This document shows positions 1-64,000 of a DNA stretch of 64,000 nucleotides, one piece after another; the first letter of the stretch is position 1, and each line of letters opens with the position of its first letter. The stretch is taken from positions 32,001 through 96,000 of the forward strand of contig CAZFHY010000001.1 of the NCBI GenBank assembly GCA_964519305.1. The letters run 5' to 3'. The notes under the pieces were generated by a model that saw only the letters and a list, made by a program, of their open reading frames with translations, was not told the DNA's origin and ran no database searches. The stretch comes from Candidatus Undinarchaeota archaeon. Lineage in GTDB: Archaea > SpSt-1190 > JASMDC01. Made by a program: the position numbers and the translations under genes.

Positions 1-1
1 G

Positions 2-400
2 TACAAACTCTGGATAATGGGTAGCGAGATGGGCGCGCTCACCGCCGCAACGGCCGCTGCTGGAACGGCCTCGAACGTGGAGGGCGTGTTCCTCCCTTTC
101 CCGGGCGGGATCTGTGCAGCAGGGTCCAAGGTGGGTTCGGTGCACTACCCCTCCCTCAAGGCCTCCACCAACCATCCCTACTGTCCAACGGTGCGAGACA
201 AGGTAGAAAGCAGGCTTCCCGATGGGGTCGAGGCCGTGTACGAGCTCGTGATCACCGGTCTCGACCGCCGCCGGGTCGAAGAGGCGATGAGCGGGGCCGT
301 CGAGGCGGCCGCTGCGAACGGAGCGGCCCGCATCTCTGCAGGTACGTTCGCGAAGAAGATGGTCGCGCGCCGACCCGACCTGTCCGACCTGCTAGACTGA
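2..400 (+). CDS. ftr: Formylmethanofuran--tetrahydromethanopterin N-formyltransferase, C-terminal part (5' end outside window)
   Basis: FPGGICAAGSKVGS..Y..LKASTNHPYCPT...P.GV.AVYELVI.G matches the Ftr C-terminal lobe; frame is open to the window edge. Confidence 0.85.
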   Translation, partial: YKLWIMGSEMGALTAATAAAGTASNVEGVFLPFPGGICAAGSKVGSVHYPSLKASTNHPYCPTVRDKVESRLPDGVEAVYELVITGLDRRRVEEAMSGAVEAAAANGAARISAGTFAKKMVARRPDLSDLLD

Positions 401-437
401 GAGATCAGGGAATATTACTTGTATATACTATTCTTGA

Positions 438-453
438 GGAATCTATATAAAAC
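438..453 (+). promoter_or_regulatory. BRE/TATA promoter of microprotein 1
   Basis: ggaatcTATATAAaac in an AT-rich island about 50 nt upstream of the ORF at 501. Confidence 0.55.
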
Positions 454-500
454 GATATTAGTATAGTATTGTTTAGAGAGAGCAACCCCCGAGGTGGCGT

Positions 501-584
501 GTGAGAATGATAACACTTCCGAGCCTAGCCGTGGCCGTGCTCACCGTGCTGTATGCCGTTAAAGGATACAGCGAGGTCGAGTAA
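501..584 (+). CDS. Microprotein 1, single TM helix, (MR)MITLPSLAVAVLTVLYAVKGYSEVE
   Basis: Hand-translated; RBS GAGGTG at 491-496; paralogous to 801-890 and 1069-1176. Confidence 0.75.
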   Translation: MRMITLPSLAVAVLTVLYAVKGYSEVE

Positions 585-736
585 CGCGCTGACGTGATCC
601 CCACTGGTAAACGACCCCTACGGTCCGGTCCAGCCCGACCACACAGATATCGGAGCGACCGTCGTCGCGGATGCTGGTCCATTCCCAGAGAGGTCCACCC
701 ATCCCCGTTTATAATTATCATATATATTAACAGTGT

Positions 737-751
737 GAAATCCATATAACC
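737..751 (+). promoter_or_regulatory. BRE/TATA promoter of microprotein 2
   Basis: gaaatccATATAAcc, close in sequence and spacing to the unit-1 promoter. Confidence 0.5.
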
Positions 752-800
752 CTGGAAACACATCTACTACTTGTAGCGAGAACACCCCCTGGTGATGCCC

Positions 801-890
801 ATGTTGACAGTACCCGTTTTTGTAATGGCAATTCTGACCGTGCTCTATGCGATCCAAGGATTCCGCGAGGTCAAGAACAATCTCGCCTAG
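801..890 (+). CDS. Microprotein 2, single TM helix, MLTVPVFVMAILTVLYAIQGFREVKNNLA
   Basis: Hand-translated; RBS GGTGA at 791-795; shares LTVLYA.xG[YF]xEV with microprotein 1. Confidence 0.75.
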   Translation: MLTVPVFVMAILTVLYAIQGFREVKNNLA

Positions 891-1068
891 CTAGAATCCC
901 TTGGCTGCGAGCATGTCGCACAGGTCGTTCTATGACCTTTTCTATCGCCTTTTTCACTAGGAAGAGCCTTACATCATAGTAGTGGTATAGTACGATATAT
1001 ACGTTAACGTTATAGCTCAGTAATGATAATACTTACTGTAACGAGAAAATAGTAGGGAGGAACTGCAC

Positions 1069-1176
1069 ATGGTGACACTGCAATTGATCGCACTTGGGTT
1101 GGTCATCATCCTGTACGCAGCGCATGCCTATAGCGAGCTTTCAGAGGACCATCGGTCCCTGTCACACGACTTCTAG
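1069..1176 (+). CDS. Microprotein 3, single TM helix, MVTLQLIALGLVIILYAAHAYSELSEDHRSLSHDF
   Basis: Hand-translated; RBS GGAGG at 1056-1060; LYA..AYSEL motif in register with microproteins 1 and 2. Confidence 0.72.
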   Translation: MVTLQLIALGLVIILYAAHAYSELSEDHRSLSHDF

Positions 1177-1248
1177 GATGAACGCTTCGGGGGATGTCCC
1201 GGGAAGGCCCAAGTATTGATAGGTACGAATCGGTACGCCCTTGGAACC

Positions 1249-2112
1249 TCAACGCTGGTCCATTAGCCAACGGTTCATCCTTATCCGGTTGATCTTACCC
1301 ACCCTCTCCTTGATTATGACCTTCTTTCGCTCCAGACGCTGGAGCGCGCGCGAGAGCGGGTACTTGTCGAGGGAAAGACGTGAGCGGATCGTGGTCTGTA
1401 GGAGCTCACCGTCCGACTTGAGCAGTTCCTGGACTATCGCCTTCTCAGTATCGTCCAGGGTCTTGAGCACATAGTCCAGTCCGCGCGTCGGTTCACCCTC
1501 TTCCTCCTCAGGCTCCCCCGCCTCTTCGGGATTGCGACTGATGGCCACAAGGTAGGCGGTCCACCCCAGGGCGAACACCAGAAAGACTATGGGCAGTGCA
1601 AGCGCCATCTCACCACTGAGCCTATAGGACACGTTGATGAGGCCAATGGGATCGTCAAAGCTCACGATGCGGGCCTCGACAAGGTGCTGCGAAGGGATCG
1701 TCGAGTTGCGTGGAAGGAAGTGGGCCCGCTCGGGAAGAGCGACCGAGTAGGTGATACCTTGTGTGAAGTGAGGTATGAAGGTCAGAGTGCTCGTCTTCCC
1801 ATCGGTCTTCACCAGACCTGAGATATCGTACTTGACCGTTACCGGGCCACCATAGGGATTATGGACCGAAAGCCGTTTGGAGGCAGCCGCGTAGTCGTAC
1901 GGGAGCATTCCGGAGCCTGTCCGTATATCGAAATCCCTGGGTTCATGGAGGAAGCGCATGGTGAGCGTCGTGTTCCTGACCATGTTGACCACATAGGATA
2001 CGTGGACCAGTCCATCTGCGTCCACGTCCAACCGACAGGAGTTGGGTAGCGCCTGGCCAAGTGTTACTAGGCAGAGCACAAGAGCGATAATTAGGACCTG
2101 GCTTCGGGTCAC
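1249..2112 (-). CDS. Membrane-anchored winged-helix (MarR-like) transcriptional regulator with an extracellular N-terminal domain
   Basis: Signal peptide, beta-rich domain, TM helix, then LDDTEKAIVQELLKSDGELLQTTIRSRLSLDKYPLSRALQRLERKKVIIKERVGKINRI wHTH; start placed at GTG 2112, just downstream of a TATA. Confidence 0.75.
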   Translation of the reverse strand: MTRSQVLIIALVLCLVTLGQALPNSCRLDVDADGLVHVSYVVNMVRNTTLTMRFLHEPRDFDIRTGSGMLPYDYAAASKRLSVHNPYGGPVTVKYDISGLVKTDGKTSTLTFIPHFTQGITYSVALPERAHFLPRNSTIPSQHLVEARIVSFDDPIGLINVSYRLSGEMALALPIVFLVFALGWTAYLVAISRNPEEAGEPEEEEGEPTRGLDYVLKTLDDTEKAIVQELLKSDGELLQTTIRSRLSLDKYPLSRALQRLERKKVIIKERVGKINRIRMNRWLMDQR

Positions 2113-2133
2113 GGAGCGGACGTTCCTAATCAA

Positions 2134-2144
2134 CTTATATAAAT
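2134..2144. promoter_or_regulatory. Shared divergent TATA box
   Basis: cTTATATAAat about 25 nt from both divergent start codons (2112 and 2169), implying leaderless mRNAs. Confidence 0.55.
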
Positions 2145-2168
2145 CTTGTCGGGCGTTCGATTGTTCAC

Positions 2169-4982
2169 ATGGCACTTCATCGTCTGTTACGTACCATCTC
2201 AGCCATTGTCCTCGTCGCCCTGCTCCTGACACCGGGCAGCGCTATAGTCGCGGACGAGGTCGTTGAGGAGGTGGACATATCCACATTGAAGTACGCTCAG
2301 GTGGACATCACTTATGTTCTCCCGAGCCGCTACCTCGATACACTCGATGACCAGCTGCTCAACAGCAGATGCTCCCTGCTATCCTCGGTGACCGGGTGCC
2401 GTGCTTCGATCTACGGTGGCGAGGAGAAGGTAGTGTTCAACATGCTCGAGCCCAGCCCCGAGATAGGGGTCAGGGACCTCGACGTCCAAGAGGACCTCAT
2501 CAACGTCGAGTTCTACTTCAAGTACCTGCCCAAGCAATACGTGCTCGCCCAAGGACTGATGGTGCGTGAGCGAGGTATGAAGATCAGGTACCCCACCCAC
2601 ACGACCGTGCTCAACTACGTCCTGGACATGCCCCTCCTCTCGCAGTTCGCCATTTCCAGGCGGGCCGTCCCGTTCTCGGCCACGGTGGACAAGACGTCCT
2701 TCGTCATCGGTGAGACCATCCCTATCCCAAAGATCACAGAGGGCATATTCTGCATCGCCGCCCTCCTGGACGGCGACACGGTCATCGTCCGTGATTACTC
2801 GAGCACCTGTTCACCCTTCGAGCTCGGGACCACTTCGTTCATCCCCGAGGGCAGCTACGACCTATACCTCATCGCGCTCACCGGGAGCGCGACCAAGTAC
2901 AACAGTATCCGGGTGGACCTGGAAGCGTCCGATATCCCGACCTATCTGGATCTGGACAAGGACAGGTGCAACCTGGGCGAATCCTTCGTTGTGAAGGTCA
3001 CATCCTCCGAGGACCTCGACCGGTGCGAGGTGCACTTCATGGACCCCTTCGGCAACCAGGTGGAGGAGCGCACTTCGTACGATTGTGAGAACATAATCCT
3101 CGGAACGTCTCCCGCCCTGGTCCCTGGACGCTATCTCGTCAAGGCATATTCCTGGAAGGGAGAGGAGCGCGGGGCAGCTTCTATGAGCATCACCCTCGTG
3201 GGACAGGGCTACTCCTCCTCCGAGATCACCACAGACAGCAATGTGTACAACGCGGGCGACACTATCGAGGTGTACTCCGAATCCGAGGGCGACTACTGTC
3301 TGACCGAACTCTTCGACTCAGAGTACAACAAGGTCGCCGAGGCCGAATCTGTCGGATGCGAAGCCGTCGACATCCCGGCCCATGACAGTCTTGAGGCGGG
3401 CAACTACCTGATCAAGACCACCGTGAAGAAGAACGGACGCATCATCTCCGTGGCCCCCAAGGGGATCGAGATCAGACCCTGGTCGGAGCATAGCGGCACG
3501 GTCCAGTCCGACCTCTGCCAGCAGGGCAAGCTCTTCATCCTGGGCGAGCGCTTCCCCTGCATATCCACCGGCGAGGTGTGCATCCCGTCATCCTCATCCA
3601 AGCCGTTATGCCTCTGTTTCGACCAGAGCGGTAATCCGAAGGACTTTTGCGATTACGGCCACACATGCGGCCAGACCGGCTGCTCCGAAACGAAGGTGTT
3701 CAAGACGCCTTTCATCATAATCCGCGACCAGGGTAATTGCCTGGCACGCAAGGGCGACCAGACCATCTCCTGCATCGAGCTGGGCGAGATCTGTGGCGGT
3801 AACTGCGTGTGCATCAACGAGAAGGACCAGCCTCTATCTTCCTGTGTGGGTGGCGACTCCTGCACGTTCGAGGGATGCAGTCGCTCCACCATCGAGTTCG
3901 AGGTGACGTCGGTCAGTCCGGAAAGCGTGCGCGCGGACGAGCTGCGTGCCGGAAGTGCCGTTTCGTGGAAAGGACATATGCATATGGACGACCAGCTCTT
4001 CTCAGGGAGCAGGTCCCAGCTAGAGTTCACCATGCGACTGGGAACGATCACGCTCGAGGACGCTGACATCGAGGAGGAGTACGTCTCCGCCGCAGAGGGC
4101 TGGAAGGTGACAGGCACCTTCTCGGGCGACCTTGATCCCGGTAACTACGAGACGTTCCTCATGGTGAAGCGTGGCGAGGACGTCCACATCATGCGCAAGG
4201 CATTCCAGGTATGGTACCCCTTGTCCGAGAGCGCGCTGAACATCGAGCTCCGGTACGTCAATCCCGAGAAGATGTCCTATCGGGAGCTGGGTCTGGAAGG
4301 TGGAGGGATCGAACTGCACGCTCGTGTGACCAACCATGCGGGCCGTGCGCTCACCGGTAAGGACCTGCCACCCGATGTGTTCAATATGAGCCTTGAGGGT
4401 GCTGCTACGTCGCTCGGTGCGTTCTCCATGTCCGAACCGAAGTTCGACAAGAAGCTCGGTCTGTGGGTCATCAAGGGTACGTTCTACACGAAAGTGAGGA
4501 TCACCATCAGCAGGCTCGAACTTTCCATCATGCACCTGGGCAGGACAGGCGAGGCCACATCGCCCTTCGAACTGCTCGAGCACGTGCCACTCGAGATAAC
4601 CATCAGGACAACCGAACCTGGGAGCAACAAACCCATCTTCCACCTCATGGCCATCACCGGGTTCGACATCGATGTGTACGTGGACATCGAAGGCTCGTCC
4701 TCGCTGCAGAGCAAGGACTTCAATATCAAGATCGGGCACGTCGAGATCAAATCCGACTGTGGTACGGCGGACGGGGACCCCTGCATCGGTTACATAGTGG
4801 ACACCGAAAGGGGCGTGCGCATCCACCTCTCCAACATCAAGCTCTGTGAACTGGAGGACGTGTCATCCGACAGCGTCCGCAATCTCAGCATCGAGATCGA
4901 GGAGATGGGGCAGAAGGCCAGGGCCAAGACCCAATTGCGCATCGTCAGCAATCCCGGCAAGTACCAAGTGAGGTGTTCCTGA
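2169..4982 (+). CDS. Large secreted protein with Ig-like repeats and a central Cys-rich region
   Basis: Sec signal peptide; repeated ~90-aa beta modules (e.g. DKTSFVIGETI, DKDRCNLGESF, DSNVYNAGDTI); two CxxxGExC...CxC...C...C...GC repeats. Confidence 0.75.
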   Translation: MALHRLLRTISAIVLVALLLTPGSAIVADEVVEEVDISTLKYAQVDITYVLPSRYLDTLDDQLLNSRCSLLSSVTGCRASIYGGEEKVVFNMLEPSPEIGVRDLDVQEDLINVEFYFKYLPKQYVLAQGLMVRERGMKIRYPTHTTVLNYVLDMPLLSQFAISRRAVPFSATVDKTSFVIGETIPIPKITEGIFCIAALLDGDTVIVRDYSSTCSPFELGTTSFIPEGSYDLYLIALTGSATKYNSIRVDLEASDIPTYLDLDKDRCNLGESFVVKVTSSEDLDRCEVHFMDPFGNQVEERTSYDCENIILGTSPALVPGRYLVKAYSWKGEERGAASMSITLVGQGYSSSEITTDSNVYNAGDTIEVYSESEGDYCLTELFDSEYNKVAEAESVGCEAVDIPAHDSLEAGNYLIKTTVKKNGRIISVAPKGIEIRPWSEHSGTVQSDLCQQGKLFILGERFPCISTGEVCIPSSSSKPLCLCFDQSGNPKDFCDYGHTCGQTGCSETKVFKTPFIIIRDQGNCLARKGDQTISCIELGEICGGNCVCINEKDQPLSSCVGGDSCTFEGCSRSTIEFEVTSVSPESVRADELRAGSAVSWKGHMHMDDQLFSGSRSQLEFTMRLGTITLEDADIEEEYVSAAEGWKVTGTFSGDLDPGNYETFLMVKRGEDVHIMRKAFQVWYPLSESALNIELRYVNPEKMSYRELGLEGGGIELHARVTNHAGRALTGKDLPPDVFNMSLEGAATSLGAFSMSEPKFDKKLGLWVIKGTFYTKVRITISRLELSIMHLGRTGEATSPFELLEHVPLEITIRTTEPGSNKPIFHLMAITGFDIDVYVDIEGSSSLQSKDFNIKIGHVEIKSDCGTADGDPCIGYIVDTERGVRIHLSNIKLCELEDVSSDSVRNLSIEIEEMGQKARAKTQLRIVSNPGKYQVRCS

Positions 4983-6850
4983 TGGTCGAGCGCACACGAG
5001 GTCAGATGGCTCTCATCGGGCTCGCGGCGGTAGCACTGGTAGTCATCATGATCGTTTACATGATGAGCGGTAGCCGCAGGACCGAGACCGAGATCAATAT
5101 CAAGGACATCGAGTCCGCCGGCCTCAAGAGCGAGCTGGAGAAGGTGGAGAGCATCGTTACCGATATCTTCGAGGAGTCGATCCACTCCTCTGCGCTCGAG
5201 CTGGCACGTCATGGTGGGTATGCCCGCGGCAATGTACCGCCCCGCAATCTCGGGCTCACGCCGTACTGGTTCTACAAGGGGAACATCATCAACATCCCCT
5301 CGGTAGAGGTCATGACGGGCATGATGAAGGAGCGTATGGAATGGCGCATCCAGAACGATCTCAATGACCTGCGCAAGAACCTGCGGATGGACATGTTCCA
5401 CATCGGCCAGCCACGGGTCACCGTCACTCTCACCGATGTCCAGATCAACGCTGACCTGGAGCTACCTATCGAGGTAGTGCAGGGCGAGAACAAGGTCAAG
5501 ACCAAGATCGAGTTCACTCACACGGCACAACTACGTCTCAAGCTGTTACGCGACCTGGCCGAGAAGTACGTGCGTAATTACGCTGAAGTGCGTTACATGG
5601 AGCAGCAGTGGATGCACGGCGTCAACAACGATCCGCGGGTACCTAACACCCACGGTGCCGAGCCGGACGCGACGGGTCCCTGTACGACCTGCCAGGTCGT
5701 CAAGTACACGAAGCCGGGTATGACCTCAGCACTGCAGGAGCACGCTCAGCTCCACTCGTCAATGGAGCTCCAGCGTGCACGCAACCTACCTTTCTTCCAG
5801 AAGGACGCCAGTGGCGATCAGGTCAAGGACATCCAGCTCGACTTCAAGGCCAATGAGAAGGACCTCGAGTTCGAGTTCACCGCGAATCCGGGCGAGGCCT
5901 GCGAGAGCAACACCGAGGTATACCTCATCGAGCAGGGCAACACGGGCAGTGCGCCCATGGGCTCGTGCCAACATATGACCGTGACCTCCTATGACCTGTT
6001 CATGTTCCCGGTGGAGATCATCATCAGGGACCTGCTCAAGATCGGCATGGTCATGACCACAGAGACGGCCGAGACGACGACGGACCAGGACGGCAGCGCG
6101 ACAAAGAGCGTCGTCAAGCCCCTTGAGTTCCATATCGCCCTGAACTCCTACTTCACGACCGGTGATCCCAAGGCAGTGGACGGCTCTGTCAACGATCCTG
6201 AGACCGTCGATAACCTTTGTCAGGGAGCCTGCTCTATCGACATAAAGGCTACAAATGTCAACGAGGGCATGCTGTTCATCGACTCGTGCGAGTACGGGCC
6301 CGGCAACCACTTCACTGAGGCCAACGTACCCTGCGGTATCCACACCATCACGTTCAAGTCCATCGATCCCGCGGGCAAGGCCAAGTGGGTGAAGAGGGAC
6401 CCCATCACGGACAACTACCAGCTCGAGATCGAGGTCCAGGACTATGCATCGGTGAAGGGCACCATCAACATGAAGAACAAGGTGTACTGCACCCAGTCCA
6501 AGCGCGTGGAGGACAAGGGCCTCGAGACACTGGCGTACTACGAGGGCGATCCGCCTCGGACGATCAGGCTGTTCTTCTACCCCGTCAACCACAGGCTGGG
6601 AGAGATGGTGCATGCCGACATCGACGAGAACGGTGCCTACGAGGTCCCCGTTATCAATCCCGGGACATATCTGGTGCTTGCCTTCCCCACCGAGGACGCC
6701 TCACACCGCCCTACGCACAAGGTGCTGCCAAAGGGCCTGGTGATGGACATCGAGCCAGGTACTAACGACCTGAACATCGAGCTGGAGCCCATGCGCGTGG
6801 AGAAGGTCGGCGACAAGTACGTCAACGTGGTCGGAACCGAGGACTGTTAG
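4982..6850 (+). CDS. Large pilin-like protein with class III (prepilin) signal peptide and C-terminal CnaB/carboxypeptidase-regulatory-like domain
   Basis: MVERTRG|QMALIGLAAVALVVIMIVYMM fits the archaeal [KR]G|Q + hydrophobic prepilin motif; DENGAYEVPVINPGTYLVLA; TGATG overlap with upstream gene. Confidence 0.65.
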   Translation: MVERTRGQMALIGLAAVALVVIMIVYMMSGSRRTETEINIKDIESAGLKSELEKVESIVTDIFEESIHSSALELARHGGYARGNVPPRNLGLTPYWFYKGNIINIPSVEVMTGMMKERMEWRIQNDLNDLRKNLRMDMFHIGQPRVTVTLTDVQINADLELPIEVVQGENKVKTKIEFTHTAQLRLKLLRDLAEKYVRNYAEVRYMEQQWMHGVNNDPRVPNTHGAEPDATGPCTTCQVVKYTKPGMTSALQEHAQLHSSMELQRARNLPFFQKDASGDQVKDIQLDFKANEKDLEFEFTANPGEACESNTEVYLIEQGNTGSAPMGSCQHMTVTSYDLFMFPVEIIIRDLLKIGMVMTTETAETTTDQDGSATKSVVKPLEFHIALNSYFTTGDPKAVDGSVNDPETVDNLCQGACSIDIKATNVNEGMLFIDSCEYGPGNHFTEANVPCGIHTITFKSIDPAGKAKWVKRDPITDNYQLEIEVQDYASVKGTINMKNKVYCTQSKRVEDKGLETLAYYEGDPPRTIRLFFYPVNHRLGEMVHADIDENGAYEVPVINPGTYLVLAFPTEDASHRPTHKVLPKGLVMDIEPGTNDLNIELEPMRVEKVGDKYVNVVGTEDC

Positions 6851-6858
6851 TACCCGAG

Positions 6859-6880
6859 GAGCGTCCGGCTACGGGCGCTC
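6859..6880 (+). terminator. GC hairpin after the pilin-like gene
   Basis: gagcgtccg-gcta-cgggcgctc, 9-bp stem with one G-U. Confidence 0.4.
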
Positions 6881-7059
6881 GTCTTGACAACGCGGGCAGT
6901 ACTCGTAGCTTGGTCCTGCTCCCGAGGATGCTTTCGATGAGCATATCGTTTACTTATGTAAACAACGGTGACAGGATGGACGGTACCATCCGCAAGGTGG
7001 ATGAGCTACCTTTGACCTCGGAAGGTATCACGGTAGTGGACGGGAGCAGCTAGTTCTAC

Positions 7060-8319
7060 TCACTGGCTCTGGCTCCACTGCTGGAACTGCTCCGCCCACT
7101 CGCCCTGGTTCGTAGGCTCTTCAGGCGGCGGCTCGTACGATGGCTGTTCTTCCCTCGGTTCGTTCGACCCAGTCATCATCTTCACGCGCTTGATCAGTTC
7201 CTTGATGCGCGGCATCTCCACACCGGCCAGCAGGATGACCACCTCGAACCGGTCGTAGCTGGAGATGACGGCGTTCCCCCAGCGCACGGTACCGCCGGCG
7301 CCATCATTGAGCTGGCTCCCGAGCCAGCTGATTGCCTCGTGGAGCTCGGAGACCTTGGGCGAAGTGGGTCCGGCGACGATGAGCGCCGCTGAGCGGGCAC
7401 TGGTGTACACCGCCTGGGTCGTCGTCCCCTGGAGCACTGCCATCTGGACCAGATTGGTGAGGCTCGAGCGGGCGTTCCCCTCGGCGTCCACGGGCGCTTC
7501 TGCCCGTCCCAAGCAGCACAGCACGCCGTAGTCGCTGGTCTTTGCCTCGAGGATCGTGTTCTTCAGGTCAGTGGAGTCCATGACCAGGTCCTGCTCCTGC
7601 GAGATGGGCAGGCCCGAGATGGTCAGCAGCTTGATCTGCTTGAGGATCTCCCGGTTGATCTGGTCGAAGATCTCGTTGATACCCACCCGCCCACGGACAT
7701 GGGCAGGGATGCGCTCGTAGAACCACTCGTTGTCGGCGATGATGAGCCCGTCCAGGCGGGGCAGGAGGTTCTTCATTCCCCATAGTGCGTTCTCCTCGTA
7801 CCGGCCGCTCTCGTACCCGAAGGGCAGCAGCCCGATGCCGATCTTGACGAAGTCGTTCGGGTTAACGACGTGGCGCTGGATGAACACCTCGTCGATTATG
7901 TCCGCCGCCACCGGTGAGCACCCGCAGCCGGAACCGCCGCCAAGGGAGGTGACGATAAAGCAGAAGTGGGGCATGATGCCGCGGCCAAGGGTGTTGACTG
8001 TGATGGTGTTTCGGATGAGGTCGCGGTTCTGGTTGGCCACACCCTTGCAGTACTCGGGATTGCCGCCGCACCCCTTTCCTCCGCCGATCAGGATGCGCGA
8101 CTCCTCGGGGATGTTGAGGATGTTGAGGTCGCGGATGTTGGTGTTCAGGGCCACCGAGGCGAAGTAATCGTCCACACGCAGAGTGGAGATGCCCATGGAA
8201 CGGGCGAAGGTCAGCATCTGGCTGACCACCGAGCGCTGGAACTCGGCCACGGCGTCGAGCACGCGGGTGCCCCCCTGACCCAGCCCCATTGCGAATATCT
8301 GGCTTCCTGAGACGTCCAT
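7060..8319 (-). CDS. Tubulin/FtsZ superfamily GTPase (divergent CetZ/FtsZ-like)
   Basis: GLGQGG, LNTNIRDL, GKGCGGNP, SLGGGSGCG (tubulin signature variant), LLPFGYES, ADNE, FDQIN, VMDSTDLKNTI; acidic Pro/Gln tail; start at 8319 or 8328. Confidence 0.9.
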   Translation of the reverse strand: MDVSGSQIFAMGLGQGGTRVLDAVAEFQRSVVSQMLTFARSMGISTLRVDDYFASVALNTNIRDLNILNIPEESRILIGGGKGCGGNPEYCKGVANQNRDLIRNTITVNTLGRGIMPHFCFIVTSLGGGSGCGCSPVAADIIDEVFIQRHVVNPNDFVKIGIGLLPFGYESGRYEENALWGMKNLLPRLDGLIIADNEWFYERIPAHVRGRVGINEIFDQINREILKQIKLLTISGLPISQEQDLVMDSTDLKNTILEAKTSDYGVLCCLGRAEAPVDAEGNARSSLTNLVQMAVLQGTTTQAVYTSARSAALIVAGPTSPKVSELHEAISWLGSQLNDGAGGTVRWGNAVISSYDRFEVVILLAGVEMPRIKELIKRVKMMTGSNEPREEQPSYEPPPEEPTNQGEWAEQFQQWSQSQ

Positions 8320-8337
8320 GATGCACACTTCCCTTGC

Positions 8338-9309
8338 TCAGCCGAACAGGTCCTCCTCGAGCGTCTTCTTCTTAGGCGCGGCCCGCTCGCCGAAGCGTAC
8401 GTCCTCGAGCTCGCCCATGAGGTCGGCCTCGAGACTGACGGCCTTACGCGCTTCTTGTTCGGCCCCTGCACGGACCTCCATGAAATAATTATATATCTTC
8501 TGATAACGCGGCCGGAAAGTCAGGGAGAACAGTTCATAGTCCGGTGTGGGCGCGATGAAGGGGCGCACGCCTGGGATTATGCCAGGTGGTTCCTCGGGCA
8601 TGCACACGTAGGAGAACGAGTTATCGGTGAGGGAGAAGTCGGAGGCGCACACGTTCTGGAGGATGGCCGTGTTCAGGTCCATGCCCTGGAGGCTCTCTGC
8701 GAACGACGGTACGCACAGTTCGCCGGTGAGGCCGTCCGAGGCCAGGTACTGGCGCATGCCGTACTTGCTGTTGAGGCCCCTGAGGATGTCGAGCATGTAC
8801 TGGACGAACGTGTCCATGCGCTCGAACGCCGTGTGCTGGTCGAGCGCCTTTACCTTGCTCGTCAGTCGCTCCTCCTCGAGCACGATGACCAGGTCGGCGG
8901 TCTCTTTCATGTCCACCATCGTGGAGATTAGGTGGCGCTTGGCCTGCATGGGGTACTCCTTCATGTAGGGGAGCAGGAGGACGGCGCAGAGGAAAGCGTC
9001 GGGCTGGTACTGGCGGACGCGCTCGAAAGCGTGTGCGGCCAGCGCCCCGTACTCGGTGGTGGGATTGAGCAATGCCACGCTCATGCCATCGGTCATGTCC
9101 AGGGAGTGGTCCACCCAATCCCGGACAAGCCCCATCTTGAATTCGCGCTTGCTGGTGTCGTCGGAGATCTCGATCTTGAGGCATTTATTCCGATCGAACT
9201 CCTTGAGGTCGCTGATGCTCGCCGACGCCAGTGCGAAGGGTGCGCGGTGGCGCTCAGTGTACCGCTCGATCCATGTGGCGCCGAAGGTCCCGAGCCCGAT
9301 GAGGTTCAT
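8338..9309 (-). CDS. Degenerate tubulin/FtsZ-like protein, probably GTPase-dead
   Basis: Start at 9309 (ATGA overlap); MNLIGLGTFG, AVLLLPYMKEY, ADLVIVLEEERL, AFERMD fall in FtsZ/CetZ order and spacing, but the GGGTG loop is absent. Confidence 0.6.
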   Translation of the reverse strand: MNLIGLGTFGATWIERYTERHRAPFALASASISDLKEFDRNKCLKIEISDDTSKREFKMGLVRDWVDHSLDMTDGMSVALLNPTTEYGALAAHAFERVRQYQPDAFLCAVLLLPYMKEYPMQAKRHLISTMVDMKETADLVIVLEEERLTSKVKALDQHTAFERMDTFVQYMLDILRGLNSKYGMRQYLASDGLTGELCVPSFAESLQGMDLNTAILQNVCASDFSLTDNSFSYVCMPEEPPGIIPGVRPFIAPTPDYELFSLTFRPRYQKIYNYFMEVRAGAEQEARKAVSLEADLMGELEDVRFGERAAPKKKTLEEDLFG

Positions 9310-11105
9310 AAGCCAACCCACTCCCGCATGATACGCTTCCAGATGAACTTGCGTGCATGCTCGATCAATTTGAACCTGACGGTCACGTACATGATGCCCC
9401 CGGTCACCGCGAACAGGATGAGCAGGAACAGGACCCGCTGGCGGAACCGGTTCACCTCTACCGCGCAGGTGCCGTCCTCCTGTCTGACGTTGTCGTTCAT
9501 GAGCCCCTGGAACGTACCGAGCTCCTCGCACGCCTGGGGCATGCACACGTCGTTCTCGCAGTAGAAGCCCTTGATGCACCCGCAGTCGCTGCAGCAGTAC
9601 GGCTTCTCGATATCGAGGCAGAGGGTGTCACCGCACTTGATGTCGTACGCTCGGCGAGGTGCGTCGGTGAGGGTGCCCGTGAACCTCAGCCCTTCTTTGA
9701 AGCTCATACCGTCGGGGAGAGACATGGTCACCCATTCGTCCCCCTGGGGGAGTCGGATGCGCCACTCGCCGGCGTTCTTCGTCCTGTCCATGAGGCCCGG
9801 GACGGTGAAGGTGACGTTCTGCTCCTTGACCAGCATCCCCGCGATGGGCGTGACGTCGATATCGTTGCCGTGGACCGTTCCGTTGAGAGGGGATAGGAGG
9901 GCGGGGCCCGTGGCGTTCTCCATCCGCCATTCTACCAGCGACAGCACGCCGTCGGGATTGGCGGAGAGCACGTCGGCCTCGCCGTAGGCCTTCATGTCCT
10001 CGATCTCGCGCAGACGGAGCACGGCATGGCCTGAGCCGTCGGATAACAGGCTGAGAGTGATGTTACGCCTTCTGCTCGGCGGGAAGAGCACCTCCAACCG
10101 GTGCTGGCCTCCACGGTACGCACTCCCGTCCACCTCTACGTGCATTACCGCTTCATTGTGCATGATGTACTTCAGCCCGGGGGTAGCAGGAGCGCGTGTC
10201 CGGTACGCTACCGCCTTGCGCTCGCCAGCACCGAGGCTGAGGTTGACGGATAGGACGTTACCTACACCCTGGATATACACCGGCGCCAGCGCACCACCAA
10301 GGTACTCCAGGCGCGGGTTCGTCGGCTCGTCCAGCCGGATCTTCACGGATTGACGCCCCTGGTTCACCAGTGTGAAGTTTACCTGGAAACCCTCGCCCTG
10401 GACGGCCTTTGCTGGCATCGACCGGCCCATGGACAGCTTCGGGCGTTCCAATGCCCAGGTGATGAGCGTACGAGCGATGGGGAGCTTCTCGCGGAGCACG
10501 CACAGCCTCCTCGAGCAGTTCAGGCCGGGGACAACGTGAATGCCAGGCGCCTCGACATCGAACTTGAAGATGAACCATGTGAAATCGTCGAACCGTGAGC
10601 CGTTGATCCGCAGGGCATAGGGGAAGACCTCCTTGTGGACGTCCTCCAGCGGTGCGGCGGCCGTGTACACCAGGTCGTGCCGGGCGTAGGGGCCGAAGGG
10701 CAGTTCCCGGGTGTGCAGCGCTACAAGCTCCTCCCTCATTCCTGCAGCCTCGCGTGTCAGGTCTGCGCCCATGACCGAGACGTTCATGGCCCCCAGGTCC
10801 TCGCTCAGGTGGTTAGCCAACCGGATAATGGCCTTGCGCACGACCGTGTCATTGGGGCCAAGGACCACCGTGTAGAGCACCTCGTCCACGGTCACCGTGG
10901 TGAGGTCCATCGACCATATGTCAGCGTCGTCCGCAGCAGGCTCCTCGTGGATTTCGACGGGGGCGTCCGTGACATTGGACGGGACATCGGTGGCGTTGAC
11001 CGGGAGGTCGGTGGCGTTGACAGCAGCGGTCCCGTTGTCATCCTGTGCTACTGCCAGGGACATGAGGAGGAGGGCCATCACCAGGATAATCGTAGTTCGC
11101 GCCAT
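9306..11105 (-). CDS. Cell-surface glycoprotein with C-terminal membrane anchor
   Basis: Signal peptide MARTTIILVMALLLMSLAVA, many NxT/S sequons, DUF11/CARDB-like Ig module, Cys cluster CGDTLC..CCSDCGC..CENDVC, C-terminal TM helix and basic tail. Confidence 0.75.
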   Translation of the reverse strand: MARTTIILVMALLLMSLAVAQDDNGTAAVNATDLPVNATDVPSNVTDAPVEIHEEPAADDADIWSMDLTTVTVDEVLYTVVLGPNDTVVRKAIIRLANHLSEDLGAMNVSVMGADLTREAAGMREELVALHTRELPFGPYARHDLVYTAAAPLEDVHKEVFPYALRINGSRFDDFTWFIFKFDVEAPGIHVVPGLNCSRRLCVLREKLPIARTLITWALERPKLSMGRSMPAKAVQGEGFQVNFTLVNQGRQSVKIRLDEPTNPRLEYLGGALAPVYIQGVGNVLSVNLSLGAGERKAVAYRTRAPATPGLKYIMHNEAVMHVEVDGSAYRGGQHRLEVLFPPSRRRNITLSLLSDGSGHAVLRLREIEDMKAYGEADVLSANPDGVLSLVEWRMENATGPALLSPLNGTVHGNDIDVTPIAGMLVKEQNVTFTVPGLMDRTKNAGEWRIRLPQGDEWVTMSLPDGMSFKEGLRFTGTLTDAPRRAYDIKCGDTLCLDIEKPYCCSDCGCIKGFYCENDVCMPQACEELGTFQGLMNDNVRQEDGTCAVEVNRFRQRVLFLLILFAVTGGIMYVTVRFKLIEHARKFIWKRIMREWVGL

Positions 11106-11107
11106 GA

Positions 11108-12673
11108 TCACCACCCCAGGTACCAGTAGGCCTCCTCGAACTTTTTGACGTACTCCTCGGGCGTGTGCCGCCTCAGGTTCTCCGACTCGACCACGAACTT
11201 GAAGCGGACGATACCGCCTCCTCCACCGATCCGCCATCGGACGAAGAACAGGAACGATACGAAGGCGAAAGCGAACGATACCGCCACGAAGGTGCACTCG
11301 AACCCGTAGATCTCGCACACTAGGCCCGCAGGATGGAGGGTGACCGGGAATGTCTCGTTCCCCGCCTCGAAGCCACGGTAGTAGATACGACCGATGAGGT
11401 TGCAGGCGAGCGGTTCACGGGTCGCGGGCGTGCTCACGTTGCACCGGTCTATACCGTACTCGCCAGCTCCGCAGTGTCGGTCGAGCAACGTCTCGTTCCC
11501 TCCGCAGCGAAGGAAGAGCTCATAAGGAAGACCGGGGTCAGTGAGGCTGGCGAACACGATGGTACTTGCGTTCCCCTCGATGTCCTTTGCTACTGGCCGG
11601 AACTGCTCGAAAGCGGGTGAGAACTCCCTCACCTCGATCTCCAGCCCCTCCTCCTGCTCGTCGCCGTCCGTGGAGAAGGTCACCGATCCCTCGTAGATGA
11701 TCCGGCCCTCGTACTCGTGGAGTGGCAGGCGTCCCAGGTGGAGCGGGCAAGTGATCTCGTCGAGGATGTTGGTGCAGGCCTGGTCCACCGGAAGGGTCTG
11801 ATTGACGTACGCGGTGTTGTTCCAGGTGAGGATGATCGAGATCGTGTTGTCGCGCTGGAGTATATCGTTCCACTTCTCAATGGATGTGTTTACGACCACG
11901 GGATCGTACTGGTTCACGAGCCGGGTGTAGTTGGTAAGAGTGAACAAGGGGTCCTCGGCGTACACGACCGCGAAGGGCGTCTCCATGTAATCGACGATGC
12001 GCGATCCAGTTACGATCTCAAGGCGCGCCGTGTACCTCCCTCGCTCGTCGGGCACGTCCACGCTCACCGCATGTCGGATGCTGCCCTGCATATCGCAGCT
12101 GAGGTCGATCGGTTGATGGCTGCGCGCAACGACCTCCCGGCCCGGCCCGAGCACGTACAGGGTCGTGTTGTAGCTCACACCGTACTCCGGGCGTCGGATG
12201 ACGTAGTCGATATAGAGCTGCTCTCCGGGGCCGAACACGTCCTTGCTCAAGCCAGCCTCGAGCGCGGTGTTGACGAAGAACACGGTATGGATGTTGAACG
12301 GGATGGACTCTGACACGGGGGACGTGACATCGTAGGTGAAGTAGATCGTGTGGTCACCAGGGGTGCTGCATAGCGGGGCCTTCGTCAGGATGGTGAACGC
12401 ACGCTCGACGTCCTTGCGCACCTCGAGCTTGGGCAGACCGCCCGGGTAATCGGTACCCCAGTGGTACTGGGAGTTCGTATCGTTCTTCCGGTTGGCGATG
12501 CCGTACGCGGGCTCATCGATAAGACCGCGTACCGTGACCTTGTGGACGCCCTGGTCGCCAGGGAGGAGCACGTGGCGTACGTTCTGTACGTCGACGAGGA
12601 CCTGCTCGCCCGCAGAGACGCTCGCAGCGCACAGAGCGCATACGAGAACGAGAACAAGAAGCTTGGACGGCAA
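11108..12673 (-). CDS. Secreted, C-terminally anchored Ig-repeat protein
   Basis: Signal peptide, beta-rich domains, TM helix FVAVSFAFAFVSFLFFV, short cytoplasmic tail. Confidence 0.7.
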   Translation of the reverse strand: MPSKLLVLVLVCALCAASVSAGEQVLVDVQNVRHVLLPGDQGVHKVTVRGLIDEPAYGIANRKNDTNSQYHWGTDYPGGLPKLEVRKDVERAFTILTKAPLCSTPGDHTIYFTYDVTSPVSESIPFNIHTVFFVNTALEAGLSKDVFGPGEQLYIDYVIRRPEYGVSYNTTLYVLGPGREVVARSHQPIDLSCDMQGSIRHAVSVDVPDERGRYTARLEIVTGSRIVDYMETPFAVVYAEDPLFTLTNYTRLVNQYDPVVVNTSIEKWNDILQRDNTISIILTWNNTAYVNQTLPVDQACTNILDEITCPLHLGRLPLHEYEGRIIYEGSVTFSTDGDEQEEGLEIEVREFSPAFEQFRPVAKDIEGNASTIVFASLTDPGLPYELFLRCGGNETLLDRHCGAGEYGIDRCNVSTPATREPLACNLIGRIYYRGFEAGNETFPVTLHPAGLVCEIYGFECTFVAVSFAFAFVSFLFFVRWRIGGGGGIVRFKFVVESENLRRHTPEEYVKKFEEAYWYLGW

Positions 12674-12730
12674 CCTATCACAACACCACAGCGGGTATCT
12701 TTATATCTCTTGCACGAAAGGAAGCCCCTG

Positions 12731-14677
12731 ATGGCCTCCCTGAAGCTCGACAGGAACAGGTGCACGAAGTGCGGAAAGTGCGTGGTCGCATGTCCGAACA
12801 ATGCCATCGTCATGCGTAACTTCCCTGCGTTCTGCAAGCACTGCGACCTCAAGGCCGCACCGTGCTACCAGGCCTGCCCGCTGGGCGCCATCGTGGACGT
12901 AGGTAACGGTATTCTCAAGGTGGACGTGAACCGCTGCGATCCCTACCAGTGCAAGAAGGAGTGCCAGAAGTGGTGTCAGTGGGATGGCGTGTTCGTGTTC
13001 GGCGACAAGGCCAAGAAGTGCGATCTGTGCTTCGACTACCAGAACCAGCCCAACTTCATCCCCAAGTGCATCGAGGTGTGCGACGCCAAGGCCATCACCA
13101 CCGACCTCATGCAGGAGGTCGTGCTCGACTACGCAGGATGGAGCGCCGAGTCCATTCCCCAGGAGATCATCGCAGAGGTCCTCCAGAGCTTCACCTACGG
13201 CCAGGTCGTCAAGGTGCAGGGCCAGCCGGTCCCGTACTACTACGTCAACTCGCTACCCCAGCTCACCGACTGGGCCCAGACCAAGCTCCTGGGTCTCACC
13301 ATCAAGAAGTACATCGACACCGGCAAGGCGGACCAGGACCCGTTCTCCTCGCTGATGATGATCATGCGCAAGTCCGCCCAGTGGGTGGGCACCAGCGTGG
13401 ACGAGAACATGCTAAAGGAGCTCGCCAACATCGCTCTCATGAACACGAAGGGCTACGGGCCCTTCGACGTCCTCCTCGAGGACGACCAGCTGGAGGAGTT
13501 GATGTGCATCGGCCTCGGTAAGGAGAGGCCAATGTATGTCTACCACCGCGAGTACGGGATGCTGCGGACCAACCTGTTCTTCCCCGACGAATACATGGAC
13601 TTCACGGTGGACCCACCGGAGAAGAAGTCCGGCGAGGAGGTCCTGTGGAAGATCATCGAGAAGATGATCGAGCCCATGGGGGAGCGTATCGACCGCCAGC
13701 ACCCCAGGGTCAACGCGCAGCTGCCGGACGGCTCCCGTCTCCACGCGTGCATCAAACCAATGGGATTCTCCGGACCGTCGGTGACGATCCGAAAGTTCCG
13801 GGCCGCACCGTTCTCGCCCATCGACACCATCAGGTTCAACACCATCTCTCTGGAGGCCGTGGTGTACTGCTGGATCGCAATGGAGAGCGAGATCTCGATG
13901 ATCGTGGCCGGAAACACAGGTTCCGGAAAGACCACCTCGCTCAACGCATTCTCTACGTTCATCCCTCCCGAGGAGCGCATCCTCATCCTCGAGTCAACGC
14001 CCGAAATCAATCTGCCCCACCCGCACAAGGCACGTCTGGTCACCGTCAACAACGCTGACCCGCCCATCGGTATGCAGGACATCATCGAGGACACGCTGCG
14101 TATGCGGCCCGACCGTGTGGTAGTAGGAGAGGTCCGGAGCGGCCCAGAGGCACAGGCGTTCATGAACTCGGTACTGGCAGGTCAGGCACGCGGTTCCATG
14201 TGCACGTTCCACGCACAGGACGCAGTATCTGTCGTCAAGCGTATGAAGAACCCTCCCATGAACATCTCACCTCTCGACCTGCAGGTCCTGGACCTCGTCT
14301 TCGTCCAGCGACGTATGTCGCGGGTCGAGGGCAGCAAGCGGAAGCAGATCCGTCGCGTCGTCGAGATCGCCGAGATCGACAAGCATAATATGAGCGACGA
14401 GGGCGTACCGGTCATCCATCCGATCTATCGCTACAATCCGGACACCGATGTCGTCGAGCGCGTGCACTCGGGTCTGTCCCCGCTAGAGGAGCGCATATCC
14501 AAGTACAACCTCTGTCTCGACGAGGGGCAGTTCTGGGGCGAGGTACAGGCGAGGACCAAGATGCTCAAGTACCTGATGGCCAACAACATCCGTGACATCA
14601 AGGTCTTCATGGACTACATCATCCAGTACGGTACGGATCCTGCTTTCAAGCAGAGCATAATCAACATGAACATCTGA
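12731..14677 (+). CDS. Type IV pilus/type II secretion assembly ATPase (TadA/VirB11/ArlI family) with N-terminal 4x[4Fe-4S] domain
   Basis: Walker A GNTGSGKTT, LILESTPEI, LRMRPDRVVVGEVR, TFHA; N-terminal 16 Cys in four ferredoxin motifs; ATG 12731 follows TATA near 12700. Confidence 0.9.
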   Translation: MASLKLDRNRCTKCGKCVVACPNNAIVMRNFPAFCKHCDLKAAPCYQACPLGAIVDVGNGILKVDVNRCDPYQCKKECQKWCQWDGVFVFGDKAKKCDLCFDYQNQPNFIPKCIEVCDAKAITTDLMQEVVLDYAGWSAESIPQEIIAEVLQSFTYGQVVKVQGQPVPYYYVNSLPQLTDWAQTKLLGLTIKKYIDTGKADQDPFSSLMMIMRKSAQWVGTSVDENMLKELANIALMNTKGYGPFDVLLEDDQLEELMCIGLGKERPMYVYHREYGMLRTNLFFPDEYMDFTVDPPEKKSGEEVLWKIIEKMIEPMGERIDRQHPRVNAQLPDGSRLHACIKPMGFSGPSVTIRKFRAAPFSPIDTIRFNTISLEAVVYCWIAMESEISMIVAGNTGSGKTTSLNAFSTFIPPEERILILESTPEINLPHPHKARLVTVNNADPPIGMQDIIEDTLRMRPDRVVVGEVRSGPEAQAFMNSVLAGQARGSMCTFHAQDAVSVVKRMKNPPMNISPLDLQVLDLVFVQRRMSRVEGSKRKQIRRVVEIAEIDKHNMSDEGVPVIHPIYRYNPDTDVVERVHSGLSPLEERISKYNLCLDEGQFWGEVQARTKMLKYLMANNIRDIKVFMDYIIQYGTDPAFKQSIINMNI

Positions 14678-14689
14678 GGGCCCAATCGC

Positions 14690-15967
14690 ATGACGGACGA
14701 CATGTTCTCGGTGAAGGCAGGCCAAGACAAGTCTTGGAACCAGGGGGCACAGGACTGGGCCCAGTCTCCCGGGCAGGCCAACCAAGGCTGGGGAGCACCG
14801 GCACCGCCGGCCATGCAACAGGCACCGAGCCACCCGCCCGGACCCATATCACCGCCGGCCATGCAACATGGACCCGGACCCATGCAACACGGACCTGGGC
14901 CAATGCAGCACGGACCCGGCCCTTCACCCATGGGAGGCGCTACGGCCCCCGTCGGTGGCGGCGACTGGTACTCGACGTCCGTTGGTGAACAGACACAGCA
15001 GACCACTGATGTCGAGGAAAAAGAGGCAGAGCAGCGCTCACGGTTCAAGTTCATGGGCCCAATGCTCCTGCGCATGGGCCCCGAGCGGATCAAGTGGTAC
15101 CGCCAGGCCTGTGATGCCGTGGAGTTCTTCATGTTCGCCGACGACTGGGTGCTTGTCTCCTCGCTGATAGGTATCGCTGTATTCGCCCTGGCGTTCCCGA
15201 TACTCACATCGCTATCTGACGCATTCATCATGATCGTCCTCGTCCCCGTGACCGGAGGCGGTGTGTTCGCCATCCTGATCTCATATCCTATCTTCAAGTT
15301 CGAGAGCCGCAAGGACGAGATCGAGACCAACCTCCCGGACGCCCTGTTCCAGGCGGCGAGCAATCCGCCCCGGACCCACTTCGTGGAGCTGCTGACGGGC
15401 CTGACGAAGATCGGGTACGGACCGCTGACCGACGAGCTGCGGGTCACGGTGAAGGAGATCGAGAAGGGCTCGTCCGTCAAGGAGGGTCTGGAGAAGCTCT
15501 CCGAGCGCAACCAGTCGAAGATCCTGGAGAGGGCCTGCTACCTCCTAATCCGGGCGCAGGAGCAGGGTGTAGATATCGTCGAGGCCCTGGCCGCCCTGGC
15601 CACGGACATCAAGGAGACCAAATACCTCCTGCGTGAACAGGCCGCGTCGCTCCAGCTCCAGAAGATCACACTTCTGGCAGCGGGGGCCGTCCTCATCCCC
15701 CTCATCCTCGGGTTCGTCGTAGGGCTGGCGGAGTCCATGGGCAATTTCAGCGAGGACAAGGCAGAGATCATCGCTGCACAGGTCCAGACGGTGCAACCAA
15801 TCTTCCTCGGGTACGTGGTCATCCACGCCCTCGAGGCGTGTCTGGCCATCGGCCGTCAGGAGGGCGATGCCAAGAAGGCCGTTTACTATGTGATCCCAGT
15901 GCTCCTGATCGCGATTATTCTGTTCCAGTACGTGGCCCCTCAGGCCATGATGATGTTCATGGGGTGA
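14690..15967 (+). CDS. TadB/TadC-like pilus platform protein (T2SSF domain) with Pro/Gln/Gly-rich N-terminal extension
   Basis: IETNLPDALFQAAS...GYGPLTDEL....EIEKG plus multiple TM helices; directly downstream of the ATPase. Confidence 0.85.
   Translation: MTDDMFSVKAGQDKSWNQGAQDWAQSPGQANQGWGAPAPPAMQQAPSHPPGPISPPAMQHGPGPMQHGPGPMQHGPGPSPMGGATAPVGGGDWYSTSVGEQTQQTTDVEEKEAEQRSRFKFMGPMLLRMGPERIKWYRQACDAVEFFMFADDWVLVSSLIGIAVFALAFPILTSLSDAFIMIVLVPVTGGGVFAILISYPIFKFESRKDEIETNLPDALFQAASNPPRTHFVELLTGLTKIGYGPLTDELRVTVKEIEKGSSVKEGLEKLSERNQSKILERACYLLIRAQEQGVDIVEALAALATDIKETKYLLREQAASLQLQKITLLAAGAVLIPLILGFVVGLAESMGNFSEDKAEIIAAQVQTVQPIFLGYVVIHALEACLAIGRQEGDAKKAVYYVIPVLLIAIILFQYVAPQAMMMFMG
14861..14923 (+). 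repeat. 3 x 21-bp coding repeat (MQHGPGP)3
   Basis: atgcaacatggacccggaccc / atgcaacacggacctgggcca / atgcagcacggacccggccct differ only at synonymous sites. Confidence 0.85.
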
Positions 15968-15994
15968 TATGAGATAGCAACTTTCGGCGACGAG

Positions 15995-16897
15995 ATGGAG
16001 GTGTACGAGCAGGAGAGCAGGTTCCGCCAGTTCCTGTTCACCTTCAATCAAGCGTTCGCCATCTCGAACCGCCTCCGGGAGAAGGACCGGAACGAGCTGT
16101 CGGTCGTCCTGCGCAAGGCGCGCATGGACTATGATCCTGAAGAGTACGTCACTCTCACCTACGTTGCATGGATCGCTTCGTTCTTCGGCGTACTCCTCGT
16201 CGGCGGTATCTTCGTCATCGCGCTCGGTGACGTCGTAGGCTACACCAACATGATCGTGGGCGACGCCATTCTCGCGTTCTTCGTGAGCACCATCGTCTAC
16301 TCCTACTCCAAGAGCTATCCGTACGGGGAGATCAAGGACATCGGCCTCCGGATCGAGGCGGAGCTGCCTTTCATGGTCCGGAACCTCGCCATCGAGCGCG
16401 AGATGGGCATCCCCATCAAGGACTCCTTCGAGAAGCTGGCCGAGGAGGAGGGGCTCCTGGGACGCGAATCGCGGGTCATCCTTGCCGAGATCGAGCGCGG
16501 CTACTCGGTGACACAGGCACTTCGCGCTTCCTGTCAGCGTACGGAGAGCCGGTTGTACGTGCGCACCATGGCACAGCTCACCCACGCCCTGGAGATAGGT
16601 ACCGAGATCAAGTCTGTGCTCAACGCCATGGCAAAGGAGGCCGAGACCAACCTTCGTATCGCGCTCAAGGAGTACTCGGGCAAGGTATCCACGCTCTCCA
16701 TCATGTACGTCATCGTGGCGGCCGTGGTCCCCGCCATCCTGGGCGCAGCGCTCATCCTCTCGGTGCTCTTCGAGGAGGGCTCCACCCAGCTCCTCTCCGC
16801 GGACATGCTCATGCTCCTCTACTGGGGCCTCTTCCCCCTGGCCAACTACACCATCCTGGCCGTCATGAAGCGGGGACAGCCGTACATAATGGTCTGA
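15995..16897 (+). CDS. Second TadC-like pilus platform protein (T2SSF domain)
   Basis: IEAELPFMVRNLAIEREMGIP...EIERGYSVTQAL, multiple TM helices. Confidence 0.85.
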   Translation: MEVYEQESRFRQFLFTFNQAFAISNRLREKDRNELSVVLRKARMDYDPEEYVTLTYVAWIASFFGVLLVGGIFVIALGDVVGYTNMIVGDAILAFFVSTIVYSYSKSYPYGEIKDIGLRIEAELPFMVRNLAIEREMGIPIKDSFEKLAEEEGLLGRESRVILAEIERGYSVTQALRASCQRTESRLYVRTMAQLTHALEIGTEIKSVLNAMAKEAETNLRIALKEYSGKVSTLSIMYVIVAAVVPAILGAALILSVLFEEGSTQLLSADMLMLLYWGLFPLANYTILAVMKRGQPYIMV

Positions 16898-16929
16898 GCC
16901 CCACTTGAGGGTGACCTGAGGTGATCTAC

Positions 16930-17469
16930 ATGGAGCAGGAGTTCCTCGACGGACGTGTGCTAGTTAAGGTGGGCGACCTCACCAGAGAGGACGTGGACGC
17001 TATCGTCAACGCAGCGAACTCCGGCCTGATGGGCGGAGGTGGCGTGGACGGGGCCATACACAGGGCCGGCGGCAGGGCCATCCTGAAGGAGTGCGAGCGC
17101 ATCAGGGGGACGGACTGGCCAGATGGTCTGCCCACCGGACGCGCGGTCATCACCACCGGCGGCGGTCTTGCGGCCAGGCACGTCATCCACACGGTCGGCC
17201 CGGTCTGGAGCAGCCGGCCCGGAAAGGACGAGCAGCTGGCCAGCTGCTACACCGAGTCGCTGCGGATAGCGGTGGACAACGGACTTCGGACGATCGCGTT
17301 CCCGGCCATCTCCACCGGTATCTACCACTTCCCCAAGGACCGGGCAGCGCGCGTGGCGTCAGCGGCCGTCAAGGCTTTCCTGGAAGGGGACAGTACAATC
17401 GAGCAGGTTCGGTTCGTGTTCTTCAGCGAGGGTGATGCGAGGACGTTCCTGGACAACTGCGGGTTCTGA
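16930..17469 (+). CDS. ymdB: Macrodomain O-acetyl-ADP-ribose deacetylase (YmdB/MacroD)
   Basis: GDLT..VDAIVNAANSGLMGGGGVDGAIHRAGG, VIHTVGP, AFPAISTGIYHFP. Confidence 0.9.
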   Translation: MEQEFLDGRVLVKVGDLTREDVDAIVNAANSGLMGGGGVDGAIHRAGGRAILKECERIRGTDWPDGLPTGRAVITTGGGLAARHVIHTVGPVWSSRPGKDEQLASCYTESLRIAVDNGLRTIAFPAISTGIYHFPKDRAARVASAAVKAFLEGDSTIEQVRFVFFSEGDARTFLDNCGF

Positions 17470-17502
17470 GCAGGTAACGAAAGACTTATAGTGCTGGAGG
17501 CC

Positions 17503-17632
17503 CACGGTCTCAGTATACCGATTCGGTCATCGGGGGCCAGCACCCCCGTGCCATCGTAACAGGTTCATCATCGTCCGGGGGCCCTCCACAGGGATGGTCC
17601 CCGGCGGTGATATTGATTTGTGACGACCGTGA
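17503..17632. ncRNA. Candidate structured non-coding RNA
   Basis: BRE/TATA gaaagacTTATAg at 17479-17491 with no ORF downstream; nested stems; box C (AUGAUGA) and box D (CUGA) on the minus strand. Confidence 0.35.
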
Positions 17633-17652
17633 GCAGTACTTGGAAAGGCCTT

Positions 17653-18078
17653 TTACTCGTTTCCTGATGCCTTTCCGACCGCTTCCCGTGCGAACCTGGC
17701 AGCGTCCTCGAGGTCGCTCTCGTTCGGCCGACCCCAATTCACGATGAACAGGAACCGTCCCCTGCACAGGAATCCGTCCAGATATTTACCGCCTGCTTTC
17801 TCCACGGCCTGCTTCACGTCGTCAAATGTGTACGGGCTGCCAGCGTTCGTGGCGAAAGGGGCGATAATCTTACCGGACAGTTCGCTCTTGTTGAGCAGCT
17901 CCTTAATGCTGTCATGGGCCGAACCAGCATACACGCCGGACCCGAGGAACACCAGGTCCCCGTCCAGTGAGCTCACGTCCTGTGCGAGCAAAGCCTTCGT
18001 TCCGACCTCACTTGCGATTCGCTCGGCGACCTTCTTCGTGTTGGACCCTCGCGAATAGTAGACGACCTGTACATCCAT
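17653..18078 (-). CDS. Flavodoxin family protein
   Basis: VVYYSRGSNTKKVAERIA, LVFLGSGVYAG, GRPNESDLEDAARFA. Confidence 0.85.
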   Translation of the reverse strand: MDVQVVYYSRGSNTKKVAERIASEVGTKALLAQDVSSLDGDLVFLGSGVYAGSAHDSIKELLNKSELSGKIIAPFATNAGSPYTFDDVKQAVEKAGGKYLDGFLCRGRFLFIVNWGRPNESDLEDAARFAREAVGKASGNE

Positions 18079-18131
18079 AGGTCACGTGAGGGGATGAAGT
18101 CATAAAAAGACCACTATGCTCGCCCGGCATC

Positions 18132-18860
18132 TCACCAGCCGTGCAGCACGTCATAGAGAAGATCGGGCCTGTCCGTGATGATACCGTCGACGCCGATATC
18201 CACCAATCGCTGCATGTCGGGCTCCTCGTTCACGGTATAGGAATATACCTTCAGACCTGCCTCGTGCGCAGCGTTGACGAAGGAATCGTTCAGGGACTCG
18301 TACCCGGGATTGATGGCGTCGGCGCCGGCAAGGAGCGCGGAGTAGATACTGAGCGGATTCGCGCCATGTACTAGAAGGCCGGTCCTGATGGAGGGATCGG
18401 CCTGTTTGGCCTCCCACACCTCCAGGTAGTTGAAGGAGGAGATGAGCGTGCTGGACCCGAGCCCGTACCGGTTCACGGTCTCCACGACCTCACGTGCAAG
18501 ACCGGAGTCCTTAATCTCGACGTTAACAATACCATTGCGTTCGACAGCCAGCTCGAGCGCTTCCTCAAGGGTAGGCACGTACTCCCCGTCGCCCACGTCC
18601 ATCCTCTGGAGCTCCTCGAGAGTGTAGTCGGACACCTTCCCGGTGTAGACGCCACCGGTCACGCGATCGAGGTCGTCATCGTGGATCACCACGATAATGC
18701 CGTCACGCGAGCGTCGGACATCTAGCTCTATGCCGTCCGCGCCCTCGTCGTACGCACGGGCGAATCCCCGCATGGTGTTCTCGGGTTCGAGATCACGCGC
18801 TCCTCGATGGCCGATGTTGAGGAGATCGTCCCAATCCCCGAGAGCGCCCCTGTCGCTCAT
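18132..18860 (-). CDS. Glycerophosphodiester phosphodiesterase
   Basis: IGHRGA..EPENT, GIELDV, VIHD, NVEIK, ISSF, YTVN, GVDGIITDRP; start uncertain (18860 or 18920). Confidence 0.9.
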   Translation of the reverse strand: MSDRGALGDWDDLLNIGHRGARDLEPENTMRGFARAYDEGADGIELDVRRSRDGIIVVIHDDDLDRVTGGVYTGKVSDYTLEELQRMDVGDGEYVPTLEEALELAVERNGIVNVEIKDSGLAREVVETVNRYGLGSSTLISSFNYLEVWEAKQADPSIRTGLLVHGANPLSIYSALLAGADAINPGYESLNDSFVNAAHEAGLKVYSYTVNEEPDMQRLVDIGVDGIITDRPDLLYDVLHGW

Positions 18861-18940
18861 GAACGTGATGGTAACAATTGTCTTATTTGAAGCTTTCGCC
18901 GCTGCGTAGCGGATTGGCATAACTGGGGCGCCAACTATGA

Positions 18941-19017
18941 ATGTTGAATTTCATCAGTAGATTACGGGGTCACCCCCGATATTGACCGGCTAATCTACTG
19001 ATATTACCCTTCAACAT
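18941..19017. repeat. Long imperfect AT-rich inverted repeat
   Basis: atgttgaa/ttcaacat, atcagtagatta/taatctactgat and ggtca/tgacc are nested. Confidence 0.75.
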
Positions 19018-19068
19018 CTTCGCACACCCTACGTTGGATTTTTAAGCTTCCTTTCCTCCCCCGGGACC

Positions 19069-19398
19069 ATGGCAGAAGTGGAGCTTGAGCTCGAGCTCGA
19101 TGACACCGAGTACGACTTCGGCGAGGAGATCGACGTATCCTTCACCGTGGAGACCGATGAGGACCTCTCAGTGCGCGGCGTCCGTGTTGAGCTATTGAAC
19201 AACGGCAGCGTCGTTCAGACCATGAAAGAGGAGTTCCCCTCCATCCCTCGAGGCGAGAACGAGTACGAGTTCACCATACCCGTACCCAGGGGTAGACCGA
19301 CCGAGGATGGTGGGCGTTGGACCGTTCGCGGTATCGTGGACATACCTCTTTGGCCCGATAAGTCCGTGAGCAAGGACGTCGTTGTTTGCGAGCCTTAG
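19069..19398 (+). CDS. Small acidic arrestin-N/SpoOM-like beta-sandwich protein
   Basis: Y.FGEEI....V......VRGVRVEL...YEFTIPVP...WTVRGIVDIPLWPD..V resembles the arrestin N-domain pattern. Confidence 0.55.
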   Translation: MAEVELELELDDTEYDFGEEIDVSFTVETDEDLSVRGVRVELLNNGSVVQTMKEEFPSIPRGENEYEFTIPVPRGRPTEDGGRWTVRGIVDIPLWPDKSVSKDVVVCEP

Positions 19399-19715
19399 AG
19401 AACGCCCGTCCTCACCACTAAAGAGGCCGGGAAGGCCCATGTCAAGGAAAAGTATAAATTCTTATTAAGCCTTAATAATATATTGGACTATCGTGGAGCT
19501 GGCCCGCAATGGCTCCCCTTCTGGAGGGACTGGGAAGTCGGGATCGCGCCTGTCCACAGCCCATGGATGACGTAGGGACCAACGGCGACCTCTGCATTCT
19601 ATGCTGGTCGGAACGACACCTTCCCCCCTGAACGGTGACCGGCCCATGTGGTCGCCGCCCCCTTCGTCACTCGTTTGACATCGGTTTTTTAAAGGAGTGT
19701 GCAATCTCTCCTTGC

Positions 19716-20006
19716 ATGGATGATGACCTTGAGGAGCGTGTTTATGCCCTCGAGCGCGAGGTCAGGCTTCTCACCGAGCAGACCGAGACCATGCGCAGGG
19801 TCGTCGGTCGCCTCGTACCCATCCTTTCCGACAGCGTGCGACAACTTGCTGACATCCAGCATGAGCTAAAGCGCATCAAGGTAGTCCATGTGGGATCGGG
19901 CGATGAGACGCTCGAGGAGCGTGAGGCACGTTTGGCGTCCGAGCGAGATGCCGATGAGGAGGTGGACCATGATGTCCGCCACCCCCACCACATCAAGATA
20001 GGCTGA
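19716..20006 (+). CDS. Small coiled-coil protein with His-rich C-terminus
   Basis: LEERVYALEREVRLL heptads; tail HDVRHPHH; ATG about 25 nt after TTTTAAA. Confidence 0.6.
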   Translation: MDDDLEERVYALEREVRLLTEQTETMRRVVGRLVPILSDSVRQLADIQHELKRIKVVHVGSGDETLEEREARLASERDADEEVDHDVRHPHHIKIG

Positions 20007-20074
20007 CCCCGAGGGGTGTCCAGGACCGTTTCTTAAGGATTATTGTCGTTTCCCAGCAGAATATGGTATGTTTT

Positions 20075-20106
20075 TGTAATGTTGTTATCATTATATAAAC
20101 ATTACA
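20075..20106. promoter_or_regulatory. Inverted-repeat operator flanking the TATA box of the RHH gene
   Basis: TGTAATGTT-N14-AACATTACA with TTATATA in the spacer; extra ATTACAT half-site at 20112-20118. Confidence 0.65.
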
Positions 20107-20122
20107 TATCAATTACATCACC

Positions 20123-20437
20123 ATGCCAGCTGACGTCCTTATCCAGTTCAAGTTATCGCCAGGGCTCGTGTCCATGATCGACGAGGTGCTCGCCTCAGGG
20201 TTCTATGTCAACCGTACCGAGTTCCTCAGGGACGCCGTACGTACTCGACTGGAAGTGCTCCAGGAACACGGGCTTGCCAGGAAGTTACGGGCACACCGGA
20301 GGCCGGGACCCTCCGTCGTCACCGAGAACGTGCATACGGACCATGAGGACCTCTCACACCACGTTCACCACTGGAACGAACATCGCAGTGTCATGGGTGA
20401 CGTTCCGTCGACGGGGCGAGGGGAGGACACGCTCTAA
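20123..20437 (+). CDS. Ribbon-helix-helix (CopG/NikR-like) regulator with His-rich tail
   Basis: IQFKLSPGLVSMIDEVLASGFYVNRTEFLRDAVR; tail HTDHEDLSHHVHHWNEH. Confidence 0.8.
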   Translation: MPADVLIQFKLSPGLVSMIDEVLASGFYVNRTEFLRDAVRTRLEVLQEHGLARKLRAHRRPGPSVVTENVHTDHEDLSHHVHHWNEHRSVMGDVPSTGRGEDTL

Positions 20438-21609
20438 TCGGATGACGGAGAGGTATCATCGTCCGGTCGCAGCCCCTGTCGCGTCGACCATGCAGGCCAC
20501 AGCCGGCCCCACGGACCCCCGACATGGACCGTCGCCTCAGTGTGGGGGCAATACAGCTCACATTCCATGCAGAGCACGCACTCATCGCTGACCTCAAGGC
20601 CATCGCCCACACGGGATACGGCACCCCAGTCACACACAGCACGGCAGATCTTGCACCGGTCGACCCTATCGCAGCGGATGTCCAGCCGATAAAGCCCGAA
20701 CCGGCTCAAGAGGGCGGTGAGCGCGCCCATCGGGCACATCGTCGTACAGAAGCCCCGCCGCATCGTCAGCGCCAGGAGCGTCACGATGGCCGCTGCCGCC
20801 AACGCCAGCCGGGGATCGGGCGTGAGATAGAAGTAGGAGACGGGGCAGAACGAGCAGATCGCCATGTATCCGAACACGACCATCGCCCACAGTGCGACGG
20901 CCAAGACCTCGTACCTGACAGTAAGGGGACGGGGGACACCGCCCTTGGGCTGGTCGACGGCAGCGTCCACAACGTCGATCATGGTGCCTATGGGGCACAA
21001 CCATCCGCAGAACGCGCGTGAGGCAAGCAGCGAGAATCCTGCTGCGAGCACGGCGAGGGTAGCCCATGCACCGGTGAGATAGTACAGCTGCATCGAGCCG
21101 AACGGACAATCGAGCGCATTCCATGGCCCCGGGAGCCAGACCGGGGCCAGCGAACCGGTGTACGCCCACACATCGGCAGGTCCTGCCGCCAGTAAGAGGA
21201 AGATGAGGAGGACCGCCCCTTGTGACATCTGTCGCCACGTGAACCGTCGCGGTTTCCGTGGGACGACCAATGCATTGCGAGGGCAGGTGGCCGTGCACTC
21301 CTTGCACGTCTCGCACGCCCCGGTGTCAACCTCGAGCTCCCCGTCAACGGTGAGCGCGTCCTCGGGACAGGATAGGAAGCACGCTCTGCAGGCCTTCGTG
21401 CACTGTTCCTCGTCCACCGTCAGAGCGCCGTCGTCAATGGCGATGGCACCCTCGGGACAGGCCCCGATGCAGTTACCGCACTTGCTACAGCGGTCAAGGT
21501 CCACCGAGATGCGCCTGTCACGTACGGACAGCGCTCCCAGTTCGCAGCGTCCGATGCAGTCACCGCATCCGTCGCATACGTCCCTGAGGACCACCGGGAC
21601 GACCATCAC
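20434..21609 (-). CDS. NapH/MauN-like membrane polyferredoxin with extra N-terminal ferredoxin domains
   Basis: Four N-terminal CxxCxxCxxxC motifs, RAFCGWLCPIG, RGFCTTMCPMGAL, C-terminal ferredoxin, TM helices. Confidence 0.8.
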   Translation of the reverse strand: MMVVPVVLRDVCDGCGDCIGRCELGALSVRDRRISVDLDRCSKCGNCIGACPEGAIAIDDGALTVDEEQCTKACRACFLSCPEDALTVDGELEVDTGACETCKECTATCPRNALVVPRKPRRFTWRQMSQGAVLLIFLLLAAGPADVWAYTGSLAPVWLPGPWNALDCPFGSMQLYYLTGAWATLAVLAAGFSLLASRAFCGWLCPIGTMIDVVDAAVDQPKGGVPRPLTVRYEVLAVALWAMVVFGYMAICSFCPVSYFYLTPDPRLALAAAAIVTLLALTMRRGFCTTMCPMGALTALLSRFGLYRLDIRCDRVDRCKICRAVCDWGAVSRVGDGLEVSDECVLCMECELYCPHTEATVHVGGPWGRLWPAWSTRQGLRPDDDTSPSSD

Positions 21610-21638
21610 CGATGGCTTTGCCGGGAATGCTTATATCA

Positions 21639-23513
21639 CTATGGGCGGTCAGCGCAACGCCCGTTGCGGGACAGCCGGACCAGGGCCCAGCCGGGTCCGG
21701 TGGAAACCCTCTCGCCCCTTAGCGGGGGATCGAGCGTGCCCACGTCACCCGTGTCGACGAGATATACAGGACGGCCCGAGCACACGAGCGATGTGGTCGC
21801 GGAGAGGTCGATCTCGTACCGGAAGTCGGAGGCGAGCTGCTGTCGTCTGTACGCGAGTGCCGCTCGTCCGTCCCGGACCATGACCACTTGGGGAGCAAGA
21901 GGAACGATGATGACGGCGTTCCTCTCCGTTCCGCGGATCGCCATGGAGAGAGGTAGTTCTTCCGGCAGGACATCACCCAATAAATGTTCGTGACCGCGCT
22001 CCGAGATGGTGAGCTGTGTCAGGGACGCTGGCGTTCTCAGTGCGTGCGAGGCCATATCTTCGATTTCGGCAGGCAGGATCGGCGGATTCGCAAGGAGCGG
22101 GACCATTGCCTCCATCCCGTTTTCACGTTCCTGCACGAAAAAGGCCAGCCACGGCTCCTCAGAGATCTCCAGGTAGCGTGAATCCATAGGTGGTTGCCAC
22201 AATAATGAGAGAGTAGCGAAAAGCACGAGGGCGCTGGCGACCATGCCAATGATGATGAGAGCGAAGTACCGATCGCGACGCCGGGCCCAGGCGACGCCGT
22301 AGGCCGCGAGCAGCAGGAACGCAGGCATCAGAGGTTGCATGTACCTGTTCTTGATGATGCTCCAGTTCTCATTGGAGGCCAGAAGAAGGAACGTGGGAAC
22401 TATCCATAGCACCAACAGGACCGCACGCCCTCGGTCCCTTGTGCACAGGTCGGCGAGCCCGATCAGCGCGAGGGAGGCCAGGGCGGTCCCAAGGGAACGA
22501 AGGATGAACAGGGGTATGAACAGCGCGACTGGCGACGGGAAACCCGGTGTCCGGACAATACGGTCGTGGAAAGGCCAGTTCAGCAATCCCATGAACATGA
22601 AATCGCGTGTCAGGAACCGGTGAGGGAACACGTACCGGTCCCCACCTAGCTTGTACCGCATCGGATCGCACAGTTCAGGCTCCCTATAGGCCGCGGGATC
22701 ACATGACAGGATGCATCCCTGGACCGGGTGGATGAAGATGCTGCCGCATGCACGCTGGTATACCAGCATCCACGGCAGAGCGGCCAAGAGACCGCCGATG
22801 GTGAACAACGCCAGCTGGTGCCATCGATGAGGGCCGCGGCCGTAACGCCAGAGGCAGGCCGGGAGCAGGAGCACGAGCGGATTGGACATCCCCGCGGCCG
22901 CACCCAGGGCAAGGCCTGCCGCAAGGGGCTCACGCCGGCCCTGTCTACGATGGAGCACGGCTAGGAGCACCGTCGCAGCTGCAAGGACCACTATGTTCAG
23001 CAGATCGTTGATGAAGAGCATCATGCCCGTCGGGTCCATGAATTCCTGCGGCGGCTGCACCGCCGAGTACAGGACCACTGCGTTGAGGCTCCCTAGCGCC
23101 CCGATCACAATAGCGGCCACTGTCCCGGCACCTGCACCCTCTGACGCCACGAGGAGCGTCAGGAAGACTATCCCGGACGCGAGGGCGGCGACAATGTAAA
23201 TACCATGGGTCGCAGTGAGCGAACCCGCGGCAGCGAGCACGGTGGACGCGCCGATCTCACGCGAGTGATGGTCATGTCCAAGGTCCATGCGCCGTGATAA
23301 TGACGGTTGGTCCAGGCCCTTCGGGTCCAGGTCGATAAGCTGGCCGAGCATGCCTGCCGCGACATCCAGTGGTTCGGGCAATTTCTGGATGTAGGAGAGC
23401 TTCACGTCCAAGGCCGCGACGTACATGGCACCTATGACCAAGAACAGTGCCACCGCCGCCAATGTGCGGGTTGTTCCTTCCACGTCCTTGATGGATGACT
23501 CCCATGACAACAC
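21639..23513 (-). CDS. Multi-pass membrane protein, possibly GT-C type glycosyltransferase
   Basis: More than ten hydrophobic segments; LLAALPW..YQ....GS and RYMQPLMPAF resemble ArnT/PMT-like proteins. Confidence 0.5.
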   Translation of the reverse strand: MLSWESSIKDVEGTTRTLAAVALFLVIGAMYVAALDVKLSYIQKLPEPLDVAAGMLGQLIDLDPKGLDQPSLSRRMDLGHDHHSREIGASTVLAAAGSLTATHGIYIVAALASGIVFLTLLVASEGAGAGTVAAIVIGALGSLNAVVLYSAVQPPQEFMDPTGMMLFINDLLNIVVLAAATVLLAVLHRRQGRREPLAAGLALGAAAGMSNPLVLLLPACLWRYGRGPHRWHQLALFTIGGLLAALPWMLVYQRACGSIFIHPVQGCILSCDPAAYREPELCDPMRYKLGGDRYVFPHRFLTRDFMFMGLLNWPFHDRIVRTPGFPSPVALFIPLFILRSLGTALASLALIGLADLCTRDRGRAVLLVLWIVPTFLLLASNENWSIIKNRYMQPLMPAFLLLAAYGVAWARRRDRYFALIIIGMVASALVLFATLSLLWQPPMDSRYLEISEEPWLAFFVQERENGMEAMVPLLANPPILPAEIEDMASHALRTPASLTQLTISERGHEHLLGDVLPEELPLSMAIRGTERNAVIIVPLAPQVVMVRDGRAALAYRRQQLASDFRYEIDLSATTSLVCSGRPVYLVDTGDVGTLDPPLRGERVSTGPGWALVRLSRNGRCADRP

Positions 23514-23544
23514 TTATATTTCTTCCAAGACCACTCTTTTATTG

Positions 23545-24156
23545 ATGGAACAGCCCTCCAGGCGGGCGGTCCTCGCTGCGCTGCCACGCGCCGCTCTCGC
23601 CGCTTTCATTATCTCGGTAGGCCTCGCTCGGGCGGGCCGTGTGCGCCGCTCTCTAGGGCTCGCACCACCAGAGCGCATCATCCGGCCGCCCGGCGCGCTC
23701 CCCGACAAGCAGTTCAAGGCAGCGTGCGTGCGGTGCACGAAATGCGTGGACGTATGCCCCACAAAGGCCATCGAGAAGGTGGGTATGGAGGGCTGGCCCG
23801 ACGAGTACGGCACGCCCCGGCTCGTCACCAAGTGCCTCTTCTGGGACGGGTGCACACAATGCGTGGACGCCTGCCCCACTGACGCCCTCAGCAATTTCGA
23901 TCCGGACAAGGTACGCTTGGCAACGGCGGAGGTCGTCGAGTCGACCTGTATAGTCCATAAACAAGAGAAGCAGTGCTTCGTATGCCAGGAGTTCTGTCCG
24001 TTCGATGCGGTGAAGACCGTGCTCGCACCGGAGAATGATCCGCCCTTCGACAAGGTGCCCCAGATCTCGACCACCGAGTGCATGGGTTGTTTCTTCTGCC
24101 ATGAGGTGTGCCCGACGGACCCCAAGTCCATCAAGATGGGCCCGGTGATGCCATGA
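23545..24156 (+). CDS. NapG/MauM-like 4Fe-4S ferredoxin with twin-arginine-like leader
   Basis: SRRAVL leader; IRPPGAL....F...CVRCTKCVDVCP; four cluster motifs. Confidence 0.85.
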   Translation: MEQPSRRAVLAALPRAALAAFIISVGLARAGRVRRSLGLAPPERIIRPPGALPDKQFKAACVRCTKCVDVCPTKAIEKVGMEGWPDEYGTPRLVTKCLFWDGCTQCVDACPTDALSNFDPDKVRLATAEVVESTCIVHKQEKQCFVCQEFCPFDAVKTVLAPENDPPFDKVPQISTTECMGCFFCHEVCPTDPKSIKMGPVMP

Positions 24157-25103
24157 GCCGGGACGATGAGGACGATGCTCCCGAGAAGGCAGCGGACGCT
24201 CTAAAGGAGATGAACGCACGAAGGATCTCCCGTCGCGCGATGGTGCGGGCGTTCCTTCTGGGTGGACTGGGGGCCTTGGGCGCTTGGCACATGAGCCGGC
24301 CGGGCGAGCTACCGCTCGATGTCGTGCGTCGAGCGACACCGGACCTGCCGTCCTGCAAGGTAACGGCCGAAGGGGTACAGGACTGGACATCACAGGAAGA
24401 GCTCATCGCTGCGCTCAGGACGGGGCTCGATGGGATAGGTGGTGTCCGCTCCATCGTCCCGAACGGTTCCACCGTGTTCATCAAGCCCAACCTCGTCCGT
24501 CACGACAACCAGTTCGATCCCCGTGTTGTGCCGGCCCTGGTACAGCTCATCGAGGAAGCGGGGGCAGAGCGCGTGCTCGTGGGAGATAATGCGCCGGCGC
24601 CCACTCGATATACGGCCGACAGCATCGGCCTCTTGCGCCATCTGCGTCAGACCGACGCCGAGTTCGTGGAAGTGGAGCGCGGCAAGTTCTCGATGGTGGA
24701 CATCCCGAACGGTGTGGCGGTCAAGAAAGCGCCCATGTCCAACTACATGCTCGACACGGACGTGCTAGTGAACGTGGCGTTCTTCAAGAAGCACCCTCAT
24801 TACAAGGTCAATTACAGCCTGGCCCTCAAGAACCTCATGGGTCTGGTCAGGTTCCAGGACATCGTCCATCTTGTCCACCCGGTGCTCGAGGACGGGATCC
24901 CTGACCTCGTGTCGACGGTGACACCTCAGCTGAACATCGTCGATATGCTCGGGACGCCAGCAAAGACGGTGGTCATGGGCACCCACCCTGTAGCAGTGGA
25001 CCGTGTGGCCATGGACCTATATGGAGAGAAGGACATGCCACTCTATCTTCAGCGCGCGTTCGCGCGTTTCTCCGAGGTGCTCGCCGGATGCGACGGACAA
25101 TGA
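24153..25103 (+). CDS. DUF362 family protein with twin-arginine-like leader
   Basis: ISRRAMV; VFIKPNLV, LVNV..KKH, SLALKNLMG, PVAVD; ATGA overlap. Confidence 0.8.
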   Translation: MSRDDEDDAPEKAADALKEMNARRISRRAMVRAFLLGGLGALGAWHMSRPGELPLDVVRRATPDLPSCKVTAEGVQDWTSQEELIAALRTGLDGIGGVRSIVPNGSTVFIKPNLVRHDNQFDPRVVPALVQLIEEAGAERVLVGDNAPAPTRYTADSIGLLRHLRQTDAEFVEVERGKFSMVDIPNGVAVKKAPMSNYMLDTDVLVNVAFFKKHPHYKVNYSLALKNLMGLVRFQDIVHLVHPVLEDGIPDLVSTVTPQLNIVDMLGTPAKTVVMGTHPVAVDRVAMDLYGEKDMPLYLQRAFARFSEVLAGCDGQ

Positions 25104-26905
25104 TCGAACGGACGATAGCCGTCCTGTTGCTCGCGATCCTCCTTGCAGGCTGTTCATCCACACCTCAGCCACCGGGCGCCGATCCGACCCCCACCGCTAC
25201 CATCGTGCCTTCGCCGACAGAACTCCCCGAGCCCACTCCTGCCCCCAGGGAATGGAAATGCGACGGTCTGGATTCCGCTGTGGACCGTTCCATGTGCATC
25301 ATCGCCATGGCCAGGTCACGGGCCCACACGGGCGGTACATGGGCCGTCGGTCTCTGCGAGTCGCTCACCATCGAACCGTTCCGCAAGGAGTGCGTCGACC
25401 ATGTCCTCCCCGCGACACCGCCCTGGAGCGCACCCGTGCTCGAGCGATTGTGCGCAATTGACATGTCCCGGGAGGGATGCAAGGCTCTGGCCGAGGCCAG
25501 GACGACCGGGAACCCCTCCCGATGCCCTCCACTGGACACGCATATCGGGCGGGGGTGTGTGATGACGGTCGCACGGGAGCTCGCGATGGCGGGCGACCAG
25601 CGGGCGGTCACTGCGTGCACCGTGTTCGAGGACCCGTTCTTCGTCGCCCGGTGCTCACGGGCAGCAGCCCGGGCGGCGGTACCGGACCATCCGGAACTGG
25701 CCCGACAGGTCTGCGGCCCGGTCCTGGATTCGATTTTCCACTTCCACTGCATTCAGGGTGCCGCTCTGCTCGCTGGTTCGACGGATGCTGTACAAGCACT
25801 GTGCGACGATATCAATTTCACGGTCTCGCGGACCAGATGCCTCATCGATGCGCTCGCCCGTACACGGCTGGCCGTTCACACGAACATGAGCATGCCCGTA
25901 TGCCGCTCGTCCCCCGAGTGGGTATCCAAATGCACCGCTGACGTAGCTGCACGAGTGGCCGTGGAGGACCACGGCCCCGTCGCGGACCTGTGCGCCGGGC
26001 TCGAGGATGGCGCGGATTGCGCAGTGGTCGTCGCAAGGGTCGTCGGCCGCACTGACCTGGACGCCGCCATTGCCTTGTGCGATCGCTTCGCCACGGGCAC
26101 GTTCGTCCACGACAGTTGTCTTGCTGCTGCCGTCTCATCGTCCCCCTGCATCGATCCTGCGGCGTGTGCGGACGCGTGCACTGGTGCTTCCACACCGGTC
26201 GAGCGCGACGGTTGCCTGCTATCCATACTGACCCGTATCAGCGCGAACGTATGGCAGGACGTCTGCAAGAGGGCAGGATCAGAGGTCACACTGCAGTTGT
26301 GCGCGGCGGCATCCCGTGCGGTAGAGGGTGACGATGGCGCGGCCACATGCGGCGGCCTGGCGGACCGTAGGGACCGGGAGGCATGCTTCGGGATCATCGT
26401 ACCGGGGCTTGCTCCCGATGCGCTCGCACGATTGGCGGACACCTGTGCTGCAATGGACCCTCCGTTCCCTGCGTGCCTCACGGCCATAGCTACCGAGGGC
26501 GCACGTCGCCATATTCCCGAGCCGGCGGCCCCCTGCCTCTCGCTCCAGGATAATGCTGCCCGGGACACCTGTCTCCTCGAGTCGTTCGCCGAGACCATCG
26601 GTCACGACCACCTTACAGCGCGTGCGATGTGCGACCAGTGCGGGGACGGGCCGGAACGCGATATGTGCATGGCCGCAGCCGTGGCCGCAGACATCGCCCC
26701 CGACGCCCTTCCCGTTGCCCTTGACATCTGTGAAGGCCTCGAGCTATCGGAGGAGACCGACAGCTGCCGGTACGGCGTGGCCCGCGCTCTCGCTGCCAGC
26801 GACCCGGTGATGGCCGCCGAGGTGTGCGAGCACGTCATCGGCGTGTTCTGGCGGGACAGGTGCTCAACGGTAGCCGCGGACCATCGATCGAGTGACTTAG
26901 AATAA
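25100..26905 (+). CDS. Lipoprotein with helical Cys-pair repeats
   Basis: Lipobox LLAGC, Pro/Thr linker, many C-x(7-10)-C repeats (e.g. CGGLADRRDREAC, CLSLQDNAARDTC). Confidence 0.7.
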   Translation: MIERTIAVLLLAILLAGCSSTPQPPGADPTPTATIVPSPTELPEPTPAPREWKCDGLDSAVDRSMCIIAMARSRAHTGGTWAVGLCESLTIEPFRKECVDHVLPATPPWSAPVLERLCAIDMSREGCKALAEARTTGNPSRCPPLDTHIGRGCVMTVARELAMAGDQRAVTACTVFEDPFFVARCSRAAARAAVPDHPELARQVCGPVLDSIFHFHCIQGAALLAGSTDAVQALCDDINFTVSRTRCLIDALARTRLAVHTNMSMPVCRSSPEWVSKCTADVAARVAVEDHGPVADLCAGLEDGADCAVVVARVVGRTDLDAAIALCDRFATGTFVHDSCLAAAVSSSPCIDPAACADACTGASTPVERDGCLLSILTRISANVWQDVCKRAGSEVTLQLCAAASRAVEGDDGAATCGGLADRRDREACFGIIVPGLAPDALARLADTCAAMDPPFPACLTAIATEGARRHIPEPAAPCLSLQDNAARDTCLLESFAETIGHDHLTARAMCDQCGDGPERDMCMAAAVAADIAPDALPVALDICEGLELSEETDSCRYGVARALAASDPVMAAEVCEHVIGVFWRDRCSTVAADHRSSDLE

Positions 26906-26912
26906 GAGCGGA

Positions 26913-26987
26913 TGGGGCCGCCCGGATTTGAACCGGGGTCGCGGGATCCCAAACCCCGAAGGATGGACCAAACTACCCAACGGCCCC
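26913..26987 (-). tRNA. tRNA-Pro (UGG)
   Basis: GGGGCCG...CGGCCCC acceptor; anticodon arm CGGGG-TTTGGGA-TCCCG; T-loop GGTTCAAATCC. Confidence 0.95.
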
Positions 26988-26993
26988 AATGAT

Positions 26994-27100
26994 TGGTAGC
27001 CCCGCCCGGAATCCCGCGCCCCGTCAAATCTGGCGGGACGGTTCGAACCAGGGTCAGCGGCTCCAAAGGCCGCCATGATTGGCCGCTACACCACGGGGCT
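26994..27100 (-). tRNA. tRNA-Gln (UUG) with 31-nt non-canonical T-loop intron (27011-27041) and encoded CCA
   Basis: AGCCCCG/CGGGGCT acceptor (A1-U72); anticodon arm GCGGC-CTTTGGA-GCCGC; insertion between TTCGAA and TCCGGG forms a bulge-helix-bulge. Confidence 0.92.
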
Positions 27101-27156
27101 GGCGGAATTGACGTGTGTTGCTTATTTAAAGCTTGTTCCATTCACCCAATCCGACC

Positions 27157-27822
27157 ATGGGAAGGAGGCAAATCGTACTTCTTATTTGTATACTACTCGC
27201 TCCCGCCATCGCTGTCGAGTGTTCCATCCTCACAGGACAGAACGCCTGCCGTGATGCGCGGTGCGTGTGGGTGAACAATACCTGCGCTGCGTGCAAAGAC
27301 CTGACCGAGAGCGGGTGCGTCGTGGCCAGTGACGCCTGCGTTTGGGACAAGGGCATGTGCACGGCCCAGCCACCTCTGGACCCGACCCTGACGTGGATTA
27401 TCCTGGGTGCGGTGTTCCTTGTACTTGAGATCTTCACCCCAGGGATATTCTTCATCCTGTTCGGAGTGTCGTCGTTCATCGTGGCGGCAGCCGTGGGTAT
27501 AGGCTTCATCAGCGGCACAGCCCTCGGTATACAGACCCTGGTGTTCCTGCTCACTTCCATCGTGCTCCTCGCTTTCGTGAGACCTATGTTCAACGTCGTT
27601 ACCGTTGACACGGGCGAGCGATTTGGCGTGGAGGCCTTCGTGGGGAAGGTAGGTACCGTCACCGAGGACATCGAGCCCGAGGGTGACAAGGGAAAGGTCA
27701 AAGTGACTGGCGAGGAGTGGAGGGCCGATTCCGATGTGCCCCTGGAGAAGGGAACAAAGGTCGAGGTCATCGAGCTGAAGTCCAACACCCTCATCGTGAA
27801 AGAACATACTAAGGAGGAATGA
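27157..27822 (+). CDS. NfeD family protein with N-terminal Cys-rich exported domain
   Basis: WIILG..FLVLEIFTPG, VGKVGTVTEDI.P...GKVKV.GEEWRA OB fold; upstream of an SPFH gene. Confidence 0.85.
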   Translation: MGRRQIVLLICILLAPAIAVECSILTGQNACRDARCVWVNNTCAACKDLTESGCVVASDACVWDKGMCTAQPPLDPTLTWIILGAVFLVLEIFTPGIFFILFGVSSFIVAAAVGIGFISGTALGIQTLVFLLTSIVLLAFVRPMFNVVTVDTGERFGVEAFVGKVGTVTEDIEPEGDKGKVKVTGEEWRADSDVPLEKGTKVEVIELKSNTLIVKEHTKEE

Positions 27823-28730
27823 AAATGGATCCATTAACCGCTATAGTGCTCTTAGTGTTTATCGTTGCCATCATAGGCACGAAGGCCTTGAAGATCGTGA
27901 ACCCGTACGAGAAAGCGCTCATCGAGCGGATGGGCCGGTACCAGCGGACGGCCGAGTCCGGTCTGACGATCATCGTCCCCTTCGTCGACAACATCAAGAA
28001 GGTGGACATGCGCGAGACGGTCGTCGACGTTCCTCCGCAGGACGTCATCACAAAGGACAACGTAGTGGTCACGGTCGACGCGGTCGTCTACTACCAGGTC
28101 ACCGATCCCAAGGCCGTGGTCTACAACGTCGGACAGTTCAACCTCGCCTGCACCAAGCTGGCACAGACCAACCTGAGGAACATCGTCGGTGATCTTGAGC
28201 TGGACCAGACACTGACCAGTCGCGAGCGCATCAACACGAGCCTTCGCGAGATCCTGGACGAGGCCACTGACAAGTGGGGCGTCAAGGTCAACCGCGTGGA
28301 GATCCAGAAGATCGATCCACCCGCTGACGTCACCGAGTCGATGCACAAGCAGATGAAGGCAGAGCGAGAGAAGCGCGCCGCCATCCTTGAGGCCGACGGC
28401 CAGAAGCAGTCCCGCATCCTTGAGGCAGAGGGTCAGAAGGAAGCGCAGATCCGCCGGGCAGAAGGTGAGGCCGAGGCCATCAAGCAGGTGGCCCTCGCCG
28501 AGCGTGACAAGTTCATCTACGAGGCACAAGGTAAGGCACAGGCACTGGCAACGGTGTTCGCCGCCATCAAGCAGTCGCAGGTGGACAAGGACATCCTCTC
28601 GATCCAGTACCTCGATACCCTGCGAACGGCCCTGGCCACGAACTCCAAGTTCGTCGTCATGCCCCTGGAGTTCTCAGAGCTCCTCAAGGGCCTGAAGGGC
28701 ATGGGCGGTACCGGCGAGCTGCTCAAGTAG
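27819..28730 (+). CDS. SPFH/stomatin-like (QmcA/band 7) protein
   Basis: PPQDVITKDNVVVTVDAVVYYQV, LAQTNLRN, WGVKVNRVEI, KQMKAEREKRA. Confidence 0.92.
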   Translation: MKMDPLTAIVLLVFIVAIIGTKALKIVNPYEKALIERMGRYQRTAESGLTIIVPFVDNIKKVDMRETVVDVPPQDVITKDNVVVTVDAVVYYQVTDPKAVVYNVGQFNLACTKLAQTNLRNIVGDLELDQTLTSRERINTSLREILDEATDKWGVKVNRVEIQKIDPPADVTESMHKQMKAEREKRAAILEADGQKQSRILEAEGQKEAQIRRAEGEAEAIKQVALAERDKFIYEAQGKAQALATVFAAIKQSQVDKDILSIQYLDTLRTALATNSKFVVMPLEFSELLKGLKGMGGTGELLK

Positions 28731-28742
28731 AAGCACGAGCAC

Positions 28743-28768
28743 GCCCCCTCCCCGTTCGGGGAGGGGGC
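28743..28768. terminator. Perfect 11-bp GC hairpin between convergent genes
   Basis: gccccctcccc-gttc-ggggagggggc. Confidence 0.6.
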
Positions 28769-28794
28769 ACACCCCAATAATTATCCCGCACCGT

Positions 28795-30159
28795 CTACTT
28801 ATTCTCTTTCTCTATTTGTGCGAGCATCGCCCTCAGCTTGGGCGATACCCTGACGCTCTGTCCGCTCTCGAGGACCGTCTTCAGGTCCTTGGCCATGACG
28901 AGCAGCTCACGCTTCAACAAGCGGGGGTCCTTGAACTTCGGCTCCAGCTTGTAGTAATGCTCAGCGGTGCGCTGGACGATGTCCTCCAATAGGCAGAGAT
29001 TGTCCATGTACCCGTTGTATGCCATGAGCTCAGGGTCCATGGCGATGCGCAGCCCGTCGGTGAGGTCGTCCAGGTCCGCGCCGGCTCGTTCCAGTGCCGC
29101 ACGGTCATCCTCCTTCACCGCTTTAGCGATGTTGACGATGATCGTGTCCCGTAGATGTGCGAACTGCATCAGGTTGGTGGGTGCCATCAGATAGTCCAGT
29201 TGTGCGTAATAGGCCCCCAGTGCTATGAGCATGGGTGCTATCATGGACACACGGTCCTGGACCGCCGCCCATTTCGAGGTGGACTCGGCAGTGAGCGGGA
29301 TGAGCACAGCTGTCAGCAGGACGACCACAACGGCGCCGAGCGCACCACCGTCGGCGAGCACGTAGAAGATCTTTCTAGCGTACTTGTACAGGAGCCATGA
29401 CGCAAGGATGCAGACCGCGATGAGTGTGAGGCCGTGGTCGTGAACGGTGATCGGGATCAGGAGCCCGAAGAGGGCGAGTATGTTCCATAAGCCCCGGTAG
29501 ACGATGAACAGGATGAACGAGAGCGTGAGCAGTTCTGCAGGATGATCGTACATGGAGGGGACCGAGGCCTGGAGGACCCATCCCATCGCCAGGAACGCGA
29601 TTATGTAGTACACGCTCACCAGCCAGCCCAGAGTACCCTCAGAAGCCCCCGTTCCCGTGCGGACCTCGACCACGACGGCAAGGACGAGCAGGATGAGCAC
29701 AACGGCAGCTCCGCGTGGATCGAGCAGTGGCGTTTCCCGGGGCACTACCTCGATGGGATAGGCGACCACTTCCTCGGCACATTGATCGGCTTTGACGTAG
29801 TTGGGCCCATCCTCGAACAGCTGTACTCCGTGGTAATGGAGAGGTTTCTTCCCCTGGAATGTGATGCGAAGCACGTGCTGGCCTTCACCCTTTCCCTCGT
29901 GGCACGTAGCGGGTTCGTCCCGCCAGCCACGGAAGTACCGTACCTCATCCTCCGACCACAGGACCTTGTCCGGGAGCTTGTCGGCGGGGAACCAGAGCGT
30001 GATCTCGCCGTAACGCTCCTCTACGTACGCTGTCCGCCCACGGTAGCTGATGATGTTCCATATCCACCCGGACATATCGTCCTTTGGATTGTTGGTGACA
30101 CTGACCTTGCCGGTGAGTAGGTCGAACGCGTCCTTCCCAATTCGTCCGTGTTCACGCAT
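28795..30159 (-). CDS. Hypothetical multi-TM protein, paralog of 30175-31587
   Basis: Soluble N-domain, about 6-7 TM helices, helical C-domain; shares DLxDGLRIAxDP.L.A...Y.DNL.LLE with its neighbour. Confidence 0.7.
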   Translation of the reverse strand: MREHGRIGKDAFDLLTGKVSVTNNPKDDMSGWIWNIISYRGRTAYVEERYGEITLWFPADKLPDKVLWSEDEVRYFRGWRDEPATCHEGKGEGQHVLRITFQGKKPLHYHGVQLFEDGPNYVKADQCAEEVVAYPIEVVPRETPLLDPRGAAVVLILLVLAVVVEVRTGTGASEGTLGWLVSVYYIIAFLAMGWVLQASVPSMYDHPAELLTLSFILFIVYRGLWNILALFGLLIPITVHDHGLTLIAVCILASWLLYKYARKIFYVLADGGALGAVVVVLLTAVLIPLTAESTSKWAAVQDRVSMIAPMLIALGAYYAQLDYLMAPTNLMQFAHLRDTIIVNIAKAVKEDDRAALERAGADLDDLTDGLRIAMDPELMAYNGYMDNLCLLEDIVQRTAEHYYKLEPKFKDPRLLKRELLVMAKDLKTVLESGQSVRVSPKLRAMLAQIEKENK

Positions 30160-30174
30160 AGCAACGTCCTCCCA

Positions 30175-31587
30175 TCAGTCCTCTTCCACGACCTCATGCT
30201 CCACCAGACCACGCAGGATCGGGGACACCCGGATGCACATACCACGCTCCAGTGCGTACCTCAGGTCGTGGGTCATGATCTGGATCTCGCGCGCGAGGTC
30301 CGCTGGATCGTCGAAATCCCGCTCGAGCCGGTCGTAATTCTCGGCCGCACCCTTCACGACGCTCTCGAGCAGTCGTAGGTTGTCCAAATAGTTCCGGAAT
30401 GCGGCCAGGTTGGGGTCCTTTGCGATCCGCAGACCGTCTGCCAGATCGTTGAGCTCCTCACCAGCCTCCCGCAGCGCCTCCCGGTCACCGGACCTTACCG
30501 TTCGGTCCATGAGCGTCGCGATCTCGTCGCGGAGCCGGAAGAACTGCTTCTCCGTGTCAGGTGCATTGCGGTAGTCCTTCCATTTGTAATAAGCACCGGC
30601 GACGATGAGGAAGGGCGCGAGCATGGATATGGTGTTAAGCGCCTCATGCCACCATTCGATGTCCTCCTCGATACCCATGTTCCAGATGAAGGCGAGTATC
30701 ATGATGAACAGCGCCCCTGCAGAACCGCCGTCGGTTAGCATGTAGAAGCGCTTTCGGATCATGCGGAACATGAGGAAGGAGAGCACGATCGATGCTGCGA
30801 TGAGCGTGAAGCCGTAGTGCTCGATGGGTAACAGGAACTCCTTACCGAACAAGTAGAAGATGTTCTCAACACCCTTGAAACCTATATAGAGCACGAACGA
30901 GCAGGCAAGTATCTCTGCGGGGATGTCGTAGTCAGTGGGCGTGCCTGCGACGAGCACGAATCCCATGGACACGAAACACATCATGTACCACAAGGCCACC
31001 AGCACCTGGGTCCATCCGGGAAGCGCCCCCGCTCCCGCCTCCAGTTCGAGCCAGAGCGCAACAACGGCGATGCCAAGGATCATTAGAGCGCCCCATGTCC
31101 CCACGAGCGCTTCCTTCCTGGCCAGCACTTCGATGTTGTAGTGGTCCAGGTCCTCGGCGCGGGCGTGGGCGGTGGCGTAGTTCTCCCCGTGCTCGAACAG
31201 CATCACGCCTGTGAAGAAGAGTGGCCTGCGGTCAGGGAACACGATGCGGAGCACGTCCTCGCCGTCCGCCTCGCCCTCCGAGCAGGAGGCAGTACCGTCC
31301 CCCTCCTCGCTCGTCCTCACCTTCCGGGGGTCCCAGAGCACCTCAAGACGGCCTGAAAAGTCTCGCACCGCCTCCTCGTGCCATGAGACATCGGCGGGCA
31401 GTCGTTCGACCGGGGTCCAGACGGTGAGCTCGCCGCCGTACTCCTCGACGAAGACCGTCTTCCGGTCCCACTCGATAGTGTCCCAGCTCCAGCTCTCCTG
31501 GTCCTCTCCTTCCCCCTCGGTCAGTTTGATGATGCCCTCGGGGACGGTGGTGTACCGTTTCCGATTGATCTGGGCCTGTTCTTTCAC
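30175..31587 (-). CDS. Hypothetical multi-TM protein, paralog of 28795-30159
   Basis: Full-length colinear similarity to the neighbour; ATGA overlap with udp. Confidence 0.7.
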   Translation of the reverse strand: MKEQAQINRKRYTTVPEGIIKLTEGEGEDQESWSWDTIEWDRKTVFVEEYGGELTVWTPVERLPADVSWHEEAVRDFSGRLEVLWDPRKVRTSEEGDGTASCSEGEADGEDVLRIVFPDRRPLFFTGVMLFEHGENYATAHARAEDLDHYNIEVLARKEALVGTWGALMILGIAVVALWLELEAGAGALPGWTQVLVALWYMMCFVSMGFVLVAGTPTDYDIPAEILACSFVLYIGFKGVENIFYLFGKEFLLPIEHYGFTLIAASIVLSFLMFRMIRKRFYMLTDGGSAGALFIMILAFIWNMGIEEDIEWWHEALNTISMLAPFLIVAGAYYKWKDYRNAPDTEKQFFRLRDEIATLMDRTVRSGDREALREAGEELNDLADGLRIAKDPNLAAFRNYLDNLRLLESVVKGAAENYDRLERDFDDPADLAREIQIMTHDLRYALERGMCIRVSPILRGLVEHEVVEED

Positions 31588-32420
31588 TTCCTAAGCCCCG
31601 GGTACCAGTACCTCTTCCCGCTGTTCTCCTTCTCCTCGTCCATCTCCTTGAGGATGCGCACGGCCTCCACGGCCACCTTCGCGCATTCCTTCTCGCCCGT
31701 GACCTTCAGCTCGTCACGGGGACGGTTGGCGAACACCGTGCACACGCAGCCCGCACGCAGCCCGAAAAGACTGGTGAGGGTGTAGAGCGCGGCGGCCTCC
31801 ATCTCGAAGTTGAGCACGCGGGCCTTCTGGAGGTCGACGACGAGGTTGTCCATCCAGCCCTGCCAGAACCCGTTGAACCCAGGCCTACCCTGGCCGCAGT
31901 AGAAGGTGTTGGTGGATGCCGTGATCCCTACATGATAAGGTATGTTCAGGCATTCTGCTGCCTGGATGAGGGCCAGAGTTACCTCGTACGAACCGACGGC
32001 GGGATATTCAGGCCGTACGTAATCCTTGCTGGTCCCCTCGAGACGGACCGCAGCTGATGTGATGATCATGTCACCGATGTCGATGTCCTCCTGGATGGTC
32101 GCCGTGGAACCCACGCGGATGAACGTGTCCACACCGACAGCGGCCAGCTCCTCGATGGCCACGCCAAGTGGGCTGGGGCCCAGACCCGACGATACGGTGG
32201 AGACGGGTATGCCCTTGAACTTGCCAGTATAGGTCCGGTACTCACGGTGGTAGGCCACCTCGTGAGCCTCATCGAATAGCTCTGCGATGACCGGCACCCG
32301 CCCGGGGTCCCCGGGAAAGAGTACGTACCGCGCGACGTCGCCCGGTTTGCACTGGATATGATACTGGATGCCCTCCTCGGATTGCGGCCGGGTGGCTTCC
32401 TTCATCTTGAGCGTGCCCAT
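31584..32420 (-). CDS. udp: Uridine phosphorylase
   Basis: QYHI...GDVARYVLFPGDPGRV, HREYRT, FIRVGS, FY.GQGR, NFEMEAA; start 32420 or 32405. Confidence 0.88.
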   Translation of the reverse strand: MGTLKMKEATRPQSEEGIQYHIQCKPGDVARYVLFPGDPGRVPVIAELFDEAHEVAYHREYRTYTGKFKGIPVSTVSSGLGPSPLGVAIEELAAVGVDTFIRVGSTATIQEDIDIGDMIITSAAVRLEGTSKDYVRPEYPAVGSYEVTLALIQAAECLNIPYHVGITASTNTFYCGQGRPGFNGFWQGWMDNLVVDLQKARVLNFEMEAAALYTLTSLFGLRAGCVCTVFANRPRDELKVTGEKECAKVAVEAVRILKEMDEEKENSGKRYWYPGLRK

Positions 32421-32485
32421 ACGGCTGACAGGGCATCCAAGTTTTATAAAGGATGGCGGCACCACTACCCTTTTAGGCCCCCTCT

Positions 32486-35400
32486 ATGCCACGTATCACG
32501 AACATCACCATGAAGGGCTTCAAGTCCTTTGCGCGGAAGACCTCCGTGCAGTTCCCGGTGGATTTCAGTGTGGTCGTGGGGCGCAACGGGTCCGGGAAGT
32601 CGAACATCGTCGACGCCCTCTGCTTCGTTCTCGGGACAGCGCGTTCCAAGGTGATGCGGGTCAAGAACTCATCCGAGCTCATATTCAACGGTGGTAAGGA
32701 CGGCAAGGCGTCCGAAAACGCCGAAGTGACGGTCACCTTCGACAACCAGGATGCCGGGTTCCGTATCGATAGCGAGGCCGTGACCGTGAGCAGGCTCGTG
32801 AAGTCCAACGGTCAGGGGGTCTACCGTCTCAACGAGAAGCGCGTCACACGTCAGGAGATCCTCGAGGCGCTCTCGCACGCCCGCATCAATCCCGACTCAT
32901 ACAACATCGTGCTCCAGAACGACGTGACCCGGGTCATCGATATGAGCGCCCGGGAGCGGCGTGGGTTCGTGGACGACATCGCCGGTATCGCTTCCTACGA
33001 GGAGCGGAAGGTGAAGGCGCTGCGCGAGCTGGAGAGCGTCGAGCGTCGGATGGAAGAGATCCAGATCAGGCTCACCGAGATGCGCCGCATCCTCGACGAG
33101 ATGCGCGAGGAACGGGACAAGGCCGTGAAGCTCCGCCAGCTCAAGGAGGAAAAAGGGCTTGTGGAGGCGACACTGTGCCGCTCGCGGGTGAAGCTCGACG
33201 AGGAACGCATCACTCGCCAGCAGAAGCACATCGCTGAACTCGAAGAGAAGCGGTCCAAGGTGCATGCACTTCGCCAGCAGGAGGAGGGTACGCTTGCCAC
33301 GAAGCAGGCCAAGCTCTCCCAGGTCGAGAAGCGTCTACAGGATGAAGGGTACGGTGACCAGGTCCGTTTGACGGATAGCCGTGCTACCATCGAGGGCGAG
33401 ATAGCTCTTCTCAAGGAACGGCACAAGAGCAAGGAAGGAGAACTGTCGGCCAAGCAGCAGCGGATCAAGGACCTCGTGCACGAACTGGCCGAGAACACAA
33501 AGGGGCTCGGGCAGGCGAAGAAGGCGCTCATTGAACTGGCCCAGCGTGAGAAGGAGCTCACGGACGAGATCGAGCAGGTTGGGGACCGCATCCGCAAGCA
33601 CCGCAAGGACCATGACTCGGAATGGGCCTCCCTGGAACAGGAGCGTGAGGTGCTCGAGCGCGAGGAGCGGGAGCTTTCCGCGCGCGAGACGACGCTCAGA
33701 GAAGAGCTTGCAAAGATCCGAGCGACACTAGAGGGCAGCACCGGCAAGCGCGTGCGCCTCGACGACCTGCGAAAGAACAAGACCGGTCTCGAGAAGGAGG
33801 AGGTCGAGCTCACGACCGGCATATCCACGAAGGGCGAGGAGGCGGCACGCCTCACAAGGGCCCTGAGCGACACGAAGCACGCTCTTGAGAAGAAGGAGCA
33901 GCAATACTCCCGCGTGCGCGACAAGCTAGAGCGACAGGCGCGGGTCAGCCCCCCTGTAGAAGCGGTCCTCCGGGCCGGTATCCCCGGTGTCGTGGGCAGG
34001 GTCTACGACCTCATCAAGTTCACCCCTGAGCACGCCGCTGCCATCATGGCGGCCGCCGGTGCCAGGATCAACGCGATCGTCGTGGAGCGCGACACGGTCG
34101 CAGTGGAATGTGTCCAGCTTCTCAAGAAGAAGCGGATCGGTAAAGCACGGTTCCTTCCTATGGACAAGCTCCGACCGCCCTCCCACTCCAGAGAAGCGGA
34201 GGGAGTCGGACGGGAGGCTATGGGGCTCCTGCGCGACCATGTCCGTTGTGAGCCCCATCTAGAGCCCATGCTCCGCTACGTGCTAGGGAACACGGTGCTC
34301 GTCGAGACCATCGAGGAGGCCCGTCGTCTCGGCTTCGGCCGGGCACGGATGGTGTCCCTTGACGGCGATGTGGCCGAGTCGTCCGGCGCGGTGATGGGTG
34401 GCCACAACAAGACGGAACGCATTACTGAGGACATCGGTGCGCTCCGCAGCGACATCGAGCGCATGGGCGGGAACGTCGCTAAGATGGAGCAGCACCGGGA
34501 CGTGCTGGAGGAGGAGCTCATCCAGATGCGTCAGCGGCGGGCTGAGGTGAAGATCAGCCTCGAGACCATCAAGGCCGACCTGAGCGACATGGAGGGCGTG
34601 GACGCCGCCACCCTCGAGAAGCGTGAGAGCGAGCTAGACAAGGAGCTAGGTGCCGTGACAAAGGACCTCGAGGTCCGTCGGGGCAAGCTCACCTCGATCC
34701 AGGAGAAGGTCAGCGCCCGTAATACCGAGGTGGAGAACGAGGCGCTCGACAAGGAAGAGGCGCGTCTGACCGAGCTCAGGGACCAGCTCCGGCAGGTAGG
34801 CGCGGAGCGTGCCGTCAAGGAACGGGAGAAACGGCACGAGTTCGAGGCGAACATCCAGATGTACAAGACCACCCTGCGCGAGGAGCAGAAGGCCACCGTC
34901 ACGCTCAAGAGCGAGCTCGCTGTCGTGGACAAGGAGCTTGCTGGTAAGGAAGGGGAGCTCGCCAAGGTCGCAGCTCAACTCGCCGAGATGGACGAGAAGC
35001 TCCAGACCTTCATCGCCGAGCAGGAGTCGGTCCGGGGTGACATCCGGTCGTCCGAGAAACGTATCGCGACGCTCGACCGGGAGTCGGACGGCCTGTCCAT
35101 CACCCTGGAGAACGACAGCGAGAAGCTCGGGGAGATGGAGGGCGAGCTCGGGGAGCTTAGGCGTGAACTCGGGCAGTTCTCCCTGTTCCTGCCCGACGAG
35201 GAGGACCAGACGGTCACGCGCCTGGACGCCCGTCTCAAGTCGGTGCAGCGACGTATCGAGCGACTGGGCGGAGTGTCCGAGTACATGCTCGAACGGTACG
35301 AGGAGCGCGAGAAGGAGTACAACGAGAGCATCGAGCGCAAGACCCTCCTCGAAAAAGAGAAGGGCGTCATCCTCACGACCATGGAAGAACTGGAGGCGAA

Positions 35401-35869
35401 GAAGAAGGAGGTGTTCCTAGAGGCCTATGTCAAGGTCAAGGAGCATTACTGCGCTGTCATAGGCTCTATCGAGGGCTGGTCCGGTGACCTCTCCCTGGAG
35501 AACGAGGAGGAACCATTAGAGGGCGGCCTGGTGCTCCACGCCCATCCCAAGGGCAAGCGTCTCATACGCCTCGAGAGCATGTCCGGTGGCGAGAAGGTGC
35601 TCACAGCACTCTCCCTCCTGCTGGCTCTGCAGAAGTTCGACGGCGCACCGTTCCTCGTGCTGGACGAGGTGGACGCGGCCCTTGACAAGGTCAACCTCGA
35701 CCGGTTCACCGAGCTGCTGCGCGAGACCGCTTCGAAGTCACAGCTCATCGTCATCTCTCACCACAACGAGTCGCTCATGCGCTCGGCAGACCAGCTCATC
35801 GGCGTCTCTGCCCGGAAGGGCCAGTCCATGCTCGTGGGGGTGAACCTGAATGCCTACACAGGAGAATGA
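32486..35869 (+). CDS. smc: Chromosome segregation protein SMC
   Basis: GFKSF, GRNGSGKSN, hinge GVVGRV...GKARFLP...GAVMGG, long coiled coils, SGGEK, LDEVDAALD. Confidence 0.97.
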   Translation: MPRITNITMKGFKSFARKTSVQFPVDFSVVVGRNGSGKSNIVDALCFVLGTARSKVMRVKNSSELIFNGGKDGKASENAEVTVTFDNQDAGFRIDSEAVTVSRLVKSNGQGVYRLNEKRVTRQEILEALSHARINPDSYNIVLQNDVTRVIDMSARERRGFVDDIAGIASYEERKVKALRELESVERRMEEIQIRLTEMRRILDEMREERDKAVKLRQLKEEKGLVEATLCRSRVKLDEERITRQQKHIAELEEKRSKVHALRQQEEGTLATKQAKLSQVEKRLQDEGYGDQVRLTDSRATIEGEIALLKERHKSKEGELSAKQQRIKDLVHELAENTKGLGQAKKALIELAQREKELTDEIEQVGDRIRKHRKDHDSEWASLEQEREVLEREERELSARETTLREELAKIRATLEGSTGKRVRLDDLRKNKTGLEKEEVELTTGISTKGEEAARLTRALSDTKHALEKKEQQYSRVRDKLERQARVSPPVEAVLRAGIPGVVGRVYDLIKFTPEHAAAIMAAAGARINAIVVERDTVAVECVQLLKKKRIGKARFLPMDKLRPPSHSREAEGVGREAMGLLRDHVRCEPHLEPMLRYVLGNTVLVETIEEARRLGFGRARMVSLDGDVAESSGAVMGGHNKTERITEDIGALRSDIERMGGNVAKMEQHRDVLEEELIQMRQRRAEVKISLETIKADLSDMEGVDAATLEKRESELDKELGAVTKDLEVRRGKLTSIQEKVSARNTEVENEALDKEEARLTELRDQLRQVGAERAVKEREKRHEFEANIQMYKTTLREEQKATVTLKSELAVVDKELAGKEGELAKVAAQLAEMDEKLQTFIAEQESVRGDIRSSEKRIATLDRESDGLSITLENDSEKLGEMEGELGELRRELGQFSLFLPDEEDQTVTRLDARLKSVQRRIERLGGVSEYMLERYEEREKEYNESIERKTLLEKEKGVILTTMEELEAKKKEVFLEAYVKVKEHYCAVIGSIEGWSGDLSLENEEEPLEGGLVLHAHPKGKRLIRLESMSGGEKVLTALSLLLALQKFDGAPFLVLDEVDAALDKVNLDRFTELLRETASKSQLIVISHHNESLMRSADQLIGVSARKGQSMLVGVNLNAYTGE

Positions 35870-36728
35870 TGAGGCTGCGGCCTGGATGGAGGAGCGGGAC
35901 CTGGGCTCCGACCTCACACATGCGGAGATCATGGAGCTGTTCGGTTTCGATCCGTCCAAGCGCTATGTTGTGCGTCTGGCCGACCGGTGGTCCGACATCG
36001 CGTTCCTGCACGAGCAGGGCGTGGTGCAGCTGCGGGAAAAGGGCGAGCCCCAGGGGACCTATTATCTATCTCCCGAGGACCTGCGGGTCCGAAACGAACC
36101 CAAGCTCTACGGCGCGGTTTTCTCGTCCCTCTCCGACCAGTACCGCACCATCGCCAGCGCCTTCTCCATCGCCCAGCGCATCGCCGAGGGGCTCGGGCAC
36201 GCCATCTCGCTCAAGGACTTTCTCACGCTCGTCACGTTATTAGAGAAGGAGGTGGCCCTCAAGCAGGCGGCCGTGCACGTCCCCGGCCACGGAACCGTCA
36301 CCGAGACCGAACGACGGACCATGTTCGCCGAGCTCAAGCGCCTGCGATACGCCATCCTCGAGAAGATCTACGAGGTCCGGCATGCTCGCGAGGACTTCGA
36401 CCATGCCATGGAGCGGCTGGGCGAGGGCGACGACATCCACTTCGCCGCCGAGCTGCAGCGCACGAACCTCATGCGCATGGAGCGCGCCGAGCGTGAGCTG
36501 GAGCAGGCCATCAAGGAGTACAACAAGATGGACGAGACCCTCTTCTCCCAGGAAGGGGCGTTCATCATGGACCCGGCAGGCGAGGACATCGTGGTCGAGG
36601 TGTACCGGATGCCCGAGAAGCAGCCCGAGCAGAATGACGTACCGCCGCCCAAGCCAGTGCAGAACACGCCCGTCCCGACCATGGAGCGGCACCGGCCCCT
36701 GTCGCTGGAAGCGCAGCCGCCGGCGTGA
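35850..36728 (+). CDS. Hypothetical protein overlapping the smc 3' end
   Basis: 292-aa ORF with host-like codon usage, helical/coiled-coil middle, Pro-rich tail. Confidence 0.7.
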   Translation: MPTQENDEAAAWMEERDLGSDLTHAEIMELFGFDPSKRYVVRLADRWSDIAFLHEQGVVQLREKGEPQGTYYLSPEDLRVRNEPKLYGAVFSSLSDQYRTIASAFSIAQRIAEGLGHAISLKDFLTLVTLLEKEVALKQAAVHVPGHGTVTETERRTMFAELKRLRYAILEKIYEVRHAREDFDHAMERLGEGDDIHFAAELQRTNLMRMERAERELEQAIKEYNKMDETLFSQEGAFIMDPAGEDIVVEVYRMPEKQPEQNDVPPPKPVQNTPVPTMERHRPLSLEAQPPA

Positions 36729-36764
36729 TAAGTGTTTTAAAAACTAGGTGTCATTACTGCGACG

Positions 36765-39700
36765 GTGGCAGTGGAGGGAATAGATATCGCAAACCCTGTT
36801 CTTCCCATACGCAGGTATCGGTTCCTATCGCTCATGGCCATTCTCTTCGCTCTCCTCCTCACGCTCTCTGTCGCCGAGAGCTGTTCCGATGGCGGGTACT
36901 GCCCTCAGCAGGAACTCACGTTCACCAGACAGGACATCGGCACCATCGGCGGAGCCATCTCGACCGTATCGGCAGACATCAATGGCGACGGGAACCTCGA
37001 CGTGGTCGCCTGTGGCTTCGACGGCCAGAGACTGGCATGGTACGAGCGGACCGGCGCCACATGGGAGGAGCACGCCGTGGCCACCCTTGTAGGTGTCCAC
37101 TCAGTAGACGTGGGGGACATGGACGGGGATGGCGATGTGGACGTGGTCGCAGGCTCGTACACGGGCGGCGCCATCACATGGTACGCCAACTCAGGCACAG
37201 GCTCCGGATGGACGCGGCACGACGTGGACTCGGGTCTGGGATCCTTGAACTACGTGGGTACCACCGACCTGGACGGGGATGGGCACATCGACGTCGTCTC
37301 CTCATCCTCCGACACCGACACGATCGCATGGTGGACCAACAGCGGCGACGGCACTGCTTGGACCAAGCACGTCGTAACGACCGAGTGCGAACGCGCCGTG
37401 GCCAGGAACGCGGCTGACGTGGACCGGGACGGCGACCTCGACATCGCGGTATATTGTGCTGACAGCGATGATGTTGCGTGGTTCGAGAACGCCAACGGTG
37501 CCGGCACCCTATGGACGATACACGTCATCGATCCCTCCCTCGATAATCCAACCGACATGGACCTCGCGGATGTGGACGGCGACGGCGACCTGGACGCTGT
37601 GGCCGTGGCCAAGACCCCCGGGGACGTGGCGTGGTACGAGCAGGGCACGCCCTTCGGGACGGCGCTGGAGTTCGACGGGGCGGACGATGAGGTTGTAGTC
37701 CCCGACAGCGCTGCACTCGACATATCCAACGCGATCACTGTAGAGGCCTGGATCAAGGCGGATGCATGGGGTGTTGATCACGGGATCGGCACCATCGTCG
37801 ACAAGCACGACTGGATAAGCGGGGCGGCGGGCTACGTCCTCAGGGCGGGGGACGGGGGGAAGCTCTCGCTCAATCTCGGAGCCTCCAGTCAATGGAAGGA
37901 GGTAATCTCGCCCGCCGTCATGGAGACAGGGCGCTGGCACCACGTGGCCGGGACCTTCGACGGGTCCACCATCAAGGTCTTCGTCGACGGTGTCGAGCAG
38001 GAATCAAAGGACGTTCCTGCCTTCACGATCCGAGCAAATTCGGCCAAGCTCACGATCGGGCGTGCCACATGGGAGCCCATACGTGACCGTCTGTTCGATG
38101 GCTCTATCGACGAGGTACGCATCTGGGACACGGCCCTCGACCAGGCCGAGATCCAGGGCTGGATGCACCGGCCGGTGGACGACAGTCATTCAAGCTACGC
38201 GAACCTCGCAGCCTACTACCGGTTCGACGACAGCTCGGGCACCACGGCCGCCGACTCCAAGGGCGACAACGACGGTACCCTCACCAACATGGATGAGGAG
38301 GACTTTGTAACCAGCACCGTCCCCGGCTGGACCAGGCACCTCATCGACGGCGATTTCACCAGTGCCTTCGAGGTGCACGCTGCCGACCTGGACGGCGACG
38401 GGGACACCGATGTCCTCGCAGGCTCCCAGGGATCGGAGGTGGCGTGGTGGGAGCAGACGCTGCCCTTCGGGACGGCGCTGGAGTTCGACGGGACGGACGA
38501 CTACGTCAACGCCGGCACGGGTATCAACATCGCCAACAGCGACTTCACCGTCGAGTTCTGGCTCAAGCGGAGCGCTGCCGGGCATGACGACATATTCGTC
38601 GCCCAGGGTCCCGAGCTCATGAACCAGGGGCTCCATATTGGATTCAGGGACACCAACACGTTCACGTGCGCCTTCTGGCAAAACGATCTTAATACGGCTG
38701 CAATCTACACCGACACCAACTGGCACCACTGGGCGTGCAGCTACGATGTATCCACCAACGCGCGGAAGATCTACCGTGATGGCGTGGAGGTAGCCAGCGA
38801 CACGGCTCCGGCGGACTTCCAGGGCTCAGGGGCGCTCTACCTCGGTAGAGCGATTAATTTAGCCCGATCGGCAGGCTCCCTCGACGAGGTCCGAATCTGG
38901 GACACCGCCCTCACCCAGGAAGAGATCAATGCCTGGATGCACAAGGAAGTGGACGACACCCACTCCGATTACGCAAGCCTCGTCTCCTACTACCTATTCG
39001 ACGATGGCTCGGGCACCACGGCCGCCGACTCCAAGGGCGACAACGACGGCACCCTCACCAACATGGACGAGGAGGACTGGGTAACCAGCACCGCTCCCGG
39101 CTGGAGCAAGCATCCACTCGACACCGGCTTCACCTGGTCCTACACGCTCCAGGACGCTGACCTGAACGGCGACGGGCTCAACGACATTCTTGCCGCGGGC
39201 CGCACCAGCGACAAGGTCTCCTACTGGGAAGCGGACGTCTCGGTCTCGGGGAAGGGCCTCCCCGAGGGGATGCTCCCGCCGGTGAACATCACCACCGCGC
39301 CCTGCCCCGACGGCATGGCCCGCATCAGTGCGTACTGGGGCTCCTACTGCATCGACCAGTATGAAGCGCACGACGCCGGAGGGAGGCGGGCGCTGGCCTT
39401 GGCCGGTGGGAACGATGCCGTGGTGGACTCCGACGTGACCGAGTGGCCCACCACCGCCATAACCTTCGAGTTCTGGATGCGGTCCACAGACACAGTGCAC
39501 CGGTGCATCACTTCCTATGCCGTTGAGAGCGAGGGCAACCACTTCAGCATCTGGGGGCCCGAAGCCGTGGAGTTCACGGTCCGCGATCCAGGTACCAACA
39601 ACGCCCGCAAGGTACAGACCTCCGTGGCGCTCAACGACGGCGAGTGGCACCATGTGGCCGTCACCTGGGACAGCGTCAGCGGGGCCGTAGCCCTCTACAA

Positions 39701-42700
39701 GGATGGATCCCTAGCCCATTCGCAGGGCGACATCGCAAAGGATCTCGTCCTGTCCGCAGACGGCTGCCTGGTGCTGGGCCAGGACCAGGACGGGGGTTGT
39801 GGCGGCTATGCTGCCAACCAGGCCTACATCGGCGACCTAGACGACGTTCGCATCTGGAGCAAGGCGCTGGACGGCAACACCATCAGGACGTGGATGTCAC
39901 GCGACATCGACAGTACCCACACTGCGTTCGGGAGCCTCGTCACCCACTACGCATTCGACGAGGGCGAGGGCACCGCCGTGGGGGATAGCACCGGCAACAA
40001 CGACGCGATCCTCCAGGACATGGACACGGCCACCGCGTGGGTGGACCTTACCACAGGCGACCATAAGGCCGGCTCGGCTCCGGGGAAGACGCCGTGGGTG
40101 GACATCTCCTGGACGGATTCCAAGGCCGCTTGCACTGCTGCGGGCAAGCGCCTGTGCACCGACGCCGAGTGGATGGCCGCGTGCAACCTTCAGGGGCAGA
40201 AGTACTACCTCCATGGGGAGGGGACCGGGGAGACGTACGGTTGCTACACCCTCTGCGACGGGTGTGATAATGACGATCCCTCGTTCAACGACCTGACGGG
40301 ATCCCATCCTTGGTGCAGGTCGGACACCGGTGTGTACGACATGGTGGGTAACGTGATGGAGTGGACGGACGCCACGACCCCCACAGCAACGTGGTCCAGC
40401 ACCAATTCATGGATCAAGCTCCTCCTCGATCCACCGGAAAAGGCATGGGGTGGCGACTTTGTCCAGGGAGGGGACTCGCAGGCCGGCAATCCCTTCGTGC
40501 GGGGTGGTCCGCGGATGAAGACCGCGGGTAATGCCATTATGCCCGGATGCTTCTATCTCAACACCAAAAAAACGCCTACCACTCAAGATGCCCGCATCGG
40601 CTTCCGCTGCTGCATGGGCGACGCAGAGAGCCCCGGTGTACCAGCCACACTGGAGGAGGCGCTGGTTGACCGCAACCAGAAGTACCTCGACACCTTCAAC
40701 GAGGGGCTGGACCTGGTGCGCCAGGGTCACGGTCCACTTGCCATCTCCAAGTTCGAGGAGTGCCTTGCCATGGCCCCGGGGAACATCTTCATGTCCACGA
40801 ACATCGCCGTCCTCCAGGCTGCCCAGGGCCCCACCTGCACTGCACCCCATGCCTTGTGCCCGGGAGATTTGCAGTGCACTGACCTCTCAACCAATGTGAA
40901 CCACTGTGGTGCGTGCGGGAACGTCTGCCAGCTGGCGAACGCCGTCCCCAAGTGCGCCCCTCCCGGTGCCTGCGAGGTCCAGGACTGTAATCCCGGTTAT
41001 GGCAACTGCGACCTTAACCATGCTAATGGCTGCGAAGCGAAGCTCGACACCGATCAGAACTGCATGAACTGTGGGGTTGCCTGTACCAGCGGTAAGGTGT
41101 GTGTGGCAGGGGGCTGCGGCTGCCCCGACGGGAAGACGGACTGCTTGACCGCTTGCGCGGACGTCCAGTCGGATCCGGCCCACTGCGGCCTTTGTGGCAA
41201 CGCCTGCGACGTAGGCCAGGTGTGCGCTCAGGGTCAGTGCTCCTCCGAGTGTCTCGGCGCCACAACCGAGTGCGGGGGCGCATGTGTGGATACGAGCATC
41301 GACGGGGACAACTGCGGAGCGTGCGGGATTAAGTGCTCTGCCGTGATGGGCAGCGCGAAATGCACGTCCGGCCTCTGTGCCATTGTGTCGTGCACGGAGG
41401 GCTACGGCGACTGTGACACGGATTACAGCAACGGTTGCGAGGCACCCCTATCCACTGATAACAACTGCGGTGCCTGCTCGACGATGTGCACCGGCGGGAA
41501 GAGCTGCAAGAGCGGCAGCTGCCAGTGCCTGACAGGGGCAACCGACTGTGATGGTACCTGCGTGAACATCCAGACCAACGGTAAGCACTGCGGGAAGTGC
41601 GGCAATGCCTGCCCCGCAAGCCAGGTGTGTGCCAACGGGGAGTGCTCCACCGAATGCCCCGAAGGAACAACCGCATGCGGCAGCGCCTGCGTGAACCTCC
41701 TAACGGACGTGGGGAACTGCGGCGCCTGCGAAACAGCATGCCCCGAGGGAAGGACGTGCCTTGCGGGCAACTGCACCTGTCCCGGGAGCAACATCGAGTG
41801 CGGGGGCGCATGTGTGGACATCCTTATCGATGCGAACAACTGCGGCGCTTGTAGCAAGAGCTGTACCGCTTCCAATGCCAAGATGGGCTGCACGTCCGGT
41901 AAATGCACCCTCGCCTCGTGCACGGAGGGCTACGGCGATTGCGACCTGAACGTAACCAACGGGTGCGAGGCCGCCCTCTCCACCAAGGATAACTGCGGTG
42001 CCTGCGGCGCGACATGCACCGGGGGGATGGGATGCGTGGAGGGTGCCTGCGCTTGCACCGAGGGGAGGACTGCGTGCGATGGCACGTGCGTTGACGTCCA
42101 GTCCAATCCCGCACACTGCGGCGCCTGCGGCACCGCCTGCCCCGAGGGCCAGGTGTGCGCTGCGGGGGCGTGCTCCTCCGAATGCCCCGCCGGGACCACC
42201 GAGTGCGCGGGGGCGTGCGTGGACGTGGCCACGGACGTGGAGAACTGCGGCGCCTGCGGCGCTGCCTGCTCCGTGGCTCAAGGCACCGCCGGGTGCGCCG
42301 AGAACGTGTGTGTTGTTGCGACGTGCGACGGGGGCTTCGGCGACTGCGACGGGGCCTACGGCACGGGGTGCGAGATGGAGCTCTCCATCAATGCCAAGCA
42401 CTGCGGGGCGTGCTGGAACGCCTGCAAGGACGGGGATGTCTGCGACGGTGGCGGATGCAAGCGGACCACCAACCGCGCAAACGGGGAACCGTGCGAGCTT
42501 CCCAACGACTGTGCCTCAACCAACTGTGTCAACAAGGTGTGCTGTGTTGCGGGCAAGTCGTGCTGCACGAGCGATGCCGACTGTCTGGAGAACGAGGCCT
42601 GCGACACTGCACGCTTCTATTGTATCAAAATGGCGGCCACGCCACCTCCTGACGCTCTCGCCGGAGAGGAGCTGAGAGAAGAAGCTGCAGAACAGCTCGA

Positions 42701-43355
42701 TCAGGCCAGAAAGCTCATCGAGGAGCTTAAAGAGAAGGCTCCCGACCTCGACACATCCACCATCGAGACACTCCTCACCGAAGCGCAACAGAAGCTCGAC
42801 GCCAACGACTTCTCCGCCGCTTACAAGGTGGCCCTTGACGCTGTGAAGCAAGCAGAGGACGAGAAGAAGAACGTGAAGTACGACATCGGCCAGGAATGTG
42901 CAGCGGACGAGGAGTGCAAGACCGGTAATTGCGGCAACGGGGTGTGCTGCATGGCGGGGAAGGTGTGCTGCACAAAACCCGGTCAGTGCGACGTGGGTGA
43001 GAATTGTGACATAGAACGTAAATACTGCGTTCCCGAGGAAAAGGAGGAGCGCCCGCTCACGGCCCGTGACCGCGTTCTGGACATCCTATCAAGTCCCGAG
43101 CAACTACTAACCATCGTCGCCGCTGTCGTGGGCGGTGTCGGCTTCGGCCTCTACCAGATCATATCTAACATCCAGGACAGGAAGGAGAAGAAGAAGCTGG
43201 AGGCCATGCAACAGCAGTGGCAGGCACAGCAGCAGCAACAGTTCTACGGGGGCCCTGGTGGACAGTGGCAGACACCGGGCGGTTACCAGCAGCAGTACCA
43301 GCAATGGGGACAACAGCCAGGTGGCCAGCAGTGGGGCCGACCGCCCGGGCAGTGA
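36765..43355 (+). CDS. Giant modular surface adhesin: FG-GAP/VCBS repeats, LamG/pentraxin domains, FGE-sulfatase-like domain, Cys-rich repeats, TM anchor, Q/G/W-rich tail
   Basis: DxDGDGDxDV repeats; WHHVA.T.DG...FDGSIDEVRIW; YCIDQYEA...PWVDISW...RLCT.AEW...GVYDMVGNVMEW...IGFRCC; about ten D..NCGACG..C repeats; C-terminal TM helix. Confidence 0.88.
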   Translation: MAVEGIDIANPVLPIRRYRFLSLMAILFALLLTLSVAESCSDGGYCPQQELTFTRQDIGTIGGAISTVSADINGDGNLDVVACGFDGQRLAWYERTGATWEEHAVATLVGVHSVDVGDMDGDGDVDVVAGSYTGGAITWYANSGTGSGWTRHDVDSGLGSLNYVGTTDLDGDGHIDVVSSSSDTDTIAWWTNSGDGTAWTKHVVTTECERAVARNAADVDRDGDLDIAVYCADSDDVAWFENANGAGTLWTIHVIDPSLDNPTDMDLADVDGDGDLDAVAVAKTPGDVAWYEQGTPFGTALEFDGADDEVVVPDSAALDISNAITVEAWIKADAWGVDHGIGTIVDKHDWISGAAGYVLRAGDGGKLSLNLGASSQWKEVISPAVMETGRWHHVAGTFDGSTIKVFVDGVEQESKDVPAFTIRANSAKLTIGRATWEPIRDRLFDGSIDEVRIWDTALDQAEIQGWMHRPVDDSHSSYANLAAYYRFDDSSGTTAADSKGDNDGTLTNMDEEDFVTSTVPGWTRHLIDGDFTSAFEVHAADLDGDGDTDVLAGSQGSEVAWWEQTLPFGTALEFDGTDDYVNAGTGINIANSDFTVEFWLKRSAAGHDDIFVAQGPELMNQGLHIGFRDTNTFTCAFWQNDLNTAAIYTDTNWHHWACSYDVSTNARKIYRDGVEVASDTAPADFQGSGALYLGRAINLARSAGSLDEVRIWDTALTQEEINAWMHKEVDDTHSDYASLVSYYLFDDGSGTTAADSKGDNDGTLTNMDEEDWVTSTAPGWSKHPLDTGFTWSYTLQDADLNGDGLNDILAAGRTSDKVSYWEADVSVSGKGLPEGMLPPVNITTAPCPDGMARISAYWGSYCIDQYEAHDAGGRRALALAGGNDAVVDSDVTEWPTTAITFEFWMRSTDTVHRCITSYAVESEGNHFSIWGPEAVEFTVRDPGTNNARKVQTSVALNDGEWHHVAVTWDSVSGAVALYKDGSLAHSQGDIAKDLVLSADGCLVLGQDQDGGCGGYAANQAYIGDLDDVRIWSKALDGNTIRTWMSRDIDSTHTAFGSLVTHYAFDEGEGTAVGDSTGNNDAILQDMDTATAWVDLTTGDHKAGSAPGKTPWVDISWTDSKAACTAAGKRLCTDAEWMAACNLQGQKYYLHGEGTGETYGCYTLCDGCDNDDPSFNDLTGSHPWCRSDTGVYDMVGNVMEWTDATTPTATWSSTNSWIKLLLDPPEKAWGGDFVQGGDSQAGNPFVRGGPRMKTAGNAIMPGCFYLNTKKTPTTQDARIGFRCCMGDAESPGVPATLEEALVDRNQKYLDTFNEGLDLVRQGHGPLAISKFEECLAMAPGNIFMSTNIAVLQAAQGPTCTAPHALCPGDLQCTDLSTNVNHCGACGNVCQLANAVPKCAPPGACEVQDCNPGYGNCDLNHANGCEAKLDTDQNCMNCGVACTSGKVCVAGGCGCPDGKTDCLTACADVQSDPAHCGLCGNACDVGQVCAQGQCSSECLGATTECGGACVDTSIDGDNCGACGIKCSAVMGSAKCTSGLCAIVSCTEGYGDCDTDYSNGCEAPLSTDNNCGACSTMCTGGKSCKSGSCQCLTGATDCDGTCVNIQTNGKHCGKCGNACPASQVCANGECSTECPEGTTACGSACVNLLTDVGNCGACETACPEGRTCLAGNCTCPGSNIECGGACVDILIDANNCGACSKSCTASNAKMGCTSGKCTLASCTEGYGDCDLNVTNGCEAALSTKDNCGACGATCTGGMGCVEGACACTEGRTACDGTCVDVQSNPAHCGACGTACPEGQVCAAGACSSECPAGTTECAGACVDVATDVENCGACGAACSVAQGTAGCAENVCVVATCDGGFGDCDGAYGTGCEMELSINAKHCGACWNACKDGDVCDGGGCKRTTNRANGEPCELPNDCASTNCVNKVCCVAGKSCCTSDADCLENEACDTARFYCIKMAATPPPDALAGEELREEAAEQLDQARKLIEELKEKAPDLDTSTIETLLTEAQQKLDANDFSAAYKVALDAVKQAEDEKKNVKYDIGQECAADEECKTGNCGNGVCCMAGKVCCTKPGQCDVGENCDIERKYCVPEEKEERPLTARDRVLDILSSPEQLLTIVAAVVGGVGFGLYQIISNIQDRKEKKKLEAMQQQWQAQQQQQFYGGPGGQWQTPGGYQQQYQQWGQQPGGQQWGRPPGQ

Positions 43356-43359
43356 GCGC

Positions 43360-43878
43360 TCATTCAGGTCCGAGCTTCCTTACCATATAGGCCGCAGGTC
43401 TGCCGCCGTACACGATATCTTTCTCCTTTAGGAATCCCATGCGCTCCCAGAACGGCTCGGCGTCCTGGACGGCGACGAGCGCCAGGCGATCCAGTCCTCG
43501 TGCACGGGCGGCGGCCACCGCTTCTGTGAGCAGGATGCGTCCTATCCCCTTCCCGCGGAACGCCGGGTCCACTGCCAGGTCGTGGACGTACACGCACTCG
43601 GGATCGGGCATCGGCATGTCCTGCAGGAAGTCGATGGGCGCCACCCACCCGGACCGGGCAGGGTGGAACACTATGTAGCCTGTGACCCTGCCTTCTGCAT
43701 CGTGCACGAAGCAACCATCAGGATGCATGACCAGCTTGTGGACAAAGGCCTCGGCGCTCTCCAGGTAGCATGATGCGTAGCACTGGAACTGGATGGCCAT
43801 GATCCGGGATATATCGGCGCGGGTCATGGATCGGACAATGCCGTTCTTCAGGTCCACGAACCACTTCTCTACCGCCAA
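43360..43878 (-). CDS. GNAT family N-acetyltransferase
   Basis: YVHDLAVDPAFRGKGIGRILL, LVAVQDAEPFWERMGF; start uncertain. Confidence 0.88.
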   Translation of the reverse strand: MAVEKWFVDLKNGIVRSMTRADISRIMAIQFQCYASCYLESAEAFVHKLVMHPDGCFVHDAEGRVTGYIVFHPARSGWVAPIDFLQDMPMPDPECVYVHDLAVDPAFRGKGIGRILLTEAVAAARARGLDRLALVAVQDAEPFWERMGFLKEKDIVYGGRPAAYMVRKLGPE

Positions 43879-43909
43879 CTTTTAAAGGCTAGCGGGCCCT
43901 CCGCTGCCC

Positions 43910-46033
43910 GTGGCGACCGTCGAGCTCCTGGCACCGGCCTCCGACCTGGACACGGTCGGTCTTGCCGTGGACGCCGGAGCGGACGCTGTCTACGTGGGCA
44001 CCGAAAGGTTCAACGCACGCCAGCGAGCATCGCGGTTGGATCTGCCTGGCCTGCGTCGCGCCATCGCCCTCTGCCATGACTCCGATGTGCGCGTCCACGT
44101 GCCCGTGAACACCTTGATCCGTGACACCGAGCTCGGGAAGGCCATGGAGCTGTGCGGCGAGCTGTATGCTGCAGGGGCTGATGCCCTCATCCTCCAGGAC
44201 CTGGGACTGGCGTCACTTGCGCGCGAGATCGTCTCGGAAGGATGCGAGCTGCACGCATCCACCCAGTGCAACATCCAGTCAACGGCCACTGCCTGTGAGC
44301 TGGCCGGTCGCGGGTTCACCCGCGCCATCCTTGCCCGGGAGCTGCCACTGGAGGATGTACGGACAATTATCCGTGATGCTGCTCCCTTGGGCATCGAGCT
44401 TTTCGCCCACGGAGCCCTGTGCTTCTCCTACTCGGGGCTCTGCCAGACGTCCGGATTCATCGGGAAGCGTTCGGGAAACCGCGGTCTGTGCGCCCAGCCG
44501 TGCCGGTTCGATTATCAGGTCGTGGGGGCCGGGAGGTCCAGGGGACCCATGCCGTTGTCCATGCGTGAGCTGAGGACCACCGACCGATTGGGAGAGATCC
44601 TCGCCGCTGGCCCCCGTGCCCTTAAGATCGAGGGGCGGAGCAGGAGCGGGGCTTACATCCACACGGCCACCCGCTTGTACCGTCAGCTCATCGACCGGTT
44701 CAACGAGACCGGGATCGCACGCCCGACAAAGGACGAACTGCGGGAGCTTTCGGTGGTGTTCACCAGAGGATTCACCAAGGGCCGTCTCCTCGGTGACGGG
44801 AACCGCAAGTTATTGGCCCCCGACCGCGGCATCAGCTGCGGGCTCCCTGTTGGACATGTCGTGTCAGTGGACGGGCGGGCGAGGACGGCCACGGTCCGCT
44901 TCACACAAGAAGTGCACGTGGGCGATACGCTCTCCGTGCACGAGCCAAGAGGCCGCCTCCTCGTTCGCCACACCATTGTCCGGAAGGCCCGGGCGGGGGA
45001 CGCTCAGCGGATCCCGTTAAAAGGTCGTCCGCAAGGCCTCATGGGGAAGGAGGTGTTCGTATCATCGACCCCGAGCATCGACAAGGCCCTCGAGGTCGCT
45101 ATGAAGCGTGGAAGGGCGGACCTTTCTTGCGAACCGTCACTGGAGCGGGAGGGGCGACCGCTACCGCGTATTAAGCTCCCTGCAAAGAAACGTGTTGCTG
45201 GAAAGGATGGGCCCCCCCTGCTACGTGCCCATCTCCCCTGGGGAACATCACCCAAGGACCATCTGGCAGCGGGTGTCGACCAGGTCATAGTCCAGGTCCC
45301 GCCACGGGCCGACGATATGCCTGACGCCTGGCTCTCGGACCGTGTCATCCTGTGGTTCCCACCCTATCTGGGCGATGCACATCGTCTTCTTGTGGAGGGG
45401 GCCGTTGACGTATATCGCAACGTCGTGAACGGTTTCATGGCAGGCGATCGGGGCACCCTTTCCCTGCTCTCTAAGCTCCTTGCGGACGAGCCCGGGAAAG
45501 TGCTAGGTGACCACTGGCTCAATGTATTCAATGCTCACGCGCTCAAGAGCGTTACCCGGTATTCACCAAGGATCTGTCTCTCCCAGGAGCTCACCCTAAA
45601 CCAGGTAGGGTTCATCACCTCCCGCAGTCCCCCGAATGTCACGGAGCTCGAGGTCGTGGCGGGAGGCAACCAGCAGGTGATGGTCACGGCCAACTGCGTG
45701 CGGGACGGGGTCGTGGGGGATTGTATACATGACCAGGGTCATTGCCACAGGACCTACGAACTGGAGGACCGCACGGGTCACAGGTTCCCTGCACGCACGG
45801 ACCCGTACTGTCGCACCCATATCTTCAACGCCAATCCCTTAGTAGCTCATGACCGCATCGACGCGTTCAGTGACGCAGGCGTCGATGTCCTTCGGCTCGA
45901 CCTGCGCGGTATGTGGCGAAAGGACGGTATCAATCTCCTAACAGCGTACCGTAAGGTGCTGGATGGCGGACATGTGCCTCCGCCGAGGCCCAACACCTTC
46001 ACGCGAGGCCACCTGTTCAAACCGGTGCAGTAG
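43910..46033 (+). CDS. Peptidase U32 family protein (RlhA/TrhP-like RNA hydroxylation protein)
   Basis: ELLAPA, GADAVYVG, LHASTQ, LAREL, HGALCFSYSGLC, RSGNRGLCAQPCR, LKIEGR; C-terminal TRGHLF. Confidence 0.88.
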   Translation: MATVELLAPASDLDTVGLAVDAGADAVYVGTERFNARQRASRLDLPGLRRAIALCHDSDVRVHVPVNTLIRDTELGKAMELCGELYAAGADALILQDLGLASLAREIVSEGCELHASTQCNIQSTATACELAGRGFTRAILARELPLEDVRTIIRDAAPLGIELFAHGALCFSYSGLCQTSGFIGKRSGNRGLCAQPCRFDYQVVGAGRSRGPMPLSMRELRTTDRLGEILAAGPRALKIEGRSRSGAYIHTATRLYRQLIDRFNETGIARPTKDELRELSVVFTRGFTKGRLLGDGNRKLLAPDRGISCGLPVGHVVSVDGRARTATVRFTQEVHVGDTLSVHEPRGRLLVRHTIVRKARAGDAQRIPLKGRPQGLMGKEVFVSSTPSIDKALEVAMKRGRADLSCEPSLEREGRPLPRIKLPAKKRVAGKDGPPLLRAHLPWGTSPKDHLAAGVDQVIVQVPPRADDMPDAWLSDRVILWFPPYLGDAHRLLVEGAVDVYRNVVNGFMAGDRGTLSLLSKLLADEPGKVLGDHWLNVFNAHALKSVTRYSPRICLSQELTLNQVGFITSRSPPNVTELEVVAGGNQQVMVTANCVRDGVVGDCIHDQGHCHRTYELEDRTGHRFPARTDPYCRTHIFNANPLVAHDRIDAFSDAGVDVLRLDLRGMWRKDGINLLTAYRKVLDGGHVPPPRPNTFTRGHLFKPVQ

Positions 46034-46070
46034 GACCTGCCGTGCCTTTAAATAGGGTGATGGGGATAGA

Positions 46071-46385
46071 ATGCCCATGGAGCAACCCGCCGTCTTCCAC
46101 AAGCACTACGGTTCAGGTTATGGCCTGAACTGGGAAGAGCTGGAAGAGGTGGTGCTGGATGCCCGCACCATGCAGCTGAAGCGACTGCGGTTCACGAACG
46201 GTGTGGAATGGGGTGGAGGCGCGTTCCGCGAAGGTGACACCTACGAGATGGGGAAGGCCTTGGGCGAGCTCACCCATTCGGCGGCCGATATGATGGTGCT
46301 CGCACGCATCCTCGCCCAGCGTCTCGACGCGATCGAGGACTTTCTTGCCCTCTGGGGAATCGACGGTGAACCAAAAGAGATTTAA
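46071..46385 (+). CDS. Hypothetical protein
   Basis: ORF about 25 nt after TTTAAATA; host-like codon usage. Confidence 0.6.
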   Translation: MPMEQPAVFHKHYGSGYGLNWEELEEVVLDARTMQLKRLRFTNGVEWGGGAFREGDTYEMGKALGELTHSAADMMVLARILAQRLDAIEDFLALWGIDGEPKEI

Positions 46386-46440
46386 GGCACGAGTACCTTG
46401 GAATTATGGGAAATAAGCTACCCGATAGGGGAGTGGGACC

Positions 46441-46599
46441 ATGGACGATGAACCAGTCGATTCAGGGCTGAGTAGCGAAGACGACGAGGCGAACATCACC
46501 ACGTTCCAGCTCGAGGACATGGTTTGGGATATGGAAAAGGAACGGTTGGAAAAAGCCAAACAGGCCGCACCTGCCGAAGAAGACGACGATTTGTTCTGA
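46441..46599 (+). CDS. 52-aa acidic small protein MDDEPVDSGLSSEDDEANITTFQLEDMVWDMEKERLEKAKQAAPAEEDDDLF
   Basis: Hand-translated; purine-rich RBS ggggagtggg upstream; fills an intergenic gap. Confidence 0.6.
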   Translation: MDDEPVDSGLSSEDDEANITTFQLEDMVWDMEKERLEKAKQAAPAEEDDDLF

Positions 46600-46663
46600 T
46601 ATCGAGCAACCTTCTGCGAGATCCATCGGAAGGGAAGGCGACACTCAGAGTCAATCCTAGGTT

Positions 46664-47671
46664 TCAGCGGGCGAACAGAGCGTCGAGCTTCATGAGAAGA
46701 ACCTCTACATCGTTCTCCTCCAAGTGAGGCTCCTTGCAGATGCTGAGTATCTCCTTCACGAACACCGATACGTCCACGGTTTCTCCTTGCATGGCCCTAT
46801 GAAAGGCGGTGTTCATCTCCCGCTCGATGAGCACAGCTGTCTCGTGATGTGAAGCGACCAGAGAGAATAACAGCGTCTTGCGCGCTTCCACGTAGAACGT
46901 CCGCACGCGCTCGGCCTTCCCCCCCACGAAGTACCCATCGTGGCGGGCCAGGATGGATATGTCCCGCCCTTCGATATGTCCGAACTCGCCGAACAGGACC
47001 CAGACAACCAGGAGGAAGAGCTTGCGCAGTACGCCCTCTCCGGCCATCCACTTCTCGGTGGTCTCGCACACCAGCACCTCTTCCCGGTACCGGCGCATGA
47101 TGGACGCGATCTCGTCCGTGGCGGCAGGAAGATCGTCCACGTCGCCGGGGATCTCCTCGTACCCGAAAGCGACCTCCTTCCCCTCGAACTCGCGCATGGA
47201 GTGTGTGAGGGCCGCCAGCACCAGGAAGAGCTTGGCGACGAACCAGATGAGCACGGCACCCATCCCCCGCAGGATGTAAAGGGGGAGACGGACGAGCACG
47301 AAGGGCACCCCTGCATCCTTTGCGGTGAGCACCACGCACCGGAGCGCTCCCGCGGTGTTATGGGGGACGAACAGTTTCTTCTCCCCGGCATAGGCCACAG
47401 CGGACTTCACCGTCCCCAGAAGGAGAGGAATGAACAGGAGGATGGCCTGCTTGACGATGATGTCAGCGGCGATGATGGGGCGAAGGATGCGGGCCCCGGG
47501 GATCATGATGATGAGCCCCTGCATCACGGCCTCGGCGGACACCCAGTAAGTGACGGTGAACAGGAGGATCCACAGTACGGCAAGCGTGAAGTTGAGCCTG
47601 CTCACCGGCGACGAACGGATCTCGCGCTCCAGCGCCTGAGCGTAGAGCCGGACGAGTGTGTGGAGCTCCAT
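46664..47671 (-). CDS. Hypothetical membrane protein
   Basis: Several TM segments; RBS AGGAG; follows pyrG. Confidence 0.65.
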   Translation of the reverse strand: MELHTLVRLYAQALEREIRSSPVSRLNFTLAVLWILLFTVTYWVSAEAVMQGLIIMIPGARILRPIIAADIIVKQAILLFIPLLLGTVKSAVAYAGEKKLFVPHNTAGALRCVVLTAKDAGVPFVLVRLPLYILRGMGAVLIWFVAKLFLVLAALTHSMREFEGKEVAFGYEEIPGDVDDLPAATDEIASIMRRYREEVLVCETTEKWMAGEGVLRKLFLLVVWVLFGEFGHIEGRDISILARHDGYFVGGKAERVRTFYVEARKTLLFSLVASHHETAVLIEREMNTAFHRAMQGETVDVSVFVKEILSICKEPHLEENDVEVLLMKLDALFAR

Positions 47672-47678
47672 GTACTCC

Positions 47679-49322
47679 TTATTCCTTGACTTTCTTTCCT
47701 TTTAAGCGTGTGCGGGCCCGTTCGGCCGCGGCCTTCAGGAAACCAAGGAATAGGGGTGCGGGGCGCTCTAACCTGGACTTGAACTCGGGGTGCGCCTGGG
47801 TCGCCACGAAGAAGGGGTGGCCAGGTAGTTCCAGGAACTCCATGAGCTTGCCGTCCGGTGAACGTCCGGAGAAGACCAGACCCGCCTTCTCGAGCTGCTC
47901 CACGTACGCGGAATTCACCTCGTACCGGTGCCTGTGCCTCTCGTCAACTATCTCGGCGCCTCCGTAGAGGGTCCGCACCTGAGTACCGGGCGCTAGCGTC
48001 GCCGGGTAGCTTCCCAGCCGCATGGTGCCACCCATCTCCTGTAGGTCACGCTGGTCCGGTAGCAGGTCGATCACTGGGTGCTTCGTATCCGCGTCGTTCT
48101 CGGTAGAGTTGGCATGCTCCAGACCGCACACACTGCGCGCGTACTCGGCCACCGCCAGCTGGAAACCGAAGCACAGGCCGAGGAACGGTATGCCGTTCTC
48201 CCGGGCGTGGCCGATGGCAGCGATCTTGCCCTCGGTCCCCCGGGACCCGAACCCACCAGGAACGATTACACCATCCACACCTTCCAGTGCCGCACCGTCG
48301 GCCATATCGGTGGTCTCGAGCCAGGCCAGGTCCAGATCGACGCCCAGGTGAGCAGCAGCATGTGTCATCGACTCGTAGATTGAGAGATAGGAATCGCGCA
48401 GGCTGGTGTACTTCCCGGTCACGGCGACCTTGACCGTGAGCTTCTCCGGCGACTTGATCGTCTTCACGTACTTCTTCCAGGGACCGTACACTGGATTGGG
48501 CGAGAACGCCCCCAGCCGGGCGCACAGGGAGTTGGGAAGCCCCTCTTCCTCGAACACGAACGGGAGCTCGTATATGGTGCCCACGTCAGGGTCCGATATC
48601 ACTGCATCTTCGGGGACGTTACAGAATAGGGCCACCTTCTTCTTAACGGCCGGGTCCAGTGGCCTCCGCGAGCGACAGATGATGGCATCGGGCTGTATCC
48701 CTGCGCCCATTAGCGTGTGGACGCTATGCTGGACCGGTTTTGTCTTCTGCTCGCCCACTACCGACAGCTCCGGGGTCAGTGCTAATAGCACGAAGGCGAC
48801 GTTCTCCCGCCCTTTTTCACGCTGGAGCTGGCGCACGGCCTCCAGGAACGGCATGCTCTCGATATCGCCCACGGTACCTCCCACCTCGATCAGGGTGATA
48901 TCGGCGTCGTCCCGTTCCGCGATCTTCGAGATGCGCTCCTTGATCATGTCCGTGATATGTGGTATGATCTGGACGGTCTTTCCCAGGTAGTCGCCCCGCC
49001 GCTCTTTTGCTATGACCTCCCGGTAGACCTTTCCGGTTGTTATGTTGTGTTCGCGTGTTAGTGTGATGTCCAGAAAGCGCTCGTAGTTGCCAAGGTCCTG
49101 GTCGACCTCGCTCCCGTCATCGAGCACGAACACCTCACCATGCTCGTAGGGCGAGAAGAGCCCTGCATCGATGTTGATGTACGGATCGATCTTCAGTGCA
49201 GTGACACGGTACTGACGTGCTGCGAACGTCCGGGCAAGCGATGAGGTGACCCCTCCCTTGCCTAGACCGCTCATCACTCCACCAAGAACTACGATGAACT
49301 TACGAACACGCGGAGGTGGCAT
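47679..49322 (-). CDS. pyrG: CTP synthase
   Basis: GGVMSGLGKG, KIDPYIN.D.G..SPYEHGEVFV, KTKPVQHSV, GLCFG, RHRHRYEVN, QAHPEF. Confidence 0.97.
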   Translation of the reverse strand: MPPPRVRKFIVVLGGVMSGLGKGGVTSSLARTFAARQYRVTALKIDPYINIDAGLFSPYEHGEVFVLDDGSEVDQDLGNYERFLDITLTREHNITTGKVYREVIAKERRGDYLGKTVQIIPHITDMIKERISKIAERDDADITLIEVGGTVGDIESMPFLEAVRQLQREKGRENVAFVLLALTPELSVVGEQKTKPVQHSVHTLMGAGIQPDAIICRSRRPLDPAVKKKVALFCNVPEDAVISDPDVGTIYELPFVFEEEGLPNSLCARLGAFSPNPVYGPWKKYVKTIKSPEKLTVKVAVTGKYTSLRDSYLSIYESMTHAAAHLGVDLDLAWLETTDMADGAALEGVDGVIVPGGFGSRGTEGKIAAIGHARENGIPFLGLCFGFQLAVAEYARSVCGLEHANSTENDADTKHPVIDLLPDQRDLQEMGGTMRLGSYPATLAPGTQVRTLYGGAEIVDERHRHRYEVNSAYVEQLEKAGLVFSGRSPDGKLMEFLELPGHPFFVATQAHPEFKSRLERPAPLFLGFLKAAAERARTRLKGKKVKE

Positions 49323-49484
49323 ATGCGACACGATGGTGACAGGCTTAAATTTGTTGGCTTCACGGGCGAAAACATCGTAAGATGCTGCATCATGTGACGT
49401 CACCACATAGTGATGAATTAATGATTTTAAGGAATGTTTAAAAAGGCGCTCTCTTGCATACTTCGGCTGAAAGGGGTACAGGGC

Positions 49485-50150
49485 GTGAAGATTTTCGCCT
49501 TAGCAGACATCCACGGGGAGCTTGACAGGCTTGACCTGGTGTGCGAACGAGCTAAGCGTGAGAAACCCGACATGATACTCGTGGCGGGTGATCTGACGCG
49601 GTTCGGTCCACGAGAGGACGCTGAGACAGTCATTAATCGTCTCGCGGCCACTAACGCCAAGGTCCTGGCCATTCCAGGCAACGGGGATACGGAGGATGTA
49701 ACCGGCTTCCTTGACGAGGCAGGTATTAACCTCGACAAGCAGAGCCACCGCCACGGTGATGTGGGCCTTGTGGGCATGGGGATGCCCACCTCTATGGTAC
49801 TAGGCGGCATGCTGCTCACGCAGTACGCTACCCTGGACGATGCCATGGACGAAGTGATGGACTGTGATACGACCATCTTCGTGTCGCATATGCCACCCGC
49901 TGGCACCAAGACGGACATGATCTTCACGGAGGAGCACGTCGGCTCTAACTTCGTGAAGTCGTTCGCCGAGGAGAAGCAGCCCGAACTGCTCATCTGCGGG
50001 CACATCCACGAAAGCCGTGCCATCGACCACATCGGGAACACCCTCGTGGTGAACCCGGGAGCCGTGGCCGACGGGTACATCGCCGAGATCGACCTGGACG
50101 GCGAGGACGGGATAGACGTCAAGCTTCATCGTTTGGACGAAAAGGGGTAA
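49485..50150 (+). CDS. Calcineurin-like metallophosphoesterase
   Basis: ADIHG, AGDLT, PGNGD, SHMPP, CGHIHES, VNPG. Confidence 0.88.
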   Translation: MKIFALADIHGELDRLDLVCERAKREKPDMILVAGDLTRFGPREDAETVINRLAATNAKVLAIPGNGDTEDVTGFLDEAGINLDKQSHRHGDVGLVGMGMPTSMVLGGMLLTQYATLDDAMDEVMDCDTTIFVSHMPPAGTKTDMIFTEEHVGSNFVKSFAEEKQPELLICGHIHESRAIDHIGNTLVVNPGAVADGYIAEIDLDGEDGIDVKLHRLDEKG

Positions 50151-50163
50151 AGGGATCCGGGGT

Positions 50164-50221
50164 ACGTCCCATCGAGGGCGCCAGTCCGTAAGCTGGAAAG
50201 CTGGCGCTCCTATTGGGATGT
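50164..50221. terminator. Long hairpin between convergent genes
   Basis: acgtccca..gggcgccag...ctggcgctc..tgggatgt nested stems. Confidence 0.4.
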
Positions 50222-50890
50222 TCACTCATCCTCTTCGGGAGTTGGCAGACATACCCTGCTCTCCGGAGCGATGGCGCACACTGCGCGCTTCGCGGGCTCC
50301 CATGTGAGTAGGACGCTCTGCCATCCATAGCGCTTGACTACGTACCACAGACCCAGGAATATGAAGGCCGCTACTGTGACGTTCCCGAGCAGACCCTGGA
50401 TATGGTCGATGCTCTCACCGAACAGGTAGCCGAGGCCGCCCATCTCCACGGCCCACACGAGCTCACCAGCCACCACGTAGGGAAGGAAGGAGCGGCCCGC
50501 GCATCCGTACACGCCCGAGAGAAGATTGACCGGGATGATAAGTGGTGTGAGGAGGAAACGGCTTGTGAACACAACATCGGTCCGGCAGGTAGCGAATGAA
50601 CCACGTCCCTGGTCGAGGAGACGAGCAAGATGGCCTGGCTGGGTCTCGCTCAGCTTTGCCACATGCTTCCCCATGAGGTAGCCCAGACAGTCACCAAGGA
50701 CCGCACCCAGTGCCGCCGTGAAGATTACCAGCCAAATGGTCGTCTGTCCCTTCGCTGCGAGCACTCCTGCGACCATGACGAGCATCGATGTAGGAAGGGG
50801 TACCCCTGCCGAGCCGAGGAAGGTGCATATACCAAGGACCAGATGCGGATGAGCGCTCAATAATGAGATGAGCGACTCGTGTAATACCAT
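50222..50890 (-). CDS. DedA family membrane protein
   Basis: GVPLPTS, GAVLGDCLGYLMGK, SRFL. Confidence 0.85.
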   Translation of the reverse strand: MVLHESLISLLSAHPHLVLGICTFLGSAGVPLPTSMLVMVAGVLAAKGQTTIWLVIFTAALGAVLGDCLGYLMGKHVAKLSETQPGHLARLLDQGRGSFATCRTDVVFTSRFLLTPLIIPVNLLSGVYGCAGRSFLPYVVAGELVWAVEMGGLGYLFGESIDHIQGLLGNVTVAAFIFLGLWYVVKRYGWQSVLLTWEPAKRAVCAIAPESRVCLPTPEEDE

Positions 50891-50926
50891 CAGTTCATGC
50901 TCCGGGGCGCCCGATGATGTACGATC

Positions 50927-51211
50927 TTAGGCTATGTACCTGAGCTCCTCGTCGTCATTTACCTTCTTGCTCTTGCCCTTCTTGGGCGCCTTCTTCAGGA
51001 GGCCGTCCAGTGCCTTGGAGAGTTTCTCTGCGTCCTCGCGTTCCAGCAGTGCCCGGATAACGCACACACGCTTTCCCGGGGCATCCTGGAATAAACAGAG
51101 GTGGATGCCGCCCTTGCCGTCCTGAGAAAGGCACCAACTATCCGCCCGCACCTCGGGTGCGGCGAGCTGGACCTTCTTGTCGCCAAGAGGGCATCCACCC
51201 ATTTCATTCAC
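50927..51211 (-). CDS. Hypothetical small protein at the end of the por operon
   Basis: ORF with Lys-rich tail ending LRYIA; start uncertain. Confidence 0.55.
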   Translation of the reverse strand: MNEMGGCPLGDKKVQLAAPEVRADSWCLSQDGKGGIHLCLFQDAPGKRVCVIRALLEREDAEKLSKALDGLLKKAPKKGKSKKVNDDEELRYIA

Positions 51212-51224
51212 CGTCCGTCCGGGC

Positions 51225-52121
51225 TTAGAGCCCGGCCTCTGCCAGCTTCACGAGCCGGTCGTACTTGTTCTTCACGTTCTTGTCGATGAAGGCTATGTCC
51301 TTCTCATCGAGGTGCTTGAACCGGCCCTGCAGCTTCAGGTACTCGCGGATGTCCGCAGTGAGCTTCTTCGGCTGCTGGACGACGTGCTTCCCGTCCTCGA
51401 TCTCGAAGAGAGGGAACACACCGCTCTGCACCGCCAACTTGGCGATCTCGATCGTCTTGGCACCATCGCTCCGCCAGCCCGTGGGGCAGGGGGCGAGGAT
51501 GTGCACGAACGTAGCACCCTTGATCTCGAGCGCCTTCTGGACCTTCTTGAAGAGGTCCTTAGGGTGGCTGACGGACGCGGTGGCCACGTACGGCGACCCA
51601 TGGGCCGCGATTATGTGGGTCAGGTCCTTCTTCCACTCGGTCTTTCCCTTGGACTCCTTGCCCGCGGGGTGTGTCGAGGTGGAAGCACCGAAAGGCGTCG
51701 CACTTGAGCGCTGGATGCCGGTGTTCATATATGCCTCGTTGTCGTAGCACACGTACAGGACATCGTGGTTGCGCTCGAACATACCGGAGATCGGACCGAT
51801 CCCGATGTCGAACGTCGAACCGTCGCCAGCGAAGGCAACGATATTGATATCCTTCTTACGACCCTGGGCCTTGAGCGCAGCTTCGACGCCCGACGCGATG
51901 GCCGCGCTGTTCTCGAAGGCGCCGTGGATCCACGGGAGCCTCCAGGCGGTCTGAGGGTACGGGGTCGAGACGACCTCCATACAACCGGTCGACTCGACGA
52001 GCACGGTGTTGGGCCCAGCGGCCTTGGTAATGAGCCTCATGGCAGTAGCGGCACCGCAACCGGCGCACGCCCGGTGACCAGGGGCGAAGTATTCTTCTTC
52101 AGGCATTCCGAATATCATCAA
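51225..52121 (-). CDS. porB: Pyruvate:ferredoxin oxidoreductase beta subunit
   Basis: PGHRACAGCG, TGCMEV, GDG...YDNEAYMNTGIQRS TPP motif, PCPTGW. Confidence 0.93.
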   Translation of the reverse strand: MMIFGMPEEEYFAPGHRACAGCGAATAMRLITKAAGPNTVLVESTGCMEVVSTPYPQTAWRLPWIHGAFENSAAIASGVEAALKAQGRKKDINIVAFAGDGSTFDIGIGPISGMFERNHDVLYVCYDNEAYMNTGIQRSSATPFGASTSTHPAGKESKGKTEWKKDLTHIIAAHGSPYVATASVSHPKDLFKKVQKALEIKGATFVHILAPCPTGWRSDGAKTIEIAKLAVQSGVFPLFEIEDGKHVVQQPKKLTADIREYLKLQGRFKHLDEKDIAFIDKNVKNKYDRLVKLAEAGL

Positions 52122-52130
52122 TCACACCTC

Positions 52131-53282
52131 CTAGTACATCCACTCGATCTTCTTGCCCTTACCGCCCTTGAGCATCTCGTAGATGTTCTCGACATGCTCG
52201 TATTGGATATCGCGGCCGCCAAGGCCGACGATGAAGTTCCGAAGTTCGGGCTTGTGGTCTGAATCGTAATGGGCCGAGCGCACCTCGGTGAAGAGAACGC
52301 CCTCGAAACCGACAGAGATGGCCTTGTCCAGCACGGCCAGGCCCTTCAGGTCCTTCGTTGCCTCGAGCAGCTGCTCCTTGGGGAAAGGCCTGTAGACGAT
52401 CATCTTGATCAGACCGATCTTCTCGCCCTTCTTACGGAGCTTGTCCACGATGACCTTGAGGGTCCCGCATTCGGAGCCGATACCCAGGAAGGCGTACTCG
52501 GCGTCGTCCATCTGGTAGAGCTCAAGGAAGTCGTATGTCCTGCCGAACTTGTCGGCGAACTCCTTGAAGGCCTCCGTCAAGACACCGAACGAGTTCAACA
52601 TGGCCTCGTTCTGCACGTTCCTCAGTTCCATGTAGTGGGAGGGGAACGCGATCGGTCCCTGGGTCACGGGCTTTGCCGGGTCCACGTAGGCGTGGAGCGG
52701 CTTGAAGGGCGGGATGAAAGCATCCACCGTCTTCTGGTCGGGGACGTCCACGGGCTCGAACACGTGCGACAGGGTGAACCCGTCCAGGCACACGAGCGCG
52801 GGAGTGAGGACCTTGTGGTCCTCGGCCACCTTGTAAGCGAGCAGGGTCAGGTCCAGGCACTCCTGGGCGGTCTCGCAGTGGAACTGGAGCCAGCCGATGT
52901 CACGAGCGCTCATGGAATCCTGATGATCGTTCCAGATGCTGATGGGTGCCGACAGTGCCCGGTTGGCCACGTTCATCACGCAGGGGAGCCGCATGCCCGA
53001 TGCCACGAATAGCATCTCGTTCATGAGGGCGAGCCCCTGGGATGCGGTGGACGAGTAGGTGCGCGAGCCAGCAGCGGCCGCGCCGACCAGCGCCGAGATG
53101 GCGCCGAACTCGGATTCCACCCGGATGTACTCTGTCTTCAGATCCCCATCGGCCACCATCTCGGAGATTCGTTCCACGATGTGGGTCTGGGGAGTGATGG
53201 GGTAAGCAGCAACCACATCAGGTTTGATGAGCTTCACGGCCTCGGACGCAGCGTGAGAGGCCTCCATGACTGCCTTTACCAT
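52131..53282 (-). CDS. porA: Pyruvate:ferredoxin oxidoreductase alpha subunit
   Basis: AYPITPQT, VESEF, TASQGL, NRALSAPISIWNDH, GLGGRD. Confidence 0.93.
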   Translation of the reverse strand: MVKAVMEASHAASEAVKLIKPDVVAAYPITPQTHIVERISEMVADGDLKTEYIRVESEFGAISALVGAAAAGSRTYSSTASQGLALMNEMLFVASGMRLPCVMNVANRALSAPISIWNDHQDSMSARDIGWLQFHCETAQECLDLTLLAYKVAEDHKVLTPALVCLDGFTLSHVFEPVDVPDQKTVDAFIPPFKPLHAYVDPAKPVTQGPIAFPSHYMELRNVQNEAMLNSFGVLTEAFKEFADKFGRTYDFLELYQMDDAEYAFLGIGSECGTLKVIVDKLRKKGEKIGLIKMIVYRPFPKEQLLEATKDLKGLAVLDKAISVGFEGVLFTEVRSAHYDSDHKPELRNFIVGLGGRDIQYEHVENIYEMLKGGKGKKIEWMY

Positions 53283-53546
53283 CTACTTCTCCTCCATTAC
53301 CATCTTGATGCACTTCTTGGGGCACTCGTTGGCGCAGATGCCGCACCCCTTGCAGTAGTCGTAGTCGATGATGGACTTCTTTTCCTTGTACGAGATGCTG
53401 CCCTCGGGACAGTACACCCAGCAGGTGCCGCACCCGATGCAGTCATCCTTGTTCACGATGGGCTTGATGGCACGCCATGCGCCGGTCTTGTACTTGATGG
53501 TTGAGCCCGGGTCAGTGATCGTTGCAGCAAGCGTCAGGTCGACCAT
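53283..53546 (-). CDS. porD: Pyruvate:ferredoxin oxidoreductase delta subunit
   Basis: [36 protein letters not shown]. Confidence 0.93.
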
Positions 53547-53547
53547 T

Positions 53548-54093
53548 TCACATCCTCTCCTTAGCTTCGTCGAACACGCGCTCGACGAGCGTCTTGTTCT
53601 TCTCGCCGATCTTACCGCCGAAGAACTCGGGGATGGCCTCGACGAGAGCGCCCTTGCTGACCTCGCCGGTGAATGCGGCGAAGGCACCGAGCATGGCGGT
53701 GTTGACTATGTCCCGACCAAGTACATCGAAAGCGGCCTTGGTCGCGTTCACCGTGCGCACCTTGAAGTCATCCAGTCCGAAGTCACTGGGTTCGCGCTCG
53801 GTGTTGATGATTATCATACCACCCTTCTTGAGCCCGGCGGTGACATCGATAACCTCGATGAGCGTGGGGTCGAGGACGACGACAACATCAGGGTCATAGA
53901 CCTGGGTCCGTGTGCGGATGAACTCATCCTTGTCGATTCGCACGAAAGCCTGGACAGGCGCGCCACGCCTTTCTACGCCGAACATCGGGAAGGACTGGGT
54001 GTAACCCCCGTCCGAGAACCCGGCGACAGCGAGGATCTGGGCGGCTGTGACCGCGCCCTGGCCTCCGCGACCGTGGAAGCGAATTTCCTGCAT
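53548..54093 (-). CDS. porG: Pyruvate:ferredoxin oxidoreductase gamma subunit
   Basis: [34 protein letters not shown]. Confidence 0.93.
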
Positions 54094-54211
54094 ATTAGCA
54101 CCTGTTACGGCGTCAAGGGGATTGGATATATAAATCTGCCGGAGCCACCGGACAGAGCATTATAATAATAATGTGTCTATTAATGTTTACAGCGGTCCTG
54201 ATAAGGCTCGC

Positions 54212-55609
54212 TCAGAGCTCACGGCACGTCTGTATCACATCGGGGATCATGTCGAGCAGGTCGCTCGCGACCAGCCCTTCACCTCTCAGTTCATATGCCT
54301 CGTCGCCTGCAGAGCCGACAGTGAACGCGGCCGCGCAAGCCGCATCGAAGGGATTCCCGCAACGAGCGAGGTATGCCGCCGTCACTCCGGCCAGGACGTC
54401 CCCGGTCCCACCGACGGTCATGCCCGGGTTCCCCGTCCGATTGTGCTTCACCTGCTCGCCGTGCACGATGAGGTCCTCCGGCCCCTTGAGCAGCACGCAC
54501 GCTCCAGTATGCTCCGAGAAGGACGCCACTGACCGCTCATCGGCCCGTGTGTCTGCTAGCCGTTTGAACTCACCACGATGGGGCGTGAGCACGACTTCGC
54601 GCTGTCCGAGCACGCCCTCCCGACCGGCCACATGGTCCAGTGCCGAAGCGTCAAGAACAAGCGGCTGGTCGGTCGATGTTAGGACCGCGTCCATCGCGTC
54701 AGCGGCCTCCTCACCGGTCAGGCCCGGCCCGGCCAGGATGACATCGACCCGCGATGCCAGGCGTTTCAGTCGTCCCCCGTCAAGACCTTTTGCAGTGATC
54801 AGGTCGGGTGTCAGAGCATTGATCGCCCAGGCGACACGCTCTGGCGCGGCCACGTACACGAGGTCGGCTCCCGCGCGCAGGGCAGCGAGACCGGCCAAGG
54901 CAGGAGCTCCGGTATAGTCCTCGGAACCGCCCACGACGAGCACTGACCCTCCGTCACCCTTGTGCGCGTCCCTTGCGCGTACCGGGAGCGCGTACACGTC
55001 CCCGGGTCCGCAGGTGACAAGTGTCTCGGGTGAGAATATCGGGTGTACATGGACATCCCCGGACATACCCTTCTTCTTCTTGTGGAAAGTGATGGTCCGG
55101 TTTGCACGTACGTAGACATCGCCGTGCTTCCCCGTGTCCGGGTCCACGCCCGATGGGACGTCGACGGCCACGACATCGGCGCCCGATGCATTGACCGCCT
55201 CAAGTAGCTCCCTGGCAGGTGACCTCACCTCGCCACGGATGCCCGTGCCGAACACGGCGTCCACGATGACGTCGAACCCGGATAGGTCGGGTACGGGAGG
55301 CACCAGGGCAGGGGGAGCCGTCAAGAGCCCGTGGTTCAGGCGCGACTCGGATGTCGTCGGTTCGCCCAGGGTGAATACGGAGCTTCCCGGGAAAAAGCGG
55401 GCGATTACGTACCCGTCGCCACCGTTGTTCCCTCGTCCGCATACCACCGCTAGTTTGCTTGGATCGAGGTCCGGGTAGCATGCATGTATATGGTCAGCGG
55501 CACCGGTACCGGCCTTTTCCATGAGCACCTTACCGCCCTCTCCGAGCCATGCTGATGTGAGCTCAAGGCTCCGCATCTTACGAGCGGTGATAGTGTCCCC
55601 CGGGTCCAT
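54212..55609 (-). CDS. nnr: Bifunctional NAD(P)H-hydrate epimerase/dehydratase
   Basis: LMEKAG, CGRGNNGGDG, DAVFGTG, DVPSG, HKGDGG, GGS..YTGAP, LTPH.GEF, GGTGDVLAG. Confidence 0.92.
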   Translation of the reverse strand: MDPGDTITARKMRSLELTSAWLGEGGKVLMEKAGTGAADHIHACYPDLDPSKLAVVCGRGNNGGDGYVIARFFPGSSVFTLGEPTTSESRLNHGLLTAPPALVPPVPDLSGFDVIVDAVFGTGIRGEVRSPARELLEAVNASGADVVAVDVPSGVDPDTGKHGDVYVRANRTITFHKKKKGMSGDVHVHPIFSPETLVTCGPGDVYALPVRARDAHKGDGGSVLVVGGSEDYTGAPALAGLAALRAGADLVYVAAPERVAWAINALTPDLITAKGLDGGRLKRLASRVDVILAGPGLTGEEAADAMDAVLTSTDQPLVLDASALDHVAGREGVLGQREVVLTPHRGEFKRLADTRADERSVASFSEHTGACVLLKGPEDLIVHGEQVKHNRTGNPGMTVGGTGDVLAGVTAAYLARCGNPFDAACAAAFTVGSAGDEAYELRGEGLVASDLLDMIPDVIQTCREL

Positions 55610-55662
55610 GGTGTGTCATGACCCGACCAAGGCTTAAAAAACTTGGAGGATGTGCCGCGATC

Positions 55663-56289
55663 ATGCTATCTCTTGACGACGGGAAGCTCCTCGTACGAAC
55701 GGCTCGAGCGGTCCTCGAATCCCAGCTTGGGGGCGATGTGGATGTGCCCTCCCTCCCGAAGCACTTCAAGGGGAAACGGGGTGTCTTCGTCACTCTTCAC
55801 ACACATCCCGATGACGAGCTGCGGGGTTGCATCGGATTCCCGCTACCTATCCTGCCCCTCGACGAGGCGGTTGCTGAGGCCGCAATCTCGGCCGGGACCC
55901 GGGACCCGCGTTTCCCGCCTGTCAGGCTCGCTGATATGGACCGGATCATCGTCGAGGTGTCGGCGCTGACACCGCCCGAGACCATCGAGACCAAAGATCC
56001 CAAGGACCGGGAGAAGGAGGTGGTCATCGGCCGTGACGGGCTCATCATCAAGTATGGTATGTTCTCGGGTCTGCTCCTGCCCCAAGTACCCGTGGAACTG
56101 GGCTGGGACGTCAATACCTTCCTCGAGCACACGTGCCTCAAAGCAGGGTTGACCGCCGATATGTGGCTCGAGCCCCGCGCCCAACTCCAGCGGTTCCAGG
56201 CCCAGGTCTTCAGCGAGACGTCCCCCAGGGGCAAGGTCGTCGTCAAGGAAGGTGTCACGTGCGGAGGGGATGGTGAGGACGATGAGTGA
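55663..56289 (+). CDS. AMMECR1 domain protein (TIGR00296/AmmA-like)
   Basis: GVFVTL, LRGCIG, DPRFPP, GLLLPQV, C.KAG. Confidence 0.9.
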   Translation: MLSLDDGKLLVRTARAVLESQLGGDVDVPSLPKHFKGKRGVFVTLHTHPDDELRGCIGFPLPILPLDEAVAEAAISAGTRDPRFPPVRLADMDRIIVEVSALTPPETIETKDPKDREKEVVIGRDGLIIKYGMFSGLLLPQVPVELGWDVNTFLEHTCLKAGLTADMWLEPRAQLQRFQAQVFSETSPRGKVVVKEGVTCGGDGEDDE

Positions 56290-56965
56290 CGCTCCAAAGT
56301 TCCGGTTCGGCTGCCTCAAGGACTGTTCCCGGGCCGAGCACTGCTGCCGTCGGGAGATAGTCATCACCCTCCAGGACCTCGAACGATGGGGTCGCGACAA
56401 CACCCTTATGCTGCTATTCCCGCACCTGCAATACGAGCTGGTCGGCGGTACCATGCCGCGCATCACTATCAAGCGAGGGGAGGACGGAGTATGTCCCCTT
56501 CTCCATCGCGAGGGCAATGCATGCACCGTCGCCCACGCACGACCTCTGAACTGCGAGGCATATCCCCTCGGCTGGTCCGGAACGGCCTACTACATCATGG
56601 ACCGCGAGTGTCCAGGTCTGGGGGCCGAGGAGATGACGGTCTCTCAATTGGAAGAGATGCGGGGCAGGGCTCAGGCAGAGCACGATGCCCGGACGTTCTC
56701 GGGCTCTGTGCTCCCCATCGTCCAAGCGGTACTTATGGGATTCTTCGAAGAACAGTCACGAATAGCTATGGACGCCATGACATCCGACGAGAAGGAAAAG
56801 ATGCGAAAGATGTTCACCGATGTGGCCGAGCGCGGGGCCGTGACAGCGAAGGAGAAGGCCGAAGAGGCAAAAGAGGCCGCGGAGGATGCCAAGAAATCAG
56901 CCGAAAAGGCCGCCGAGGAAGCTGCCAAGGCCATCGACGAGAGCAAGAAGTCAGATGAGAGCTGA
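56282..56965 (+). CDS. YkgJ-like CxxCxxCC cysteine-cluster protein
   Basis: FRFGC..DC....HCC, CPLL....CTV..ARP..C.AYP, CPGLG; charged helical tail. Confidence 0.8.
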   Translation: MSDAPKFRFGCLKDCSRAEHCCRREIVITLQDLERWGRDNTLMLLFPHLQYELVGGTMPRITIKRGEDGVCPLLHREGNACTVAHARPLNCEAYPLGWSGTAYYIMDRECPGLGAEEMTVSQLEEMRGRAQAEHDARTFSGSVLPIVQAVLMGFFEEQSRIAMDAMTSDEKEKMRKMFTDVAERGAVTAKEKAEEAKEAAEDAKKSAEKAAEEAAKAIDESKKSDES

Positions 56966-56983
56966 GCCGGGGCCAAGACTTCG

Positions 56984-58372
56984 ATGAGCAACCGTATCCG
57001 TCTTGACGGAGCGTCCGCGCGGAATCTGCTCTCAGGATGGGAACGCATATTCCTTGCGTCCGATCCCGATGACAAAGCGTTAATAACGGCCTTCCATCGC
57101 GTCGAGGCCTACCTCATGCGTGTACCGGACGAGCTCGAGGTAAATGCATCGGGCCACATCAGCCCTGCGCTCCAGCGTGCAATCGCCCTCACATCCAGGG
57201 GGCGCCGAGCACTGGGTCGAACCGAACCTCCATCACCTGATGAGGCGAACGCCATCCAGTTCATCAACACACTGCTAACGGCCGAACGGAGCGGCCTCCC
57301 CTCGATCGAGGAGCGCTACTCGGTGTTCGTCTCTCGCGAACAGCTGGACGCGCCCGAGGGATGGTTCGAGAGCCCTTGGAGCTGGAGGACGCGTCGGTTG
57401 CTCCACATCATCACCAGTAAAGAGGAAGGCCAAGCCCTTGTCGAGGATCTGGAGAACGGCGTGGTTATCGGGTACGATCTTGAGACCAGGGAGGAGACGA
57501 GACAGGTCAATGTCCATCCCCTCTACCGCCGCATCGTACCGGCTGAGCGCAAGAGGACCTTCATCGAAGGAGTGACGTTCACGGTGGAGGCGTCCGACGA
57601 TGTCAGAACCCGGGTGGAGGCGGTGTTCGAGGAACTTATCGAGCCTCTGCTCGAGTGCGAGCGCTTCCTCGCCATGTACAGGCTCCGCACCGTGTCGTCG
57701 GCGCTGATGAGCAGCGTGGTCATCGCTGCCCCCTTCGTTGTCCTCGGGTACTTCGCTGATTTCTACATCCTTCCTGTGGTCGTGGGCATCGGCGTGACCG
57801 GCATCATGTGGAAGGTGCTGGAGATCACCATCCGCTATATGGAGGGCAACCTCGACACCCTGATGCAGTACCGTCAGATGCGCATCGAGTGCGAGAAAGG
57901 TGGCGTGGGCGAAGAGGAGGTCGCCGCCGCGCGGATGGGTGTGTTCGCAAGCGTGTCCGGACCCGTGCTGGCCATCGCCTCGCCCGCAGTAGGAGTTGTG
58001 GAGTCGTCGGTGGGGTACTCCGTGACCGCAGCTGCCAACGCGACATCGGACAACTTCTCCTCGGCCGTCCAGAAGGCCAGGTCCGACTGGTACAATGAGA
58101 AAGCCTTCGGGAGCACCCAGACCCGGACGAGGAACATTGTGCTCGATATGTACGTGACGGGGAACATCCTCGGCTCATTCACCATCCTCTTCTCGGACGT
58201 GGGGGCACGGCGGGTGCTGGCCCCGGGGCTCTTCGAGTTCCTGCGCATAGTCTCGTGGGAAGGGTTCGTTCTGGGGATGATGGATTCCGAGGTGGCCACA
58301 ATCCTCACCAAGGTAATGATCGTGTACCAGAAAAAGAAATGGATGCGACGGTTCGACCAGCACCTCGTATGA
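56984..58372 (+). CDS. Hypothetical membrane protein
   Basis: 462-aa ORF with several hydrophobic segments in the C-terminal half. Confidence 0.65.
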   Translation: MSNRIRLDGASARNLLSGWERIFLASDPDDKALITAFHRVEAYLMRVPDELEVNASGHISPALQRAIALTSRGRRALGRTEPPSPDEANAIQFINTLLTAERSGLPSIEERYSVFVSREQLDAPEGWFESPWSWRTRRLLHIITSKEEGQALVEDLENGVVIGYDLETREETRQVNVHPLYRRIVPAERKRTFIEGVTFTVEASDDVRTRVEAVFEELIEPLLECERFLAMYRLRTVSSALMSSVVIAAPFVVLGYFADFYILPVVVGIGVTGIMWKVLEITIRYMEGNLDTLMQYRQMRIECEKGGVGEEEVAAARMGVFASVSGPVLAIASPAVGVVESSVGYSVTAAANATSDNFSSAVQKARSDWYNEKAFGSTQTRTRNIVLDMYVTGNILGSFTILFSDVGARRVLAPGLFEFLRIVSWEGFVLGMMDSEVATILTKVMIVYQKKKWMRRFDQHLV

Positions 58373-58427
58373 CGCACCTTACTGCGAGCCAGCAGATATA
58401 AAAGTCCTAACCGCGGTGGATGGCTCG

Positions 58428-59129
58428 ATGACAGTCCAGCCCCATCTCAAGGTCGAGAAGGTCCCTCCCAACGTGGTCATCACCGGCGATCCTAAACGAG
58501 TACCGCTTTTCGAGGAGAAGCTCCGGGAACCGAGGAAGCTGGCCTCCAACCGGGAGTTCGAGATTATCGCAGGGACGTACTGGGGTGCGGAGATTTGCGT
58601 ATGCTCCACCGGTATCGGTGCACCCTCGGCAGCCCTTGCCGTAGAAGAACTGGCCAATGCCGGTGCGAAGCGCATCCTTCGTCTCGGGACATGCGGTGCC
58701 ATGAGACGGGGGATCGAAATGGGCGACCTCATCATCCCCACGGGGGCTATCAGGGACGAGGGTACCAGCGACCGGTATATTGACCAGGGTTTCCCGGCCG
58801 TCCCGAGCCACGAGCTCATCCGGGCATTGTGGAACAACAAGCCCGCACACCTCCCCTGTCACGGCGGGATAGTGTGGACGACGGACAAGTTCTATCTCTC
58901 GGAGGAAGAGCTGGCGAAGTGGTACGACACCACGGTCGCCGTGGAGATGGAGTGCTCTGCGCTCTTCGTCGTGGCCCGTATGCGAGGTCTAGAGAGCGGT
59001 GCGCTCCTCGTCGTCGACGGCAATCTACCCGAGGGCCGGCTCAAAGAGCGATTGGACAGGCCCGAGGAGTTCGACGTGGCCCTTCACAAGGCCGTGGTCA
59101 TGTCGCTCGAGGCACTGGCTAGGGGCTAA
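58428..59129 (+). CDS. Nucleoside phosphorylase (PNP/UDP family 1)
   Basis: GDPKRV, NREF, STGIGAPSA, RLGTCG, VEMECSALF. Confidence 0.88.
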   Translation: MTVQPHLKVEKVPPNVVITGDPKRVPLFEEKLREPRKLASNREFEIIAGTYWGAEICVCSTGIGAPSAALAVEELANAGAKRILRLGTCGAMRRGIEMGDLIIPTGAIRDEGTSDRYIDQGFPAVPSHELIRALWNNKPAHLPCHGGIVWTTDKFYLSEEELAKWYDTTVAVEMECSALFVVARMRGLESGALLVVDGNLPEGRLKERLDRPEEFDVALHKAVVMSLEALARG

Positions 59130-59154
59130 CGCTCCCTAAGTGCGTGGGTGCGGA

Positions 59155-59877
59155 TCAGATCTCGCTGCCCAGCCAGCTGAATATGTTCAAGGCCAGCTGC
59201 TGGTGGTTGGGGTCCGCAAAGGACTCGTTGGCGAGCACGGACCCATCGCCGAGGGCAATGATCCGACCACTGCCGTACTGGGCCGCGACCATCACAGGGA
59301 CGTAGCCGTACTGCTCCCCGACGTCGTACTCCGAGTCACCGTCCACGTCCTTCCAGCTCCGCGGCCCGCCCCAGGCCACGATCTGGTTCTTGTATGTGGG
59401 ATTGATCGAGCATCCGGAGGTCATGACGAAGTACTGGACCTGATTCACGATGGGGTAGTTCCGGTTGAGCCCGGTTATACGGATGTTGTGGGCGCGCTTC
59501 CTTCCTGCCTTGGTTGGCTGGATGTTGTCAGCATCACACACACGGTCCTCGTTGAAGGTGATCCCGAACTTGCGAGCGAGGATGTTGAGGTTCTTGGCGT
59601 TGTCGAAGATACCACCCCACTCGGCCAACATGAGCAGGCCTCCACCGGACTGGACGAACCGGACCAGGAAGTCGACCTCGTCGGTGAATATCTTGTTCTT
59701 GGGGAACGCCACGACCGCTATGTCCACCTCAAGGTTCTCCAGCGGTTCCGTGAGCTGGCGCAACTTGTGGCCCTTGCGCTCGAGGAGGTCAGCGAGCTTG
59801 GAAAAGCCGTTGTTGTCCTCGTCATCGATGGAGAAGTTCTTGGGGTCCTTATGAGCTTCGTCGAACCCGATGATCAT
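59155..59877 (-). CDS. GIFT-fold (GldG/IFT52/DUF4350-like) domain protein
   Basis: IGFDEAH...GFSKLADLL..G, P....T.EV..L..FV..GGGLL, LN.L...FGI.F, G.GRI.A.GD. Confidence 0.65.
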   Translation of the reverse strand: MIIGFDEAHKDPKNFSIDDEDNNGFSKLADLLERKGHKLRQLTEPLENLEVDIAVVAFPKNKIFTDEVDFLVRFVQSGGGLLMLAEWGGIFDNAKNLNILARKFGITFNEDRVCDADNIQPTKAGRKRAHNIRITGLNRNYPIVNQVQYFVMTSGCSINPTYKNQIVAWGGPRSWKDVDGDSEYDVGEQYGYVPVMVAAQYGSGRIIALGDGSVLANESFADPNHQQLALNIFSWLGSEI

Positions 59878-59920
59878 GAACGGAAGAACGCGCCGAAATA
59901 TTATAAATCTAGCCCCAAGC

Positions 59921-60427
59921 TCACGCCAAAGAGAGCTGACCTTGTGTCCATAAGGCCAGTAGGACGAGCCCCGCCAGCGAGCAGATGACGCCTCCGGCAC
60001 GCAGCACTTCCCGGGAGCGCGCGAAACCAAAGTGGCGCACGAGCGTCATGGGCGCCATGGGCATCCACAATATCACCTGGCCTCCCAGAAGGAGACCGGC
60101 AGCTCCGGAGGGGACACCGAATAGCATAGCGATGAGCACAAGTGAGACCACCAACCCGAACCGGAAAATCAGTCCCAGACGGTAGCGAAGGGTATACCCG
60201 CGAGCATAGGTGACGGCCACGAGCTCATGCTCACCCAGCATGTTCCGCAGTCGGCCGAGAAGCTCGCCCCTGTCCTCAGCTTCGATCAGATACACACCTG
60301 CGAGACGGCCAAGCTCGAAAGGATCCAGGTCCTCGAGCTTGGTGGGAGCCTTCCGGGCCTTATAGGGATGGGTCGCTTCGTCACCCTCGACAATATGCTC
60401 CTCATGGTCGTCCTCGTCCGACGTCAT
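59921..60427 (-). CDS. Hypothetical membrane protein
   Basis: Acidic N-terminus, about three C-terminal TM helices. Confidence 0.55.
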   Translation of the reverse strand: MTSDEDDHEEHIVEGDEATHPYKARKAPTKLEDLDPFELGRLAGVYLIEAEDRGELLGRLRNMLGEHELVAVTYARGYTLRYRLGLIFRFGLVVSLVLIAMLFGVPSGAAGLLLGGQVILWMPMAPMTLVRHFGFARSREVLRAGGVICSLAGLVLLALWTQGQLSLA

Positions 60428-60430
60428 AAC

Positions 60431-60715
60431 TCACTCCGTTTTTTCTATCGGGCGGACTATCTCGACATGCGCAATAACGATGTCCCGCTGGACGGTGAAG
60501 CCCTTGAGCGCGATCCCATCGGTGCGGTGCATGAAGGGCATGAGATCGCGAAAGAGCTGGCGGGTCACGTTCTCCATGGACGTGAGCGGGGTGCGCAGCT
60601 CCACTGTCACCTCACGCACGACCTCTACGAGGTCGTCCGCTCGCCCGGGCCTATAGAGGAACATGTCGCCCAGATGTACCGGTCCATCAACTTTCCCCGC
60701 TACTATCGCGCTCAC
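60431..60715 (-). CDS. Hypothetical small protein
   Basis: GTG at 60715 preceded by GGAGGAGGT; operon context. Confidence 0.55.
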   Translation of the reverse strand: MSAIVAGKVDGPVHLGDMFLYRPGRADDLVEVVREVTVELRTPLTSMENVTRQLFRDLMPFMHRTDGIALKGFTVQRDIVIAHVEIVRPIEKTE

Positions 60716-61283
60716 ACCTCCTCCACATGATCCATATCCGCTGGACGACGGTGACACAGGTGAGCGCACAGAGGAACATTATGAACGGTACAAGGTAACC
60801 TATGTCCCAGTGGGAAAGGCCGCATCCGAAGGCCAGTACCACAAGACGTTCGGCACGCTGCCCAAGACCGCCCATGGGCACTTCTTCCAACAGGGATTCG
60901 GCCCGGGCCCGTGTATAGGACACCATCAGGCTACCGAACAGGGCCAGCATGCACCATATGGCCGGTACTGATCTAGATAGCAGCAGTCCTGTCAAGATGA
61001 ACATCTCGGTGAACCTGTCCACGACCGAGTCAATGAATCCGCCGAAGGTCGAGACCGTTCCGGTAATCCGGGCGAGCGCACCATCAAGCACGTCGAATAT
61101 ACCAACAAGTCCGATAGCGAATGCAGCGTACAACCACATCCCCTTAACGATAAGGAAGCTGGCACCCAATGCAGTAATGAGCCCGCACAGGGTGAACACG
61201 AAGGGGTTCGTGGTAATCGACATAGTAGATCGAGCTAATGACTCGAAGAACGGAGCTAACTGGGGTCTAAGCTGTGAAAGCAT
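60687..61283 (-). CDS. CDP-alcohol phosphatidyltransferase (archaetidylinositol phosphate synthase-like)
   Basis: FDVLDGALAR.....FGGFIDSVVDR, MVSYTRARAE, RAERL. Confidence 0.9.
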   Translation of the reverse strand: MLSQLRPQLAPFFESLARSTMSITTNPFVFTLCGLITALGASFLIVKGMWLYAAFAIGLVGIFDVLDGALARITGTVSTFGGFIDSVVDRFTEMFILTGLLLSRSVPAIWCMLALFGSLMVSYTRARAESLLEEVPMGGLGQRAERLVVLAFGCGLSHWDIGYLVPFIMFLCALTCVTVVQRIWIMWRRCERDSSGES

Positions 61284-61292
61284 GCAGTTACC

Positions 61293-61475
61293 TCAGCGGT
61301 AGTGGCCAACATCGTTGGAGTCGTGGGATATCTCGACGAACCTCTTATAGGCCTCGAGGGCCATGTCCACGTCGGTCTGTGTGATCTCACGCGGTTGTTT
61401 GATGTTCACACCGCTCATGGATATGGAAAGCTGTCCGGTCTCGGCGGCATCCCCTTGCTCCTCTTCCTCAGGCAT
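61293..61475 (-). CDS. Small acidic hypothetical protein
   Basis: 60 aa, downstream of a TATA-like element, first gene of the phosphatidyltransferase operon. Confidence 0.5.
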   Translation of the reverse strand: MPEEEEQGDAAETGQLSISMSGVNIKQPREITQTDVDMALEAYKRFVEISHDSNDVGHYR

Positions 61476-61574
61476 AGGTGCCCGGTGTGGTTCAAAGCTT
61501 TATGAACCTTCTTTTTTTTACCCCCCTCTCGGTCGTAACGAATCTTATTGTAGTGCGGATGACGATATATCGAC

Positions 61575-61805
61575 ATGGAACCGAACCTCCGCACAGGCAT
61601 TATCGCCGCGGCCGCACTGGTCGTCAGCGCGCTCCTACTATTCGCAGCAGGATCCCTCCGCGGTACGCTCATCGCACGAAGCGCGGTCCAACAGGGGAGC
61701 TGTCAACAGAACACGACCTTGGACGTCGCACCTGGCACTGTCACTGATGCCGGTGAGGTCCCCATCGTTCGCGACCTGCGCGCATCGGGGGGTGCCAGTG
61801 CATGA
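61575..61805 (+). CDS. Small membrane/secreted hypothetical protein
   Basis: N-terminal TM helix; ATGA overlap with the next gene. Confidence 0.45.
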   Translation: MEPNLRTGIIAAAALVVSALLLFAAGSLRGTLIARSAVQQGSCQQNTTLDVAPGTVTDAGEVPIVRDLRASGGASA

Positions 61806-62701
61806 TCCGCCAATCCCATCGGGTTGGTTTCGTGACGATGGTGCTTGTAATGGTCATTGCCTCGGCAGCTTCGCCACCCAGTGACATAGCGATCACCCTG
61901 ACTGTCCCCTCTGAAGTGCCTGCGTACACGCGAGCCAACATCACGCTGGCCATCAGTAATCCGGAAGGGGAGCGGTGCAATGCGTCCTATTACGTGAAGC
62001 TCTCGGACATTGATACCAAGGAGGAGCTGCTCAGGCCCATCGAGCACGAGGATGTACTCGACGGTGATGTTGTCAGGACCGCTCTGCCATTACTGGTGCG
62101 GTCGGGGAGCTACCGGGTGTACGCCGCTCTGTCGTGCCGTAGATCGGACGGGACGGTACGCCGCACATCAACACGGACCATGGATGTACTCCCGCAGGGG
62201 CTGCGAGTATCAGCAGGGCACGCCGATGACCTGGGCACCATCCTCGTACCTGCTGCCGTTGGTCGGCTAGTTCTCAGGTTCGCCGAGGTCATCACTGACG
62301 CGGACGGCAACATGGCATGGTCACGTCCGCTCAACGTCACCGTGACGCTTGACGGGGATACCGTTCCTCTCGACAAAGACGGCGTGGCCGTGGTCACTGT
62401 TACTGCCGGCCGCCACATTCTATCAGTGGACGGAAGGGATGAGGAGGTGACCGTACCGCCGGGCGAGACGGTCCACCATGTCAGGGAGGTCCCATCCTCC
62501 TATGGTTTGGTACGCGGCCGGTTGGTAGAGCGTGTTATGGACGGTGACGTGGTAGTGTGGAGCCAGATGCTCGCTGGACGGGTGGTGTATATCTACCGTG
62601 GTACTGTGCTGGCCGCCACGACCGATACGGATGACGAGGGAAGGTTCCTGGCGGTTCTACCCCCCGGGCGGTACGATGTCTACGCAGCTCCTTTGTCATG
62701 A
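61802..62701 (+). CDS. Secreted beta-sandwich protein with C-terminal carboxypeptidase-regulatory-like domain
   Basis: Signal peptide; TDTDDEGRFLAVLPPGRYDV. Confidence 0.6.
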   Translation: MIRQSHRVGFVTMVLVMVIASAASPPSDIAITLTVPSEVPAYTRANITLAISNPEGERCNASYYVKLSDIDTKEELLRPIEHEDVLDGDVVRTALPLLVRSGSYRVYAALSCRRSDGTVRRTSTRTMDVLPQGLRVSAGHADDLGTILVPAAVGRLVLRFAEVITDADGNMAWSRPLNVTVTLDGDTVPLDKDGVAVVTVTAGRHILSVDGRDEEVTVPPGETVHHVREVPSSYGLVRGRLVERVMDGDVVVWSQMLAGRVVYIYRGTVLAATTDTDDEGRFLAVLPPGRYDVYAAPLS

Positions 62702-62766
62702 GTATGGAGGGTACACGCTCCTGTCATCAAGAACCACTGATACCACATCTCGCAGGATCCAGCGCT

Positions 62767-63999
62767 CTACTCCAATCCCTTGTAGAACTTGAGGAACTTC
62801 CCGAACGAGCGGAGCAGGTGCCTTGCGTCACGCCCGCCACGGACACGCGCGGCCCTTCGAGCCATGAAGGCAGGATCGAGGTAGAAGGTCCGATAGGCCC
62901 AGGTCGTTGCCTGCTTGACGTCATCTGCCGTGAACTCTGGGCGAGAGAGATGCCCGGTCTCGTCCAACCAACCCTTTCGGACGGCCTGCGAGTAGAGAGG
63001 TGTGTCTGGATATGGGAGGATTGAGCGGAATATCGTGAAGTCGGATCCGACCTCTCTGACGAAGCTCACGGTACGGGCCACGCTCTCCCATGTCTCCCCG
63101 GGGAGTCCAACGATGATGAGCGCGCCTGCTGCGATCCCCGCCTCATGGACCGCGGAGAACGCGTTGCGTACCGTACCGAGGTCCACACCCTTCCCCGTGG
63201 AGCGAAGGATGTCAGGATCGGCGCTCTCCACACCTATGTCTATTCGGAAGCACCCTGCACGAGCCAGTGCCCCGGCGACCTCCTTGTCGAGACCATCCGC
63301 ACGGGCGGTGATGACCCAGTTCACGTCAAGGTCCCGTTCCTGAAGCTCACGAGCGATACCAAGGACACGGTCGCGATCGTGAAGGAAGTCCTCGTCTATC
63401 ACCCGGAACTCGCGGACACCCAGGCGTTCGCTGACCTCCTGGAACTCGTCGGCCACGTTCTCAGGGCTCCGTCCTCGCCATTCGCGACGTTTCGAGAAGC
63501 TCCGCGAGCAGAAGCTGCATCGATGGACGCATCCCCTGCTGGTGACCATGTTCGTGTAGTGCACGTCCTCCTTTACCAGATAGTGGATGTATCGATCGAG
63601 AGGGAATAGGTGCCTTGCGGGAAAGGGGAGAGTATCGAGGTCGGTATGCGGTCGATCAGGATTGACGATCGTCCGGCCACGGTCGCTCCAAACGAGCCCA
63701 TCGACGCGGGCCGGGTCCCAAGAGCCGGACAATAGGTCCGAGATCATTCCCTCATGATCATCGATCGAGATCGCATCGACTACGTCGAGCGCTCTCTTAT
63801 GAAGAGATGGACCGATGAGTCCCATGAGCACCAGCCTTGTGTCAGGAGCGACCTCCCGTATCGCCCGGGCGTCGGTCAGCACAGGCTCAATGGATGTCGA
63901 CGAGGCAGGTATCACGATGGCATCTGGGTCCTGCTGCTCAACTTGTCCGAGCACATCATCGAAGGGCGTCTGCAGTGCGTTAGCGTCCATGACGGATAC
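62767..63999 (-). CDS. Cobalamin-binding-domain radical SAM protein (5' end probably outside window)
   Basis: DLDTLPFPARHL, TSRGCVHRCSFC, IGVES, IVGLPGET. Confidence 0.9.
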   Translation of the reverse strand, partial: VSVMDANALQTPFDDVLGQVEQQDPDAIVIPASSTSIEPVLTDARAIREVAPDTRLVLMGLIGPSLHKRALDVVDAISIDDHEGMISDLLSGSWDPARVDGLVWSDRGRTIVNPDRPHTDLDTLPFPARHLFPLDRYIHYLVKEDVHYTNMVTSRGCVHRCSFCSRSFSKRREWRGRSPENVADEFQEVSERLGVREFRVIDEDFLHDRDRVLGIARELQERDLDVNWVITARADGLDKEVAGALARAGCFRIDIGVESADPDILRSTGKGVDLGTVRNAFSAVHEAGIAAGALIIVGLPGETWESVARTVSFVREVGSDFTIFRSILPYPDTPLYSQAVRKGWLDETGHLSRPEFTADDVKQATTWAYRTFYLDPAFMARRAARVRGGRDARHLLRSFGKFLKFYKGLE

Positions 64000-64000
64000 C

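Follow-up and report, generated by a model that had tools for sequence, protein, structure and literature searches.

Three very small genes lie in tandem on the plus strand of the window, the 64,000-nucleotide stretch of archaeal DNA that was analysed, in the gap between ftr (stop codon at 400) and a convergent gene (ending at 1249). The units occupy 405-1176, and their open reading frames (ORFs) are very probably real, translated protein-coding genes, as judged from their conservation in a sister species. The predicted products form a new orphan family of a known kind, the small single-pass membrane proteins, found in one uncultured archaeal genus only.

The array is a clean case in which comparative sequence by itself identifies three ORFs of 25-35 amino acids as selected genes. 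Annotation is poor for small membrane proteins in general, and above all for those of uncultured archaea. The lineage to which the family is confined is little known and has, at 3.6 Mb, an unusually large genome for its class, and the family could mark membrane biology specific to it. If the peptides were RNA-controlled toxins, type I toxin-antitoxin systems would be extended to archaea; should they bind a larger membrane protein instead, they would be a handle on the regulation of that protein. Overall, the result is a sound improvement of annotation and not a surprising one.

Three tandem units and their peptides

The first ORF (ORF1, 507-584, plus strand) encodes 25 amino acids, MITLPSLAVAVLTVLYAVKGYSEVE, which are a single hydrophobic helix and the tail KGYSEVE. 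ORF2 (801-890, plus strand) encodes 29 amino acids, MLTVPVFVMAILTVLYAIQGFREVKNNLA, with the tail QGFREVKNNLA. ORF3 (1069-1176, plus strand) encodes 35 amino acids, MVTLQLIALGLVIILYAAHAYSELSEDHRSLSHDF, in which the hydrophobic helix is followed by an acidic, His-rich tail, HAYSELSEDHRSLSHDF, that ends in LSHDF. The ATG-to-ATG spacing of the units is 294 and 268 nt. These ORFs are the ones for which an earlier note on this DNA, made from the letters alone, had proposed three units with peptides of 25-35 amino acids, and its gapless alignment of the peptides is reproduced over 25 columns with six invariant residues, M1, T3, L15, Y16, A17 and E23. At the DNA level, the units are similar 5' of the ATG, where each has a pair of AT-rich boxes and a leader block resembling TGTAGCGAGAA, and dissimilar 3' of the stop codon.

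A profile hidden Markov model (HMM) of the three peptides was searched against 98,645 stop-to-stop ORFs of at least 18 amino acids from all six frames of the whole 3.63 Mb genome. ORF1-3 were recovered at E values of 3e-18 to 9e-15, and the next match had an E value of 0.49. By this search, the repeat is genuine and is present in exactly three copies in the genome.

The best 17-residue windows of the peptides start at residue 1 or 2 and have Kyte-Doolittle values of 2.16-2.42. The helix begins at residue 2 without a charged leader, and the first charges, K19 or R22 and then E23, come after it. The net charge is -1 for ORF1, +1 for ORF2 and -3 for ORF3, and none of the peptides is cationic. Positions 3, 10, 17 and 20 are small residues in all six sequences from the two species. 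The conserved residues do not lie significantly on one face of the helix, since 3590 of 10,000 permutations reached the observed helical conservation moment.

ORF1 also contains an inverted repeat at 543-554/566-577, ACCGTGCTGTAT / ATACAGCGAGGT, which is made by the LYA and YSE codons and is found in the sister species too, with 16-nt arms. It is present in unit 1 only and may be incidental.

Selection on the ORFs

The single same-genus genome compared, here called G001, was aligned pairwise over 2.6 kb with the window. It carries all three ORFs at the corresponding position, with ftr on one side and the counterpart of the convergent gene on the other. Nucleotide identity between the species is 83% for ORF1, 79% for ORF2 and 84% for ORF3, compared with 66-70% for the spacers and 85-91% for the flanking genes. 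Gaps take up 0 of 276 columns in the ORFs and 14 of 580 in the spacers, and identical columns number 227 of 276 and 393 of 580, respectively (Fisher p = 6e-6). Differences in the combined ORFs fall 14/7/27 on first, second and third codon positions (chi-square p = 0.0016); ORF1 alone has 2/2/9. The dN/dS ratio is 0.115 for ORF1, 0.329 for ORF2 and 0.241 for ORF3, and 0.225 when these are combined, with flanking genes at 0.05-0.18 and the two off-frames at 1.12 and 3.71. The ATG and the stop codon are retained in all six ORFs. The earlier note had named dN/dS across homologs as a check, and its proposal that the array encodes paralogous single-TM microproteins on which purifying selection acts is supported.

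Each ORF is nearest to its positional counterpart in G001. Among the paralogues, dS is at least 1.1 and often saturated, and identity is 49-67% for nucleotides and 24-52% for amino acids. Because the orthologues pair up and the paralogues have diverged to this extent at synonymous sites, the triplication is older than the split of the species, and all copies have been retained. It had been suggested that the DNA has diverged more than the peptides. As a statement about percent identity this is incorrect, but the purifying selection that was meant by it stands, because paralogue dN/dS within the window is 0.19-0.27. By these measures, ORF1-3 are old paralogues held by purifying selection in both species compared.

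The selection evidence rests on the DNA of two species and on a few protein variants. Six natural variants of ORF3 from a public protein collection change only at positions 6, 24-26, 28 and 30, and the helix and LSHDF are invariant among them. One contig of about 200 nt, present in two runs at a depth of ~4.5, represents a third lineage and spans 821-935 gaplessly. It was found among the contigs of four out of eight DNA runs, from two studies, that may be the source of the window's DNA; the remaining contigs in these four are identical to the window. When its listed differences are read against the codons from 801, ORF2 of this lineage has three synonymous changes plus F21Y, K25S and N27D.

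A different account of the conserved blocks is that the ORFs are untranslated and the blocks are regulatory elements of DNA or RNA. The inverted repeat in ORF1, kept in both species, would fit it. The excess of third-position differences speaks against it, as does a dN/dS that is low in frame and above 1 out of frame. Indels occur in the spacers and not in the ORFs, start and stop codons are conserved, and the peptide similarity of the paralogues persists despite saturated dS; there is also no Rfam match at E<=1. This account is disfavoured and very improbable.

Distribution and family identity

Outside the window's own genome, the family was found in one other genome. The HMM gave G001 as the only real match over 40 relatives, and over a phylum set of 17 genomes that includes the window's genome and G001 it was confined to this genus. 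All other matches in these two sets had E values of 8.5e-4 or weaker and lay mostly inside far longer frames of up to 682 amino acids. In 57 other genomes no relative from outside the genus was seen. Searched against 1.84 billion protein representatives, the profile had four matches at E<=0.001, which are three own-genus clusters and one repetitive 268-amino-acid protein. A homology search in this genome and its relatives had also been among the checks proposed for the array, and its outcome is three copies here and G001 as the sole other carrier genome.

Scans at the DNA level, which used narrow patterns, gave a similar result. Two of 52 pattern matches in metagenomes were confirmed, and both are 100% identical to the G001 locus and therefore add no new lineage. 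In a collection of genomes, one of 38 matches was confirmed, and it is the G001 contig. With the ORF3 alignment, none of 30 pattern matches in viral contigs was confirmed. A separate scan of viral contigs had yielded one match, out of 18, that passed tblastn; it lies antisense inside a gene of 524 amino acids and was rejected as spurious.

No described family was matched either, which agrees with the earlier statement that the family was not recognised. Pfam gave 0 matches at E<=10. The only NCBIfam match was PsbN (E 0.12, 12 bits against a cut-off of 70), and the only match among PDB sequences was the first transmembrane (TM) helix of GPR55 (E 0.24). The best score in the ESM Atlas was 0.81, with nothing meaningful, and PADLOC and PHROGs likewise gave no meaningful match. 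A search of Rfam gave nothing at E<=1. Protein libraries under-sample such peptides, because ORFs this short often go uncalled.

The ORFs had been described as unannotated, which is only partly right. ORF2 and ORF3 are present in the protein sets of NCBI, JGI, ENA and Logan, and ORF1 in JGI/IMG. The window's own database entries are without a name, whereas for ORF2 and ORF3 the sister-species entries bear the name 'hypothetical protein'.

Promoter-like boxes and leaders

Each unit has two AT-rich boxes 5' of its ORF, box A and box B, with box A lying ~12-20 bp 5' of box B. All coordinates that follow are on the plus strand. In unit 1, box A (421-428) is an 8-bp palindrome, GTATATAC, and forms an exact-match block with G001 inside a poorly conserved spacer; it would be either an operator or a second TATA. 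Box B (440-452) is TATA-like and is preceded by GAGGAAT, with 436-444 conserved and an A/T run at 444-452. The leader (472-506) holds a conserved TTAGAGAGA block at 473-481 and the Shine-Dalgarno match GAGGTG at 491-496.

In unit 2, box A (708-740) has A/T runs at 708-718 and 720-730, contains TATATTAACAGTGTGAAA and ends in an 18-nt exact interspecies block at 723-740. Box B (739-749) is the TATA-like aatccatataa, and a conserved TTGTAGCGA lies at the predicted transcript start, at 771-779. The Shine-Dalgarno match is GGTGAT at 791-796, and in G001 it extends to 9 nt, AGGTGATCC. In unit 3, box A (984-1004) has TATAGTACGATATATACGT and a 19-nt exact block at 986-1004, the longest non-coding block of the region. 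Box B (1009-1015) is the TATA-like gttatag, which lines up with its counterparts in units 1 and 2 and is less conserved than box A. The Shine-Dalgarno match of this unit is GGGAGG at 1055-1060. The TATA strings that had been quoted for the three units are thus all in place (aatctatataa at 440-450 in unit 1), as are the Shine-Dalgarno strings.

The distance from the Shine-Dalgarno match to the ATG is 10 nt in unit 1, 4 nt in unit 2 and 8 nt in unit 3. The matches are complementary to the 3' end of the genome's own 16S rRNA, GGATCACCTCCT, and those of units 1 and 3 are weaker in G001 than in the window. Counting from box B by the usual archaeal distance from TATA to start, the transcripts are predicted to begin at ~472, ~772 and ~1038, on the conserved leader block. 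Starts near 475, 775 and 1040 had been guessed before, close to these predictions.

The exact blocks of box A, which are 8, 18 and 19 nt in units 1-3, are the longest conserved non-coding blocks in the region. The region has 11.8 runs of eight A/T per kb, 13 times the genome-wide density of 0.92 per kb. One promoter per unit is plausible, given AT-rich boxes that are conserved between the species and rare in a genome of 60% GC. For box A, the candidate roles are those of an operator, of a second TATA and of a promoter for the minus strand. In an nhmmer search of the own genome with the six promoter-plus-leader regions, only the three units were found (next match E 0.72), and there is no wider regulon for this reason. 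A sigma-70 scan found one promoter-like site, not above shuffled sequences. No conserved T-rich terminator was seen between the units in the comparison with G001, and read-through between units is therefore possible. The terminator scan found one terminator-like hairpin, at 922-938, in a stretch that is merely 55-60% conserved.

After ORF3, between the convergent genes, lies a block at 1190-1211 that reads GGGGAT(G/A)TCCCGGGAAGGCCCA. The block is conserved, with a 15-nt exact match at 1197-1211, and contains a short palindrome; it may serve to terminate transcription from both sides or to bind a protein or other factor.

These elements bear on the main rival explanation, in which the locus is an archaeal type I toxin-antitoxin-like array. 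Each unit would encode a small, membrane-active peptide, the synthesis of which an antisense or divergent small RNA would repress, on the model of the E. coli tandem loci ldr-rdl and ibs-sib. This is a possible but rather unlikely reading. We know of no proven archaeal case of a type I toxin since 2010. In the parts of the survey by Fozo et al. (2010; PMC2887945) used here, the type I toxins known at the time are seemingly absent outside Firmicutes and gamma-Proteobacteria. The same parts describe toxins of less than about 70 amino acids with a predicted TM region, and the peptides here have 25, 29 and 35 amino acids and the hydropathy values given above. The features by which that survey searched are all seen here: short TM ORFs stand in tandem within one intergenic region, the C-terminus is polar and aromatic and the range is narrow. 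Duplication within one intergenic region, which is frequent in such loci and not obligatory, is present in the form of the three units. Box A provides a second, better-conserved AT-rich box 5' of each putative TATA, and a minus-strand RNA from it could run over the 3' end of the preceding unit.

This minus-strand option applies to units 1 and 2 only, however, as ORF3 has no downstream AT-rich box able to drive a cis-antisense RNA. No conserved case of complementarity between a spacer and a 5' leader was found in either species. Folding of the spacers and putative mRNAs gave nothing notable, and the predicted mRNAs are not unusually structured (z scores of -2.15, -0.52 and +1.14). The 3' flanks are dissimilar between the units, the peptides are neutral to acidic, and Rfam gives no match at the locus at E<=1. 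More doubtful still is the reading that archaea would have here their first tandem array of the type I toxin kind, with three promoter-equipped units and RNA control from box A or from read-through of the convergent regulator gene.

Genomic context

Upstream of the array are mtd and ftr, genes of the H4MPT C1 pathway; ftr encodes formylmethanofuran-H4MPT formyltransferase (Pfam FTR_C). Downstream is the convergent gene (1249-2112, minus strand), which encodes a winged helix-turn-helix (wHTH) regulator of 287 amino acids with matches to Pfam DUF7343 (27.5 bits against a cut-off of 27.6) and MarR_2. From its N terminus, this membrane protein consists of a signal or anchor, an outer domain, a TM helix and an acidic linker, and the winged helix forms its C terminus. 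Its divergent neighbour encodes a secreted protein of 937 amino acids without Pfam domains. No partner gene shares an operon with ORF1-3, the neighbours being mtd-ftr upstream and the regulator and 937-amino-acid protein genes downstream.

A link between the peptides and the membrane-anchored regulator, as had been suggested, is not supported, since adjacency is its sole basis; the model for it would be a small-protein modulator of a membrane-bound regulator, as with MgrB and PhoQ. Full-length relatives of the regulator are few. The TM-wHTH module as such is matched 12 times in this genome and 11 times in the congener, with matches in 39 of the 101 genomes searched, and the numbers in these two genomes point to a predicted family of one-component regulators, bound to the membrane, that has expanded. 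Between the divergent regulator and 937-amino-acid protein genes, the 50-nt spacer (2119-2168) is 96% identical between the species, above its coding flanks, and is centred on the palindromic TTATATAA at 2135-2142, in a TATA region. It is probably a shared bidirectional promoter from which both genes would be almost leaderless.

Further features of the region concern the lineage more than the array. Upstream of the array, two adjoining giant ORFs of 2109 and 2638 amino acids (plus strand, contig positions 15735-29964; 1735-8064 and 8048-15964 within the upstream stretch) have no Pfam domain at E<=0.001, and the 521-amino-acid ORF before them is likewise without one. A CetZ-type tubulin homologue (Tubulin and CetZ_C domains) is encoded at 7060-8328 on the minus strand, flanked by several Pfam-less ORFs of 413-670 amino acids. 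The genome has 3.63 Mb and is 99.8% complete with 4.3% contamination, and the congener has ~3.8 Mb. By comparison, the 15 further genomes in the set that share its class and phylum all have 0.6-1.2 Mb. This would be a large-genome lineage with the H4MPT pathway (mtd, ftr) placed beside small-genome archaea.

A type II/IV secretion ATPase of 738 amino acids is encoded at 12461-14677 (plus strand), with T2SSE at residues 393-627 and an N-terminal 4Fe-4S ferredoxin motif at residues 96-116, which looks like an unusual fusion. Two T2SSF platform genes follow it, at 14690-15967 and 15995-16897.

These type IV pilus-like genes, 11-16 kb downstream of the array, are the ground for a reading in which the peptides are pilin-like or secreted signalling peptides. 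Peptides that are almost pure hydrophobic N-terminal helices would suit it, as would the presence of the ATPase and platform genes at 12461-16897. The signature of a class III prepilin is a short charged leader and a peptidase cleavage site before the hydrophobic helix, and neither precedes the helix here. Moreover, there is no pilin match in Pfam or NCBIfam at E<=10, and several unrelated genes separate the array from the pilus-like genes. The earlier suggestion of signalling peptides is unsupported, as the peptides have neither a leader nor a cleavage motif and no gene for export lies beside the array. The pilin-like reading is disfavoured and hardly credible.

Proposed function

We propose, tentatively and by analogy, that each peptide crosses the membrane once and packs against a larger membrane protein in an accessory or modulatory role; as a whole, this proposal stands somewhat short of an even chance. 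The three paralogous, separately promoted genes would be translated into microproteins that insert into the membrane. By the positive-inside rule, a single-pass N-out/C-in topology is likely, because the first charges follow the helix. The N terminus would enter the membrane directly, and the short polar, acidic C-terminal tail would probably be cytoplasmic. The helix would then pack against the larger protein, with the peptide serving as a subunit that assists or modulates it. The residues expected to matter are the small ones at 3, 10, 17 and 20, the interfacial L15-Y16-A17 and E23, and the three promoters would allow the cell to choose the isoform that is made.

Packing against a partner is favoured because the invariant residues L15-Y16-A17 and E23, placed at the C-terminal membrane interface, and the four small residues fit specific helix packing. 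Most membrane-damaging peptides have cationic tails, which the net charges of ORF1-3 are unlike. Most characterised free-standing bacterial small membrane proteins, toxins aside, bind larger membrane proteins. Prli42 and YohP are examples of such partner-binding proteins in the sections drawn on here of a recent preprint (bioRxiv 10.1101/2025.10.28.685009). Counting against a partner, a tandem arrangement and a narrow range are seen more typically in type I toxins than in accessory subunits, as far as the consulted parts of PMC2887945 describe them.

The peptides could instead work alone, as small membrane proteins that affect the bilayer itself or form homo-oligomers, with no specific larger partner, for example in protection from stress, as with sP24. 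In the portions of the preprint used here, sP24 of Methanosarcina mazei is described as a small archaeal protein with one TM helix, specific to its lineage, from which growth and cell size benefit when salt stress is applied (bioRxiv 10.1101/2025.10.28.685009). Separate promoters would suit condition-specific induction, and the small residues at 3, 10, 17 and 20 in all six sequences could serve self-association. On the other hand, L15-Y16-A17, E23 and the LSHDF of ORF3 have been kept over saturated dS, which suggests a specific contact and not a bulk effect. We consider stand-alone action unlikely, though worth keeping in mind beside packing against a partner.

Comparison with known systems

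Known small membrane subunits and modulators include KdpF, CydX, AcrZ, MgrB, Ost4 and sarcolipin. ORF1-3 have no sequence match to a profile of a known small subunit or modulator family or to a solved chain (Pfam, NCBIfam, PDB, ESM Atlas). Free-standing small membrane modulators such as KdpF, AcrZ, MgrB, CydX, Prli42 and YohP share with the array a size of 25-35 amino acids, one TM helix, conserved interfacial residues and promoters of their own. Unlike them, the peptides here have no family match (Pfam, NCBIfam and PDB sequences, E<=10) and no partner gene in an operon, and there are three paralogues where those modulators have one gene.

The bacterial tandem type I loci ldr-rdl, ibs-sib and zorO-orzO, as presented in the excerpts of PMC2887945 relied on here, share with the array tandem short single-TM ORFs in one intergenic region with upstream signals of their own. 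Also shared are the polar and aromatic C-terminal tail, the very narrow range and the fact of being partly missed by annotation. The array differs from these loci in its archaeal host, in the lack of a predicted antisense or divergent small RNA for all three units, in having no similarity to known toxin families and in its neutral to acidic peptides.

The nearest archaeal likeness is to sP24 of M. mazei (spRNA24/asRNA94), drawn by description; the profile search of 1.84 billion representatives gave, apart from the repetitive protein, no match outside the genus. For sP24, both an antisense RNA and a phenotype under salt stress are documented, whereas the peptides of the array are known here from sequence alone. 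According to the passages of the preprint used here (bioRxiv 10.1101/2025.10.28.685009), sP24 has in common with the array that it is archaeal, lineage-specific and single-TM, with a predicted N-out/C-in topology.

Follow-up and report, generated by a model that had tools for sequence, protein, structure and literature searches.

A candidate lineage-specific variant of the CetZ-associated type IV filament locus in an uncultured archaeon

The window, a stretch of 64,000 nucleotides, contains a 15-kb locus in which a sequence-only reading had listed nine genes; all nine are present where that reading placed them, with identities and coordinates right (Table 1). The source is an uncultured marine archaeon. 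Two longer frames from the ORF lister (738 and 670 aa) are upstream extensions. As also described earlier, two C-terminally anchored proteins and a pair of tubulins are encoded in a minus-strand operon with overlapping or abutting junctions or short gaps, running 5' to 3' from the 521-aa gene through the 599-aa and 323-aa genes to the 419-aa gene. The first junction is a gap of 2 nt, the second an ATGA overlap of 4 nt and the third a gap of 9-18 nt, depending on whether GTG 8328 or ATG 8319 is taken as the start. In the divergent intergenic region, 54 of 57 positions are identical in the congener G001, and TTTATATC lies near the middle, about 27-30 nt from either start codon. Judged from the sequence, this element is a putative promoter, and the transcripts of both operons would be leaderless.

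Table 1 Features of the locus, with window positions and the basis of each assignment
Feature	Position	Strand	Size and basis
Secreted Cys-rich protein, first cassette gene	2169..4982	+	937 aa; N-terminal hydrophobic signal; 29 Cys
Class III-signal-peptide, adhesin-like pilin-family protein	4973..6850	+	625 aa; alternative ATG 4982; overlaps the 937-aa stop
CetZ-like tubulin-superfamily GTPase, motifs intact	7060..8319	-	419 aa; alternative GTG start 8328; Pfam
Pseudo-tubulin, G-box and T7 region degenerate	8338..9309	-	323 aa; ATGA overlap with upstream gene; hhalign and ESM-Atlas
Type I membrane glycoprotein-like surface protein	9306..11105	-	599 aa; signal, ectodomain, C-terminal TM helix, tail; hydropathy
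Type I membrane surface protein, TTG start	11108..12673	-	521 aa; signal, ectodomain, C-terminal TM helix; hydropathy
Divergent intergenic region	12674..12730	.	57 nt; single central TTTATATC (TATA-like) element; sequence read directly
FlaI/TadA-type secretion ATPase, N-terminal four-motif Fe-S domain	12731..14677	+	648 aa; Pfam, NCBIfam
Fe-S domain, DmsB/NrfC-like	about 12761-13081	+	Fer4, Cys motifs
T2SSE core of ATPase	about 13637-14341	+	Pfam T2SSE
TadB-like platform protein (T2SSF)	14690..15967	+	425 aa; Pfam T2SSF 2e-9; hydrophobic segments
TadC-like platform protein (T2SSF)	15995..16897	+	300 aa; Pfam T2SSF 3.4e-13

The 419-aa protein matches Pfam Tubulin (1.6e-16, 61.6 bits; cut-off 33) and CetZ_C (8.6e-12, 45.3 bits; cut-off 21.6), and its GLGQGG and GGGSGCG boxes and the conserved D248 column are present. 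It is highly divergent: of 5.8 billion proteins, a weak relative shares 26% identity with it and another 30%. Its G001 ortholog is 96% identical. Neither anchored protein matches a family in Pfam or NCBIfam. The 599-aa protein has hydrophobic segments at residues 1-24 and about 554-581, a large ectodomain with a Cys cluster close to the membrane (12 Cys and 14 NxS/T sequons in the protein) and a basic tail of about 20 aa; its best Atlas match (0.76) is a lead only. The 521-aa protein has hydrophobic segments at residues 1-27 and about 451-482, 10 sequons, 12 Cys and a predicted cytoplasmic tail of about 40 aa. The G001 orthologs of the two proteins are 82% and 88% identical, respectively.

On the plus strand, the ATPase matches Pfam T2SSE (3.7e-32) and Fer4 (31.1 bits), and in NCBIfam it matches FlaI at 2e-68, below the cut-off of that family, and DmsB/NrfC/TtrB weakly. 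Residues 11-117, in its Fe-S domain, include 16 Cys arranged as four groups of four. The earlier description as polyferredoxin-fused holds as to the fusion, whereas the domain itself is better called DmsB/NrfC-like and four-motif, on weak NCBIfam hits; the domain is present and is the sole source of the label "redox-linked" that had been given to the system. In a tree of ATPase cores, the window ATPase clusters with seven other Fer4-fused ATPases (SH-aLRT 98). The TadB-like protein carries an N-terminal region of about 130 aa rich in Pro, Gly and Gln, and the TadC-like protein has weak NCBIfam matches to ArlJ, UpsF and BasF.

With moderate confidence, we consider that these genes may constitute a variant, specific to this lineage, of the archaeal type IV filament (T4F) locus that is associated with CetZ. 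The relevant sections of several papers report that CetZ/FtsZ-family genes lie in or beside the clade 1 type IV pilus (T4P) loci of Thermococci and those of subclade 4F of Halobacteria (PMC4858521), that every cetZ region analysed in Thermococcales is associated with pili (PMC9856176, section 3.11), and that the subsystem 4F locus co-localises with CetZ2 (PMC13705601). For cetZ2, beside pilB2/pilC2, a positioning or regulating role was proposed (PMC9856176, PMC13705601). The arrangement, which the sequence-only reading did not know as a characterised system, is thus already catalogued in part, as CetZ-T4P adjacency in Thermococci and Halobacteria. According to these sections, the Thermococci clade 1 or "system 1" (Epd-like) loci, with the FtsZ/CetZ-family gene arCOG02202, likewise have an ATPase and a two-gene platform, and share with the window the CetZ-family tubulin in or beside the locus and nearby adhesin-like and class III-signal proteins (PMC4858521, PMC13705601, PMC9856176). 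Unlike them, the window locus has an ATPase with an N-terminal Fe-S domain and a tubulin that is paired with a pseudo-tubulin and co-operonic with two anchored glycoprotein-like proteins; no squalene cyclase was seen in the locus, and no short Epd-type pilin was found there by strict, home-made class III criteria that could miss short pilins. In the haloarchaeal 4F locus, a CetZ paralog also adjoins a T4P ATPase/platform regulon and an adhesin-like protein, whereas the ATPase belongs to a different clade, and neither an Fe-S fusion nor a pseudo-tubulin is reported in the main-text sections. The Aap pilus of Sulfolobales is, by description, another T4F with an Fe-S protein, AapX, which it needs or at least carries and to which no role is assigned (arCOG07320; PMC13705601); AapX is a separate protein rather than an N-terminal ATPase domain, and the pilins and ATPase clade also differ. 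The terms "ferredoxin" and "4Fe-4S" do not occur in PMC13705601, and our literature search found no published account of a Fer4-T2SSE ATPase fusion.

An alternative is that two independent neighbours share the divergent intergenic region and nothing else, the tubulins and anchored proteins being a cell-shape or envelope module comparable to Haloferax CetZ, and the ATPase, TadB and TadC an ordinary DPANN-type pilus core. This would fit the role of CetZ1 in rod shape and motility, as described in parts of PMC9856176 and PMC11621097. Small-genome (DPANN-type) archaea have an orthologous Fe-S T2SSE ATPase core with TadB- and TadC-like genes directly after it, in the order DUF192 - ATPase - T2SSF - T2SSF - PAC2 in 4/6 loci, and in contrast to the window none of the six has a tubulin nearby, relatives of the anchored proteins or a 937/625-aa cassette. 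Since the core is conserved without tubulin, the tubulin operon appears to be a lineage-specific addition. In addition, the closest CetZ-like genes of four other archaeal genomes (G017, G022, G023 and G026) are not beside T2SSF genes. The linkage of tubulin and T4P operons expected in relatives is kept in one congener and absent from all six Fe-S ATPase loci elsewhere. That congener, G001, keeps both the window locus and the second module described below, apart from the adjacency of the cassette, and with 82-96% protein identity this single comparison is too close to prove selection. A 1.2-kb insert with a nucleotidyltransferase gene separates its 599-aa gene from the pseudo-tubulin gene, so that translational coupling of the two is dispensable.

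What independent neighbours hardly explain without a functional tie is a second module in the same genome, on a different contig, G000:C15 (L016), where a Peptidase_A24 gene (prepilin peptidase; 6023-6667), a CetZ-like gene (6664-7812; Pfam Tubulin 4.9e-23, CetZ_C 2.6e-6) and, directly after it, a TadB-like gene (7813-9090; 425 aa, PF00482 E 4e-4) overlap or abut. The genome holds a paralogous copy each of the ATPase, TadB, TadC and CetZ-like genes, each closest to its counterpart in the other set. The CetZ-like proteins are sisters (SH-aLRT 95), as are the ATPases (SH-aLRT 100; 46% identity by tblastn, 58% over 370 core tree columns); the window TadB has the C15 protein as its closest relative in the genome (32.5% identity, 5.5e-43; next best 2.4e-9), and the TadC paralog at G000:C1:585564-586265 is 29.6% identical. 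Because the modules are paralogous, they represent one evolutionary event followed by retention and not two independent origins. The second module is real evidence for an association of tubulin with pilus genes in this lineage, and recurrent CetZ-T4P adjacency has been published, in the sections cited above, for two other archaeal orders. Independent neighbours are, in our estimate, rather unlikely.

The 937-aa and 625-aa genes were confirmed as overlapping, but not as a dedicated part of the locus, as they form one of 22 paralogous cassettes in the genome, and the 937-aa ortholog in G001 (85% identical) is not next to the tubulin operon but close to the end of another contig (G001:C39). The 937-aa protein has no Pfam or NCBIfam family and 22 paralogs in its own genome (E<=1e-5). 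At its N-terminus, the 625-aa protein resembles a class III signal, with ...RTRGQ and then 28 residues of hydrophobic sequence; R-[GA]-Q plus a hydrophobic helix is found in 19 of 22 family members by eye and in 17 by a stricter script, and a strict home-made scan of window positions 1-20000 gave this protein as the sole one of its type. Its AlphaFold2 model, made with 21 paralogs (pLDDT 85), has a helix at residues 8-79, then an alpha/beta domain, and several beta-sandwich domains in tandem. The best Foldseek matches of the model are Gram-positive pilins and adhesins (6fwv at 2.7e-10, 4oq1, 3kpt, 3phs), with a low TM (0.13-0.18) since the matches cover single domains only. A cassette is found no more than 15 kb away from three of four Fer4-system loci, compared to none of three other T4P loci, a weak statistic with a threshold picked post hoc (random-locus probability 0.197; binomial P 0.026).

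These cassettes raise the question of whether the T4F core is a display or secretion device rather than a pilus, processing the 625-aa proteins and anchoring them, together with the 937-aa proteins, in a surface array like a bindosome or as a short pseudopilus, with the 22 cassettes as alternative binding specificities and the tubulins accessory or unrelated. This adhesin-like family of about 600 aa indeed supplies all the clear class III substrates that were found in the genome, each member paired with a 937-aa Cys-rich partner, and not short pilins, although the strict scans apply here too. Besides FlaI/ArlJ, the core has weak NCBIfam matches to bindosome BasE/BasF, and class III binding proteins have been proposed to functionalise T4F machineries (PMC13705601, in the part drawn on here). 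However, none of the domains was found to have a substrate-binding-protein fold, those of beta-sandwich type being similar to adhesins and pilins, and the seven T2SSE hits in the genome are all candidates for serving the cassettes. We regard such a device as unlikely.

The 323-aa protein had been called a degenerate tubulin, which is borne out by profile comparison with a 15-sequence CetZ/FtsZ alignment (hhalign 84%, E 7.3e-6, residues 80-206; 0.1% for an unrelated control alignment), using a profile of only 4 near-identical sequences. NPTTEYG aligns to the GGGTGxG box, and the T4 box, the LPxxxE strand, the DxxIvxxNe strand and the next helix are in register. The nearest ESM-Atlas clusters, by language-model features, are Tubulin/FtsZ (0.92, 201/256 features), as are all ten best family-bearing matches, although one in three shuffled proteins scores ten of ten as well. 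In the AlphaFold2 model, which is poor (pLDDT 43), strands and helices alternate over residues 70-190 with a long helix at the end, as in the tubulin GTPase domain. Pfam and NCBIfam give no match, PDB sequence searches none to tubulin or FtsZ, BLAST finds no similarity to the neighbouring CetZ-like gene, and only 2 of 1.84 billion representatives are real relatives. An orphan protein with a fortuitous profile match would fit these negatives, the narrow profile and the poor model, but is quite improbable given the in-register motifs and control, the independent Atlas result, the modelled pattern and translational coupling inside a tubulin operon. Heterodimeric tubulins (eukaryotic alpha/beta, bacterial BtubA/B) are encoded by two adjacent, co-transcribed genes, one lacking catalytic features; in the window partner, the nucleotide-binding G-box is gone as well, and we take the resemblance as no more than a lead.

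For a CetZ-associated filament locus, an ATPase hexamer on the TadB/TadC platform would assemble or display class III-signal-peptide proteins after cleavage by the A24 peptidase. The CetZ-like GTPase may polymerise beneath the membrane, where the pseudo-tubulin, presumably GTPase-dead, would be its modulator or heterodimer partner. Through TadB, the cytoplasmic tails of the two anchored proteins or both, the polymer could position or stabilise the platform, and the result would be an attachment apparatus with a defined location; the Fe-S domain may tie ATPase activity to redox or oxygen state. Physical coupling of tubulins and pilus machinery is what we infer from this arrangement. The co-regulated tubulin-pilus machine proposed by the sequence-only reading thus gains from the second module and loses its novelty and its dedicated cassette. 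Links of CetZ-like tubulin genes with pilus genes have been recorded before in other archaea, and what is new here is the pseudo-tubulin partner, the anchored glycoprotein-like proteins and the Fe-S ATPase, which would make the locus an unusual variant and not a new kind of machine.

All nine genes that a sequence-only reading had assigned to the locus are present where it placed them (see table), in an assembly of 3.63 Mb and 42 contigs that is 99.8% complete and has a GC content of ~0.60; the window corresponds to G000:C1:32001-96000. In the minus-strand operon the first two genes lie 2 nt apart, the second and third overlap by ATGA, and 9-18 nt separate the third from the fourth; this tubulin operon diverges from the ATPase operon across 57 nt. 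From this layout the same reading had proposed a co-regulated, redox-linked pilus machine to which the tubulin belongs.

Genes of the locus (positions in the window), their closest paralogs elsewhere in the genome G000, and example cassettes
Feature	Position	Strand	Characteristics
937-aa protein	2169-4982	+	signal-like N-terminal segment, 29 Cys
625-aa protein	4973/4982-6850	+	overlaps 937-aa gene; N-terminus ...RTRGQ, then 28-residue hydrophobic stretch
CetZ-like 419-aa tubulin-superfamily protein	7060-8319	-	Pfam Tubulin and CetZ_C above cut-off
Tubulin-like 323-aa protein	8338-9309	-	third gene of four-gene operon
599-aa anchored protein	9306-11105	-	signal-like N-terminus, one C-terminal hydrophobic helix, short tail, 14 N-glycosylation sequons
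521-aa anchored protein	11108-12673	-	signal-like N-terminus, one C-terminal hydrophobic helix, short tail, 10 N-glycosylation sequons
648-aa ATPase	12731-14677	+	T2SSE core, 16-Cys N-terminal domain
Two T2SSF platform genes	14690-15967 and 15995-16897	+	Pfam T2SSF
ATPase paralog	G000 C1:136462-138384		46% identity, likewise Fe-S-fused
TadB paralog	G000 C15:23230-24087		32.5% identity
TadC paralog	G000 C1:585564-586265		29.6% identity
CetZ-like paralog	G000 C15:21814-22788		28% identity
Cassette examples, G000	C9:17887-22487, C1:4754-9330, C4:43699-48263, C15:29781-34426; window 2169-6850

A tblastn comparison of the locus proteins with the whole genome identifies a single closest paralog for every core component. 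The two Fe-S-fused ATPases are sisters in a tree (SH-aLRT 100), and the CetZ-like gene has its own-genome paralog as sister (SH-aLRT 95) in a quick tree of 19 rows that does not include named CetZ or FtsZ references, where branches are long and deeper placements have support of at most 79; the gene may branch within the CetZ clade or among non-canonical tubulins. These pairings indicate duplication of a set consisting of ATPase, TadB, TadC and CetZ-like gene. In the copy that became dispersed, the tubulin is still attached to a peptidase and a platform gene: on contig C15, frames for a Peptidase_A24 protein (L016:6023-6667), the CetZ-like protein (6664-7812) and a TadB-like protein (7813-9090) overlap or abut, and the sole congener in our sample, G001, has the same arrangement. 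The two modules reflect one event plus retention rather than two independent origins, and chance adjacency is hard to reconcile with the retained peptidase-CetZ-TadB linkage. The congener also keeps the whole tubulin-pilus arrangement of the locus itself, with identities of 96% (CetZ-like), 93% (323-aa protein), 82% (599-aa), 88% (521-aa), 96% (ATPase), 84% (TadB) and 94% (TadC), but it is too closely related for this synteny to prove selection. On its contig C75, nucleotidyltransferase (NTP_transf_2) genes with 138-142-aa partners lie between the 599-aa gene and the gene of the 323-aa protein (L013:5339-6401), and more such inserted modules lie downstream of the CetZ-like gene (L013:1-2937); a PIN-domain gene is among the inserts, which look like toxin-antitoxin-type modules.

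The picture is different in other archaea. A search of 201 genomes (G000 included) with ATPase residues 1-240 gave 11 foreign matches, in ORFs of 547-607 aa and all in genomes of 0.6-1.1 Mb. A Fer4 + T2SSE fusion is present in all six foreign loci examined, and four of these, from different families (L053, L055, L056 and L057, in genomes G102, G192, G154 and G050), have the operon DUF192 - ATPase - T2SSF - T2SSF - PAC2. In a tree built from the ATPase core without the Fe-S domain, the eight Fer4-fused ATPases group together (SH-aLRT 98). The pilus core is thus an inherited, widespread module. Tubulin, on the other hand, is missing at E <= 1e-4 from each of the six foreign ATPase loci (9.6-20 kb each), and the operon that encodes it is therefore an addition specific to this lineage. 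HMM and phmmer searches of the ORFs of these six and of two tubulin loci likewise gave no match to the 625-aa family profile, the 937-aa protein, either anchored protein or the 323-aa protein, and T2SSF genes are not near the closest CetZ-like genes of four further genomes (G017, G022, G023 and G026). The proposed tubulin-pilus machine thus draws support from the paralogous module and the congener, whereas the tubulin-free foreign Fe-S ATPase loci speak against it as a general arrangement, and the coupling itself is one that we infer. Among the genomes sampled, the family is represented by G000 (3.6 Mb) and G001 alone, and all 15 other sampled genomes of the class (G002-G016) measure 0.6-1.2 Mb, a striking difference in size within a single class.

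A tubulin beside a pilus has precedents. According to the main text of Makarova et al. 2016, an FtsZ-family GTPase (arCOG02202) occurs within clade 1 T4P loci in most Thermococci, and the same GTPase lies beside subclade 4F loci in Halobacteria (PMC4858521). In that of Brown and Duggin 2023, cetZ2 adjoins pilB2/C2 in Haloferacales and Halobacteriales, and all analysed cetZ regions of Thermococcales are pili-associated, from which the authors suggest that CetZ was co-opted by pilus systems (PMC9856176). Sivabalasarma and Albers 2026, again in the main text, define type IV filament (T4F) system 1 by two platform genes and report that 4F co-localises with CetZ2 (PMC13705601). CetZ beside T4P loci is therefore already catalogued, which answers in part to a ground that the sequence-only reading had named against itself. 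The locus is a variant, and the CetZ-T4P association as such is not new. The passages of these papers that we compared do not describe a partner pseudo-tubulin, type I membrane proteins encoded in the same operon, overlapping or abutting peptidase-CetZ-TadB frames and a clade of Fe-S-fused ATPases. We found no description of such a secretion ATPase clade in the literature, and the terms 'ferredoxin' and '4Fe-4S' occur 0 times in the text of PMC13705601. In Aap loci, as the main text of that paper has it, the Fe-S protein is separate, whereas here the Fe-S domain is fused to the ATPase.

The ATPase is of VirB11/FlaI type (T2SSE, 111.8 bits vs a cut-off of 24.9), its NCBIfam FlaI match (2e-68) lying under the equivalog cut-off. 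The two polytopic platform proteins belong to the T2SSF/TadC/ArlJ family (PF00482, 37.9 and 50.1 bits vs 25.2), and their position beside the ATPase agrees with the system 1 definition in the main text of PMC13705601. Residues 11-117 of the ATPase hold 16 Cys in four CxxC...CxxxC(P)-type groups of four. This N-terminus matches PF00037 (Fer4; 31.1 bits vs 21.1) and, weakly, the four-cluster subunits DmsB, NrfC and TtrB, and is a predicted 4Fe-4S ferredoxin-type domain. A word-based homolog search with residues 1-230 returned its own cluster only, which is no evidence of rarity. For the class III signal peptidase, Peptidase_A24 has no match in the window; the genome has four PF01478 matches, one directly upstream of the CetZ-like paralog.

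The CetZ-like protein matches both the Tubulin/FtsZ GTPase domain (PF00091, 61.6 bits vs 33) and the CetZ-type C-terminal domain (PF21011, 45.3 bits vs 21.6). Its GLGQGG and GGGSGCG boxes and the T7 aspartate D248 occupy positions that are invariant or nearly so in two alignments, and it is a predicted GTPase with intact nucleotide-binding boxes. A word-based search found only the protein itself and two weak matches; since it missed the own-genome paralog too, such small numbers say nothing of rarity. G000 has a third, divergent tubulin-like gene (L058:7502-8785; G000:C8:71502-72785), in which Pfam Tubulin covers profile positions 111-186 only and which pairs with a gene of G017 on the quick tree (SH-aLRT 99). 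Its divergent neighbour (L058:5563-7425) encodes a 620-aa protein with ubiquitin and UBX-like domains, followed by 650-, 327-, 957- and 332-aa genes of no recognised family. G017, from another archaeal family, carries two same-strand tandem tubulin-like genes on contig C75 (L014:1498-2721 and 484-1494), the second far more divergent, a possible further instance of a tubulin pair.

The 323-aa protein was described as a degenerate tubulin, and here the evidence is divided. It has no match in Pfam or NCBIfam and no BLAST similarity to the neighbouring CetZ-like gene, its profile gave two chance-level matches among PDB sequences (E 0.27 and 1.1), and a set of 1.84 billion representatives holds only two true relatives, a protein at 94% identity and a fragment at 63%. 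In favour, a profile of four sequences aligns with a 15-sequence CetZ/FtsZ alignment over residues 80-206 (hhalign 84%, E 7.3e-6), as compared with 0.1% for an unrelated 21-sequence control alignment. The nearest clusters by language-model features are Tubulin/FtsZ (0.92, 201/256 features), and all ten of the best family-bearing Atlas matches are tubulin/FtsZ, a result that one third of shuffled proteins also reach. The AlphaFold2 model from four sequences is poor (pLDDT 43) but has alternating strands and helices in residues 70-190 and a long helix last. NPTTEYG is aligned at the GGGTGxG box and the T7-aligned stretch lacks acidic residues, so the protein, provided that it is related to tubulin, would be a pseudo-tubulin. 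Given the profile match, the features and the modelled secondary structure, we consider it probably tubulin-like and GTPase-dead. Complex predictions with CetZ-like residues 1-390 gave run scores of 0.00, 0.51 and 0.10, straddling the mark of 0.32, and thus speak neither for nor against a complex of the two.

The 937/625 pair had been counted as part of the machine. It is one of 22 paralogous pairs in G000, almost all adjacent and overlapping, each comprising a ~920-1090-aa secreted protein (25-29 Cys) and a ~600-aa adhesin-like protein with a class III signal; together these cassettes make up ~3% of the genome. The cassettes have orthologous copies in G001, where the ortholog of this pair is on contig C39, which ends 1.5 kb past the 625-aa ortholog and may or may not adjoin C75, and the tubulin operon on C75 is flanked by nucleotidyltransferase and PIN modules in the cassette's place. 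With 22 paralogs and an ortholog on a contig apart from the tubulin operon, we reject the pair as a dedicated part of the locus. Cassettes lie within 15 kb of three of four Fe-S-system loci and none of three other T4P loci (P = 0.026 at a random-locus probability of 0.197; the 15-kb threshold is post hoc), which weakly suggests that they are clients of the Fe-S system type.

Cassette proteins match no Pfam or NCBIfam family, and relaxed Pfam searches (E up to 5) with the 937-, 625-, 599-, 521- and 323-aa proteins gave only sub-threshold fragments; for the 599-aa protein, the best ESM-Atlas score (0.76) is a lead only. In the 625-aa family, 19 of 22 rows by eye, and 17 by a stricter script, have R-[GA]-Q ahead of a hydrophobic helix, which fits the archaeal class III signal pattern. 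In the AlphaFold2 model of the 625-aa protein (21 paralogs; pLDDT 85), an N-terminal helix of 72 residues is followed by an alpha/beta domain and beta-sandwich domains in tandem. By Foldseek these domains resemble pilins and adhesins of Gram-positive bacteria; overall TM is low, since the alignments cover single domains only. This is the sole class III-like protein in window 1-20000, where the class III scan gave no short (Epd-type) pilin, and it is a putative class III-signal filament protein, large and adhesin-like. A 2638-aa ORF with 106 Cys (L019; G000:C1:22048-29964) has ~400 residues in common with the 625-aa family (27%, E 5.6e-32). The gene at window 1249-2232 (-), divergent from the 937-aa gene, may encode a membrane-tethered regulator: its 327-aa product combines two hydrophobic segments with a winged helix (MarR/DUF7343) at the C-terminus. 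It has only one paralog in G000 and so is not a regular cassette companion.

Elsewhere in the window, 36765-43355 encodes a protein of 2196 aa in which Laminin_G_3 (three stretches), pentaxin and FGE-sulfatase-like domains occur together with FG-GAP and Stig1-like Cys-rich repeats; it is probably a giant protein of the cell surface. A formylmethanofuran-tetrahydromethanopterin formyltransferase-type gene, present with its C-terminal lobe (17-400; FTR_C, 3.6e-37), and two multi-cluster ferredoxin-domain genes adjoining a DUF362 gene (20434-21609 and 23425-25103) point to an anaerobic, Fe-S-rich metabolism.

How might such a system work? Gene content, domain architecture and paralogous retention are the established part. 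Beyond these, the ATPase on its TadB/TadC platform would assemble or display class III proteins, and a CetZ-like polymer, modulated by the pseudo-tubulin, would position or stabilise the platform via TadB and/or the anchored-protein tails. The redox state of the predicted Fe-S domain could gate ATPase activity, and a single central TATA-like element in the 57-nt gap may start both operons, giving near-leaderless transcripts. That all of this comes together, with a heteropolymer of active CetZ-like protein and GTPase-dead partner tied via TadB and glycoprotein tails to an Fe-S-gated motor as a positioned, redox-switched attachment organelle with 22 interchangeable adhesin cassettes, we regard as unlikely. 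If true, it would document how a tubulin heterodimer evolved in archaea, as well as a transmembrane link between cytoskeleton and surface, in a 3.6-Mb member of a class whose 15 other sampled genomes are 0.6-1.2 Mb. On roles of CetZ beyond cell shape, the three papers note cetZ genes next to T4P loci and speculate that pilus systems have co-opted them. The peptidase-CetZ-platform coupling, together with a tubulin/pseudo-tubulin pair co-operonic with transmembrane proteins, is the tightest tubulin-pilus genetic linkage among the loci compared, and it names candidate contacts, namely the N-terminal part of TadB and the tails that the anchored proteins extend into the cytoplasm. Finally, the Fe-S secretion ATPase clade and the 22-fold expansion of the cassettes bear on the ways in which such archaea, in anoxic water, may attach themselves to particles or to partners.

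Follow-up and report, generated by a model that had tools for sequence, protein, structure and literature searches.

Organization of the locus

The 64,000-nucleotide stretch of DNA analysed here (the window) contains four tightly packed genes on its minus strand, the last two of which encode the proteins that we refer to as B and A. The first gene of this operon (11108..12673) encodes a protein of 521 aa that, according to an ORF and hydropathy scan, has a signal peptide, an ectodomain, a C-terminal TM helix and a cytoplasmic tail of ~45 residues, and its stop lies 2 nt ahead of the next ATG. The second gene (9306..11105) encodes a protein of ~599 aa, for which the same type of scan predicted a signal peptide, a large sequon-rich ectodomain, a C-terminal TM helix and a short basic cytoplasmic tail; the stop of this gene overlaps the ATG of the protein B gene (ATGA). 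The protein B gene (8338..9309; 323 aa, start at 9309) lies directly upstream of the protein A gene (7060..8319; 419 aa, ATG at 8319 and stop at 7062-7060), and the two are co-directional and separated by 18 nt. An in-frame GTG is also present at 8328, ahead of the ATG of A. A scan for consensus promoters and terminators found nothing exceeding the shuffle expectation.

The two membrane proteins have orthologs in the genome of a congener, that of the 599-aa protein being 82% identical and encoded at the same position, and that of the 521-aa protein being 89% identical. The 599-aa protein had no Pfam or NCBIfam match and no paralog in its own genome except for short cysteine-rich stretches, and it gave leads at the 0.76 level only in the ESM atlas. 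For the 521-aa protein, Pfam returned only MG2, below threshold, and no paralog was detected elsewhere in its genome.

Protein A is a tubulin-superfamily GTPase

The first-pass annotation of this sequence had described protein A as an intact tubulin-like GTPase that combines CetZ-type and FtsZ-type motifs, and all of these motifs were seen in both the translation and the alignment: T1 (GLGQGG), T3 (GKGCGGNP), T4 (GGGSGCG), T5 (LPFGYE) and T7 (VMDSTD), with GGGSGCG and VMDSTD being in register with 21 relatives. The insertion described after helix 1 amounts to about 16-20 residues relative to canonical CetZ and was modelled as a long H1 (residues 14-41). The tail is acidic, as described, and also proline-rich, and ends in a short predicted helix.

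Pfam, PDB sequence matches, the structural model and Foldseek agreed in showing A to be an intact GTPase of the tubulin superfamily that has CetZ-like features. It scored 61.6 bits against the Pfam Tubulin model (PF00091, the GTPase domain; cut-off 33) and 45.3 bits against CetZ_C (PF21011; cut-off 21.6), and its closest PDB sequences were 4b46 (4.7e-17) and 4b45 (3.1e-16). Its AF2 model (pLDDT 84, pTM 0.84) had the two-domain tubulin/FtsZ fold, with CetZ1 (4b46) as the top Foldseek match (E 1.8e-26, TMt 0.87). Against the FtsZ equivalog of NCBIfam (TIGR00065), A scored 69.3 bits, below the cut-off of 295.2.

The grouping of A inside canonical FtsZ or CetZ had been set beforehand as a test of its annotation. 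In a quick ML tree of 52 rows, from which B and three weak ORFs were left out, A fell outside both groups: it was apart from the FtsZ rows and grouped with L004, a paralog encoded in the same genome, as its sister (99 SH-aLRT), and these two sequences together lay outside the 23-row set containing canonical CetZ and its tandem paralogs, with a support of only 74 at the joining node. Protein A is a tubulin-superfamily GTPase that is neither canonical CetZ nor canonical FtsZ.

Start, motifs and selection of protein B

The start of B at 9309, which had been proposed to be hidden within a longer ORF, was supported by its overlap with the upstream stop (ATGA) and by the similarity between species, which begins at this codon, the DNA ahead of it in the congener being an unrelated insertion. 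In the congener, the start codon of B is GTG, with GGAGGGAG just before it. The 413-aa ORF that begins at 9579 was rejected as the true B, since its initial 90 codons run across the upstream gene and show no conservation in the congener.

All of the motifs reported for B were found, namely IGLGTFG (residues 4-10), LLLPYMKE (111-118), DLVIVLEEERL (139-149), AFERMD (161-166) and the terminal EEDLFG, as was the helical segment, at ~267-302. Read as a tubulin-type protein, B has a T1 remnant (GLGTFG), NPTTEYG in place of T4, a T5-like LPYMKEYP and a deleted T7, followed by the helical segment, a basic linker and a conserved terminal EE[DE]LFG. The reported absence of a glycine-rich T4 and of T7 was also evident from the alignments, in which NPTTEYG was aligned to GGGSGCG/GGGTGTG and a gap of 8 residues fell at the T7 loop of FtsZ. 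Profile alignments further placed EEE at the T6 position of B, where the T6 asparagine position is lost. To judge from its sequence, a protein without T4 and the T6 asparagine would not be expected to bind GTP, and the pair would therefore not consist of two GTP-binding partners. The tail of B (TLEEDLFG) resembles the terminal peptides of CetZ and FtsZ and is retained as a motif in a partial homolog 63% identical to B, while A and its paralog L004 have no such peptide. The genome also encodes two SepF-like proteins (L056 and L057), which are candidate partners of this peptide.

Comparison with the congener gave a dN/dS of 0.10 for B (at a dS of 0.34), which rules out that B is a pseudogene, and a dN/dS of 0.068 for A.

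Conservation of the pair and predicted association of A with B

A word-index search with B returned two matches (94% and 63% identical), and a HMMER search of 1.84 billion representatives returned four, two of which were B-type; the other two (P0008 and P0009) were repeat proteins and were judged spurious on reading. Among metagenome and genome contigs, scans detected nothing but sequences with 93% identity to B, and the B HMM detected no paralog when run against the complete set of 9,644 ORFs of the genome that encodes B. A-type and B-type proteins were found in one genus only, with the addition of one partial metagenomic B, so that the earlier proposal of an archaeal tubulin subfamily was too wide.

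The B-A pairing has so far been seen only in this genus, where the adjacency is kept in the genome of the congener, the sole other species found with both proteins, and on three further contigs (B 93% identical). Congener synteny and the dN/dS values of both genes showed A and B to be a conserved adjacent pair under purifying selection; this adjacency was seen in two closely related species only (dS about 0.33), which leaves little evolutionary time to test the linkage. In the congener, a toxin-antitoxin-like insertion parts B from the membrane-protein genes, and B is still found directly upstream of A. As B stays by A despite this insertion, the conserved unit is B-A.

Prediction of an A-B complex gave a result in the 'weak support' class, with a score of 0.40 compared to 0.00 for the best of three controls. 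Of 80 solved complexes, 58 reached the mark set for this score, as did 2 of 110 mismatched pairs; only 7 of the 80 complexes reached it with a score of 0.60 or less, as did both of the passing mismatches, and tubulin-family pairs may also score through their likeness to solved filaments. The runs agreed in at least 73% of their contacts and the partner pLDDT was at least 76, with one of the three runs scoring 0.01. We tentatively read A as a working, polymerising CetZ-like GTPase and B as a diverged pseudo-GTPase paralog that may cap, nucleate or anchor A filaments in sub-stoichiometric amounts, a reading to which we give somewhat less than even weight.

It is also conceivable that B is tubulin-like and acts independently of A, for example as a cytoplasmic adaptor that engages the tails of the two membrane proteins encoded upstream or as a regulator of another FtsZ or CetZ paralog, in which case its tie to A would be limited to the shared operon. 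The translational coupling of the B start to the upstream membrane protein through the ATGA overlap, within a set of four tightly packed genes, is consistent with this role, as are the five other tubulin-family genes of the genome, which are possible targets, and a profile comparison in which the profile of B was nearer to FtsZ (E 2.8e-4) than to the clade of A (E 0.53). However, the congener insertion cuts B off from the membrane-protein genes and leaves B-A intact, and the A-B complex score, though in the weak band, was above that of the best control. We regard an independent B as unlikely, and retain as our working interpretation that B acts on the filaments of A.

Evidence for a probable tubulin/FtsZ fold in protein B

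Retention of the tubulin/FtsZ fold by B is most likely, and is moderately supported by four weak, concordant lines of evidence: profile-profile alignment, language-model features, fold searches and weak matches to FtsZ genes. In hhalign, the profile of B matched a 20-sequence FtsZ/CetZ alignment with an E of 4.6e-5 and a probability of only 68.5%, B residues 104-239 being aligned on FtsZ residues 148-290, and the extended alignment was colinear across B residues 1-313. As this alignment was colinear and the controls were far weaker (0.25 for the reversed profile and 0.015 for the best of 30 column shuffles), the motifs of B exceed what is expected by chance. Against a 22-sequence CetZ-like alignment, the E was 8.6e-4 and the probability only 23.5%, and NPTTEYG was placed exactly over the GGGSGCG of A. 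The first match of B in the ESM atlas (0.92) had 201 of 256 features in common with it, and the ten best named matches were Tubulin clusters.

The alignment used for folding B was kept free of FtsZ/CetZ rows, because these would impose the fold under test. The AF2 model obtained from this 3-sequence alignment was poor (mean pLDDT 38.8), which places the fold searches with B on a weak footing; as a partner in an ESMFold2 complex run, B reached a pLDDT of 77. The first-pass annotation had predicted that a structural search with B would retrieve tubulin/FtsZ GTPases, and all of the rows listed by Foldseek were indeed CetZ, FtsZ or tubulin, the best, from this weak model, being 3zid (E 1.3e-3, TMq 0.41). 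When B was compared with 48,161 chains in VIA, the best 10 all belonged to the tubulin superfamily, with 167-231 residues aligned at Z 8.5-7.2, although Z values of 7-8.5 lie within the reported common background of that tool; Rossmann-like folds appeared from rank 11, with ~100 residues aligned. The only weak genome matches of B outside its genus were two FtsZ genes (E 1.5e-3 and 4.8e-3), and within the genome that encodes B, two of the top 8 sub-threshold matches among 9,644 ORFs were also FtsZ genes.

Curated models assigned B to 0 families (Pfam searched up to an E of 1 and NCBIfam up to 0.01), and PDB sequences yielded nothing relevant when searched with either the single sequence or the profile. 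BLASTP found no similarity between B and A. As B lacks specific similarity to A and to the clade of A (E 0.53), it is not a recent duplicate of A.

These null results, together with the poor AF2 model, the hhalign probabilities below 70% and the many Rossmann-like folds at Z 5-7 in the VIA list, would fit a B that is an unrelated, lineage-specific alpha/beta (Rossmann-like) protein with a coincidental likeness to tubulin motifs. We consider such an origin unlikely: the four separate kinds of evidence name one superfamily, the alignments run colinearly through both domains whereas the Rossmann-like matches cover ~100 residues only, and each of the 30 shuffles fell short of the real score by more than two orders of magnitude. 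Our preferred reading of B is that of a degenerate protein with a tubulin/FtsZ fold.

Proposed action of B on A filaments

If B is a cap, nucleator or anchor of A filaments, as we tentatively propose, it would be an old and highly diverged tubulin/FtsZ-fold paralog that became a pseudo-GTPase through loss of its phosphate-binding T4 and catalytic T7 loops. It would be made from the transcript of A, just ahead of A, and would bind A by its one surviving longitudinal face, with fewer than one B per A, at a filament end or at an anchoring point. Being able neither to hydrolyse GTP nor to trigger hydrolysis by its neighbour, B would stabilise or seed one end of the filament, and its FtsZ/CetZ-style tail, made up of the linker and the acidic-hydrophobic EEDLFG, may connect the filament with a further partner, which could be located at the membrane. 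We infer the binding of A to B, the ratio below 1:1 and the use of the tail as an anchor from the findings described above.

The heteropolymer interpretation of the first-pass annotation stood in part: A is intact, B is degenerate and the pair is conserved, but the in silico score for binding was in the weak band (0.40) and an obligate heteropolymer was not established. Because the catalytic T7 of A is complete, we favour a sub-stoichiometric B over obligate alternation of the two proteins in a co-polymer. An obligate alternating (ABAB) heteropolymer, or a stable heterodimer, of the kind formed by alpha/beta-tubulin, BtubA/B and AtubA/B would agree with the conserved adjacency of two co-directional genes 18 nt apart, with a complex score that exceeds the controls in the weak band, and with the adjacent genes and single dead interface of known tubulin heterodimers (PMC13394414, in the part of this source that was available), but it is very doubtful, given that the partners of known heterodimers both keep the GTP-binding signature, which in B is replaced by NPTTEYG (T4) and EEE (T6), and that A retains both acidic T7 residues and all of its pocket motifs at a dN/dS of 0.068, a retention that implies A-A contacts. 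Hydrolysis in an ABAB arrangement would be impossible, because the T7 of A would face the degenerate pocket of B and the GTP of A would face the missing T7 of B, and it is unlikely that this degenerate pocket offers GTP to the T7 of A.

The proposed capping or nucleation of A could extend to the cell surface, with B being a prokaryotic pseudo-tubulin without GTP binding or hydrolysis whose terminal peptide couples A filaments to the tails of two co-transcribed surface glycoproteins, although we think this extended form quite improbable. If true, it would represent a link between cytoskeleton, membrane and cell surface in an archaeon whose genome is unusually large for a phylum that otherwise consists of tiny-genome DPANN archaea. 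The A-B system comprises two soluble proteins only, which makes it readily testable in vitro.

Comparison with known systems

Among known proteins, CetZ1 and CetZ2 of Haloferax volcanii (4b46 and 4b45) gave the best sequence and structure matches to A and share its Tubulin and CetZ_C domains, but are only 25-31% identical to it. The T1 of A is of the GQGG type, as in canonical CetZ, and its T7 is VMDSTD compared to VVDSSE; A differs from canonical CetZ by its H1 insertion of ~16-20 residues and by the absence of the terminal peptide typical of canonical CetZ.

B had no match to Pfam Tubulin_2 (PF13809), which we take to be the model that covers FtsZl1, and a scan of 14 neighbouring proteins revealed no vWA domain. 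In the part of Makarova and Koonin (2010; PMC2875224) that was available, FtsZl1 and FtsZl2 are divergent members of the FtsZ-tubulin superfamily that occur beside membrane-associated proteins, and the nucleotide-binding core is conserved in FtsZl1, which is linked to genes with vWA domains. We therefore rejected the identification of B as FtsZl1.

Like alpha/beta-tubulin, BtubA/B and the AtubA/B of Asgard archaea, A and B are encoded by adjacent genes for paralogous tubulin-fold proteins in one operon, the fold of B being predicted. Tubulin paralog pairs with one dead interface underlie microtubules, and the origin of such a division of labour is an open question in cytoskeleton evolution. 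In tubulin heterodimers, according to the available part of PMC13394414, the T7 of one partner is unable to trigger hydrolysis. The partners in these heterodimers are clearly alike and both keep the GTP-binding signature, with T7 substituted, whereas B has lost T4, has T7 deleted and has no detectable pairwise similarity to A. The B-A locus is a far more extreme case of this kind, with a partner that lacks the phosphate loop and T7, yet is constrained by selection just as strongly as the active GTPase.

Gamma-tubulin has the tubulin fold and is a bona fide, GTP-binding tubulin that nucleates or caps the filament end and is not a lattice subunit. It was among the top structural matches of B (3cb2_A, at a Z of 7.5 that lies within the tool's background range), and the analogy is a functional one only, in which end-binding by B is hypothetical.

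In other archaea, 6 of the 11 canonical-CetZ loci that were fetched had, immediately next to CetZ, a Tubulin-domain paralog in which T7 is deleted. These pairs also combine an intact CetZ-type GTPase with a shorter partner, which, like B, retains a terminal peptide of acidic-hydrophobic character. However, unlike B, those partners keep T1 and a GGGTGTG T4 and score 92-112 bits against Pfam Tubulin, and the gene order at their loci is CetZ then partner, where here it is B then A; moreover, B had no significantly greater similarity to them (E 0.065) than it had to FtsZ (E 2.8e-4). We found no description of a T7-deleted partner beside canonical CetZ in the partly accessible literature, and the available portions of work on the CetZ T7 loop and operons and on inactive archaeal FtsZ-like proteins describe no CetZ-like partner without T4 and T7, although related tandems may appear in the supplementary genome-context figures of PMC9871819. 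Annotation based on sequence models misses such partners entirely, B having no Pfam or NCBIfam match. Taken with the T7-deleted partners of CetZ elsewhere, the B-A pair suggests that the combination of an active subunit with a crippled paralog may recur in archaeal tubulin-like cytoskeletons.

Organization of the B-A locus

Four closely packed minus-strand genes, read as ORFs in the window, span 12673 down to 7060. The first (12673-11108) encodes a 521-aa protein; the second (11105-9306, ~599 aa) has its ATG 2 nt past the preceding stop; the ATG of the third, B (9309-8338), overlaps the stop before it as ATGA; and the fourth, A (8319-7060), begins 18 nt after the B stop. Both upstream proteins start with a hydrophobic signal-like segment, continue into a large region in which N-x-S/T sequons are abundant, and end in a single C-terminal TM-like helix followed by a short cytoplasmic tail; Pfam and NCBIfam returned no family for either. 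A divergent type IV pilus-like set, starting at 12461, comprises a T2SSE ATPase, which bears a 4Fe-4S domain at its N terminus, and a pair of T2SSF proteins. In this T2SSE-family secretion/pilus ATPase (12461-14677, +) the ferredoxin-type domain (Fer4, residues ~96-116) is an uncommon fusion; contig C1 also encodes a paralog 46% identical to it.

Convergent with A are genes for proteins of 937 aa (2169-4982, +) and 625 aa (4973-6850, +), one copy of a two-gene cassette. Each has at least 11 further paralogs (BLASTP, 28-37% identity), whose coordinates reveal at least 10 further adjacent cassettes of this type across the genome; regulators of the MarR/DUF7343 type are often close by. The 625-aa protein begins with RGQ and a hydrophobic stretch, reminiscent of the class III (pilin-type) signal peptides of archaea. 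The genome itself is 3.63 Mb (~60% GC, 99.8% complete, 4.3% contaminated), and the remaining 15 species genomes of the phylum are 0.6-1.2 Mb; a large-genome lineage in a phylum whose DPANN genomes are otherwise reduced is unusual, and this picture could also stem from misplacement or a chimeric bin.

The first-pass annotation had placed the B start at 9309, inside a longer called ORF. In the congener, the only other species found with B and A, an insertion of ~1.2 kb carrying antisense nucleotidyltransferase-like and HEPN-like ORFs (labels read from ORF motifs) separates the upstream membrane-protein gene from B, and similarity to the window restarts exactly at the first codon of B, which is GTG there and is preceded by GGAGGGAG. 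Because similarity resumes at that codon after an unrelated insertion, we assign the start to 9309, as annotated; the 413-aa ORF from 9579 is an artefact of a frame that happens to be open over part of the upstream gene. On the congener contig (L024), nucleotidyltransferase-like and HEPN-like ORF pairs flank B-A on both sides (4792-5806 and 8253-9265) and by motif resemble toxin-antitoxin modules, one pair parting B from the upstream membrane-protein genes.

Protein A is a putative lineage-specific CetZ-like GTPase

Protein A scored 61.6 bits for Pfam Tubulin and 45.3 bits for Pfam CetZ_C, above the respective cut-offs of 33 and 21.6, and its top PDB sequence matches were Haloferax CetZ1 (4b46, 4.7e-17) and CetZ2 (4b45, 3.1e-16). 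Its AlphaFold2 model, built from a 22-row alignment (pLDDT 84, pTM 0.84), likewise had CetZ1 4b46 as top Foldseek match (E 1.8e-26, TMt 0.87). All of the motifs first annotated in A were recovered in register (GLGQGG, GKGCGGNP, GGGSGCG, LPFGYE and VMDSTD), together with an insertion of ~16-20 residues at H1 and the acidic tail. Assignment of A to FtsZ was ruled out, its TIGR00065 score (69 bits) lying below the 295-bit cut-off.

In a quick maximum-likelihood tree covering 52 rows of the tubulin family, built with B and three weak ORFs excluded, A was sister to L004, a paralog on contig C15 of its own genome (29% identity, SH-aLRT 99). The two fell outside a 23-row set of canonical CetZ and its tandem paralogs, at a weak join (support 74). 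From this position we read A as a non-canonical, lineage-specific CetZ-like GTPase. A-type sequences occurred only in the window genome and the congener (2 of the 17 genomes of the phylum), searches of the other 15 with A giving nothing beyond matches of FtsZ level (best E 1.3e-10 to 4.9e-6), and in an index of 5.8 billion proteins the sole A-type match was A's own cluster.

The L004 gene (locus C15:21023-24090) overlaps the 3' end of a gene for a 214-aa hydrophobic protein and is directly followed by one for a membrane-like protein of 425 aa; by eye, this locus showed no B-like ORF. A third divergent tubulin-like gene of this genome, L006 (C8:71502-72785, +, 427 aa), has T1 GLGQCG, an intact T4 (GGGTGSG), a large T1-T3 insertion and the tail EMEFFSGG; its branch in the tree is very long, and the three genes after it have signal-peptide-like starts.

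B and A form a conserved unit

The adjacency of B and A is conserved in both species having these genes, and also on three further contigs that, like the congener, are 93% identical to the window B. Since the congener insertion severs the pair from the upstream genes and leaves the adjacency intact, the conserved unit is B-A. Compared with their congener orthologs, B (93% identity, dS 0.34) has a dN/dS of 0.10 and A one of 0.068. In P0004, a partial B relative of 208 aa at 63% identity, the C-terminal half is conserved down to the terminal EE[DE]LFG.

Prediction of an A-B complex gave a result classed as 'weak support', with a score of 0.40 (runs 0.40, 0.41 and 0.01) against 0.00 for the best of three controls; the runs shared at least 73% of contacts, with partner pLDDT of at least 76. 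Of 80 solved complexes, 58 reached the mark used, as did 2 of 110 mismatched pairs; just 7 of the 80 did so with a score of 0.60 or under, along with both passing mismatches. These counts are only approximate because the alignments were built for this analysis, and likeness to solved filaments may also let tubulin-family pairs pass. With a prediction at this level on one side and the retained adjacency on the other, we consider it unlikely that B acts independently of A.

Protein B probably has a tubulin fold

Curated family models (Pfam, NCBIfam) and PDB sequence searches gave nothing for B, and HMMER against 1.84 billion representatives found only two B-type sequences and two repeat proteins judged spurious. 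By hhalign, B matched a 20-sequence FtsZ/CetZ alignment with E 4.6e-5 and probability 68.5% (B 104-239 on FtsZ 148-290), against 0.25 for the reversed profile and 0.015 for the best of 30 column shuffles; a relaxed profile alignment stayed colinear over B 1-313, and a CetZ-like alignment matched over B 77-175 (E 8.6e-4). In language-model features the first match reached 0.92, with 201 of 256 features in common, and the ten best named matches were all Tubulin clusters. Among 41 genomes searched, B matched only two genes outside the genus (E 1.5e-3 and 4.8e-3), whose glycine-loop motifs we interpret as those of FtsZ, and two FtsZ genes were in the top 8 sub-threshold matches among the 9,644 ORFs of its own genome.

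The AlphaFold2 model of B was poor (pLDDT 38.8), and the fold searches rest on it. The Foldseek rows listed for it were all CetZ, FtsZ or tubulin, headed by CetZ 3zid (E 1.3e-3, TMq 0.41, 279 columns). A VIA search of 48,161 chains returned ten top matches all from the tubulin superfamily (167-231 residues aligned), whose weight lies in their consistency and coverage, since the Z values (8.5-7.2) are within the tool's stated background; the superfamily made up 16 of the 50 listed rows, with Rossmann-like folds from rank 11 covering only ~100 residues. Within the ESMFold2 A-B prediction, B reached pLDDT 77. Four weaker kinds of evidence thus agree on the tubulin/FtsZ superfamily, and we consider a tubulin fold probable for B; the converse, a B protein lacking this fold, for which the silent curated models and the poor model might speak, we regard as improbable.

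As the first-pass annotation had claimed, the aligned B sequence lacks the glycine-rich phosphate loop (T4 reads NPTTEYG in place of GGGTGTG) and T7 (an 8-residue gap facing the FtsZ loop). T1 survives as a remnant (GLGTFG), T5 (LPYMKEYP) and H7 (TAFERMD) are recognisable, and S6/T6 (DLVIVLEEERL) is altered, with E at the FtsZ N-D position. With T4 lost, T6 altered and T7 deleted, B is a predicted pseudo-GTPase at both functional faces. It was rejected as a recent duplicate of A: the B profile showed nothing with A's own clade (E 0.53). Nearest to this profile were FtsZ (E 2.8e-4) and one group bearing CetZ_C (E 5.1e-4), and it has weak colinear likeness to canonical CetZ (0.11) and to the T7-deleted CetZ partners described below (0.065).

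A possible end-binding role for B

C-terminal to its globular part, B continues with a segment predicted to be helical and a basic linker, and finishes in TLEEDLFG, an acidic-hydrophobic terminus of the same kind as on the collected CetZ and FtsZ proteins and one that A and L004 lack. The genome has two SepF-like loci, and binding of SepF by archaeal FtsZ tails is described in the available part of PMC8178401.

It is established that in tubulin-family filaments T7 completes the GTPase site of the neighbouring subunit. The available text of PMC13394414 describes the T7 loop of one subunit completing the site of the next. That strong constraint has preserved in A the whole pocket and the two acidic residues of T7 argues for A-A contacts within filaments, where these elements would be used, and such contacts would put B at fewer than one per A. 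B could then bind the filament end as a cap, nucleator or anchor, its tail attaching A filaments to another partner, a reading that we tentatively favour. The obligate heteropolymer suggested by the first-pass annotation, which was right about an adjacent pair with a degenerate partner, is very unlikely, as a strictly alternating A-B filament would have no competent active site and A keeps its complete, strongly constrained pocket and both T7 acids. As functional hints, the predicted co-transcription of B-A with genes for two membrane-anchored surface proteins, as laid out in the window, and the adjoining pilus-like cluster are suggestive only; Haloferax CetZ1 has been linked to placement of the motility machinery, according to the portions available of PMC13644373 and 10.1101/2024.05.02.592137.

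Comparison with known systems

The initial observation of an intact GTPase beside a degenerate partner holds for both genes, their motifs and the B start, and A and B make a clean, testable two-protein system of very narrow distribution. Within the CetZ-like radiation, for which the accessible text of Santana-Molina et al. (PMC9871819) describes assorted groups and quasi-tandem copies in some archaea, A is a new member with a narrow distribution. Compared with the dead-interface partners of alpha/beta-tubulin, BtubA/B and AtubA/B, all of which retain GTP binding, B is more degenerate.

The nearest arrangement to A-B that we found is a CetZ gene with a T7-deleted tandem paralog, of which the portions available of the CetZ and archaeal FtsZ-like literature gave no account. 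Eleven canonical-CetZ loci were retrieved from other archaea, and at six of them (L025, L028, L030, L032, L033 and L035) a Tubulin-domain paralog of ~335 aa directly follows the CetZ gene; these paralogs score 92-112 bits for Tubulin with no CetZ_C match, and keep T1 and T4 intact with a ~17-residue deletion over T7. A third, CetZ_C-bearing paralog lies ~3 kb away at these six loci. On this precedent, an active subunit plus a crippled tandem paralog looks like a recurring archaeal theme, within which B would be an extreme, independent case.
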